Shown here piece by piece: positions 1-32,000 of a stretch of 32,000 nucleotides of DNA (the first letter of the stretch is position 1; each line of letters opens with the position of its first letter). This DNA is from Pararhizobium sp. IMCC21322 (lineage in GTDB: Bacteria; Pseudomonadota; Alphaproteobacteria; Rhizobiales; GCA-2746425). Position numbers and translations under genes: made by a program. The notes below the pieces were generated by a model. It was given only the letters and a program-made list of their open reading frames with translations, was not told the origin of the DNA and searched no databases. Where the stretch lies: assembly GCF_030758295.1 (NCBI RefSeq), contig NZ_CP132335.1, positions 812,412 to 844,411 of the forward strand, read 5' to 3'.

Positions 1-699
1 TTCGCTATGGCACATCCTATTTCCGGCACGCTTGCAGAAACGTATCTGCGCAAACGCGGCATCACTAATTTGCGCGAAACCGGATCACTCCGTTTTCATC
101 CCAACAGTTACTATCGGCCCGACCATCATTCGGAGACCGAGACCTGGCCCGCATTGATAGCAGCGGTCAGCGATCGTGTTGGAAGCATCACCGGGGCGCA
201 TCGTACATGGCTTGATCCAGACGGCTTCTCCGAGGCCATGCTTGGCAAGGCTCCGATCGACACGCCGCGCCGCGCGATGGGCAGTCTACTCGGCAATGCG
301 GTTCGGTTCGGGATCGCACGGGATGTCATGGCGGCGGGCGAAGGCATCGAGACCATGCTGTCGCTGAGGATGATCTTACCCGGAATGCCCATGGCAGCTG
401 CGCTTTCTGCAGCACACCTCGCAGCCATCATGTTTCCGGCAACGCTGCGCCGCCTCTATATCGCCCGCGACAATGATCCGGCCGGTGACGGAGCGATGAA
501 AACCCTGATCGACCGGGCGCGTGAATCCGACATCGAAGCGGTCCCGCTGTCGCCACAACACGGGGACTTTAACGAGGATCTGCGCCTTCTCGGGATCGGT
601 GCGCTGCAAGCCGCAATACGGGTCCAGATCGCCCCGGACGATGTCGACCGGTTCATGCATGGCGCAGCCACGGTCGGGAAGGAGGCGGTGACGGGCTGA
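1..699 (+). CDS. Toprim-domain (primase-like, DUF7146-type) protein, 5' end cut by the window edge
   Basis: The frame is open from nt 1. Toprim signatures are present: GEGIETMLS (conserved Glu) and ARDNDPAGDGA (DxD). The AETYLRKRGI segment is typical of the central part of this family, so the listed ATG at 7 is probably internal. Confidence 0.8.
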   Translation, partial: FAMAHPISGTLAETYLRKRGITNLRETGSLRFHPNSYYRPDHHSETETWPALIAAVSDRVGSITGAHRTWLDPDGFSEAMLGKAPIDTPRRAMGSLLGNAVRFGIARDVMAAGEGIETMLSLRMILPGMPMAAALSAAHLAAIMFPATLRRLYIARDNDPAGDGAMKTLIDRARESDIEAVPLSPQHGDFNEDLRLLGIGALQAAIRVQIAPDDVDRFMHGAATVGKEAVTG

Positions 700-993
700 T
701 GTGCCGCGCCGGGATCGGTGGGGGATATCGACCTGCATCGGTAAGAGCCGCGACCTCGGCCTTCTTCAGAGGGCGAACGGACGGCAAGCGGGCCGGTCCG
801 GCAATGGCTACGCCCGGTTCTTTTCCGTCGACCCTGCGGGCCGTTCCATCGCGAGCCAAAAGAACCGGTCTGCGCCATCCTCCGCTGCGCTGCGGCCCTG
901 CGCATCCGCTCCAGGTGCAGGTCTGTCCCGCCCGCCGTCTTTCGTCGCCATGAAGGCCGCGGCGGTCGCGGTCCACCCAATGAGGAGCATCCC

Positions 994-1935
994 ATGTACA
1001 CCGGTCCCCACAGCGAAAACACCGAGCCCCATCACGCATCTTCACCTACCGACGACATCTGCACCGGCCTCCAGTTGCACGGCTACCGACATTCCGAAAA
1101 CGATCCCGACCCGCGCGATGTGCCCGAAGACGACCGGATCATCGGGGCCGTCGCCGATATCTTCGATGCCCTCGTGGCAACGATGGCGGACACCAGTCTC
1201 GACACCGATCTCGACGAATTGCTCTGGTCCACCGTCAATATGTTCCACCGCGCCACCGACCGGATCGAACGCAAGCTCGACGACAACGAACAGGCGCAGA
1301 AACGCGGCCAGCGCCGACAGGACGGCTCCGAGGTCAAGGCCGTGCAGCTCGAACATCTGATCTCGGTCGGGCAATCCTTGCTCGAACGCCGCGACTGCAT
1401 GGAGGTCTTCCGCGACAGTGCCGCCGAACATCATCTGAAACTTACCGGCTCACCCTGGTCCGCTCGCTCCGGATCACGGGTCAGCCACCGCAATCTCACC
1501 TCGGCGATGATCGATAGCCGGGACTTCCTCGCCGCGAAGAAGCACGCCGATACCGAAGTGCATCTGCCCACAGGTACAAAGATCGCCTTCACCGGCGGAA
1601 TGGACTTCAACGATCATCGCCTGATCTGGGATACGCTCGACAAGGTTCACGCCAAGCATTCCAACATGGTCCTGCTGCATGGCGGCTCGCCCAAGGGTGC
1701 CGAACTGATTGCCGCCAAATGGGCAAACAACCGCAAGGTGACACAGGTCGTCTTCAAGCCCGATTGGACACGCCACGCCAAGGCCGCTCCGTTCAAGCGC
1801 AACGATGCGATTCTCGATACCCTGCCGATCGGTGTCATCATCTTTCCCGGGACCGGTATTCAGGACAATTTTGCCGACAAGGCAAGAAAACTCGGCATCA
1901 AGGCCTATGACTTTCGCAAGAAGGACGGCGCATGA
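994..1935 (+). CDS. DUF2493 (SLOG/YspA-like Rossmann fold) protein with a ~190-aa acidic N-terminal extension
   Basis: The C-terminal third reads FTGGMDFNDHRLIWDTLDKV..VLLHGGSPKGAELIAAKWA..KRNDAIL..FPGTGI, which I recognise as DUF2493. A GAGGAG Shine-Dalgarno lies 7 nt upstream of ATG 994. Confidence 0.8.
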   Translation: MYTGPHSENTEPHHASSPTDDICTGLQLHGYRHSENDPDPRDVPEDDRIIGAVADIFDALVATMADTSLDTDLDELLWSTVNMFHRATDRIERKLDDNEQAQKRGQRRQDGSEVKAVQLEHLISVGQSLLERRDCMEVFRDSAAEHHLKLTGSPWSARSGSRVSHRNLTSAMIDSRDFLAAKKHADTEVHLPTGTKIAFTGGMDFNDHRLIWDTLDKVHAKHSNMVLLHGGSPKGAELIAAKWANNRKVTQVVFKPDWTRHAKAAPFKRNDAILDTLPIGVIIFPGTGIQDNFADKARKLGIKAYDFRKKDGA

Positions 1936-2094
1936 GCGCCGTTCCACCTTTTGCGATCAAGCAACCGCAATAGCAGACGGTTGCATTGATCGCGCCTGCA
2001 GACCCACTCCCAATTCTTCGCGTTTTTTGCTATAAGTAAAATGCGCCGAGGTGGTGGTGGCTGGCGCGACCGTTCTAGCACGGAGTCTGTCACC

Positions 2095-2556
2095 ATGATC
2101 TTTATCAACATCCTCCTTGTCGTCGGCGTGATCAGCTTCCTCTGCTGGCTCGTCTTCACGCTCGCCGTTCACGCATTGCCACTCTTCACCGGCGTTACGG
2201 TCGGCATCTGGGCGCATGACAGCGGCGCTGGCGTTGTCGGCGGTCTAGCCATCGGTGCCCTCGCCGCGGGCGCCATCGCCATTGTCGGGCAATTGGTCTT
2301 CGCTTTCGCCCGCCCGCTCTGGGTTCGTCTCATCGTCGCGGCCCTCTTCGCGGGACCGGCTGCGGTTGCCGGTTACGCTGCAACGCATGGGATCGCGAAA
2401 CACCTCATGCCGTCCGAAGCTTGGCAGATGACGTTTTCGATCGTCGGTGCAATCGTCGTTGGAATTACCGCTCTGTTTCGAATGCCGGGCACGGCCCCAC
2501 CCGAGCCGGGCACGGCCCCACCCGAGCCGGGCGTGGCGCGTACGAGCGGCGCTTAG
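2095..2556 (+). CDS. Small polytopic membrane protein (about four hydrophobic helices) of unknown function; the start may instead be 2041
   Basis: The translation MIFINILLVVGVISFLCWLVFTLAV... contains four long hydrophobic Gly/Ala-rich stretches. A GGAG lies ~9 nt upstream of ATG 2095. I recognise no family. Confidence 0.5.
   Translation: MIFINILLVVGVISFLCWLVFTLAVHALPLFTGVTVGIWAHDSGAGVVGGLAIGALAAGAIAIVGQLVFAFARPLWVRLIVAALFAGPAAVAGYAATHGIAKHLMPSEAWQMTFSIVGAIVVGITALFRMPGTAPPEPGTAPPEPGVARTSGA
2484..2537. repeat. 21-bp perfect tandem duplication (gccgggcacggccccacccga x2) plus a partial third copy, in frame within the membrane-protein gene
   Basis: Copies at 2484-2504 and 2505-2525 are identical, and 2526 onward matches the first 7 nt before degenerating. 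The repeat encodes PGTAPPE-PGTAPPE-PG. Confidence 0.9.
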
Positions 2557-3141
2557 TCACCGTTAAGGGCCGAAATGGGGATGGGTGCGGCTGTCCGTCC
2601 GGATCTTCGCTGCCTCATCTTAAGAGAATGCACGGCGACGGGATGGATCTCAATTCTCGGTTCGAGCGAAAGTCACCCATGTCGAAGGTCTCCGGGTCGG
2701 AACCGAAGGCGCTGGACGTTCCGGGAAATGGTTGACTGGGTTCTCACAACTCCGGCGGAATGGCTCACGAGACGGCGCAGCGTGCCTGCGTATTCATGAA
2801 ACGGATTTGACCGTTGTGAAACCGGACTGTCTCGGTGTCATCGGTTTCCAATTTCTCCGTCGGCTACCTCTGTTGGGATCGACCGCTCCAAACGGCCTCT
2901 TCAATGGACTGATCTGGCCGAAGGACGGCTTCGCCTCGACCGCCTATGGCTCAACGGTGCCGGTCCACTTTCTTCCCCTGCCGGCTGTGCCGCCATTCCT
3001 CGCGAAACCAAGAAAGTCTCCCGTCACCATCCTCCACCATGTTTCGGCCCTACGGGTGAGCCGTCGGTCGCCTCCGGCTTCTTGATCGCCATCGAGGCCG
3101 CAATGGTGCGGGCTCGGACACAGAGCAAACGGAGAAATATC

Positions 3142-3462
3142 ATGGCAACCATCGGCACCTTCAAAAAGTCCGGCAACGAATACACGGGCGAAATCGTAAC
3201 CCTCAACGTGCAGGCCAAGAACGTCCGCATCGTCCCCGAAACCAGCCAGAGCAACGAGAACGCTCCCAGCCACCGCGTTCTGGTCGGCCGCGCCGAAATC
3301 GGCGCCGCCTGGTCGAAGACCTCCAACGAGGGCCGCGACTATCTCGGCCTCAAGCTGGACGATCCGAGCTTCACCGCTCCGATCTACGCCAACCTCTTCG
3401 ACGACGAGGACGAAGGTTATAGCCTCATCTGGTCCCGCCCCAACCGCCGCAACGGCGACTGA
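3142..3462 (+). CDS. DUF736 domain protein (copy 1)
   Basis: MATIGTFKKSGNEYTGEIVTLNV..NAPSHRV..GAAWSKTSNEGRDYLGLKLDDPSFTAPIYANLF..YSLIWSRP matches the DUF736 pattern and is paralogous to 7842..8180. GGAGAAATATC precedes ATG 3142. The listed start at 3082 lacks a ribosome-binding site. Confidence 0.85.
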   Translation: MATIGTFKKSGNEYTGEIVTLNVQAKNVRIVPETSQSNENAPSHRVLVGRAEIGAAWSKTSNEGRDYLGLKLDDPSFTAPIYANLFDDEDEGYSLIWSRPNRRNGD

Positions 3463-3476
3463 GCGACCAGCGAGAC

Positions 3477-3503
3477 GCCCCGTTCGGACATTCCGGGCGG
3501 GGC
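3477..3503 (+). terminator. GC-rich hairpin 15 nt downstream of the DUF736 stop codon; possible intrinsic terminator without a clear U-tract
   Basis: gccccgttcgga-cat-tccgggcggggc forms a 12-bp stem (two G-U pairs at RNA level) with a 3-nt loop. No T-run follows, so function is uncertain. Confidence 0.4.
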
Positions 3504-3595
3504 CGTCAGCGTGCCTAGGCGACCGAATCAGATCGCCTCACCGTTCGCAAACTACCCATAGAACTGAATATTTTACTCGCCAATATCGCAAAGAA

Positions 3596-3610
3596 CGACT
3601 ATTATAGTCG
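3596..3610. promoter_or_regulatory. Perfect 7-1-7 palindrome CGACTAT-T-ATAGTCG overlapping a TATAGT -10-like hexamer, 44 nt upstream of the XRE gene; candidate operator
   Basis: The palindrome was read directly from the sequence. It sits in the most AT-rich part of the 3463-3653 intergenic region, immediately upstream of the AGGAGG ribosome-binding site and ATG 3654. Confidence 0.4.
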
Positions 3611-3653
3611 TAGTACTGGCGTGCCTATTCGTGTCTGTAGGAGGTGATCATGC

Positions 3654-3908
3654 ATGATCACCGCCCGACAAACGCGGGCTGCGCGCGCGTTACTTGGTTG
3701 GACGCAGGAGACGCTCGCTGAAAAAGCCCTGGTATCACTGACCGCCTTGAAGCGCCTTGAGTCATCCAGTGACTTGAAGGTGTTCGAGTCGACTTTCGAC
3801 CAGGTCCGCCGCGCGCTGGAAGGTGCCGGTATCGTCTTCCTCAATTCCGGCCAAGGGGAAGGAGTGATGATTGTTCACGCCAAGGACGAAAGCGCGCAGG
3901 CGGGATAG
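3654..3908 (+). CDS. XRE-family helix-turn-helix transcriptional regulator (84 aa)
   Basis: ITARQTRAARALLGWTQETLAEKALVSLTALKRLE is a typical HTH_3/XRE motif. An AGGAGG site lies 9 nt upstream of the ATG. Confidence 0.8.
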   Translation: MITARQTRAARALLGWTQETLAEKALVSLTALKRLESSSDLKVFESTFDQVRRALEGAGIVFLNSGQGEGVMIVHAKDESAQAG

Positions 3909-3932
3909 GTTTCTTTATACCTTTTATGCGAA

Positions 3933-4301
3933 ATGCTACGCGTTTTCCACCGGTCGCCAGCAACATCACTTCCCGAAAAAAGCCTCGTCGATACGGTTAA
4001 CAACCGTCGCGCAGGCCGCTATCGATGGGGGATGGGGGTGACTACTGACAGACACGACGATGAGCCGCCACGTAGTGCAAGTCTGACGGCCTATGACCGG
4101 ACTCATCTGAAACTGTACCTGCGTCTGCTCGACGCCGAGGCGGATGGGGCGGCATGGCAAGAGATCGTACAAGTCCTGTTCGATATTGATCCCACTATCC
4201 ATCCCGACCGCGCCCGCCGCATGCATGACGCCCATCTTGCCCGCGCGCGCTGGATGACCGAACAGGGCTATCGCGATCTCCTTTGGGGCGCACGGCATTG
4301 A
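3933..4301 (+). CDS. Stand-alone DUF2285-like protein, a paralogue of the C-terminal domain of the downstream activator; the true start is possibly ATG 4032
   Basis: The C-terminal LKLYLRLLDAEADGAAWQEIVQVLFDID....ARWMTEQGYRDLL parallels LSLMIRAADGVACHASHRQIAAVLFGRH....IDGGYRDIL of ORF 4691..5191. The N-terminal 33 aa of the listed ORF look non-conserved. Confidence 0.65.
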   Translation: MLRVFHRSPATSLPEKSLVDTVNNRRAGRYRWGMGVTTDRHDDEPPRSASLTAYDRTHLKLYLRLLDAEADGAAWQEIVQVLFDIDPTIHPDRARRMHDAHLARARWMTEQGYRDLLWGARH

Positions 4302-4308
4302 CGCCGAC

Positions 4309-4329
4309 GTGATGCCGCTACGGCATCAC
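4309..4329 (+). terminator. Perfect 9-bp stem with a 3-nt loop (gtgatgccg-cta-cggcatcac), 8 nt after the stop codon of the small DUF2285 gene; terminator, attenuator or protein-binding palindrome
   Basis: Read directly from the sequence. No U-tract follows (cccttgccc), so it is not a canonical intrinsic terminator. Confidence 0.35.
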
Positions 4330-4422
4330 CCCTTGCCCAAAATCCGGCTTCTCAAACCAGCAATCTCTTGAAATCATGGAGGCTTAACTGCCCACCATGG
4401 CCTGCAGACGTTGGAGGAGAGG

Positions 4423-5191
4423 ATGGCGCTTGACCCAAACCAGTGGCGGTCCGATGCCGCCTACGCCTATCTGGACGACCTCAATGCCGAAGGTCTGGCG
4501 TGGGAATGCCTGCGCCGAAACACCGGCTATCAGGATGAATATGCCGCCGCCCAAATCGGGAAGATCGATGGTGATGCTGTCGACGACCTGATCAGGCGGC
4601 ACTGGGGGTTACGATTTCGCGACGCGTCCGGACTGCACTGCACTCGACGAAATCATCTATTGGTCACCGGTAATCGACACTGCGACGGTTATGTTGGCCG
4701 CAACATCCCCGACTATCGGTATGGTTGCCGAGCAATCGATCTTACTCGATCCTTCGTCGGTTCGCTCAGCCCCTGACGGATTGTATGCCCGCCATGGCGA
4801 TGGGCCATCTGCGGTCTATTCCGTGGTGTTGGGGCAACGAGAACTTGTTCCGACCGCAACAGTCATCGTCCCTCTTGACGCAGATAGTCCGGACCGCCTT
4901 GCCGCCGCTGGTCGGCTCTGGCGTGTGCTCAACGGCATAGCCGCACCGGACACACGCCTCACGCCCCAACGTCGCAAACGGCTCAGTCTTATGATCCGCG
5001 CCGCAGATGGCGTTGCATGCCATGCGTCCCATCGTCAGATCGCAGCCGTGCTATTTGGCAGACATCGCGTCGCTGCCGAACTCTGGCACGAGTCCTCGCT
5101 GCGCTACACGACTATCCGGCTGTGTCGGAACGGTCAGGCGATGATCGACGGCGGCTACCGCGATATTCTGCGTCACCGCAGACGAGCGTAG
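4423..5191 (+). CDS. fseA: FseA-like activator with an N-terminal DUF6499-type motif and a C-terminal DUF2285 domain, encoded in two frames. Segment 4423..4617 (frame 1) joins 4619..5191 (frame 2) through a putative +1 ribosomal frameshift. The alternative is a frameshifted pseudogene.
   Basis: Frame 1 gives MALDPNQWRSDAAYAYLDDLNAEGLAWECLRRNTGY...RHWGLRF and then an unnatural Cys/Arg/His-rich tail. Frame 2 is open from 4592 and reads ATRPDCTALDEIIYWSPVIDTATVMLAATSP... through to the DUF2285 end. The junction is CGA-TTT-C at 4612-4618. A GGAGGAGAGG ribosome-binding site precedes ATG 4423; the listed start at 4411 is TTG. Confidence 0.6.
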
Positions 5192-5368
5192 CCAGCCTCC
5201 ACGACGGAAATAGCGTCTCCGCCCTGCGTTCCGGCGTTTTTCCACCGGCGCGGTGCAAATTAGCGCTTCCCTTCTTCGCACCTGCCCGCGCCGGGCACGC
5301 TTCGCCATCGTGGCCTCCAATCGTCGCCGACCATCGGCAACGCGCTTGGACCCCACGGAGGCCTCACC

Positions 5369-5650
5369 ATGTCAGCAAATACCGCCCACCTGCCGCCACG
5401 CTACCTGAGAACGCCAGAAGCGGCGCACTTCCTCAGTCTGTCCGGGCGTACTTTGGAGAAGCATCGCACGTACGGAACAGGACCCGCGTACCGTAAGCTC
5501 GGCGGCCGGGTCGTTTATTCGGTGGAGGACCTGCAGGCCTGGGCGGACCGCGGCGCGGTCACCTCGACCTCCGATCCGCGAGGATCGGTCCTTCCCGCCA
5601 AGCGCCATGACGATGCGTCGCTCGCTCCAAGTGACGGCGAGCCGCGCTGA
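5369..5650 (+). CDS. Excisionase/MerR-type helix-turn-helix (HTH_17-like) DNA-binding protein, in the position of a recombination directionality factor or transfer-operon regulator
   Basis: PRYLRTPEAAHFLSLSGRTLEKHRTYGTGPAYRKLGGRVVYSVEDLQAWAD is the typical excisionase-family HTH pattern. A GGAGG lies 7 nt upstream of the ATG. Confidence 0.75.
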   Translation: MSANTAHLPPRYLRTPEAAHFLSLSGRTLEKHRTYGTGPAYRKLGGRVVYSVEDLQAWADRGAVTSTSDPRGSVLPAKRHDDASLAPSDGEPR

Positions 5651-5658
5651 GCTTTCTC

Positions 5659-6738
5659 ATGTTGCGCAAGTCACAATCCAGATCCGAGCGTGCCCAGCTG
5701 GAGCTTTTCTATGCTTCCAGCGCCGATCCTGCCCCGCGCGATGCGCAGGATTTGATGGCATATCCCTTCTTCAGCCTGTCCAAAACGCACCGCACCCGCC
5801 CGATCGACTATGACGTCGCAGGTGTCGTAATCCGCGTCGAAGCGGTCCCCGAGCACGGGATGGCGACGATCTGGGATGCGGACATCCTGATCTGGGCCGC
5901 AAGCCATTTGGTCGAGGCCCGCGATGCCGGGCTGCGGACATCGCGCCTGATGGCGGCGACGCCCTATGAAATCCTGACCTTCATCGGTCGCGGCGTCAGT
6001 TCGCGCGACTATCAGCGTCTCAAGGCGGCTCTCGACCGCCTACAATCGACCACCGTCGCGACGACCATACGCCAACCCGCGTCAGGGCGGCGCCACCGTT
6101 TCTCCTGGATCAACGAATGGGTCGAGCGCACCGACCACCGCGGCAAGCCTGCCGGTGTCGAGTTGATCGTGCCGGACTGGTTCTATCGCGCGGTGCTCGA
6201 CGATGCGCTAATCCTCACCATTGACCGTGCTTACTTCTCCCTCACGGGAGGGTTCGACCGCTGGCTTTACCGCGTCGTTCGCAAGCACGGCGGACGGCAA
6301 CGGAACGGTTGGCGTTTCGAGTTACGTCATCTCTATCTGAAGTCGGGCAGCCTCTCTCCGTTCAAACGCTTCGCGTTCGAATTACGCGATATCGTCCGCC
6401 GTCAGCCATTGCCCGGCTACGTCCTGTCGATCGAAGTCGAGATCGGCGGCAAAACGTTGCTCGCCTTCGAGCCTGCGAGCGTCCCGGCACCTTGTGGACA
6501 ATCTGTGGATGGCCTCGTGCTATCGGGAACCCGGCCTATCGTGCCATCGGGAACCGGAGTGTCGTGCTATCGGGAACCGAAACCGGCGCTAACACCCCGC
6601 ACCAAAAGAGCAAATCGCACCCTTAACTTAGAGTCTAACTCAGAATCTAACTCTTGTAGTGGGCGTGCGGCTGTGAACAACGCTGCCCCGGCAGACGACA
6701 TCGGAGACAATGATGCTTCTTCGGGAACTGCGTCATGA
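5659..6738 (+). CDS. repA: Replication initiator protein A (RPA family) with an unusual ~80-aa C-terminal tail encoded by repeat DNA
   Basis: RDAQDLMAYPFFSLSKTHRTRPIDYD...IWDADILIWAASHL...DRAYFSLTGGFDRWLYRVVRKHGG matches my recollection of the RPA family. The tail after ..LLAFEPAS is low-complexity and overlaps the iteron array. Confidence 0.8.
   Translation: MLRKSQSRSERAQLELFYASSADPAPRDAQDLMAYPFFSLSKTHRTRPIDYDVAGVVIRVEAVPEHGMATIWDADILIWAASHLVEARDAGLRTSRLMAATPYEILTFIGRGVSSRDYQRLKAALDRLQSTTVATTIRQPASGRRHRFSWINEWVERTDHRGKPAGVELIVPDWFYRAVLDDALILTIDRAYFSLTGGFDRWLYRVVRKHGGRQRNGWRFELRHLYLKSGSLSPFKRFAFELRDIVRRQPLPGYVLSIEVEIGGKTLLAFEPASVPAPCGQSVDGLVLSGTRPIVPSGTGVSCYREPKPALTPRTKRANRTLNLESNSESNSCSGRAAVNNAAPADDIGDNDASSGTAS
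6493..6658. other. Origin-like array: two DnaA-box-like 9-mers, three iterons, then an AT-rich block of three tandem 12-mers
   Basis: TGTGGACAA (6493-6501) matches 8/9 and TGTGGATGG (6504-6512) matches 7/9 to the complement of TTATCCACA. The iterons span 6516-6578. The tandem 12-mers ttaacttagagt / ctaactcagaat / ctaactcttgta occupy 6623-6658, the most AT-rich stretch of this gene. Confidence 0.5.
6516..6578. repeat. Three 16-bp direct repeats (iteron-like): cgtgcTatcgggaacc, cgtgcCatcgggaacc, cgtgcTatcgggaacc
   Basis: The copies lie at 6516-6531, 6540-6555 and 6563-6578, with spacings of 24 and 23 bp. Copy 3 is read in a different codon phase from copies 1 and 2 (VLSGT / VPSGT / CYREP), so conservation is at DNA level rather than protein level. 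Confidence 0.8.
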
Positions 6739-7256
6739 ACTCACCCGCAGCATTCAAGAAAGGTGCGCAACGCGAGGCGACTGACCGTCAGTCGGACGCC
6801 CTTACCCATGTCGAATTGATCTGGTTCGAGAAGCGAACCGAATACTGGATCCGCTTTGGCCAACAAGCCGGTGAGCGCGTCATCGATCGCCGTCGCCGCG
6901 TCGTCAGCTTCGCGCCCGGACAGGTTTTTGCGTTCGTCCGCTGGGCATCGAACGACTACGGCACTGTCCTCTCTTGCATCGATATCTTGCGCGCCGTCTG
7001 TCGCGGTGAGCCATATCAGACGCTGCCGTCCGTGCAGCCCGGCGGCGATGTTTTACTGACCATCACGGGGTGGCCGAAGGTTGAACGGGTGTTGCAGGTC
7101 ATCGATGCGATCGAGGCATTTGGCATCGATCCGGTCGATGTCACGCCCGACCATTGGCGGCACGTGCACAACCGGATGGCTGCACGCCAGACACCGCGCA
7201 CCTACACGCAAACCCGCCATGCCGCCTGGATCAAACGTCGGAGGGTGGGCCGATGA
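6735..7256 (+). CDS. DUF2840 domain protein
   Basis: THVELIWFEKRTEYWIRFG...FAFVRWASNDYGTVLSCIDILRAV fits DUF2840 as I remember it. The start overlaps the repA stop codon (ATGA at 6735-6738). Confidence 0.75.
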   Translation: MNSPAAFKKGAQREATDRQSDALTHVELIWFEKRTEYWIRFGQQAGERVIDRRRRVVSFAPGQVFAFVRWASNDYGTVLSCIDILRAVCRGEPYQTLPSVQPGGDVLLTITGWPKVERVLQVIDAIEAFGIDPVDVTPDHWRHVHNRMAARQTPRTYTQTRHAAWIKRRRVGR

Positions 7257-7795
7257 AACGCCGCGCATGGTCGCTTATCGGTGCTGCGGCAGTTGGCGCG
7301 ATTGCCTTTCCGGCGTTTGTCGAAACACCCGATACCTTCATCTGGAACGTCACGCCGTCCGCGCCTATCGGACTCTACGAAGTGCGACCTGTCGCGCAGC
7401 TTCAAAGGACCGAACTGGTCGTCCTCGAAGCTCCACAACCGCTCGAAAGTTTCCTCGCCGAACGCGGCTATCTGCCGCCGAATATTCCCCTCCTGAAGCG
7501 CGTCGTCGGTGTGCCGGGGCAGACCGTCTGCCGTATCGGTCGCACCATCACCGTCGACGGCACTGTGATGGGTAACGCTCAACAGCGCGACAGTTTCGGG
7601 CGTCCGATGCCGGTCTGGAGCGGATGCCAGCGCATCGCTCCAAATGAAATTTTTCTCATGAATCGCGACGCCGAGAACAGTCTCGACGGGCGATATTTCG
7701 GACCCGTTCCCGCCCATTCGATCACCGGCTTGGCGGTCCCAGTGTGGACCATCGAGCCCGGCACGGGCCGTTACCGCTGGCGCGCCGCCCAATGA
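7253..7795 (+). CDS. traF: Conjugative S26-family signal peptidase TraF
   Basis: An N-terminal signal-anchor (MKRRAWSLIGAAAVGAIAF) is followed by NVTPSAPIGLY, LLKRVVGVPGQ and NSLDGRYFGPVP peptidase S26/TraF motifs. ATG 7253 overlaps the DUF2840 stop codon (ATGA). The listed start at 7154 is an off-frame overlap. Confidence 0.85.
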   Translation: MKRRAWSLIGAAAVGAIAFPAFVETPDTFIWNVTPSAPIGLYEVRPVAQLQRTELVVLEAPQPLESFLAERGYLPPNIPLLKRVVGVPGQTVCRIGRTITVDGTVMGNAQQRDSFGRPMPVWSGCQRIAPNEIFLMNRDAENSLDGRYFGPVPAHSITGLAVPVWTIEPGTGRYRWRAAQ

Positions 7796-7841
7796 ACGGC
7801 ACGCCGAACCTCCCACCAACGCCAGATGAAAGGACATTCCC

Positions 7842-8180
7842 ATGGCACATATCGGACATTTCACGCGCACCAAAGATGGTTATCGAGGCCACCTGAAAAC
7901 GCTCACCCTCGACGCCGAACTCACCCTCGTTCCGGCAGAGCAAACCGACGCCGAGAATGCACCCGACTACCGGGTTCACATCGGTGCAGACATGGAAGCC
8001 CATGAAATCGGTGCAGGTTGGAAACGCACCGGCGAGAAGGCTGGCGACTATGTTTCGCTGGTGATCGATGATCCGGCTTTGCCGCATCCGATCCATGCGA
8101 ACTTGTTCCACTCGGTCAGCGAGAACGAAACCTATTTGCTGACCTGGAACCGGCCGCGCAAACGCCGCGAAAATGGGTAA
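7842..8180 (+). CDS. DUF736 domain protein (copy 2)
   Basis: MAHIGHFTRTKDGYRGHLKTLTL..NAPDYRV..GAGWKRTGEKAGDYVSLVIDDPALPHPIHANLF..YLLTWNRP has the same motif order as copy 1 at 3142..3462. Confidence 0.85.
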   Translation: MAHIGHFTRTKDGYRGHLKTLTLDAELTLVPAEQTDAENAPDYRVHIGADMEAHEIGAGWKRTGEKAGDYVSLVIDDPALPHPIHANLFHSVSENETYLLTWNRPRKRRENG

Positions 8181-8184
8181 GGCG

Positions 8185-8943
8185 ATGCGCAACGCTCATC
8201 ACCGCACGACTGCCGGACATCAACAGATCGTCCGGTTCGTCGCCCTCCTTCTCCTTTCCGGCCTGCTCGTCGGTGCCGCCCTGCCGTCCGTCACAGTCGC
8301 GCAGCGCGCTTCGATAGAGCGCCCGGCCGCCGATCCCTATGCCGCGCATATTGCAGAGGCGTCGCAGAGATTCCGCATCCCCGAGCGCTGGATACGCGCC
8401 GTCATGCGCGTCGAAAGCGCTGGCCGGGTGCGGGCGGTGTCCAGCGTGGGCGCGATGGGCCTGATGCAGATCATGCCAGGCACTTGGGCGGGACTTCGTA
8501 TCCGCCACCGACTTGGCCGCGACCCCTTCGATCCGCGCGACAACATTCTTGGCGGCACGGCGTACCTGCGCGAGATGTACGACCGGTTCGGTTCGCCCGG
8601 TTTCCTCGCGGCCTACAATGCCGGTCCTGGACGCTACGAAGATCATCTCGCGACCGGTCGGGCGCTGCCACGCGAGACGCGCGCCTACATGGCGACCCTG
8701 TTGCCGATGATTGGTTTAGCGTCGTCGAATGGCTCCTCGACAACCGTGCCCGCACCACCGGATTGGCGCGAAGCTCCGCTGTTCGTCGAACGCTCCGAAC
8801 GTAAATCGACTGCAAATCCCGTGCAGCAAGAACGCCGAACGTCTGGAGTCCCGCCGACGCCTCCAGCACGCAACCGCGACGCGCAAAGCGAGCAACCGGA
8901 CGGCATCTTTATCGCCCAGTCACGCGATGAGAGGACACCATGA
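8185..8943 (+). CDS. Lytic transglycosylase (SLT domain) with signal peptide; the alternative start is 8173
   Basis: AVMRVESAGRVRAVSSVGAMGLMQIMPGTWAGL...GGTAYLREMYDRFG..LAAYNAGPGRY carries the catalytic ES and the GLMQ and AYNAG motifs. Confidence 0.9.
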   Translation: MRNAHHRTTAGHQQIVRFVALLLLSGLLVGAALPSVTVAQRASIERPAADPYAAHIAEASQRFRIPERWIRAVMRVESAGRVRAVSSVGAMGLMQIMPGTWAGLRIRHRLGRDPFDPRDNILGGTAYLREMYDRFGSPGFLAAYNAGPGRYEDHLATGRALPRETRAYMATLLPMIGLASSNGSSTTVPAPPDWREAPLFVERSERKSTANPVQQERRTSGVPPTPPARNRDAQSEQPDGIFIAQSRDERTP

Positions 8944-9076
8944 TGATCGCAATCGCATTTCGCACTTTCGGAGGCAGCAGCGCAGTACGGCGTGTGTTGA
9001 GGGGAAAGGTCAGAAATTGGGAGAGGGGATGGCGAGATAAAAGGGCACGATGTGCGCCTCGGTTGTGGGGTGTGTT

Positions 9077-9140
9077 TTCAAAGGGTTATGCTTTGAATTC
9101 ACGAGGTGCGCTTGAACAGCGCAGCCTGCATCCATCCTGC
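9077..9140 (+). promoter_or_regulatory. Candidate oriT: two hairpins followed by an ATCCTG/C nick-type motif in the 245-bp gap upstream of the relaxase gene
   Basis: IR1 is ttcaaag-ggttatg-ctttgaa (9077-9097). IR2 is tgcgct-tgaac-agcgca (9107-9123). ATCCTGC at 9134-9140 matches the conserved nick core of RP4 oriT and Ti T-DNA borders (MOBP/VirD2-type relaxases). Confidence 0.5.
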
Positions 9141-9187
9141 TTTCCGAGTGATTTCAATACGTTTGCGCGATGTGCGGGTTTCGCACC

Positions 9188-10927
9188 ATGAGCAACGACG
9201 ATGATTTCCACATCCGCCCTGGCCGCATTCGGTCATCGTCAAGTCAGCGCGCGCGGCCCTTCGTTGCTCAGGCCTTAGCTGCAGCACAGCGTGCTGGCGG
9301 CAATGTCTCGCGCTCGGGAAAGATCACGCCGGGCAATCGCTCATATTTTGGGCGCGGCAAGCGTGCCAGCGTGCAGGCCAATCGCTGGCTAACCAGCAGA
9401 TCGCGCAACGCCGTCATCAAGACCCGTGTCGTTCGGCACAACGCTCGAAGCGCTCCCTTAGCAACCCATCTCACTTACCTGCGCCGCGAGGGCGTCACCC
9501 GTGATGGGGAGAAGGCAAAGCTGTTCGGTCCAGACATCGAAGAGATCGCTCCAAGCGAGTTCGCTGAACGGTGTGAAGACGACCGCCACCATTTTCGGTT
9601 CATCGTGTCGCCGGAGGACGCAGTAGAGATGACAGACCTTAAATCCTTCACCCGCGATCTGATGCGTCAGGCGGAAAAGGATCTGGGCACCAAACTCGAT
9701 TGGGTCGGTGTCGATCACTGGAATACCGAGCACCCACATATCCATGTCATCGCACGCGGGCGTGCCGACGATGGCGAAGACCTCGTTATTGCCCGCGATT
9801 ACATCAAGGATGGGATGCGTGCCCGCGCGCAGGATCTGATTTCGCAGGAGCTCGGCCTTCGCACTGACCGGGATATCCAGAATACCCTCGAACGACAGAT
9901 CGATGCTGAGCGCTGGACCAGTTTGGACCGACAGCTCGCGCGCGACGGTGAGCGCTCAGGCGTAATTGACCTCGCCCCACGTCGCGGCGGGCAGCTCGAC
10001 GGTCTCCAGGCTCTGAAAGTCGGACGCCTGCGCAGGCTGGAAAAGCTGAACCTCGCCGATCAAATTGGTCCCGGACAATGGGTGATGAAGGACACCGCCG
10101 AGACGACCTTGCGTGAATTGGGCGAGCGCGGCGATATCATCAAACGCATCCACCGCGGGTTGACCGAACGCGGCATCGAACGCGGTACATCGAGCTATGT
10201 CCTGGCAGGCGAAAGGATCGACCATCCCGTCATCGGACGGCTTGTCGATCGTGGTCTCGACGATGAACTCATGGGAACGGCTTATGCAGTGATCGACGGT
10301 GTCGATGGCCGCACCCATCATATCAAACTACCCCACATTGACGCCGCCGGAGACAACACGCTGGGATCGATCGTTGAGTTGCGCAAGTTCGAGGACCGCA
10401 GAGGCCGAGCACGGGTCGCGCTAGCCGTGCGGTCCGATCTGTCCATCGAGAAGCAGGTGAGGGCAACCGGCGCGACCTGGCTGGATCGGGAAGCCATCGC
10501 CCGGGAACCGAGCGCGCTTGGCAGTGGCGGATTCGGCGCGGAGGTCTCTGCCGCACTGGATCGACGTGCCGACCATCTGATCGAAGAAGGCTTGGCCAAA
10601 CGGCAAGGGCAATGCGTCATCTTCAATCGTAATTTGCTCAATACGCTGCGCCAACGCGAACTGACGAATGTTGGTGAGACGCTCGTGACCGAGACCGGGC
10701 TCCCCCAGAAGCAATCCGCGGCAGGCGAGTATGTGGCCGGCATCTATCAGCGGCGCGTTGCATTGGCCTCGGGCCGCTTCGCCATGATCGGCGACGAGCT
10801 CGGCTTCCAGCTCGTGCCCTGGACACCCTCCATCGAAAAGCATCTCGGCCAGCACGTCTCAGGCATCGCCCGCAGCAATGGCGGTGTCGATTGGGATTTC
10901 GGCCGCAAGCGCGGGATCGGGCTGTAG
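9188..10927 (+). CDS. Relaxase/mobilization nuclease (VirD2/MOBP-like N-terminus, DUF3363-type C-terminus)
   Basis: The start MSNDDDFHIRPGRIR is typical of the family, and the 3-His motif DHWNTEHPHIHVIARG is present. Its position directly upstream of traG fits. Confidence 0.85.
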   Translation: MSNDDDFHIRPGRIRSSSSQRARPFVAQALAAAQRAGGNVSRSGKITPGNRSYFGRGKRASVQANRWLTSRSRNAVIKTRVVRHNARSAPLATHLTYLRREGVTRDGEKAKLFGPDIEEIAPSEFAERCEDDRHHFRFIVSPEDAVEMTDLKSFTRDLMRQAEKDLGTKLDWVGVDHWNTEHPHIHVIARGRADDGEDLVIARDYIKDGMRARAQDLISQELGLRTDRDIQNTLERQIDAERWTSLDRQLARDGERSGVIDLAPRRGGQLDGLQALKVGRLRRLEKLNLADQIGPGQWVMKDTAETTLRELGERGDIIKRIHRGLTERGIERGTSSYVLAGERIDHPVIGRLVDRGLDDELMGTAYAVIDGVDGRTHHIKLPHIDAAGDNTLGSIVELRKFEDRRGRARVALAVRSDLSIEKQVRATGATWLDREAIAREPSALGSGGFGAEVSAALDRRADHLIEEGLAKRQGQCVIFNRNLLNTLRQRELTNVGETLVTETGLPQKQSAAGEYVAGIYQRRVALASGRFAMIGDELGFQLVPWTPSIEKHLGQHVSGIARSNGGVDWDFGRKRGIGL

Positions 10928-10946
10928 CGCCCGGAAAGGAAAAGAG

Positions 10947-12932
10947 ATGAACGCGACAAAAATTCTCTGGGGCCAGATCGTCTTCGTATCGATGATCGTT
11001 CTCGGTACGACATGGGCGGCAACGCAGTGGACAGCCTGGCGGCTGGGGTTCCAGCCGCAGCTTGGAATGCCATGGTTCGACCTGCTCGGATGGCCGGTCT
11101 ACTACCCGCCGGCGTTCTTCTGGTGGTGGTATGCCTATGACGCCTATGCGCCGCCGATCTTCATCGAAGGCGCGTTCATTGCCGCATCGGGCGGGTTCCT
11201 CGCCGTTGCCGTGGCGATCACCATGTCGGTCTATCGCGCCCGGGAAGCGGAGAACGTCGCCACCTACGGATCGGCCCGTTGGGCGGACCAGAATGAGATC
11301 AGGAAGGAGGGCCTGCTCGGCTCAGATGGTGTGGTGCTGGGACAACTGAGCCAAGAATATTTACGCCACGATGGTCCCGAGCACGTCCTGTGCTTCGCGC
11401 CGACGCGGTCCGGCAAGGGAGTGGGTCTCGTGATCCCGACGCTTCTTGCCTGGCCGGGCTCGGCCATCGTCCACGACATCAAGGGGGAGAACTGGCAGAT
11501 CACTTCGGGGTTCCGTGCAAAACACGGAACGGTGCTGCTGTTCGACCCAACCAATTCCAAATCGTCCGCTTACAATCCGCTGCTCGAAGTACGCCGCGGC
11601 GAATGGGAAGTGCGCGACGTCCAGAATATCGCCGACATCCTAGTGGACCCAGAAGGCTCGTTGGAAAAACGCAATCACTGGGAGAAGACAAGCCACGCGC
11701 TGCTCGTCGGCGTGATCCTGCATGTCCTCTATGCCGAGGAGAACAAAACGCTGGCCGGTGTTGCGGCCTTTCTCTCCGATCCGAAGCGCCCAATAGAAAC
11801 GACGCTCCGGGCGATGATGGCAGCAGCACATCTCGGCGATGCTGGCCCGCATCCCGTTGTCGCCAGTGCGGCGCGTGAACTCCTGAACAAATCCGATAAT
11901 GAACGCTCGGGCGTCCTGTCGACTGCCATGTCGTTCCTCGGCCTCTACCGCGATCCCGTCGTCGCCAAGGTGACGCGCCAATGCGACTGGCGCATCTCCG
12001 ATCTCGTCGAAAGCGAGCGGCCGGTTACACTCTACCTTGTCGTCCCGCCTTCTGACATCAACCGGACCAAACCGCTGATCCGGCTGATCCTGAATCAGAT
12101 TGGGCGGCGGCTGACTGAGGATCTGCAAAGTCACGCCAGGCGACACCGCCTGCTTCTGATGCTGGACGAGTTTCCCGCGCTGGGACGCCTCGACTTTTTC
12201 GAAAGCGCTCTGGCCTTCATGGCAGGCTATGGCCTGAAGGCGTTTCTAATCGCGCAGTCTCTCAACCAGATCGAGAAGGCTTACGGACCGAACAATTCGA
12301 TCCTCGACAATTGCCACGTTCGGGTGAGCTTCGCGACCAACGACGAGCGCACTGCAAAGCGCGTTTCCGACGCGCTCGGTACAGCAACCGAGATGCGCGC
12401 GATGAAAAACTATGCGGGCCACCGGCTGTCGCCATGGCTCGGGCACCTGATGGTCAGCCGACAGGAGACTGCGCGCGCCTTGTTGACGCCCGGCGAAGTC
12501 ATGCAACTGCCCCCAACCGACGAGATTGTCATGGTCGCAGGCATCGCGCCGATCCGCGCGCAGAAGGCGCGTTATTATGAAGATCCGCAGTTCCAGCAGC
12601 GTGTTCTGCCGCCACCTGCCCTTGAAAATACAACGGCTACGAAGACGGATCCCTGGACCGAAATGCCAATACCGGTGCAGCCGGATGGCATGGAAGAAAA
12701 TGAAAGCGAACAACGAGAGGACGAAGACACCACTGGCTCCGAACCCCGTCGTCAACCCGAGCTGGAACGAACGAACCCCACCCCACCGAAAGCGCCCGCA
12801 CAGAACGAGTTCGATCTCGATCCGCACGACGATGATGGCGAGGATCCCGCGCAACTGCGCAATTTGAATGCCCGCGTTCGGCAGGTCGCGCGTCAGGCGT
12901 CGATGAACCCTGACGACGGCATCGACATGTGA
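10947..12932 (+). CDS. traG: Type IV coupling protein TraG (VirD4 family)
   Basis: N-terminal TM segments are followed by Walker A (FAPTRSGKGVGLVIPT) and Walker B (LLLMLDEFPALG). GGAAAGGAAAAGAG precedes ATG 10947. The listed start at 10878 overlaps the end of the relaxase gene. Confidence 0.9.
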   Translation: MNATKILWGQIVFVSMIVLGTTWAATQWTAWRLGFQPQLGMPWFDLLGWPVYYPPAFFWWWYAYDAYAPPIFIEGAFIAASGGFLAVAVAITMSVYRAREAENVATYGSARWADQNEIRKEGLLGSDGVVLGQLSQEYLRHDGPEHVLCFAPTRSGKGVGLVIPTLLAWPGSAIVHDIKGENWQITSGFRAKHGTVLLFDPTNSKSSAYNPLLEVRRGEWEVRDVQNIADILVDPEGSLEKRNHWEKTSHALLVGVILHVLYAEENKTLAGVAAFLSDPKRPIETTLRAMMAAAHLGDAGPHPVVASAARELLNKSDNERSGVLSTAMSFLGLYRDPVVAKVTRQCDWRISDLVESERPVTLYLVVPPSDINRTKPLIRLILNQIGRRLTEDLQSHARRHRLLLMLDEFPALGRLDFFESALAFMAGYGLKAFLIAQSLNQIEKAYGPNNSILDNCHVRVSFATNDERTAKRVSDALGTATEMRAMKNYAGHRLSPWLGHLMVSRQETARALLTPGEVMQLPPTDEIVMVAGIAPIRAQKARYYEDPQFQQRVLPPPALENTTATKTDPWTEMPIPVQPDGMEENESEQREDEDTTGSEPRRQPELERTNPTPPKAPAQNEFDLDPHDDDGEDPAQLRNLNARVRQVARQASMNPDDGIDM

Positions 12933-12943
12933 GGCGCATGACG

Positions 12944-13363
12944 ATGAAACAGCCTAAGAAACTACGTCTGTCGGTTTACGTCGATCCGGACATCATGAAC
13001 GCGCTTACGGAATATGCGGTGCGCCGGAATCACTCAAAGTCTCTGGTCGCTGAGGCCGCGATCGCCTCGTTCCTATCACCAGACGCCGCCGAGCGTCAGG
13101 AGGCAGCGACCACCAAACGTCTCGATAAGATCGACCGGCGTGTTTCGCGCGTGGAGCGTGATGTCAGTATTTCAGTCGAGAGCCTGGCACTTTTCATACG
13201 GTTCTGGCTGACCACCAACCCACCTCTGCCGGAAGCGGCGCAATCTGCTGGTAAGGCTCAGGCGGGAAAGCGATACGATGACTTTGTCGCTGCGCTCGGA
13301 CGCCGACTCGCGAAAGGCCCCGCGCTGCGGCAGGAGATTTCCGAGGACATACCGGATCGGTAA
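12944..13363 (+). CDS. Ribbon-helix-helix (CopG-like) regulator; alternative starts are 12929 (GTG) and 12938
   Basis: KKLRLSVYVDPDIMNALTEYAVRRNHSKSLVAEAAIASFL is a typical RHH beta-strand followed by two helices. The gene is conserved between traG and trbB in related elements, as far as I recall. Confidence 0.7.
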   Translation: MKQPKKLRLSVYVDPDIMNALTEYAVRRNHSKSLVAEAAIASFLSPDAAERQEAATTKRLDKIDRRVSRVERDVSISVESLALFIRFWLTTNPPLPEAAQSAGKAQAGKRYDDFVAALGRRLAKGPALRQEISEDIPDR

Positions 13364-13559
13364 TGCTGTCCAGTTCAAATGAGCTGGTGGCTGGTCCTGA
13401 CGCCAGATGTGGGAGCGTTTTAGAACCCTCCAACGAACTCTATCGCGACGACAGCAGCGTTTCACGTTGTCGTTGCAGTCAGGTATACTCATCTGAACAT
13501 CCGCTAATGGGTGGGAACGGAATGGCGGCTTACGGTGTTATCTCGTTATTAGTTGCAGT

Positions 13560-14471
13560 CTACGCCACCATTGTAGCAATAGCAGTGTCGAGAGAAACAA
13601 TCCCTGTTCTGTGATCGATTCCCGCATCATTGATAAAACTAATATGTCCCGAGTTAAGGCCCTGAGTCATCTCGACAAACCCATTCACAGCTACGGTTGA
13701 AAACCCTGCATTAGACAACGCCTCAGGCCACGCTGATTCAGACAGTGCAATAGGAACAACTATTTTTTCAAGCGCTTGGGTTAAACTATTTGCAACATCT
13801 TTTGGCGAATACCTGGCAGGTCCTTCCAGCTCAATTATCCTTACTTTGTACCAGTCTTCACATAAAGCTGCAGCAGCCATGCGCCCGATATCTTTAGTGG
13901 AAATCATTGGCAGTTTTTGCTCAACCGGTGCAAGAAAGCTGCGTAGTTCGCCATGTGTAGCGGCTTGAACTAAAGGGCTCCAATTCTCCATGAAATAAGC
14001 TGCGCGAAGAAATGTTACGGGTAATCCAGTTTGACCCAAAAACTTCTCAAGCGTTCTGTTCATGGCAATCCATCCTGTACCATCTGATTTATCAGCTCCT
14101 ATCGATGATAGAGCTACAACTTTCTTAAGTTGCGCATTGGCGACGGCTTCAGCGATGTTATGTGCCATGACTTCAGATTGCTCGAAAAGGTCATTCGAAT
14201 CATATTGCGGCGGACTGATTATATAAGCACGATCACCACCAGATAAGGCGCTACTTAAAGCCAATAAGTCAGTGAAGTCCGCGAGAACCACCTCTGCTCC
14301 TTGACTGGCCCATAGACCTCCTTTGGAATCGTCGCGCACCACAACCCGCACTCGCTTCCCCGCTTTTAATAAAGCGTGGGCTGCAGCCGAGCCAGTGCGT
14401 CCGCTAACACCAGTGACAACATATAATTCATTTTTATCGATCGGTTTCTTTTTTTCACGAAATGTTTGCAT
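13560..14471 (-). CDS. NmrA-family / atypical SDR NAD(P)-binding oxidoreductase
   Basis: An N-terminal Rossmann motif (VVTGVSGRTGSAAAHALLKAGKRVRVVVRD) is followed by ..LSSIGAD...FLRAAYFMENW, typical of NmrA-like proteins. Confidence 0.8.
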   Translation of the reverse strand: MQTFREKKKPIDKNELYVVTGVSGRTGSAAAHALLKAGKRVRVVVRDDSKGGLWASQGAEVVLADFTDLLALSSALSGGDRAYIISPPQYDSNDLFEQSEVMAHNIAEAVANAQLKKVVALSSIGADKSDGTGWIAMNRTLEKFLGQTGLPVTFLRAAYFMENWSPLVQAATHGELRSFLAPVEQKLPMISTKDIGRMAAAALCEDWYKVRIIELEGPARYSPKDVANSLTQALEKIVVPIALSESAWPEALSNAGFSTVAVNGFVEMTQGLNSGHISFINDAGIDHRTGIVSLDTAIATMVA

Positions 14472-14572
14472 GCCAGGCTCCAGTTATACCTAGGAGACAG
14501 ATGGCAAACCGTTGCTTTATCCGCAAGTACGCACCATGTTGATACATACATACAAAAAGGATACCATAAATC

Positions 14573-14905
14573 ATGAAAGCACATGAGGCCTATGACTGCG
14601 CGGATGGATGCCCTGTTGAGGCAACATTAGAAATTATTGGAGGTAAATGGAAAGGCGTGATCCTGTTCCACCTTCTGCAAGGCACAAAAAGATTTAGTGA
14701 ACTAAAACGAGAAATGGGTTCGGTCACGCAGCGTATGCTGACGAAACAATTGCGCGAACTAGAAGCTTCAGGCTTAGTAAACCGTAAAGTTTACCCGGTT
14801 GTTCCACCCAAAGTTGAGTATACTTTATCTCCCAAAGGTATGACGTTAGAACCAATTTTAAATTCGCTTAGAAATTGGGGCGAAACGCATATTTTGACCG
14901 ACTGA
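14573..14905 (+). CDS. HxlR-family winged-helix transcriptional regulator
   Basis: [77 protein letters not shown] is a textbook HxlR domain. The gene is divergent from the NmrA gene, with a 101-bp shared promoter region. Confidence 0.9.
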
Positions 14906-15419
14906 GAGCAGATCAATATGTCCGCTATTGAGCGGAAAACGGAAAGTCTGTTTTTTGGATTCAAACGTGGCAAAAGTGAATATTGCGTTAGGTCGTATCC
15001 GACCCTGCTCGTGGAAGAGCATTATCATTCTGCATGCCCGCTGCGGCCCCTAACCGCACCATGTATGCAATCCGCCGTTCATCAACCCGTTGTACTGTTT
15101 GCCGGGTATCGGCGTGGCGATGATGCGAACGCGTGCGGCATCGGCGAAGTCTAAGGTCGCTAGGCAAGGCTGATGGAATTGATCTGCCGATAATTTTACC
15201 TCAGCCCAACGTTCGTTTCGCTACGATCATCCTGCACCAGCCGATACTCCTGGAGTGTTTCCACTCGACTATCGGTTGAGCCGCCCCGCCATTTCCCTGT
15301 CTTTCTACGCTAACACCCTACTACGCCCCTGACGCTATTGCACTGGACCAGTTTGCGGTTCTTTTAATCGTCCCATATCCGGGGCCGTCTTGTGACTTCC
15401 CCTCCAGACGGGGACGTAC

Positions 15420-16400
15420 ATGGCGACATCTCACCAATATTCCGAGGCGGTTTCACGCGGGTCGCGCATGCTGCGCACCGCGCTTGGACCTGCCATCGCC
15501 AAGTATCTCGACGACGAACAGATCGTCGAGATCATGCTCAATCCTGATGGGCGGCTCTGGATCGACCGGCTCTCCGACGGCCTCGCGGCAACCGAGCATA
15601 GTCTTTCCGCTGCCGACGGCGAACGGATCGTCCGTCTTGTCGCGCATCATGTCGGAGCCGAGGTTCATGCGGACGCACCGCGCGTTTCGGCCGAGCTTCC
15701 CGAGACGGGGGAGCGGTTCGAAGGGCTTTTGCCTCCAGTCGTCACTGCACCGACCTTCGCGATCCGCAAGCCCGCAGTCGCGATCTTCACGCTCGACGAT
15801 TACGTCTCCGCAGAAATCATGTCTGAGCGCCAAGCGGAGATACTGCGGGATGCAGTCGCCGCTCGCCGAAACATTCTGGTCGTTGGCGGCACCTCGACCG
15901 GCAAGACCACACTTACCAACGCATTGCTCGCCGAAGTCGCCAAGACCAATGACCGCGTCGTGCTGATCGAGGACACGCGCGAGTTGCAATGCGCCGCGCC
16001 GAACCTGGTCGCCTTGCGGACCAAGGATCAGGTCATCTCACTGTCCGATCTTGTGCGCTCCTCGCTCCGGCTGCGCCCCGACCGTATTCCAATCGGCGAG
16101 GTGCGCGGCCCCGAAGCGCTCGATCTCCTGAAGGCCTGGGGCACCGGTCATCCGGGCGGCATCGGCACGATCCATGCCGGGTCTGCCCTCGGTGCGCTGC
16201 GTCGGATGGAGCAGCTCATCCAGGAAGCGGTCGTAACCGTGCCGCGAACGCTGATCGCCGAGACGATCGACGTCGTTGCATTGCTCTCGGGACGCGGGTC
16301 CGCCCGCCGTCTCACCGAGCTCGTGCGCGTCGAAAGTCTCGATCCATCGGGCGATTACCGCCTCAGCTCCGCAACTCCAGACTGCAAAGGAACCTCCTGA
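15420..16400 (+). CDS. trbB: P-type conjugative transfer ATPase TrbB (VirB11 family)
   Basis: Walker A is [17 protein letters not shown]. The family motifs LIEDTRELQ and [15 protein letters not shown] are present. Confidence 0.92.
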
Positions 16401-16732
16401 TGCTTCAACATTTCCTTCAAAACCGCCGCCAGTTCGAAGCAATCTGCATCGCCCTGTTCGTTTCGCTCGCCATGGCCAGCACCGCGCGCGCCGCCGGATC
16501 GTCCATGCCGTGGGAAGCCCCGCTGCAGGCGATCCTGGAATCAATCGAAGGGCCGGTCGCCAAGATCATCGCGGTAATGATCATCATCATCACCGGCCTG
16601 ACGCTCGCCTTCGGCGACACGTCCGGCGGTGCGCGCAAGCTGATCCAGATCGTCTTCGGTCTGTCGATCGCCTTCGCTGCGTCGAGCTTCTTTCTCAGCT
16701 TCTTCTCGTTCGGCGGCGGGGCGGTGATCTGA
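16400..16732 (+). CDS. trbC: TrbC/VirB2 pilin precursor
   Basis: ATG 16400 overlaps the trbB stop codon (TGATG). A signal peptide (..LAMASTARAAG) is followed by two hydrophobic helices (IIAVMIIIITGLTLAF, IVFGLSIAFAASSFFLSFF). The listed ORF 15989..16732 shares the frame but its N-terminal part overlaps trbB. Confidence 0.85.
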   Translation: MLQHFLQNRRQFEAICIALFVSLAMASTARAAGSSMPWEAPLQAILESIEGPVAKIIAVMIIIITGLTLAFGDTSGGARKLIQIVFGLSIAFAASSFFLSFFSFGGGAVI

Positions 16733-16995
16733 TGGAGGATCCCGTTCCCGGCTTCACAATCCCGGTTCACCGCGCGCTGACCGAGCCGATCCTCCTGGGC
16801 GGCGCGCCGCGTACCATCGCGATCGCCAACGGCACACTTGCTGCCGCCATCGGGCTCGGCCTGCAGCTTTGGCTGGTCGGCATTCTGATCTGGGTGGCAG
16901 GCCACGCCGCTGCCGTCTGGGCCGCCAAGCGCGATCCGCTCTTTGCCGACGTGGTGCGCCGCCATGTGCGCATCCCCGGCCACTTGGGTTTGTGA
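16732..16995 (+). CDS. trbD: TrbD (VirB3-like) inner-membrane protein
   Basis: ATG 16732 overlaps the trbC stop codon. The sequence reads IPVHRALTEPILLGGAPR..AIANG..WAAKRDPLF. Size and position are typical. Confidence 0.85.
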   Translation: MEDPVPGFTIPVHRALTEPILLGGAPRTIAIANGTLAAAIGLGLQLWLVGILIWVAGHAAAVWAAKRDPLFADVVRRHVRIPGHLGL

Positions 16996-17002
16996 GGCAA
17001 TC

Positions 17003-19525
17003 ATGATGAACCTCGCAGAATATCGCCGCACGTCGAACCAACTGGCCGACTTCCTGCCTTGGGCCGTCCTTGTGGGTGACGGGGTCGTTCTCAACAAGGA
17101 CGGTTCGTTCCAGCGCACTGCGCGGTTTCGCGGGCCCGATCTCGACAGCGCGGTGCCTGCCGAACTGGTCGGGATCGCTGCACGCATCAATAACGCGCTG
17201 CGCCGTCTTGGGTCCGGATGGGCTGTCTTCGTCGAGGCACAACGGGTGCCCGCAAGCTCCTACCCTGAAAGCAGGTTTCCCGATGCCGCATCGGCGCTGG
17301 TCGATGCCGAGCGCAGGGCGCAGTTCGAAGAAGCTGGCGTCCATTTCGAGTCCGCCTATTTCCTGACGCTGCTGTTCCTGCCGCCCGCCGAAGACGCCGC
17401 CCGCGCCGAGCGGTTTCTTTATGAAGGCCGCGAGCGCGGAGCCGGGGCTAATGCGCATGAGACTCTGGTCGGGTTCGTCGACCGCACCGACCGCGTATTG
17501 CAGCTCATCGAAGGCTTCATGCCCGACTGCGTCTGGCTCGATGACGCCGAGACGCTGACGTACCTGCATTCGACAATCTCCACCAACGTTCAGCGCGTGC
17601 GCGTCCCCGAGGTGCCAATGCATCTGGACGCGCTACTGGCCGATCAGCCGCTGACTGCCGGGCTAGAGCCGATGCTTGGGTCAGCGCATCTGCGGGTGCT
17701 GACCATCACCGGATTTCCGAGCGCAACGACGCCCGGGATCCTCGACGACCTCAACCGGCTCGCCTTTCCCTATCGCTGGTCGACGCGTGCCATCATGCTC
17801 GACAAGACTGACGCCACACGGCTGCTCATCAAGATCAGGCGGCAATGGTTTGCCAAGCGCAAATCCATCGCGGCGATCCTCAAGGAGATCATGACCAACG
17901 AGTCCTCGGCGCTTCTGGACACCGACGCGCATAACAAGGCGATGGATGCCGATGCAGCTCTTCAAGAGCTGGGCTCCGACTTGATCGGCGAAGCCTATGT
18001 CACTGCGACTGTCACAGTCTGGGACGCAGACCCGCGCATCGCAGACGAGAAGCTGCGATTGGTCGAGAAGGTCATTCAAGGCCGCGACTTCACCTGCATC
18101 GCGGAGACTGTGAACGCCGTCGAAGCCTGGCTCGGTTCCTTGCCCGGCCATGTCTACGCCAATGTGCGACAGCCGCCAGTCTCGACGCTCAACCTCGCCC
18201 ATATGATTCCACTATCTGCAGTGTGGGCAGGGCCGGAACGGGACGCGCATTTTGCAGCGCCCCCGCTACTCTTCGGTCAGACCGAAGGCGCGACCCCGTT
18301 CCGGTTTTCCCTGCATGTCGGCGATGTCGGCCACACGCTGGTGGTCGGACCAACCGGTGCGGGCAAGTCGGTGCTATTGGCGCTAATGGCGCTGCAGTTC
18401 CGGCGCTATGAGAACGCACAGGTTTTTGCATTCGATTTCGGCGGTTCGATCCGCGCCGCAGCGCTGGCCATGGGCGGGGAATGGTACGATATGGGCGGCG
18501 CGCTGTCCGACGATGCATCGGATCCGGTCTCCCTGCAGCCACTTGCCCGGATCGACCAAGAGAGCGAACGCATCTGGGCAGCCGCCTGGATCGCCGGTCT
18601 GCTCGGCCGCGAAGGGGTCGAGATCGGCCCGCTCTACCGCGATCACATCTGGTCGGCGCTTTCCAGTCTCGCCTCCGCGCCAAGAGAAGAGCGGACGCTC
18701 ACCGGTCTCGCCATTATCCTGCAATCGGCCGAACTCAAACGCGCCCTGCAACCCTATACACTCGACGGTCCCTGGGGCAGCCTGCTCGACGCCGATAGCG
18801 AGGCGTTTGGCGATGCGCGCGTTCAGGCGTTCGAGACCGAGGGCTTGATCGGCACCGATGCCGCACCTGCCGTGCTCGCCTATCTGTTCCACCGCATCGA
18901 ACACCGGCTCGACGGGTCGCCAACCCTATTGATCATCGACGAAGGCTGGCTGGCGCTCGACGACAAGGGCTTTGCCGGGCAGCTGCGCGAATGGCTCAAG
19001 ACATTGCGCAAGAAGAACGCCAGCGTCATTTTCGCCACCCAGTCGCTGTCGGATATCGACGGCTCGGCCATCGCGCCAGCGATCATCGAGAGCTGTCCGA
19101 CCCGGCTGTTCCTGCCCAACGAACGCGCGATCGAACCGCAGATCACCGCCATCTATCGCCGTTTCGGTCTGAACGACCGCCAGATCGAAATCCTCAGCCG
19201 GGCAGCACCAAAGCGCGACTATTACTGCCAGTCGCGGCGCGGCAATCGGCTGTTTGAACTCGGGCTCGGCGAGGTCGCGCTCGCCTTTACTGCGACATCG
19301 GCCAAGACCGACCAGGCCACCATCGCCCGCATATTAGAGGAGCATGGCCGTGACGCGTTTGCCGCCGCCTGGCTCTGCGAACGCGGCGTCGATTGGGCTG
19401 CGGACCTGATTCCGAACCTCACCAATCTCAGGGGCGTCGAAGCCGTCGATGAGTTTGAAACTCAGATCGCGCTCGACCTGTCCGAAGACCCAACCACCCC
19501 CACCGAAAAGGAGACTTCGCCATGA
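17003..19525 (+). CDS. trbE: TrbE (VirB4 family) ATPase
   Basis: Walker A is VVGPTGAGKSVLLALM and Walker B is LLIIDEGW. A GAGG lies 5 nt upstream of ATG 17003. The listed start at 16943 overlaps trbD. Confidence 0.92.
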   Translation: MMNLAEYRRTSNQLADFLPWAVLVGDGVVLNKDGSFQRTARFRGPDLDSAVPAELVGIAARINNALRRLGSGWAVFVEAQRVPASSYPESRFPDAASALVDAERRAQFEEAGVHFESAYFLTLLFLPPAEDAARAERFLYEGRERGAGANAHETLVGFVDRTDRVLQLIEGFMPDCVWLDDAETLTYLHSTISTNVQRVRVPEVPMHLDALLADQPLTAGLEPMLGSAHLRVLTITGFPSATTPGILDDLNRLAFPYRWSTRAIMLDKTDATRLLIKIRRQWFAKRKSIAAILKEIMTNESSALLDTDAHNKAMDADAALQELGSDLIGEAYVTATVTVWDADPRIADEKLRLVEKVIQGRDFTCIAETVNAVEAWLGSLPGHVYANVRQPPVSTLNLAHMIPLSAVWAGPERDAHFAAPPLLFGQTEGATPFRFSLHVGDVGHTLVVGPTGAGKSVLLALMALQFRRYENAQVFAFDFGGSIRAAALAMGGEWYDMGGALSDDASDPVSLQPLARIDQESERIWAAAWIAGLLGREGVEIGPLYRDHIWSALSSLASAPREERTLTGLAIILQSAELKRALQPYTLDGPWGSLLDADSEAFGDARVQAFETEGLIGTDAAPAVLAYLFHRIEHRLDGSPTLLIIDEGWLALDDKGFAGQLREWLKTLRKKNASVIFATQSLSDIDGSAIAPAIIESCPTRLFLPNERAIEPQITAIYRRFGLNDRQIEILSRAAPKRDYYCQSRRGNRLFELGLGEVALAFTATSAKTDQATIARILEEHGRDAFAAAWLCERGVDWAADLIPNLTNLRGVEAVDEFETQIALDLSEDPTTPTEKETSP

Positions 19526-20289
19526 CTACCAAGCAACTTCATTTACGCAGGTTCGCAATTGCCCTGATGGCCGCGCCGATTGTGCTGTCGCCAGTGCTGG
19601 CAGCGCCCGCACAGGCCCAGTTTGGGCGGATCGTTTACGACCCGACCAATTACGCCCAGAACGTCATGCAGGCGGCCCGCGCCCTCGAACAGATCAACCA
19701 TCAGATTACCTCGCTCCAGAACGAGGCGCAGATGCTGATCAATCAGGCACGCAATCTGGCGAGCCTTCCACATTCCTCACTGCAACAATTGCAGCAATCG
19801 GTGGCGCGCACGCAAGCGCTTCTCAGCGAAGCCCAGCAGATCGCCTACAATGTGCAAGATATCGATCAAGCCTTCGAGACGACCTATGGTGACGCCTCGA
19901 TGACCGCTTCCGATCAATCTTTGATTGAGGGGGCGAAACAGCGCTGGCAAACGACCGTCGCGGGTCTGCAGGATTCCATGCGCGTCCAGGCGGGCGTGGT
20001 CGGCAATATCGAAACCAATCGCCAGCAGATGTCCGAGCTTGTCGGTGCCAGCCAGTCGGCGACCGGCGCGTTGCAAGCGACACAAGCGGGGAACCAGCTC
20101 CTCGCGCTGCAGGCGCAGCAGATTGCCGATCTGACAGCCGTCATCGCGGCGCAAAGCCGCGCGCAGAACCTCGAAGCTGCCCAGCGGGCCGCTGCGCAGG
20201 AACAGGCACGCGAGCAACGACGCCGCTTTCTCGAACCCGGCGAAGGCTACCGGCCTGGCAACGCCGAGATGTTCCCGGGCGAAGAATGA
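19522..20289 (+). CDS. trbJ: TrbJ (VirB5-like) periplasmic protein
   Basis: A signal peptide (..PVLAAPAQAQ) is followed by FGRIVYDPTNYAQNVMQAARALEQINHQITSLQNEAQML, a typical TrbJ N-terminus. The start overlaps the trbE stop codon (ATGA). Confidence 0.88.
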   Translation: MTTKQLHLRRFAIALMAAPIVLSPVLAAPAQAQFGRIVYDPTNYAQNVMQAARALEQINHQITSLQNEAQMLINQARNLASLPHSSLQQLQQSVARTQALLSEAQQIAYNVQDIDQAFETTYGDASMTASDQSLIEGAKQRWQTTVAGLQDSMRVQAGVVGNIETNRQQMSELVGASQSATGALQATQAGNQLLALQAQQIADLTAVIAAQSRAQNLEAAQRAAAQEQAREQRRRFLEPGEGYRPGNAEMFPGEE

Positions 20290-20558
20290 CGATGGGTCGG
20301 ACGGCACTTCCCAGGCTTGCTGCCGCCGTCTTTCTGATGATCGCGATCGTGGTCGCGGTCATCGAACTTGGCCGTGATGGAAAAGAGGTCCGTTTCTCTG
20401 AGCCCATCGCGGCGGTCTCAGATCCGCTGAGCGCCGAACTCCAGCGCTGTCAGGCGCTCGGCGACGCGGCCTTGGAGGACAAGTCCTGCCTCGATGTTTG
20501 GGCAGAGAACCGGCGGCGTTTTCTAACACCCGGATCACCGCTGGACGGAAGGGAGTAA
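20286..20558 (+). CDS. trbK: TrbK-alt-like small membrane-anchored protein (putative entry exclusion)
   Basis: It lies between trbJ and trbL. It has one TM segment and then two Cys (..LQRCQALGDAALEDKSCLDVWAENRRRFL), as I recall for the TrbK-alt family. The start overlaps the trbJ stop codon. Confidence 0.6.
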   Translation: MTMGRTALPRLAAAVFLMIAIVVAVIELGRDGKEVRFSEPIAAVSDPLSAELQRCQALGDAALEDKSCLDVWAENRRRFLTPGSPLDGRE

Positions 20559-20562
20559 CACA

Positions 20563-21879
20563 ATGGGCGGCACAGGCGTCATCGATCGCTTCCTCGAAGT
20601 CTTTACCCGCTACATCGACAGCGGCTTCGGTCTCTTGGGCGGCGAAGTCGCGTTCCTTGCGACGACGCTAATCGTCATCGACGTCACGTTGGCGGCGCTA
20701 TTTTGGGCCTGGGGTGCGGACGACGACATCCTTGCGCGGCTCGTCAAGAAGACGCTCTTTATCGGCATCTTCGCCTACATCATCTCCAACTGGAACGCGC
20801 TCGCCCGCATCATATTCGAAAGCTTCGCCGGTCTCGGCCTGCAGGCAACCGGCACCGGCTTTACAACCGCAGACCTTCTTCGCCCGGGCCGTGTCGCCCA
20901 GGTTGGTCTGGACGCTGGCCGCCCGATCCTCGAATCCATTTCCGACCTGATGGGTTTCGTCAGCTTCTTCGAGAATTTCATTCAGATCATCGTGTTGATG
21001 TTCGCTTGGGCAATGGTGCTGCTCGCCTTCTTCATCCTCGCGATCCAGCTCTTCATCACCCTTATCGAGTTTAAGCTGACGACGCTGGCGGGCTTTATTC
21101 TCATCCCGTTCGGGCTGTTCGGTAAAACCGCCTTCCTCGCCGAGCGCGTGCTCGGCAATGTCGTGTCGTCTGGCGTCAAAGTCCTGGTGCTCGCCGTGAT
21201 CATCGGCATCGGCTCGACGCTGTTTGCCGAGTTCACGGCCGGGTTCGGCGGTGACCAGCCCAGCATCGAGGACGCCATGGCAATCGTGCTGGCAGCACTC
21301 TCGTTGCTCGGTCTCGGTATCTTCGGCCCCGGTATCGCAAACGGATTGATCTCAGGCGGTCCGCAGCTGGGAGCCGGTGCGGCGATCGGAACCGGCGTTG
21401 CCGCTGCTGGCGTGACCGCAGCGGCGGTGGCCGGAACGGGCATAGCGGCGGGTGCGGTGGCGAAAGGAGCTGCCGCCGGAGCGCGCGGAGGTGCCGCCAT
21501 GAGCGGCGGAACCAGCGCCGCCTACAGTCTCGGGTCTACCGGAAAAAGCGGCGCATCAGCTGTTGCAGGCGGCATGGGCGGTGTCGCCCGAGCCGGAGCG
21601 GGCATTGCCGCCAGTCCTTTGAAGAAGGCTGCGGGCGCAATGCGTGACAGCGCCCGCAGCGGTGCGCGGACAGCGATCGAAGCGAGCGGCGGAACCTTCA
21701 AGGGCGGAGCCGTTGACGCCGCGTCTACCACTCCATCTTCCGCACAACCTAGCTGGGCCAAACGCATGAAGCGTTCGCAGTCCCTCCAACACGGCACGAC
21801 CGCCGCCGCCCATGCCGTCCGTTCGGGCGACAGCCACGGAGGCGGCGCATCCGTCAATCTCTCCGAAAGGGACAGCTGA
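20563..21879 (+). CDS. trbL: TrbL (VirB6-like) polytopic membrane protein with a Gly/Ala-rich C-terminal region
   Basis: GVIDRFLEVFTRYIDSGFGLLGGEV.. is a typical TrbL start. Multiple TM helices follow, and the position fits. Confidence 0.9.
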   Translation: MGGTGVIDRFLEVFTRYIDSGFGLLGGEVAFLATTLIVIDVTLAALFWAWGADDDILARLVKKTLFIGIFAYIISNWNALARIIFESFAGLGLQATGTGFTTADLLRPGRVAQVGLDAGRPILESISDLMGFVSFFENFIQIIVLMFAWAMVLLAFFILAIQLFITLIEFKLTTLAGFILIPFGLFGKTAFLAERVLGNVVSSGVKVLVLAVIIGIGSTLFAEFTAGFGGDQPSIEDAMAIVLAALSLLGLGIFGPGIANGLISGGPQLGAGAAIGTGVAAAGVTAAAVAGTGIAAGAVAKGAAAGARGGAAMSGGTSAAYSLGSTGKSGASAVAGGMGGVARAGAGIAASPLKKAAGAMRDSARSGARTAIEASGGTFKGGAVDAASTTPSSAQPSWAKRMKRSQSLQHGTTAAAHAVRSGDSHGGGASVNLSERDS

Positions 21880-22562
21880 TGTTCAAACGACCCTCCCTCC
21901 GCTACGGCAAGACGCCAGAACCCGAGACCCCCTATCAGAAAGCCGCGCAGGTCTGGGACGAACGCATCGGCTCCGCCCGCGTCCAGGCCAAGAATTGGCG
22001 CATCATGGCTTTTGGATCATTGCTGCTCGCAGGCGGCTTAGCGGGTGGTCTGGTCTGGCAATCCGCACGCGGCACGATTCAGCCTTGGGTGGTTGAGGTT
22101 GATAATCTGGGCGAGGCCCAAACCGTCGCGCCCGCAACTGCCGACTACCGCCCGACCGATCCGCAAATCGCCTATCACCTCGCACATTTCATCGAGCGCG
22201 TCCGGTCGATCACCGCTGACCCCGTTGTTGTGCGGCAGAACTGGCTGCGCGCCTACGACTTCACCACCGATCGCGGTGCACTGGCATTGAACGACTACGC
22301 CCGCGCCAACGATCCCTTCGCCAAGGTCGGCGAGATGCAGATTTCGGTCGACGTCTCCAGCGTCATCCGTGCCTCACCCGACAGCTTTCGCATCGCCTGG
22401 ACCGAGCGGCGCTACCAGGATGGCAGTCTCGCGCGCACCGAGCGCTGGACAGCCATCCTCACCATCTCGGTGCAGCCGCCGCGCACCACCGAACGGCTGC
22501 GGAAGAACCCCCTCGGCATTTACGTCCATGCTATCAACTGGTCGCGGGAGCTGCAGGAATGA
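21879..22562 (+). CDS. trbF: TrbF (VirB8-like)
   Basis: PYQKAAQVWDERIGSARVQAKNWRIMAF.. and ..DPQIAYHLAHFIERVRSI..VRQNWLRAY are TrbF motifs. The start overlaps the trbL stop codon. Confidence 0.9.
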   Translation: MFKRPSLRYGKTPEPETPYQKAAQVWDERIGSARVQAKNWRIMAFGSLLLAGGLAGGLVWQSARGTIQPWVVEVDNLGEAQTVAPATADYRPTDPQIAYHLAHFIERVRSITADPVVVRQNWLRAYDFTTDRGALALNDYARANDPFAKVGEMQISVDVSSVIRASPDSFRIAWTERRYQDGSLARTERWTAILTISVQPPRTTERLRKNPLGIYVHAINWSRELQE

Positions 22563-23554
22563 GACATTCATGTTCCGCACTACCGCTCGCCGTGGTCACG
22601 GCACTCCTGCTGTCCGGCTGCGCGACCTACAAGCCGCCCGAAATTACCTACGACAGCGATGTGCCACCACTCCCGACACCTCCGCCGCCGGTCGTCGAGC
22701 AGCCACCGACGGCTGTTCACACGCCGCCTGCTTGGACGCCGTCGCGTGGCGGCGAGAATGCAGGGACTCCAGAGGCCCGCGTCATCAACGCCAATGCCGC
22801 CGCCCGCGTCGAACCGCGCCGCGAGGGCTATTACAACGCAATCCAAGTGTTCCCCTATAGCGAGGGCGCACTCTATCAGATCTATGCGGCTCCGGGTCAG
22901 ATCACCAATATCGCGCTCGAACCCGGAGAGCGATTGACCGGTGACGGGCCGATTGCTGCTGGCGATACCGCGCGCTGGATCATCGGCGATACGACAAGCG
23001 GCAGCGGACGTGCAGAGCGTGTCCATATCCTCGTCAAACCGACCCGGCCGGAAATTTCCACCAATCTCGTCATCAGCACGGACCGGCGCGCCTATCTCGT
23101 TGAACTGCGCGCGAACGAGAGCTCCTATATGCCGTCGGTCGCGTGGTCCTATCCGCAGGTTCGTACACAGACACGGGCACCTGCCGTGGCGCAGCCGACC
23201 ATTCCTCCCGCGTCCCACCGCCGCTACCGCTATGGACTGCAGGGTGATAGCCCGCCCTGGCGGCCGCAGACCGTCTTCGATGATGGACGGCGCGTCTATG
23301 TCGTCTTCCCGCGCGGCATCGTTCAGGGTGAGATGCCGCCACTGTTTGTGATCAGCGCGGATGGCGAAGCACAACTCGTCAATACGCGCGTGCATCGCAA
23401 CATCCTTATCGTCGACCGATTATTCGCCGCCGCCGAACTGAGGCTGGGCGGAGACAACCAGCAGATGGTCCGGATCGTGCGCACCGACGGCGTGCGGCAA
23501 CGCCCGTCTCCAGTCGTGCCCGACGACGCCCGGTCCGGGACGCCCAACAAATGA
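22559..23554 (+). CDS. trbG: TrbG (VirB9-like) lipoprotein
   Basis: A lipobox LLLSGC is present. The conserved core reads FPYSEGALYQIYAAPGQITNIALEPGE...RWIIGDT. The start overlaps the trbF stop codon. Confidence 0.9.
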   Translation: MRHSCSALPLAVVTALLLSGCATYKPPEITYDSDVPPLPTPPPPVVEQPPTAVHTPPAWTPSRGGENAGTPEARVINANAAARVEPRREGYYNAIQVFPYSEGALYQIYAAPGQITNIALEPGERLTGDGPIAAGDTARWIIGDTTSGSGRAERVHILVKPTRPEISTNLVISTDRRAYLVELRANESSYMPSVAWSYPQVRTQTRAPAVAQPTIPPASHRRYRYGLQGDSPPWRPQTVFDDGRRVYVVFPRGIVQGEMPPLFVISADGEAQLVNTRVHRNILIVDRLFAAAELRLGGDNQQMVRIVRTDGVRQRPSPVVPDDARSGTPNK

Positions 23555-24726
23555 CCCATATACCCCCCGAGCAGGACCCGAAGGTCCCCGCAGACCGGCC
23601 CATCGATCCGAATGAGCCGTTCCGGCTTCGCGCCGCGCCGCCGCGCGTCGTCCGCCTGTCGCGCAAGGTTTTGGCCGGATTGGCGATCGTGGTGGCGCTC
23701 GGTATCGGCGGCGCGCTGATCTTCGCGCTTCAGGGCCGCGAAGATGGCGTGGGGCCGAACGAGTTGTTCACCACGCAGAACCGTCCGACCGCCGACGAAT
23801 TGCGCCGACTGCCGTCCAACTACGGTGATGTCCCGCAACTGGGACCGGCGCTTCCCGGCGACCTCGGCCGCCCGATCCGTCGCGCCCAGGAAGAAGGTCG
23901 TCCGGTACCTGCCATCGTGGCACCTGGGCCTGACCCCGCGGAACAAAGGCGTCTGGCGGAACTAGAGGCGGCCCGGGTCAGTCAGCTGTTCATCGGCACG
24001 CAGAACCGCGGTCGATCGACCGGCGCACCCCAACCGGCATTTGGCATCGGTGCTCAACCCGTAGCAGGTGCGACACAGCAAACTGCTCAGGACAGGCAAC
24101 TGGCATTTCTCAATGCCCCAGTCGATCGCCGTACCGTCTCTGCAGATCGGATATCGCCACCCCCGTCTCCATACACGCTTCAGGCGGGCGCGATCATCTC
24201 CGCTGCACTCGTAACCGGTATTCGCTCCGACCTGCCGGGCCAGATCACCGCCCAGGTGACCGAGAACGTCTATGACAGTCCGTCCGGCCGCTATCTGCTC
24301 ATTCCCCAGGGCACCCGGCTGATCGGTGAATATGATAGCGGTGTCGGGTTCGGACAGCGTCGGGTGCTGCTGGTGTGGAATCGCCTGATCCTACCCGGTG
24401 GCCGCTCAATTGTGCTCGAACGGCAACCAGGAGCCGATGCTGCTGGCTTCGCCGGACTGGAAGACGGCGTCGACCATCATTGGTGGGACATCGCCAAGGC
24501 TGCAGCGCTCTCGACCTTGCTCAATATCGGGGCCGAGTTTGGAAGAGACGAGAACAACGAAATCGCCGAAGCGATCCGAGATGGCGCGCAGGATACGATT
24601 GGCGATGCCGGGCAGGAAATTGTCCGGCGTCAGGTTGGGCGAACTCCGACGCTGACCATTCGGCCCGGTTTTCCGGTGCGGGTGATCGTTACACGCGACC
24701 TGATCCTCGAACCAGTGAGGGAATAG
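23551..24726 (+). CDS. trbI: TrbI (VirB10-like)
   Basis: An N-terminal TM segment and a Pro-rich linker are followed by the conserved C-terminal domain LQAGAIISAALVTGIRSDLPGQITAQVTENVYDS..GRYLLIPQGTRLIGEYDS. The start overlaps the trbG stop codon (ATGA). Confidence 0.9.
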   Translation: MTHIPPEQDPKVPADRPIDPNEPFRLRAAPPRVVRLSRKVLAGLAIVVALGIGGALIFALQGREDGVGPNELFTTQNRPTADELRRLPSNYGDVPQLGPALPGDLGRPIRRAQEEGRPVPAIVAPGPDPAEQRRLAELEAARVSQLFIGTQNRGRSTGAPQPAFGIGAQPVAGATQQTAQDRQLAFLNAPVDRRTVSADRISPPPSPYTLQAGAIISAALVTGIRSDLPGQITAQVTENVYDSPSGRYLLIPQGTRLIGEYDSGVGFGQRRVLLVWNRLILPGGRSIVLERQPGADAAGFAGLEDGVDHHWWDIAKAAALSTLLNIGAEFGRDENNEIAEAIRDGAQDTIGDAGQEIVRRQVGRTPTLTIRPGFPVRVIVTRDLILEPVRE

Positions 24727-24728
24727 GC

Positions 24729-24980
24729 ATGGCTAAGCTGAAACTCGGATCGATCGTGGATGATAAGCCGGTGAAACTTACCGTAGAGTTGCCTGCTGCC
24801 GTGCATCGCGATCTTGTGGCCTACGCCGAGATCCTGGCGCATGAGACCGGCGGAGCGCCGGCCGTCCCAGCCAAGTTGATCGCACCGATGGTTGCCCGGT
24901 TTATGGCAACCGATCGTGGATTCGCAAAGGCGCGGCGGATGTCTACGAAGACGGATCCTTCGCCGACATCACGTGCATGA
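24729..24980 (+). CDS. DUF2274 domain protein, the usual last gene of this trb operon type
   Basis: The sequence is MAKLKLGSIVDDKPVKLTVELPAAVHRDLVAYAEILAHETG...LIAPMVARFMATDRGFAKARR. The listed ORF 24375..24980 shares the frame but its N-terminal part overlaps trbI. Confidence 0.8.
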   Translation: MAKLKLGSIVDDKPVKLTVELPAAVHRDLVAYAEILAHETGGAPAVPAKLIAPMVARFMATDRGFAKARRMSTKTDPSPTSRA

Positions 24981-25899
24981 GTTCAGTCTCAGTTTGTTTG
25001 CTACGACCAATACCGTTTTGATGGGCCATTGCTTTGGCAAGACTCAGCATACGACGAAATGCAGGATTGTCGTTGCGTGGCGACCAAACCGCACAGAAGG
25101 GGAGTGTCTCGCCATCAAGCGGCCTGTAGACGACACCGGGAAATTGAGCCGCGATGGTCGACTCGCTCGTTAGAGTCAGCCCCCGGCCAAATGAGACGAT
25201 CTGCATCAGATTGTCACGACCGACACGGTGGCGCTCAATCGATGGTTGTACCCCCAAATCGGCCAGATGCTTTACCAAGAAGTCCTGGATTTCCGGGCCC
25301 GGATCGCTCTCGCTCACGACGAATGCCTCGCCGTATAGATCGCGCCAACGGAGGGAGGCTCGTTTCGCTAAATCGTGAGCACGCGGCAAAACAACGAACA
25401 CGCGCTCGGTCCAGAATTGAGAGGCGTCGCAGTCGGACAACATTGGTACACCCGTGACGAAGGCAACATCTAGGTTGTGGAGACGCACTGCAGAGATATG
25501 GTCAGACGGCGCCCCTTCGACAATATCGATCCGCACATCGCCGTATCGTGAGCAGTAAGTGTGTAACAACCGAGCAAGAAAACCAGACGCGAGAGACGAG
25601 AATATCCCCATCCGAATGGCTCCTCTTTCGCCGCGACCAATCAATCCGATACCCACCGCCGCATGTGAAATTTCGCTCAATGCTTGCTGGGCGTGACGGA
25701 CGAATTTCTTGCCAGCGTGAGTCAGAATGACGCCGCCGGAATGCCGGATGAAAAGAGCAGCTCCTATCTCGTCTTCGAGGTCACGGATACGCCTGCTCAC
25801 CGCAGATTGTTCGATCTCAAGTGTTTTCGCTGCTTGGCGAAAGCTTCCGCATTTGGATGCGGCAACGACGTAGCGCAGATGTCGCACCTCAATCCTCAT
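24943..25899 (-). CDS. LysR-family transcriptional regulator (copy 1)
   Basis: The gene starts at MRIEVRHLRYVVAASKCGSFRQAAKTLEIEQSAVSRRIRDLEDEIGAALF (LysR HTH). The listed 447-aa ORF extends upstream into the MFS gene in another frame. The 3' end overlaps the DUF2274 gene by 38 nt. Confidence 0.85.
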   Translation of the reverse strand: MRIEVRHLRYVVAASKCGSFRQAAKTLEIEQSAVSRRIRDLEDEIGAALFIRHSGGVILTHAGKKFVRHAQQALSEISHAAVGIGLIGRGERGAIRMGIFSSLASGFLARLLHTYCSRYGDVRIDIVEGAPSDHISAVRLHNLDVAFVTGVPMLSDCDASQFWTERVFVVLPRAHDLAKRASLRWRDLYGEAFVVSESDPGPEIQDFLVKHLADLGVQPSIERHRVGRDNLMQIVSFGRGLTLTSESTIAAQFPGVVYRPLDGETLPFCAVWSPRNDNPAFRRMLSLAKAMAHQNGIGRSKQTETELMHVMSAKDPSS

Positions 25900-25943
25900 C
25901 GGAATAGACCGCACCATCGAATGCTGAATATTGTGATCACTAT

Positions 25944-27098
25944 TCACGACGGTGCGGCTCCTTCCTTCTCCGTGGATGATACTGGCATGAGCGACACTAT
26001 TGCAGCGCACAGCAGTGCAATGGCCAAAACCGCGACCCATACAGCCGAAACGCCGTAAGCAAGCGAGGCAAGACCCGTTGCCGCTGCAACGCCCAGGTTC
26101 ATCGCGCTCATCGCGAAGGCCATCAGCGTACCGCGACGTTCGGCGGACAATGCAGCAATGTGCGTCTGAAGAGCGGGCGCACCGACACCGCCCAACAACG
26201 CCCAGGCCGCCAATGCTGCACAAACAAGGATGAGAGGCGCAATATCCAGTGCGTAAATCACTACAATCGCGACCAGCACAAAGCATAATGCGACGCGCAT
26301 GATGCGGCGTCCGGAACCGAACAGTCGAACTGCGGATGGCATTAAGAAGTTTCCGGCAAAAGTCAGCAATCCGAAACCGGCGTATATCAATCCGATCGTA
26401 CCGGTTCCGAGCTCGAACTGATCCCTCAGCCGCTCGCCAACCAGAGCAAACATTCCAATGGCACCACCAAGTCCAAGCCCCATCGCGATCAAGGCGCCGA
26501 TCGCGCCAGGCACAAAGAGCTGCCCGTCGTCGGGTAATGCACTTGTCTTTGTGGCCATGGACTTACGACTGAGAAAGCCAAAAAGAGCGATCGGGAGTGC
26601 AAGGACACCCAAACCCGCAAATGCCGATCGCCAAGATATATACTGAGTGGCCAATGCACCGATGCTGGGACTGAGGATTATGCCAAGCGTTAAACCCGAG
26701 GTCACAACTGCGATGGCTTTCGCGCCTTTGGCCTCGCCTTCATCGCCGGCCAACGCAAATGCGACAGGCAACATTCCGGCACTGGCGGCTCCCGTGACGA
26801 CACGCGTAAGCAACCCCAGTTCAAAGCTGTTGACCAACGAAGTCGCGATCGAAGCTATTGCGAACACCAGCGAGGCTGGCGCCAGTACTGTCACGCGCCC
26901 GAACCTGTCCGACAAGTTGCCGAAAATCGGAGCAAGCAGGGCCAGTGGTAAACTGTAGGCCGCCACGAACAGGACGACGCGTTCGGGAGGAACGCCGAGA
27001 TCACTACCGATCGGTGTGAGGATTGGACCAAGTAGAAATTCGTCAGCGCCGACGAGAAAGGCGATCAGGAATAGAAGTATCAGGCGGGGAAGTGGCAT
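25944..27098 (-). CDS. MFS transporter (12-TM type)
   Basis: From MPLPRLILLFLIAFLVGADEFLLGPILTPIGSDLGV..., the FGNLSDRFGR motif (MFS loop 2-3) and repeated hydrophobic helices are present. Confidence 0.85.
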   Translation of the reverse strand: MPLPRLILLFLIAFLVGADEFLLGPILTPIGSDLGVPPERVVLFVAAYSLPLALLAPIFGNLSDRFGRVTVLAPASLVFAIASIATSLVNSFELGLLTRVVTGAASAGMLPVAFALAGDEGEAKGAKAIAVVTSGLTLGIILSPSIGALATQYISWRSAFAGLGVLALPIALFGFLSRKSMATKTSALPDDGQLFVPGAIGALIAMGLGLGGAIGMFALVGERLRDQFELGTGTIGLIYAGFGLLTFAGNFLMPSAVRLFGSGRRIMRVALCFVLVAIVVIYALDIAPLILVCAALAAWALLGGVGAPALQTHIAALSAERRGTLMAFAMSAMNLGVAAATGLASLAYGVSAVWVAVLAIALLCAAIVSLMPVSSTEKEGAAPS

Positions 27099-27483
27099 GG
27101 TGTTTGCTCTCTTTGTTCGGGTGTGAACGAAGAGATGCCGCGAATGAGTCCATGCGGGTGGTGACAGCTTCACGCTTGCTTTCCAACTCGGCAATCAGCC
27201 GGTCGATTTGCTCACGCTTATGCTGCAAATCCGCTAGACCGCCTTCACATGCACCAGCGCCGTCATCGCTCAGGCATGGGGCCATGGCGAGTATTTCGCG
27301 GGTCGAAAAGCCAGTCGCAATCAGGTCTCGCACACGCTCGGCGCGCCGAAAATCGCTCTCGTTATAGACGCGATATCCATTACTCCCGCGCTCCGGATTA
27401 AGTAGACCGGTCGCTTCGTAATGGCGAAGAGTTCGCTGACTGACACCGAGGCGATTGGCGAGTTCCTGAATCTGCATTTGCAT
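27043..27483 (-). CDS. MerR-family transcriptional regulator with a Cys-x8-Cys loop
   Basis: IQELANRLGVSQRTLRHYEATGLLNPERGSNGYRVYNESDFRRAERVRDLIATGFS is a MerR HTH. The C-terminal CLSDDGAGAC resembles the CueR-type metal loop. The 3' end overlaps the MFS start by 56 nt. Confidence 0.85.
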   Translation of the reverse strand: MQMQIQELANRLGVSQRTLRHYEATGLLNPERGSNGYRVYNESDFRRAERVRDLIATGFSTREILAMAPCLSDDGAGACEGGLADLQHKREQIDRLIAELESKREAVTTRMDSFAASLRSHPNKESKHHATSPPDTSIPDRLSRRR

Positions 27484-27551
27484 CCCTTCCCGACCCTCTT
27501 ACGGGGTTAACACTAGCGTCAATGTCAAGCCTGATAATTGGAGTTTTAATA

Positions 27552-28481
27552 TCAAGGGCCCGCCATGGCTCGATGCGTCGAGCTGTTGCATAGACTATTG
27601 CGTCGCGCCATCACTCTGGCGAGACTGAGCAACCGGCGCAGCGCCGGATTATCATTCTTCGGTGACCAGATGGCGCAGAAGGGAAGTGCCTCGCCGGCTA
27701 ACAAACGATAGACGACGCGTGGGAACTTCGTACCGGTCGTTGCTTCGCTGGTGAGCGTCAGGCCCTTTCCCAATGAGACGAGCTGCATGAGATTATCACG
27801 ACCGACCGCGCAGTATTCGACGCTCGGATGGTAGCCGGGAAGCGACAAATGTTTGACGAGAAAATCGTGAATCTCGGGACCAGGATCGCTTCGACTGACG
27901 ATGAAATGGCGATTGCGGAGATCATTCCAAGCAATCTCGGCGAGGTTGGCCAACTTATCTGCTTCGGGAAGCACGACGAAGACGCGCTCCGTCCAAAGGT
28001 GCTGTCCCTCGCAGTCAGGCGGTGCAAAAGGCCCGGTAAGGAACGCGATGTCTAGCTTGAAATGGCGGATGGCTGAAAGATGCTCTCTGGGTGAGCCTTC
28101 GATGAAATCAAGACGAACATCGGTATGTCGTTGCTCGTAAGCACGCATTAGATCTGCGATAAATCCCGAAGAGATGGATGAAAAGATACCAACCCGGACG
28201 ATACCGGCATTGCCGCAGCCATGCGCATTTACCAGACTGGCCGCACGTTCGATCTGCCCCACGACGCGCCTGGCGTGCTCAAGAAAACCCTCTCCAGCAA
28301 AGGTCAGCTCGACGCCGCCAGAATGGCGGTTGAACAACGACGCCCCAAGCTCCTCTTCCAGGTCGCGGATACGCCGACTGATCGCGGACTGATGGACTCC
28401 GACAATGCTCGCCGCCCGCCGAAAGCTATGGTGTTCGGCAGCGGCAATAACGTAGCGGAGATGCCTCAGTTCAACTCTCAC
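27552..28481 (-). CDS. LysR-family transcriptional regulator (copy 2, paralogue of copy 1), probable GTG start
   Basis: VRVELRHLRYVIAAAEHHSFRRAASIVGVHQSAISRRIRDLEEELGASLF aligns position by position with copy 1. The GTG at 28479-28481 corresponds to the Met of copy 1. The listed start at 28628 would overlap the aldo/keto reductase gene. Confidence 0.8.
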   Translation of the reverse strand: MRVELRHLRYVIAAAEHHSFRRAASIVGVHQSAISRRIRDLEEELGASLFNRHSGGVELTFAGEGFLEHARRVVGQIERAASLVNAHGCGNAGIVRVGIFSSISSGFIADLMRAYEQRHTDVRLDFIEGSPREHLSAIRHFKLDIAFLTGPFAPPDCEGQHLWTERVFVVLPEADKLANLAEIAWNDLRNRHFIVSRSDPGPEIHDFLVKHLSLPGYHPSVEYCAVGRDNLMQLVSLGKGLTLTSEATTGTKFPRVVYRLLAGEALPFCAIWSPKNDNPALRRLLSLARVMARRNSLCNSSTHRAMAGP

Positions 28482-28504
28482 ATTACATTGGGTGGTATTT
28501 CCGT

Positions 28505-29539
28505 TCACACCACTGGTGGGTTGAGCCGGGCAAAACCTTCCTGTCTGCGGTAAGGGAAATAGGGATAGGGTGCCGTCACCACACTCGCTGCGTCGAGCTT
28601 GACAATTTGATCTGGTGTTAGCTTCCAACCGACCGCTCCGAGATTGTCACGAAGCTGTTTCTCATTTCGCGCGCCGATGATGACGGATGAGACGGTCGGA
28701 CGTTGCAGCAGCCAATTGATCGCGATCTGAGGTATGGTTTTGCCCGTTTCCTGGGCAACGTCGTCGAGCGCATCGACAATATCGAACAGTCGTTCGTCAT
28801 CGACCGGAGGGCCAAATTCGGCCGTCTGATGCAAACGGCTCCCTTCCGGTATCGGCTGGCCGCGCCGGATCTTTCCAGTCAGCCGACCCCAACCGAGCGG
28901 GCTCCAGACCATTGCGCCGACGCCTTGATCTACACCAAGAGGCATCAACTCCCACTCGTAATCACGACCCACCAGAGAATAGTAGACCTGATGCGCTACA
29001 TAGCGCGACCGACCATGTTTCTCAGACAAGCCCAGCGATTTCATGACCTGCCAGCCGGAGAAATTCGAGACGCCGATATATCGAACCTTTCCAGCATGCA
29101 CGAGGTCATCGAGCGTGGAGAGAACCTCTTCGATAGGTGTGCCAGCATCGAAAGCGTGGAGTTGGAGAAGATCGATATAGTCAGTGCCGAGCCGGCGGAG
29201 CGCATTTTCAACTGACCGGATCAGACGCGAGCGGGAAGAACCGGAATCATAGGGTCCGTCGCCCATCGGCAACGCCGTTTTGGTGGAAATGAGCACCTTG
29301 TCGCGCCGGCCCTTGATGGCTTCGCCGAGCACTTCCTCCGAAGCCCCGTCGGAATAGACGTCGGCGGTATCGAAAAGGTTGACCCCCGCATCCAGGCAAA
29401 TGTCGACAAGATGTCGCGCTTCTTTTGCGTCGGTGTCACCCCAAGCGCCAAATAGAGGGCCGGAGCCGCCGAATGTTCCCGCGCCGAAGCTCAATGCCGG
29501 GACTTTGAGGCCGGACCTGCCAAGAGAACGATATTCCAT
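28505..29539 (-). CDS. Aldo/keto reductase
   Basis: MEYRSLGRSGLKVPALSFGAGTFGG...NLFDTADVYSDGASEEVLGEAIKGRRDKVLISTK and ..IGVSNFSGWQ.. are AKR signatures. An AAGGA ribosome-binding site lies upstream of the ATG. Confidence 0.9.
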   Translation of the reverse strand: MEYRSLGRSGLKVPALSFGAGTFGGSGPLFGAWGDTDAKEARHLVDICLDAGVNLFDTADVYSDGASEEVLGEAIKGRRDKVLISTKTALPMGDGPYDSGSSRSRLIRSVENALRRLGTDYIDLLQLHAFDAGTPIEEVLSTLDDLVHAGKVRYIGVSNFSGWQVMKSLGLSEKHGRSRYVAHQVYYSLVGRDYEWELMPLGVDQGVGAMVWSPLGWGRLTGKIRRGQPIPEGSRLHQTAEFGPPVDDERLFDIVDALDDVAQETGKTIPQIAINWLLQRPTVSSVIIGARNEKQLRDNLGAVGWKLTPDQIVKLDAASVVTAPYPYFPYRRQEGFARLNPPVV

Positions 29540-29574
29540 GAGATATTCCTTTCAGATTTTTAAACAGGGACCAA

Positions 29575-30870
29575 TCAGCGGCCGAGCAGCGCATTGAGGT
29601 CGACGGCTTGGGCCATCGCGTGGTTGCCCGTGTCGCCGGGATGGAGGTGATCGCCGGAGTCGAACGATGGGGCGAGACGTGCAGGGTTCGACGGGTCACG
29701 GAGTGCTGCGTCGAAATCGACGACGGCGTCAAAAGCGCCGCTCTCCCTGATCCAGCGGTTCACCGTTTGACGAAGAGCATCTTTGTCGGCGTCATAGTAA
29801 TCTGCGAATGGTGTGCCGGTAAGCGCGCCCTCGAACGGCGTAAGTGTCGCCCCGATGACCCTTACATTGTGCGCTTGCGCCAGAGCGATGAGCTGCTGGT
29901 AGCCAGAGATCATGGCCTCGGCAGTTGGTCTCGTCTCACGTCGGGCGAAGGCGGTGCCTGGCCAAGAAATATCGTTGATGCCAATCAGGACGATAATGGC
30001 CCTCACATTCGGTCGGGCAAATACGTCCTGTTCCAAACGCGCGACGGCGTTTACGCCCATTTTATTCCCTAGGAGACGCGCACCGGATATGCCGGCGTTC
30101 AGCACCGCAACGTCGTGTGACACCAGACGTCTTGCGAGGAAATCCGGCCAACGCGCGTCAGCATCGACCGTCGCGCCGTTCCCATCGGTGATCGAATCGC
30201 CGATCACGATGACCGCGCCGTCATTCTCGGTATCGACCAACACATCGCTCAGCAGAATGCGGGCGTCTGTCGTGGCTATCGCTTGAAAGTCGACGCTGCG
30301 TGTGAGATCGCCCCTGCCGAACCAGGCCTTTCCTCGGCCCTCCCAATGAAAGGTACTCAGCGGTGTCTCGTCGGGGAGGTAGGTGGAAACAACAAGACGC
30401 GCCTGTGCGTCCACGTTCATATTCACCGGATCACTGATAGCCGGTGCACCTGGCGGGATGACTATGAGGTCCTTACCGCCAAATGTAAGCGTGCGGATCG
30501 TATCTCCTTCAATTGCTCCGTCTTGGCCTGCCAGCGCCATTGTCGCGCTACCAATTTTCAATGAGCGTTCTCCATAGATATTCGAAAAGACGAAGCGTAC
30601 GCGCGAGCCGCCCAGGCTGATGCGCACGATCTGCCGGAAGGTCTGGTCTTCAACCGTTGCCGGGATCTTAGTTGGCAAGGCGAAATTCTCTTCCCAAACC
30701 GGCTGTGGACTGGCCATCCATGTGCCGATCCAGTCTCCATCCTCAGCTTGCGCTGGTGACTGGCCGAGAAGGACGGACGCCAGGGCAAATGCGCCAATGA
30801 ACTTGCCGAAGAACTTTTTTCTTCGGCCGTATCGGTAGCCCGTGGTCGCCGAGAGGGCTTCATTTGACAT
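29575..30870 (-). CDS. Secreted SGNH/GDSL-family hydrolase
   Basis: Block I is VIVIGDSITDGNG and block V is GDHLHPGDTGNHAMA. The N-terminus MSNEALSATTGYRYGRRKKFFGKFIGAFALASVLLGQSPAQA looks like a (possibly Tat-type) signal peptide. The listed start at 31035 overlaps the upstream MFS gene. Confidence 0.8.
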   Translation of the reverse strand: MSNEALSATTGYRYGRRKKFFGKFIGAFALASVLLGQSPAQAEDGDWIGTWMASPQPVWEENFALPTKIPATVEDQTFRQIVRISLGGSRVRFVFSNIYGERSLKIGSATMALAGQDGAIEGDTIRTLTFGGKDLIVIPPGAPAISDPVNMNVDAQARLVVSTYLPDETPLSTFHWEGRGKAWFGRGDLTRSVDFQAIATTDARILLSDVLVDTENDGAVIVIGDSITDGNGATVDADARWPDFLARRLVSHDVAVLNAGISGARLLGNKMGVNAVARLEQDVFARPNVRAIIVLIGINDISWPGTAFARRETRPTAEAMISGYQQLIALAQAHNVRVIGATLTPFEGALTGTPFADYYDADKDALRQTVNRWIRESGAFDAVVDFDAALRDPSNPARLAPSFDSGDHLHPGDTGNHAMAQAVDLNALLGR

Positions 30871-30875
30871 TGCTC

Positions 30876-32000
30876 TTATCCTTTGATTTTGCGAGCGACA
30901 TTCGATCTCGTCGAGTGTTGGTCGATGCGCGCCGCGAAAGCGGCGACCGCGATCGCGAGGCTTGGAAAGAGGGCTGAGACCAGCGGCAGGACGACAAAGC
31001 CCGGGCCGTGGTCGATCACCATGCCGCCCGCCCATGCACCGATCGCGTTGCCGAGGTTGAAGGCGGCAATGTTGAAGCTCGATGCCAGTGTTTGCCCGGC
31101 ACCCTCGGCCTTAGCGAGCACCCACATTTGCAAAGGCGCCACCGTCGCGAAGCCGGCAATTCCAAGCAGCCCGACGAAAATCACAGCGGCAACGCGATCC
31201 TGGAACGCGAACGTCATGAGGCCGAGAACGACAGCGAGAAATCCCAGCGTGCCAAGTATCGCTGGAACGAGACGAAAATCCGCCAATCGTCCGCCAATCA
31301 GATTGCCAACCACCAGGCCGATGCCGAAGATCAGAAGGATTGGCGACACCGCGTTCTCGGCAAAACCGGTAACTGTCTTTAGGATAGGCGCGATATAAGT
31401 GAACACTGCGAAGACACCGGCATAGCCGAGCACCGTCGTCAGAAGTCCAAGCACTACCGGACGCCGGGCGATGGCTCTCAGATCGGTGCGCCAATCGCTT
31501 GCTTCCGGCGTAGCCTTGTCTCTGGGAACGAACAGAATGATAACGGCAAGCGCCAGAAGACCGACGACTGTCACCGCCCAGAAGGCCGACCGCCAGCCAA
31601 ATTGCTGGCCAAGCCAGGTTCCAAAGGGCACCCCAAGGACTGTCGCGAGCGTCAGACCGGTGAACATGATGGCAATGGCAGACGCCTTGCGATCGGGCGC
31701 AACCAGTCCTGTTGCGACGACGGCCCCGACCCCGAAGAAGGTGCCGTGGGTCATCGCCGTCAGCACCCGCGCCGCCATTAAAAACCCGTAACTCGGCGCC
31801 AACGCACAAGCAGCGTTCCCAACGACGAAGATGACCATCAGTCCGATCAGAACGACCTTGCGTGGCCATCGAGTCGTTAGAGCGGTCAGCAAAGGCGCGC
31901 CGACCACCACGCCCAATGCGTAACCGGAAATCAGAAGCCCCGCCGCCGAGATCGAGATGTCCAGATCGCTGCTGACCTCAAGCAGCAAACCCATAATGAC
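30876..32000 (-). CDS. MFS transporter (sugar/purine-efflux-like), N-terminus outside the window
   Basis: The frame stays open to nt 32000 (..VIMGLLLEVSSDLDISISAAGLLISGYALGVVVGAP..), which is the usual region after TM1 of this MFS subfamily. Multiple TM helices are present. Confidence 0.85.
   Translation of the reverse strand, partial: VIMGLLLEVSSDLDISISAAGLLISGYALGVVVGAPLLTALTTRWPRKVVLIGLMVIFVVGNAACALAPSYGFLMAARVLTAMTHGTFFGVGAVVATGLVAPDRKASAIAIMFTGLTLATVLGVPFGTWLGQQFGWRSAFWAVTVVGLLALAVIILFVPRDKATPEASDWRTDLRAIARRPVVLGLLTTVLGYAGVFAVFTYIAPILKTVTGFAENAVSPILLIFGIGLVVGNLIGGRLADFRLVPAILGTLGFLAVVLGLMTFAFQDRVAAVIFVGLLGIAGFATVAPLQMWVLAKAEGAGQTLASSFNIAAFNLGNAIGAWAGGMVIDHGPGFVVLPLVSALFPSLAIAVAAFAARIDQHSTRSNVARKIKG

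Follow-up and report, generated by a model that had tools for sequence, protein, structure and literature searches.

Two overlapping reading frames at positions 4423–5191 of a 32,000-nucleotide stretch of the 5.25-Mb replicon of Pararhizobium sp. IMCC21322 (NZ_CP132335.1:812412-844411; hereafter, the window), in which the regulatory module of a conjugative element of the Trb type is found, are annotated in RefSeq as two separate proteins, WP_371932478.1 (117 aa) and WP_306259951.1 (166 aa). The question raised by this locus is whether it encodes two proteins, the remains of a broken gene, or a single protein whose two parts are joined during translation. A preliminary description had favored the last of these, likening the locus to the gene for FseA (Msi172-Msi171) of the Mesorhizobium element ICEMlSymR7A. 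The analysis reported here supports the FseA-like reading. On the plus strand, 4423–5191 reads as one two-frame gene, which on sequence grounds is very probably an FseA-family activator gene with a conserved +1 frameshift site. The mechanism is already published and common in the family; the locus is an additional, misannotated member of that family and does not change what is known of recoding. All coordinates of the preliminary description hold when the sequence is read directly and translated, and the elements of the gene are the following:

4413–4422, plus strand: ribosome-binding site GGAGGAGAGG of the fseA-like gene, read directly from the sequence, immediately 5' of ATG 4423.
4423–4617, plus strand: part 1 of the fseA-like gene, in window frame 1, encoding the DUF6499 domain with its AWECLRRN motif and ending in ...RHWGLRF (PF20109, E 7e-22; 13/18 tblastn matches stop at 4617).
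4603–4608, plus strand: Shine-Dalgarno-like G-run TGGGGG, encoding W-G and ending 6 nt 5' of the slippery codon (TGGGG in 23/23 loci, window included).
4612–4620, plus strand: recoding site CGA-TTT-CGC (in 23/23 loci, counting the window, C or TTT-C comes after TTT).
4618–4776, plus strand: zero-frame tail and stop codon (TGA 4774–4776) of the Msi172-like, unshifted 117-aa product, from translation.
4619–5191, plus strand: part 2 of the fseA-like gene, in window frame 2, encoding a middle β-rich domain plus, at the C-terminus, the DUF2285 DNA-binding domain (PF10074, E 9e-30; stop TAG 5189–5191).

The frame-1 ORF (4423–4776) translates into 117 residues that begin with MALDPNQWRSDAAYAYLDDLNAEGLAWECLRRNTGYQ, reach RHWGLRF and then turn into a Cys/Arg/His-rich tail, as had been described together with the strong ribosome-binding site; among relatives this zero-frame tail is not conserved and ranges from 2 to about 52 residues. 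Frame 2, also as described, is open from just after TGA 4589–4591, reads ...YDFATRPDCTALDEIIYWSPVIDTATVM... and runs into the ORF at 4691..5191, with its C-terminal DUF2285 domain, up to TAG 5189–5191. Frame 2 has its earliest ATG, GTG, or TTG at 4691 (an ATG), and the overlap from the opening of frame 2 to the frame-1 stop (4592–4773) is 180 nt long. Within it, positions 4603–4620 read TGG GGG TTA CGA TTT CGC. If C4618 is skipped after TTT 4615–4617, GCG 4619 becomes the next codon, and the computed translation is the 255-aa product ...RHWGLRF-ATRPDC... that had been predicted. An unshifted ribosome would meet CGC, a sense codon in common use, in its A-site and would reach the stop after a further 52 codons. 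A search for a conserved RNA structure 3' of the site found none (alignment fold, -1 kcal/mol; window fold, z-score +1.5, no better than shuffles), which leaves only the G-run upstream and the nearby codons as possible stimulators. With the G-run 6 nt away and a common codon in the A-site, no cause for a ribosomal pause is obvious from sequence alone.

The two frames divide between them the two domains of a known family. In the profile searches, which the preliminary description had proposed as a check, PF20109 (DUF6499/Trans_reg_dom, E 7e-22) matches residues 7–66 in the frame-1 part, where the AWEFLRRN-type motif is present as AWECLRRN (residues 26–33), PF10074 (DUF2285/RovC_DNA-bd, E 9e-30) is matched over its full profile (1–107) in the frame-2 part, and the fused sequence carries both. 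The preliminary description took one chain of ~250 aa with both parts to be the normal form of the family. Among 1.84 billion representatives, searched exhaustively with HMMER, 1161 relatives were found; about 40 of the best 150 of these are single chains of ~250 aa spanning both domains. When single-ORF homologs are compared with the window by tblastn, the frame-1 match ends exactly at TTT 4615–4617 in 13/18 of them, and the frame-2 match starts at 4607 and continues the residue numbering without a gap through the shared Phe, which can be read as TTT 4615–4617 in frame 1 or as TTC 4616–4618 in frame 2. In an alignment of 44 sequences, the single-ORF consensus, WGLRFxxDPxxxAxxxxVFWxP, and the fused junction WGLRF-ATRPDCTALDEIIYWSP align gap-free. 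Columns that are invariant in the same alignment are E28, R31, R32, G62, W80, D195, R204, and Y245, among them R31/R32 in DUF6499 and D195 in DUF2285, the Arg and Asp residues of the interdomain contact predicted in the family. Furthermore, the 24 codons at 4619–4690, all of which lie 5' of any frame-2 start codon, are conserved with respect to the single-ORF homologs, with W80 and P69 invariant or nearly so. By these alignments, the slippery codon is the sole point at which homology switches frame, in the very position (CGA-TTT-CGC, 4612–4620) where the two frames had been proposed to abut.

Structural modeling of the fused product is consistent with a single folded protein. The AlphaFold2 model of the 255-aa sequence, computed with the 44-sequence alignment as input, has a mean pLDDT of 93 and a pTM of 0.90, and the residues that cross the junction (61–90) reach a pLDDT of 97. 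A Foldseek search with this model yields RovC of Yersinia pseudotuberculosis (6XZ5) as the sole significant PDB match, extending over 244 columns (E 3e-7, TM 0.60/0.70), and a fold relationship with RovC has been reported for FseA (PMC10359603). RovC is 16% identical to the modeled protein. It is reported to lack DUF6499 helix α-1, and what it activates is a type VI secretion system, not conjugation (PMC10359603).

The slippery site itself was compared across 22 related loci, comprising three from a genome scan (Erythrobacter, Rhodophyticola, and Aurantimonas) and 19 plasmid or chromid regions drawn from 75 tblastn-positive records, which together represent about 20 alphaproteobacterial genera and encode FseA-like proteins of 33–58% identity. 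In 22/22 loci the gene is split at the identical place, in the context TGG-GGN-YTN-NNN-TTT-C, where NNN is mostly CGA; two relatives (L007 and L024, two Agrobacterium plasmids) have TTTTTT, that is, TTT followed by TTT-C. Whether the site is kept at the nucleotide level, a point raised by the preliminary description, is hence answered in favor of conservation. As read from these comparisons, the abutment of the two halves at a site conserved in 22/22 relatives is far beyond chance. Codon choice at the site departs from that of the window's conjugation genes: the Phe codon is TTT in 23/23 loci including the window, against 26% of Phe codons in the background; the codon before it is CGA in 15/23 (window again included), against 6% of Arg codons; and the Gly codon is GGG in 10/13 of the first locus set, against 15% of Gly codons. 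The retention of rare codons at the site points to a nucleotide constraint on top of the protein constraint. Where the codon before TTT is not CGA, the residue itself changes (CAG, CAA, CAT, ACG, TGC). CGA, which would occupy the ribosomal E-site, may modulate slipping; we found no discussion of a role for CGA before UUU in the papers on the FseA frameshift (PMC4755241; PMC10359603).

The main alternatives to recoding can be weighed against this body of evidence. The split could in principle mark a pseudogene, or a 1-base sequencing or assembly error near 4618, in a former single ORF whose activator is no longer made. The abundance of single-ORF homologs among the best 150 representatives is in keeping with this, as is the observation that a single-base deletion sets one single-ORF gene (L013) apart from a split relative. 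Yet the same codon carries the split in all 22 diverged loci, which come from finished plasmids and genomes, and both halves are conserved at the protein level, with rare codons kept at the site. Three metagenome contigs of independent assembly (two from Logan runs, one from a JGI sample), 96% identical over 1290–1700 nt, likewise retain the identical split site, with 52–65 substitutions relative to the window and 0 gaps. Neither of two sequence patterns that the preliminary description had set against its own proposal was found, namely a change of frame at a non-slippery position or a simple indel separating the gene from close relatives, which differ by substitutions only. The split form is, moreover, the majority form: among 4709 curated proteobacterial homologs, about 61% have the conserved site beside a WGL encoded by UGGGGG, a sequence described as resembling a ribosome-binding site (Verdonk et al., 2023; PMC10359603). 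Loss of function or error is thus largely refuted by these comparisons and appears exceedingly improbable.

A further possibility is that no recoding takes place and that the locus makes two separate working proteins, one with DUF6499 started at ATG 4423 and one with DUF2285 started at an internal ATG (4691 or 4721), which act apart or assemble non-covalently. Gene callers and RefSeq annotate the locus in exactly this way, and association in trans is conceivable because the two domains are in mutual contact in the FseA model and DUF6499 is bound by QseM, which is a free-standing DUF2285 protein (PMC10359603). Internal initiation cannot, however, explain the conservation of codons 4619–4690, which precede every ATG, GTG, or TTG of frame 2 and map to the folded core of the AlphaFold2 model (pLDDT 97), and it leaves the nucleotide-level retention of TTT-C without explanation; in R7A, the unfused arrangement yields 0.8% of the rdfS-promoter activation obtained with the fused gene (PMC4755241). 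We regard two independently initiated proteins as very unlikely. The halves might also be joined by another route, either RNA-polymerase slippage on a T-run or a ribosomal shift elsewhere in 4592–4773, and both the longer TTTTTT run of L007 and L024 and the length of the frame overlap leave some room for it. Against polymerase slippage stands the T-run of the window, which is three T long, known transcriptional slippage sites being far longer T-runs than that. Against another shift position stands the conservation of WGLRF in frame 1 up to 4617 and of A/P-x-D/R-P in frame 2 from 4619. Such a route is hardly to be expected, and +1 slipping on TTT 4615–4617 remains the reading that we adopt.

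Two single-ORF relatives merit separate mention. L013 (331–1095, protein P0009), a single-ORF homolog, has kept CGA-TTT-CCC. Relative to the split gene of Haematobacter (L006), it shows a 1-base deletion about 35 nt further 3' that re-fuses the frames and leaves seven residues from the old zero frame, so that it has either lost its dependence on frameshifting secondarily or been misassembled from the metagenome. P0009/L013 was considered as a sign of a shift located further downstream and was rejected, being a split-type sequence with a secondary 1-base deletion. In protein P0016 (255 aa, called as a single ORF), GNSFDAIP stands in place of the WEFLRRNP of its relatives and corresponds to the +1 frame of the DUF6499 motif, which places a change of frame inside that motif; P0016 is probably a pseudogene or an assembly error.

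The genes that adjoin the fseA-like gene provide the context in which its product would act:

3654–3908, plus strand: Xre-type HTH gene, 84 aa (PF01381 HTH_3, E 3e-5), candidate QseC-like regulator of the antiactivator gene.
4038–4301, plus strand: qseM-like antiactivator gene, encoding a DUF2285 domain only, about 87 aa (PDB 7UQT QseM, E 7e-19; PF10074, E 1e-10).
5253–5281, no strand assigned: candidate FseA box, an inverted repeat (GTGCAAA-N15-TTCGCAC) upstream of the rdfS-like gene, proposed from positional conservation.
5369–5650, plus strand: rdfS-like gene (excisionase/RDF, HTH_17; PF12728, E 2e-8; PDB 8DGL, E 4e-9), presumed activation target.
5659–12932, plus strand: conjugation genes encoding RepA, DUF2840, S26 peptidase (TraF-like), lytic transglycosylase, relaxase (DUF3363), and TraG coupling protein (Pfam).

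The excisionase-type HTH gene that the preliminary description had placed at 5369 belongs to the HTH_17 type, and RdfS, the ICEMlSymR7A excisionase (8DGL), is the sole solved-structure match of its product. RdfS-like proteins are 73–91% identical across elements and FseA-like proteins 33–58%, the target being far more conserved than the activator. For the qseM-like gene, the mechanically called ORF opens at 3933 and the true start is uncertain; the match to 7UQT covers residues 40–117 of the ORF from 3933, and in metagenome relatives the product is called as 87–89 aa. The QseM-like protein has a computed net charge of -3, versus +11 for the DUF2285 domain of the FseA-like protein (residues 148–255, pI 11.6), and this predicted contrast matches the published one between a DNA-binding activator and a non-DNA-binding decoy. 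Between the window and its 96%-identical metagenome relatives (L015–L017), the qseM-like gene differs by 30–38 substitutions in ~300 nt, with 13–16 amino-acid changes, and the fseA-like gene by 7–9 substitutions in 769 nt; the qseM-like gene has either evolved much faster or been swapped by recombination. A small HTH gene occupies the position equivalent to 3654–3908 in four other loci (L006, L008, L023, and L027), and it is this position that makes the window gene a candidate QseC-like regulator. Across its ribosome-binding site and start lies a 13-nt palindrome, GGAGGTGATCATG/CATGATCACCGCC, whose arms meet without a spacer (window 3640–3665) and which might serve as an operator for autoregulation or form an RNA hairpin masking the start.

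The candidate FseA box was missed by a generic inverted-repeat search, because its arms are short, and emerged only from the alignment of upstream regions. In 11/15 loci the best inverted repeat is found at the equivalent position, with the end of its right arm 87–89 nt 5' of the ATG, and the arms co-vary between loci (GTGCGAA/TTCGCAC, TGAGGAT/TTCCTCA, TGGCGAA/TTCGCCA, and TGTCGAA/TTCGACA). The repeat of the window is imperfect, pairing at 6/7 positions, a score reached by 29% of shuffles, so that taken by itself it is not significant. The FseA box is described as two inverted hexamers 15–16 bp apart (PMC10359603), and the candidate at 5253–5281 fits that published wording. The window repeat lies 88 nt from the chosen start codon and has no obvious match to the 62–67 nt numbering of the published logo (PMC10359603). 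The intergenic maximum of conservation across 12 loci is a separate block, TTCGCCATCGTG (window 5301–5312, 57–68 nt 5' of the rdfS-like start), with consensus T.CGCCA..GTG, whose position does match the 62–67 nt numbering quoted for a hexamer (PMC10359603); a role as promoter element or as second binding site is conceivable. A scan of 3400–5700 for sigma-70 promoters and terminators gave results no better than shuffles.

In ICEMlSymR7A, the only system for which the shift has been demonstrated, msi172 and msi171 are fused through a +1 slip of tRNA-Phe from UUU to UUC in 4–13% of translation events, at a site with a conserved G-rich region upstream (PMC4755241), and the slip named in the preliminary description agrees with the literature. 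What we infer for the present locus, that is, slipping and its rate, DNA binding, activation, and antagonism by the QseM homolog, would proceed along the same lines. Most ribosomes starting at ATG 4423 would read on and produce the 117-aa DUF6499-only protein. In a minority, tRNA-Phe on UUU 4615–4617 would re-pair with UUC 4616–4618, GCG 4619–4621 would become the next codon, and a 255-aa protein in three parts (DUF6499, middle domain, and DUF2285) would result. By analogy with FseA of ICEMlSymR7A, this full-length protein would bind the repeat at 5253–5281 as a dimer, and the bound activator would turn on the rdfS-like excisionase gene together with the transfer genes that follow. By binding the DUF6499 domain of the activator, the QseM homolog encoded just upstream would restrain it. 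We infer from this scheme that the gene may hold back excision and transfer through the low yield at which its full-length product is translated; a role as a 'stochastic gate' would be carried over from Mesorhizobium R7A by analogy.

The likeness to FseA of Mesorhizobium japonicum R7A extends from the protein to its surroundings. Both systems combine DUF6499 with DUF2285, encoded in overlapping ORFs that are joined at UUU-C just past the W-G-L codons (UGGGGG), and homologs of QseM (7UQT, E 7e-19) and RdfS (8DGL, E 4e-9) adjoin the window gene. Also shared are an inverted repeat with a 15-nt spacer 5' of the rdfS-like gene and, downstream, genes for a TraF-like protein, a lytic transglycosylase, and a relaxase. 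The nearest Mesorhizobium plasmid homologs are 37–39% identical, R7A FseA itself having been compared by its published description. The two systems differ, however, in arrangement and presumably in input. The window gene lies outside a traI2 operon, which is TraR-dependent in R7A, and follows the HTH_3 and qseM-like genes. In the window, the HTH, qseM-like, fseA-like, and rdfS-like genes stand side by side in one orientation, whereas R7A has a divergent pair of qseC and qseM, with fseA at another place; in addition, RepA and DUF2840 genes separate the rdfS-like gene of the window from the traF-like gene. No match to the LuxR/LuxI family was detected in the ORFs that were scanned over the 32 kb of the window, which indicates that the upstream signal differs from the R7A paradigm.

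A second point of comparison is prfB, the gene for release factor 2, where the tRNA in the P-site likewise slips by +1 on a codon rich in U, downstream of a Shine-Dalgarno-like G-run. In prfB, a stop codon in the A-site senses the level of RF2 and the G-run lies 3 nt from CUU. The window instead has the sense codon CGC in the A-site and a G-run spacing of 6 nt, and no prfB-like autoregulatory logic is therefore evident.

In elements that, like this one, have no quorum-sensing genes nearby, the abundant unshifted DUF6499-only product might itself serve as a decoy for the QseM-like antiactivator. A fixed ratio of shifted to unshifted product, together with a fast-diverging qseM, would then form a titration switch that sets the donor fraction, and the CGA before UUU seen in 15/23 loci would tune that ratio. 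We offer this idea as speculation and think it unlikely.

The practical consequence of the split concerns annotation. NCBIfam release 20 contains no model matching the fused FseA-like, the QseM-like, or the RdfS-like protein (the ORFs at 3654–3905, 4038–4298, and 5369–5647 were also scanned), and PGAP consequently splits the gene and assigns generic names. Annotated as two unrelated small proteins and matched by no NCBIfam model, the putative master transfer activator of the element becomes invisible. Its recognition assigns an element from a marine Pararhizobium to the regulatory family of FseA/QseM/RdfS and adds a further example of a compact layout free of quorum-sensing genes (HTH gene, qseM, fseA, and rdfS), which would be a simpler system for addressing how a low-efficiency frameshift limits horizontal gene transfer.

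The regulatory module is embedded in an otherwise recognizable conjugative element. Genes for Toprim/DUF7146, YAcAr, DUF736, and HTH_3 proteins come before the qseM-like, fseA-like, and rdfS-like genes, the genes at 5659–12932 are probably co-expressed, and Trb type IV secretion genes follow TraG up to about 24.7 kb (all by Pfam); an equivalent gene order is annotated in related plasmids. The 32-kb window holds no tRNA gene, and its ORFs scanned against Pfam include no match to an integrase. Beyond the Trb genes, 24943–32000 encodes on the minus strand two LysR regulators, two MFS transporters, an aldo-keto reductase, and a GDSL lipase, which represent either cargo or the flank of the element.

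Follow-up and report, generated by a model that had tools for sequence, protein, structure and literature searches.

A candidate iteron-type replication origin at the 3′ end of an extended repA gene in a Tn4371/ICEMlSymR7A-type conjugative element

Analysis of the window, a 32,000-nucleotide stretch of DNA, indicates that positions 6491-6680 are likely to be the cis-acting, iteron-type vegetative origin (oriV) of the adjacent RepA (PF10134), carried by a Tn4371/ICEMlSymR7A-type conjugative element. The candidate origin is best read as overprinted by a repA extension of ~80 codons, the array being normally non-coding and located directly 3′ of repA. Both the origin function and the binding of RepA to the repeats are predicted from sequence comparison. 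An earlier note had offered two interpretations of the array, an origin or a partition/promoter remnant. The former is favoured since its layout resembles that of PF10134 plasmid origins, whereas the latter is disfavoured since the array is conserved equally with or without parA.

Element backbone

The genes surrounding the array are encoded on the forward strand and were assigned with Pfam scans:

5369-5650, + strand: HTH_17 (RdfS/excisionase-like) gene, PF12728, E=2e-8, 9 bp upstream of repA
5659-6738, + strand: repA ORF, 359 codons, PF10134 'RPA' domain at aa 27-256, E=1.4e-87
6735-7256, + strand: DUF2840 gene
7253-7795, + strand: S26 TraF gene
Downstream of TraF, + strand: DUF736, SLT, relaxase (9170-10927), TraG/VirD4 and trb genes

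The backbone order rdfS(HTH_17)-repA-parA-(small gene)-DUF2840-traF(S26)-DUF736-SLT-relaxase-traG-trb is complete here except for parA and the small gene, and on this gene order the element is best read as a Tn4371/ICEMlSymR7A-type conjugative element. To class it as an ICE and not a plasmid would require an integrase and att sites; none of the scanned ORFs was seen to encode an integrase, and the ends of the element may lie outside the window. The HTH_17 gene precedes repA in 80/80 related loci and is probably part of the same operon. A comparable arrangement has been described for Mesorhizobium ICEs, in which rep and DUF2840 lie between rdfS and traF (PMC8627217). The family is large, with at least 594 and at least 572 confirmed loci in two collection scans, and two protein searches returned 7963/8000 and 7732/8000 significant candidates. 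The literature that we searched presents repA of these elements as no more than a putative gene for stabilisation or replication. It yielded no report of an oriV in elements of the Tn4371 or ICEMlSymR7A type, although an earlier account may exist outside the texts searched.

Iterons, DnaA-box-like sites and AT-rich block

By direct reading of the window, all previously reported array elements were found in their reported places, together with a further DnaA-box-like site that is absent from the earlier note:

6493-6512, + strand: two DnaA-box-like TGTGGA boxes, TGTGGACAA (6493-6501) and TGTGGATGG (6504-6512), 11 bp apart and abutting iteron 1
6515-6531, + strand: iteron 1, TCGTGCTATCGGGAACC
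6539-6555, + strand: iteron 2, TCGTGCCATCGGGAACC
6562-6578, + strand: iteron 3, TCGTGCTATCGGGAACC, in a codon phase unlike that of iterons 1 and 2
6622-6657, + strand: AT-rich block of three 12-mers, cttaacttagag / tctaactcagaa / tctaactcttgt, a candidate DNA-unwinding element
6672-6680, + strand: third DnaA-box-like site, TGTGAACAA, beyond the AT-rich block as seen from the iterons

The iteron unit is a 17-mer, TCGTGCYATCGGGAACC, enclosing the 16-mer recognised earlier, and the three copies are direct repeats in one orientation with the spacing of 24 and 23 bp already reported. No further copies were found in the 32-kb window at up to three mismatches, and three iteron matches were obtained in 0/100 shuffles. 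The change of codon phase at the third copy is also as had been claimed, with iterons 1 and 2 translated as LVLSGT and IVPSGT and iteron 3 as SCYREP. The two DnaA-box-like 9-mers are present 11 bp apart as described, but their number is unremarkable: the boxes of the window have 1-2 mismatches each, and one-mismatch matches to TGTGGATAA occur three times in the window against 2.7 expected, i.e. at chance level. The tandem 12-mers were recovered by Tandem Repeats Finder with a period of 12 and 2.5 copies, and coincide with a dip in G+C to 0.43 at 6590-6649 versus ~0.62 in the surroundings; the block is short (~36 bp) and, at this G+C, only moderately AT-rich. ACTC-like motifs occur within the 12-mers.

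This arrangement has the hallmarks of an iteron-type oriV, namely a cognate initiator gene in cis (repA, with the array at or within its 3′ end), at least three same-orientation direct repeats of ~17-22 bp placed about two helical turns apart, adjacent AT-rich short repeats, and repeats that change together and vary from one initiator clade to the next (see below).

An RNA element or hairpin at the array was dropped as a candidate, as an Rfam scan of 6200-6900 returned nothing at E≤1 and folding of the AT-rich block as single-stranded DNA gave z=-0.65. A sigma-70 scan, which covers one promoter type, gave no support for a parA promoter within the array: it detected nothing promoter-like in the array of the window, nor in those of E. 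coli pECO-109b (L081) and Pseudomonas pBYT5-1 (L086), which are non-coding.

RepA and its C-terminal extension

Homology with a 281-aa Tn4371-type RepA ends at residue 272 (nt 6474) in BLASTP, in keeping with the earlier proposal that RepA homology stops near LLAFEP, and the stop codons of short-form relatives fall at the same place. Other PF10134 family members end ~25 aa past the domain. The remaining ~80-87 repA codons form an ORF extension across the array. An AlphaFold2 model of RepA, computed from a 25-sequence alignment with all homologues ≥62% identical, had a pLDDT of 37 and was too poor for a fold search or for showing whether RepA has the two winged-helix domains (WH1-WH2) of Rep_3-like initiators; PDB sequence and profile searches with RepA gave no match at E≤10, and a match to Rep3_N was below threshold (E=0.018). 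The family has been called Rep_3-related (PMC8627217, PMC3516476), and RepA of Tn4371 is related to that of pVS1 (PMC2789088).

The repA gene of short-form relatives terminates immediately ahead of the array, leaving it as non-coding DNA in the repA-parA spacer. All three copies follow the repA stop with spacing 24/23 in 68 of the 72 evaluable Tn4371-type metagenome loci, and the array is also non-coding in L081, L086, M. ciceri pMc1192 (L085) and an alphaproteobacterial metagenome contig (L092). The L081 array, after the stop, reads SCYQEY twice, and DnaA-like 9-mers equivalent to the third box are found in L086 (GGTGGATAA), L081 (GGTGGACAA) and L092 (TGCGGATAA). A large alphaproteobacterial clade including the window lacks the repA stop, and the ORF runs ~80-130 codons over the array to end on the ATG of the next gene. 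The extension is no accident of this window but is common to this clade. Among 80 alphaproteobacterial genome loci compared (RepA 71-87% identical), the extended ORF is open in 80/80, a count that gives no family-wide frequency, since the tblastn ranking rewards matches running through the tail and the set is therefore biased to long-form RepA. At comparable levels of identity, RepA occurs both in short (272-311 aa) and in long (346-392 aa) forms. Our guess is that the open frame is kept for translational coupling or as protection against Rho-dependent polarity in the operon.

Conservation of the array as DNA

In 80/80 related loci, the three 17-mers are found in the corresponding position with spacing 24/23 bp. 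That they are kept as DNA and not as protein, as first suggested from the codon phases, was upheld by 64 non-redundant repA genes: conservation at codon positions 1/2/3 is 0.90/0.92/0.90 in the array versus 0.94/0.96/0.71 in the RepA domain, and the third-position difference (0.90 versus 0.71) is significant (Mann-Whitney p=4e-11). Codon periodicity is wholly absent from the spacer and distal tail. The alignment of homologous loci that the earlier note had asked for found the repeats conserved, with synonymous variation inside them not raised, and their sole common polymorphism is one Y base, which gives L/P or Y/H depending on the frame. Because the array is non-coding in the wider family and overlain by an ORF in one clade, the apparent protein conservation of the tail would be a shadow of DNA conservation.

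The other array elements are conserved to differing degrees. The TGTGGA cores are ≥97% conserved in 64 related loci, and CTTAACTTAGAGTCTAACnnAGAATCTAAC of the AT-rich block is near-invariant in these loci and likewise in those lacking parA. Exact TTWTNCACA is present at the box-1 position in 27/64 loci, at the third-box offset (+157 from iteron 1) in 30/64 and at neither position in 24/64.

Across relatives, the left half of the iteron, CGTGCYATC, is invariant and the right half is clade-specific, with at least seven variants (GGGAACC, GGGGACC, AGGAACC, AGGAGTAC, AGGCGTGC, AGGCAACA, GGGCGCGC). Right-half changes are common to all three copies of a locus, as would be expected of sites for a single co-evolving protein. 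In 126/135 cases the nearest RepA neighbour carries an identical iteron variant, but we set this covariation aside as independent evidence since gene and array are physically linked and linkage alone could explain it. Among RepA positions, column 234 alone distinguishes the iteron groups. Nine relatives have an extra inverted iteron-like copy ~3.1 kb away.

Recurrent loss of parA

The earlier claims that parA is usually placed between repA and DUF2840, and that repA here runs into DUF2840 instead, both hold. The gene is present at this place in ~60/76 evaluable loci, and in the window the stop codon of repA and the start codon of DUF2840 overlap within ATGA (6735-6738). Comparison with the parA-bearing locus L001 revealed a blastn break (window 6681 / 6805 = L001 5011 / 6000), which delimits one feature:

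6682-6804, + strand: 123-bp segment without counterpart in L001

This segment replaces ~988 bp comprising the repA tail end, parA, a small ribbon-helix-helix (RHH) gene and the DUF2840 5′ end, and creates the ATGA junction. In relatives, the RHH gene lies 3′ of parA and its match to PF23807 is weak. The parA-less variant recurs in ~16/76 relatives, about a fifth, with the array intact and at least six distinct deletion junctions. Iteron mismatches total 1.44 in the 16 parA-less versus 1.52 in the 60 parA-bearing loci, and AT-block mismatches are 1.5 versus 1.0. In pMc1192, the array is likewise present and parA absent.

Comparison with known replicons

True PF10134 plasmids have related iterons and AT-rich repeats directly 3′ of repA. 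A 10.9-kb Burkholderia plasmid carries four copies of ACCGTCTATCAGGGACC after repA, matching the ICE core CTATCrGGGACC, with no par genes adjoining these iterons; plasmids of P. aeruginosa, Paracoccus and Nitrosospira with PF10134 have a similar layout, and in plasmids L082 and L084 the iterons are succeeded by analogous AT-rich repeats. No protein other than RepA is common to the ICE and plasmid contexts. The layout varies within the family, as the iterons lie upstream of repA in plasmid L090, and none were found when looked for in plasmids L087 and L088. In pPDL2, which encodes a RepA with RPA and Rep_3 domains, repA and a region of iterons, AT-rich sequence and DnaA boxes replicate as a mini-replicon (PMC3516476). 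The element studied here shares with PF10134 plasmids (pPDL2/pUT1 of Sphingobium, the pVS1 replicon) the initiator family and repeats of 17-22 bp, spaced ~21-24 bp, beside repA and an AT-rich block with DnaA-box-like sites. However, those are dedicated plasmids with a RepA only ~30% identical to that of the window, whereas here the backbone is conjugative (rdfS ... traF ... rlxS) and the array lies inside the repA ORF, unlike in pPDL2 where oriV is upstream of repA.

Another close match is the 'stabilisation' module (repA-parA-parB) of Tn4371-family and ICEMlSymR7A-type elements, which has the same gene order. RepA of Tn4371-type elements is 60-66% identical to RepA here and accompanied by the same three-iteron array, but their repA stops before the array and is followed by parA, whereas the repA ORF of the window extends across the array and a deletion has removed both parA and the RHH gene. 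Origins embedded in coding sequence have precedents. RepA_N plasmids of Firmicutes carry the origin within their own initiator gene. The origin of repABC plasmids lies inside repC (PMC3155836, Azospirillum preprint). These systems share with the candidate origin described here a cis-acting site within the initiator coding sequence and hence two information layers. They differ in that their initiator families are unrelated to PF10134, the repC origin has no iterons, and the overlap concerns a functional domain, whereas here it concerns a dispensable, non-conserved tail that is polymorphic in the family. The modular assembly of iterons, DnaA-box-like sites (DnaA boxes in RK2) and AT-rich repeats (13-mers in RK2) also resembles RK2 oriV, where the Rep protein is reported to make additional contact with a single strand of these repeats (PMC4081077, PMC4980987). 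Unlike the array described here, RK2 oriV is served by TrfA, has five or more iterons and is not within a gene.

Alternative explanations

The array could instead be the centromere/operator of a type Ib partition operon lying downstream, with repeats recognised by the RHH protein, and would have been left behind after parA loss. In type Ib par loci the repeats usually lie upstream of parA, and in most relatives the array is immediately upstream of this gene, which is followed by the small RHH gene (PF23807 weak); the ACTC-like motifs in the 12-mers would also fit. A partition site should co-occur with parA and its small DNA-binding partner, yet the iterons and AT-rich block are equally conserved in the 16 loci without parA and the RHH gene, despite at least six deletion junctions, and pMc1192 has the array without parA. 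Moreover, homologous iterons follow repA in the Burkholderia plasmid, where par genes are not adjacent, and the succession of boxes, three same-orientation 17-mers, AT-rich repeats and box is an oriV layout. We consider a partition remnant quite improbable and prefer an origin, because the layout is that of PF10134 plasmid origins and conservation is equal with or without parA, although the AT-rich block may have a dual origin/partition role. The repeats might also be RepA-binding sites that have lost, or never had, an origin role, acting in titration, incompatibility, autoregulation or handcuffing to control RepA activity or operon expression, while the excised element replicates from another site, such as oriT in rolling-circle mode. 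Relaxase-dependent replication of ICEs from oriT is known (PMC4489591), the DnaA boxes are imperfect in many loci, the inverted iteron-like copy ~3.1 kb off in nine relatives is compatible with such roles, and for an array in translated and transcribed DNA of an integrated element, a regulatory RepA-binding role could explain its retention equally well. However, pure titration needs neither an AT-rich block nor DnaA-like boxes, yet both are conserved, and the position and composition of the array match the origins of autonomous PF10134 plasmids (also PMC3516476), leaving this reading unlikely.

The remaining alternatives are weaker still. Were the peptide repeats of the RepA tail (VLSGT, VPSGT, NLESN) functional and the DNA repeats a by-product, one could account for motifs conserved in proteins down to 74% identity and for an ORF open in 80/80 top loci that ends exactly on the next start codon. 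Yet the reading frame differs at the third iteron, synonymous and non-synonymous sites are equally conserved, codon periodicity is lacking in the spacer and the distal tail, and short-form relatives carry this DNA as non-coding sequence or in other frames (SCYQEY twice, post-stop, in L081), with short and long RepA coexisting at similar identity; selection on the peptide thus appears very improbable. An oriT or relaxosome accessory site, suggested by the location within a conjugation gene cluster, is scarcely credible given that the oriT of ICEKKS102 (Tn4371-family) was cloned from the traF-traI intergenic region and not the repA region (PMC11448139), that the relaxase gene begins 2.4 kb downstream at 9170, and that the array has only direct repeats, with no inverted repeat or nick-site architecture.

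Proposed mechanism and implications

By extrapolation from the family, we propose that upon activation of the element RepA would be made from the rdfS-repA operon and bind the three 17-bp iterons. The AT-rich 12-mer block would then be opened by RepA, possibly together with host DnaA at the flanking TGTGGA boxes, after which the host replisome would load and the excised circle be copied by theta replication. More tentatively, it is possible, if rather doubtful, that this element family, usually viewed as kept by integration alone, carries a complete and selected RepA/iteron theta replicon, which in one clade has its origin inside a translated excisionase-repA operon. Transcription and translation through the origin could then couple excision, RepA supply and firing, and the ORF extension would be selected for ribosomes on the mRNA (avoiding Rho polarity and providing coupling to the next gene) and not for its peptide.

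The findings call for caution in annotation, as ~80 residues of a commonly annotated 'replication initiator protein A' look conserved only through an underlying two-frame DNA signal, and domain models or structure predictions built from the RepA tail would mislead. For a very common conjugative element family, the candidate oriV is narrowed to ~190 bp, which makes plasmid-like replication of these ICEs after excision a question answerable with a small clone. Repeated, independent losses of parA that leave the array fully in place suggest that these elements can do without partition, but not without the origin.

Gene block and array

The genes across window 5369–12932 are co-directional and form a single block, which includes the following features (coordinates within the window):

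5369–5650, HTH_17 excisionase-like gene
5659–6738, repA (Pfam PF10134 'Replication initiator protein A', E=1.4e-87, residues 27–256)
6493 and 6504, two 9-mers containing TGTGGA
6515, 6539 and 6562, iterons, three copies of TCGTGCYATCGGGAACC at spacing 24 and 23
6622–6657, AT-rich block of three 12-mers, G+C down to 0.43
6672–6680, third box, added to those of the earlier note
6735–7256, DUF2840 gene
7253–7795, S26 TraF peptidase gene
9170–10927, relaxase gene, 3' of S26 TraF in a stretch with DUF736, lytic transglycosylase and TraG/VirD4
beyond TraG/VirD4, trbB/E/L/G/I-type genes

This gene order is the backbone known from Tn4371-family and ICEMlSymR7A-like elements. According to PMC8627217, the interval from rdfS to traF contains a replication initiator and a DUF2840 gene in Mesorhizobium ICEs except symbiosis ICEs (ICESyms), and both genes occur in Tn4371 too; Tn4371 RepA is related to that of pVS1 (PMC2789088). 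Upstream of the excisionase-like gene are two RovC_DNA-bd (former DUF2285) ORFs (3933–4301 and 4691–5191), and DUF2285 genes occupy the equivalent place in related loci. In ICEMlSymR7A, the DUF2285 protein FseA activates rdfS. A YAcAr/SLOG-domain ORF upstream of the module (994–1935), an NmrA-like gene between traG and the trb genes (13560–14471), and LysR regulator, aldo/keto reductase and GDSL lipase genes after trbI (24943–31035) are probably cargo or flanking.

The 9-mers, iterons and 12-mers that the earlier note had read from sequence are all present, in the 3'-terminal third of the repA ORF. The iterons have no further copy in the window, and three matches were reached in 0 of 100 shuffles. 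DnaA-box-like 9-mers are at chance level when scored within the window alone; exact TTWTNCACA stands at the box-1 position in 27 of 64 relatives and at the box-3 position in 30 of 64. An Rfam search of the region and folding of the AT-rich block supported no RNA element or hairpin, and sigma-70 promoter scans of the window array and of the non-coding arrays of E. coli pECO-109b and Pseudomonas pBYT5-1 returned no promoter-like site.

Conservation as DNA

Protein-database homologues of RepA (74–98% identical) are 353–405 aa long and share the motif CGQxVDGLV(L/P)SGTRxIV(P/L)SGTGxSC(Y/H)REPKP...NLESNxESN, which by itself could suggest a conserved protein tail; three results oppose this. The L/P and Y/H alternatives are a single iteron C/T polymorphism seen in two frames. 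Three 17-mers (at most two mismatches each) at 24/23 spacing occur in all 80 alphaproteobacterial loci among the matches listed in a scan of species-representative genomes. In a codon alignment of 64 non-redundant repA genes (pairwise <95% nucleotide identity, mean 76%), the share of sequences with the majority base was, for codon positions 1, 2 and 3, 0.94, 0.96 and 0.71 in the RepA domain and 0.90, 0.92 and 0.90 in the array. Position-3 conservation is higher in the array (Mann-Whitney p=4e-11), where 66% of third positions are ≥95% conserved vs 8% in the RepA domain, and the iteron-to-12-mer spacer and distal tail are poorly conserved and lack codon periodicity. Since third positions in the array reach the level of the first and second, and spacer and tail are aperiodic, the last ~85 codons are unlike a protein under purifying selection, and the earlier proposal that the repeats are kept as DNA and not as protein is borne out across these homologues.

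Relatives with the array outside the ORF

A tblastn search of plasmids recovered Tn4371-type copies with RepA about 60–66% identical to that of the window. RepA of pECO-109b is annotated at 281 aa; BLASTP against it stops at window residue 272, within LLAFEP, in agreement with the earlier reading that RepA homology ends near there, and the pECO-109b stop codon follows. Between its repA and parA are CCTGTGGA, TCGTGCTATCAGGAGTAC three times over at 24/23 spacing, an AT-rich block (tctaacttacctaac...) and the box GGTGGACAA. The layout is repeated in pBYT5-1, in M. ciceri pMc1192, where the array is present without parA, and in an alphaproteobacterial metagenome contig (L092, RepA 295 aa), and array homology is visible column by column in a five-way DNA alignment. 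A metagenome scan with a short-form RepA gave 80 loci among the matches listed, 72 of them long enough to evaluate; exactly three iteron cores at 24/23 spacing, all 3' of the repA stop, were found in 68.

RepA ends about 25 residues past the Pfam domain in other family members vs 103 in the window. In the long-form clade, no stop interrupts the array or the distal tail of 25–65 codons, which is highly variable, and in nearly all loci the frame closes on an ATGA shared with the start of the following gene; the other two frames of the same stretch contain 194 and 358 stops over 7,209 codons. The figure of 80/80 loci with the array covered by the ORF is inflated, as tblastn ranking rewards long matches, and alphaproteobacterial relatives of similar identity have short (272–311 aa) and long (346–392 aa) RepA side by side. 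The L092 stop is the TGA within a CTGTGA box. Because both forms coexist and the frame is open, the extension peptide is dispensable but the open frame appears maintained; our guess is that it might be kept for translational coupling or against Rho-dependent polarity in the rdfS-repA-...-traF operon.

In those of the related loci L002–L080 that bear parA, the last ~12 repA codons read (Q/E/R)LP(L/F)..(P/S)GG(A/R)x before the ATGA overlap with parA, an ending that the window repA has lost. Within this otherwise unconserved tail, GG(A/R) falls on the ribosome-binding site of parA (GGAGG) and QLPL/QLSF resembles a sliding-clamp-binding motif. One relative (L071) has repA and parA fused in frame in a 708-codon ORF. 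Among database proteins, P0125 and P0163 are HTH_17 and RPA fusions, and P0134 (505 aa, RPA and ParA domains), labelled Fusarium oxysporum, is probably bacterial contamination in a fungal assembly.

Loss of parA and alternative roles

The order repA-parA-(small gene)-DUF2840, found in about 60 of 76 evaluable loci, confirms that parA normally lies between repA and DUF2840. The window aligns with L001, its closest parA-bearing relative, to 6681 and again from 6805, and 123 bp stand where L001 has about 988 bp that span the end of the repA tail, parA, a small ribbon-helix-helix gene and the start of DUF2840; parA is missing from the window, as had been noted. The 16 parA-less loci show at least six junction types. 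It is unlikely that the array is merely a par operator or centromere, because these loci conserve the iterons and the AT block to the same degree as parA-bearing ones do, although the AT-rich block may have a second role. An oriT was also considered and rejected, since in a Tn4371-family element the cloned oriT came from the interval between traF and traI (PMC11448139).

The small gene 3' of parA (L092 4235–4489; the parA-DUF2840 interval of L001) encodes a ribbon-helix-helix protein with a weak PF23807 RHH_10 match and forms with parA a type Ib partition pair. It was reportedly named truncated ParB in earlier literature.

Iteron variation and a probable origin

The iteron left half, CGTGCYATC, is invariant across the relatives compared, and the right half has at least seven clade-specific versions, with the three copies of any one element alike. 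Such concerted variation is the pattern expected of sites for one co-evolving DNA-binding protein. RepA residues ~229–238 (SGSLSPFKRF, window 6343–6372) vary more between clades than any other stretch of the domain, which is otherwise very conserved, and column 234 (P/R/Q/K), the sole position cleanly separating the right-half groups, is a candidate specificity determinant.

A single additional iteron-like 17-mer in inverted orientation, ATCGTGCGATCGGGAACC, with 1–2 mismatches (3 in L072), occurs in nine relatives (L051, L061, L063, L068, L070, L072, L076, L078 and L079). It lies about 3.07–3.17 kb past the repA stop, a short way in from the 5' end of the + strand gene after SLT and near the expected oriT. 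This copy, absent from the window, could be a remote inverted iteron, as known from RK2, or a coding coincidence.

We compared true plasmids in which a PF10134 RepA, about 30% identical to that of the window, is the sole replication gene.

Iteron positions in PF10134 plasmids
Burkholderia (10.9 kb): four ACCGTCTATCAGGGACC ~100 bp 3' of repA, then two AT-rich CTAAATCTTTTAAA
P. aeruginosa: 21-bp iterons and AAAACTCTTTAAA repeats 3' of repA
Paracoccus and Nitrosospira: iterons begin at the repA stop or just past it
Gluconobacter: iterons 5' of repA

No iterons were found around repA of a Phaeobacter plasmid. The Burkholderia iteron core CTATCAGGGACC matches the ICE core CTATCGGGGACC of L092 at 11/12 positions, and RepA is the only gene common to the ICE and plasmid contexts. 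In pPDL2, which has the same RepA family, repA with an iteron/AT-rich/DnaA-box fragment is a functional mini-replicon (PMC3516476). Based on these layouts, the shared RepA and the pPDL2 mini-replicon, we propose that the window array is likely an oriV typical of the RepA family, and infer that RepA binds and fires it. The iterons would be RepA sites and the 12-mers the unwinding element, with the flanking boxes possibly for DnaA. Structure prediction of RepA gave no usable model, and a PDB search by sequence gave no match.

Iteron origins adjoining the rep gene are textbook, and in other families the origin is inside it, as in RepA_N plasmids. The same is documented for repC (PMC3155836). The carriage of repA and parA by these ICEs is already known. 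A literature search, with the original Tn4371 paper outside its scope, found no account of this family's oriV, nor any mention that it overlaps the repA ORF. The embedded array is mechanistically unsurprising, widespread and easily testable, and it provides a clean case of seeming protein conservation produced by an underlying DNA element.
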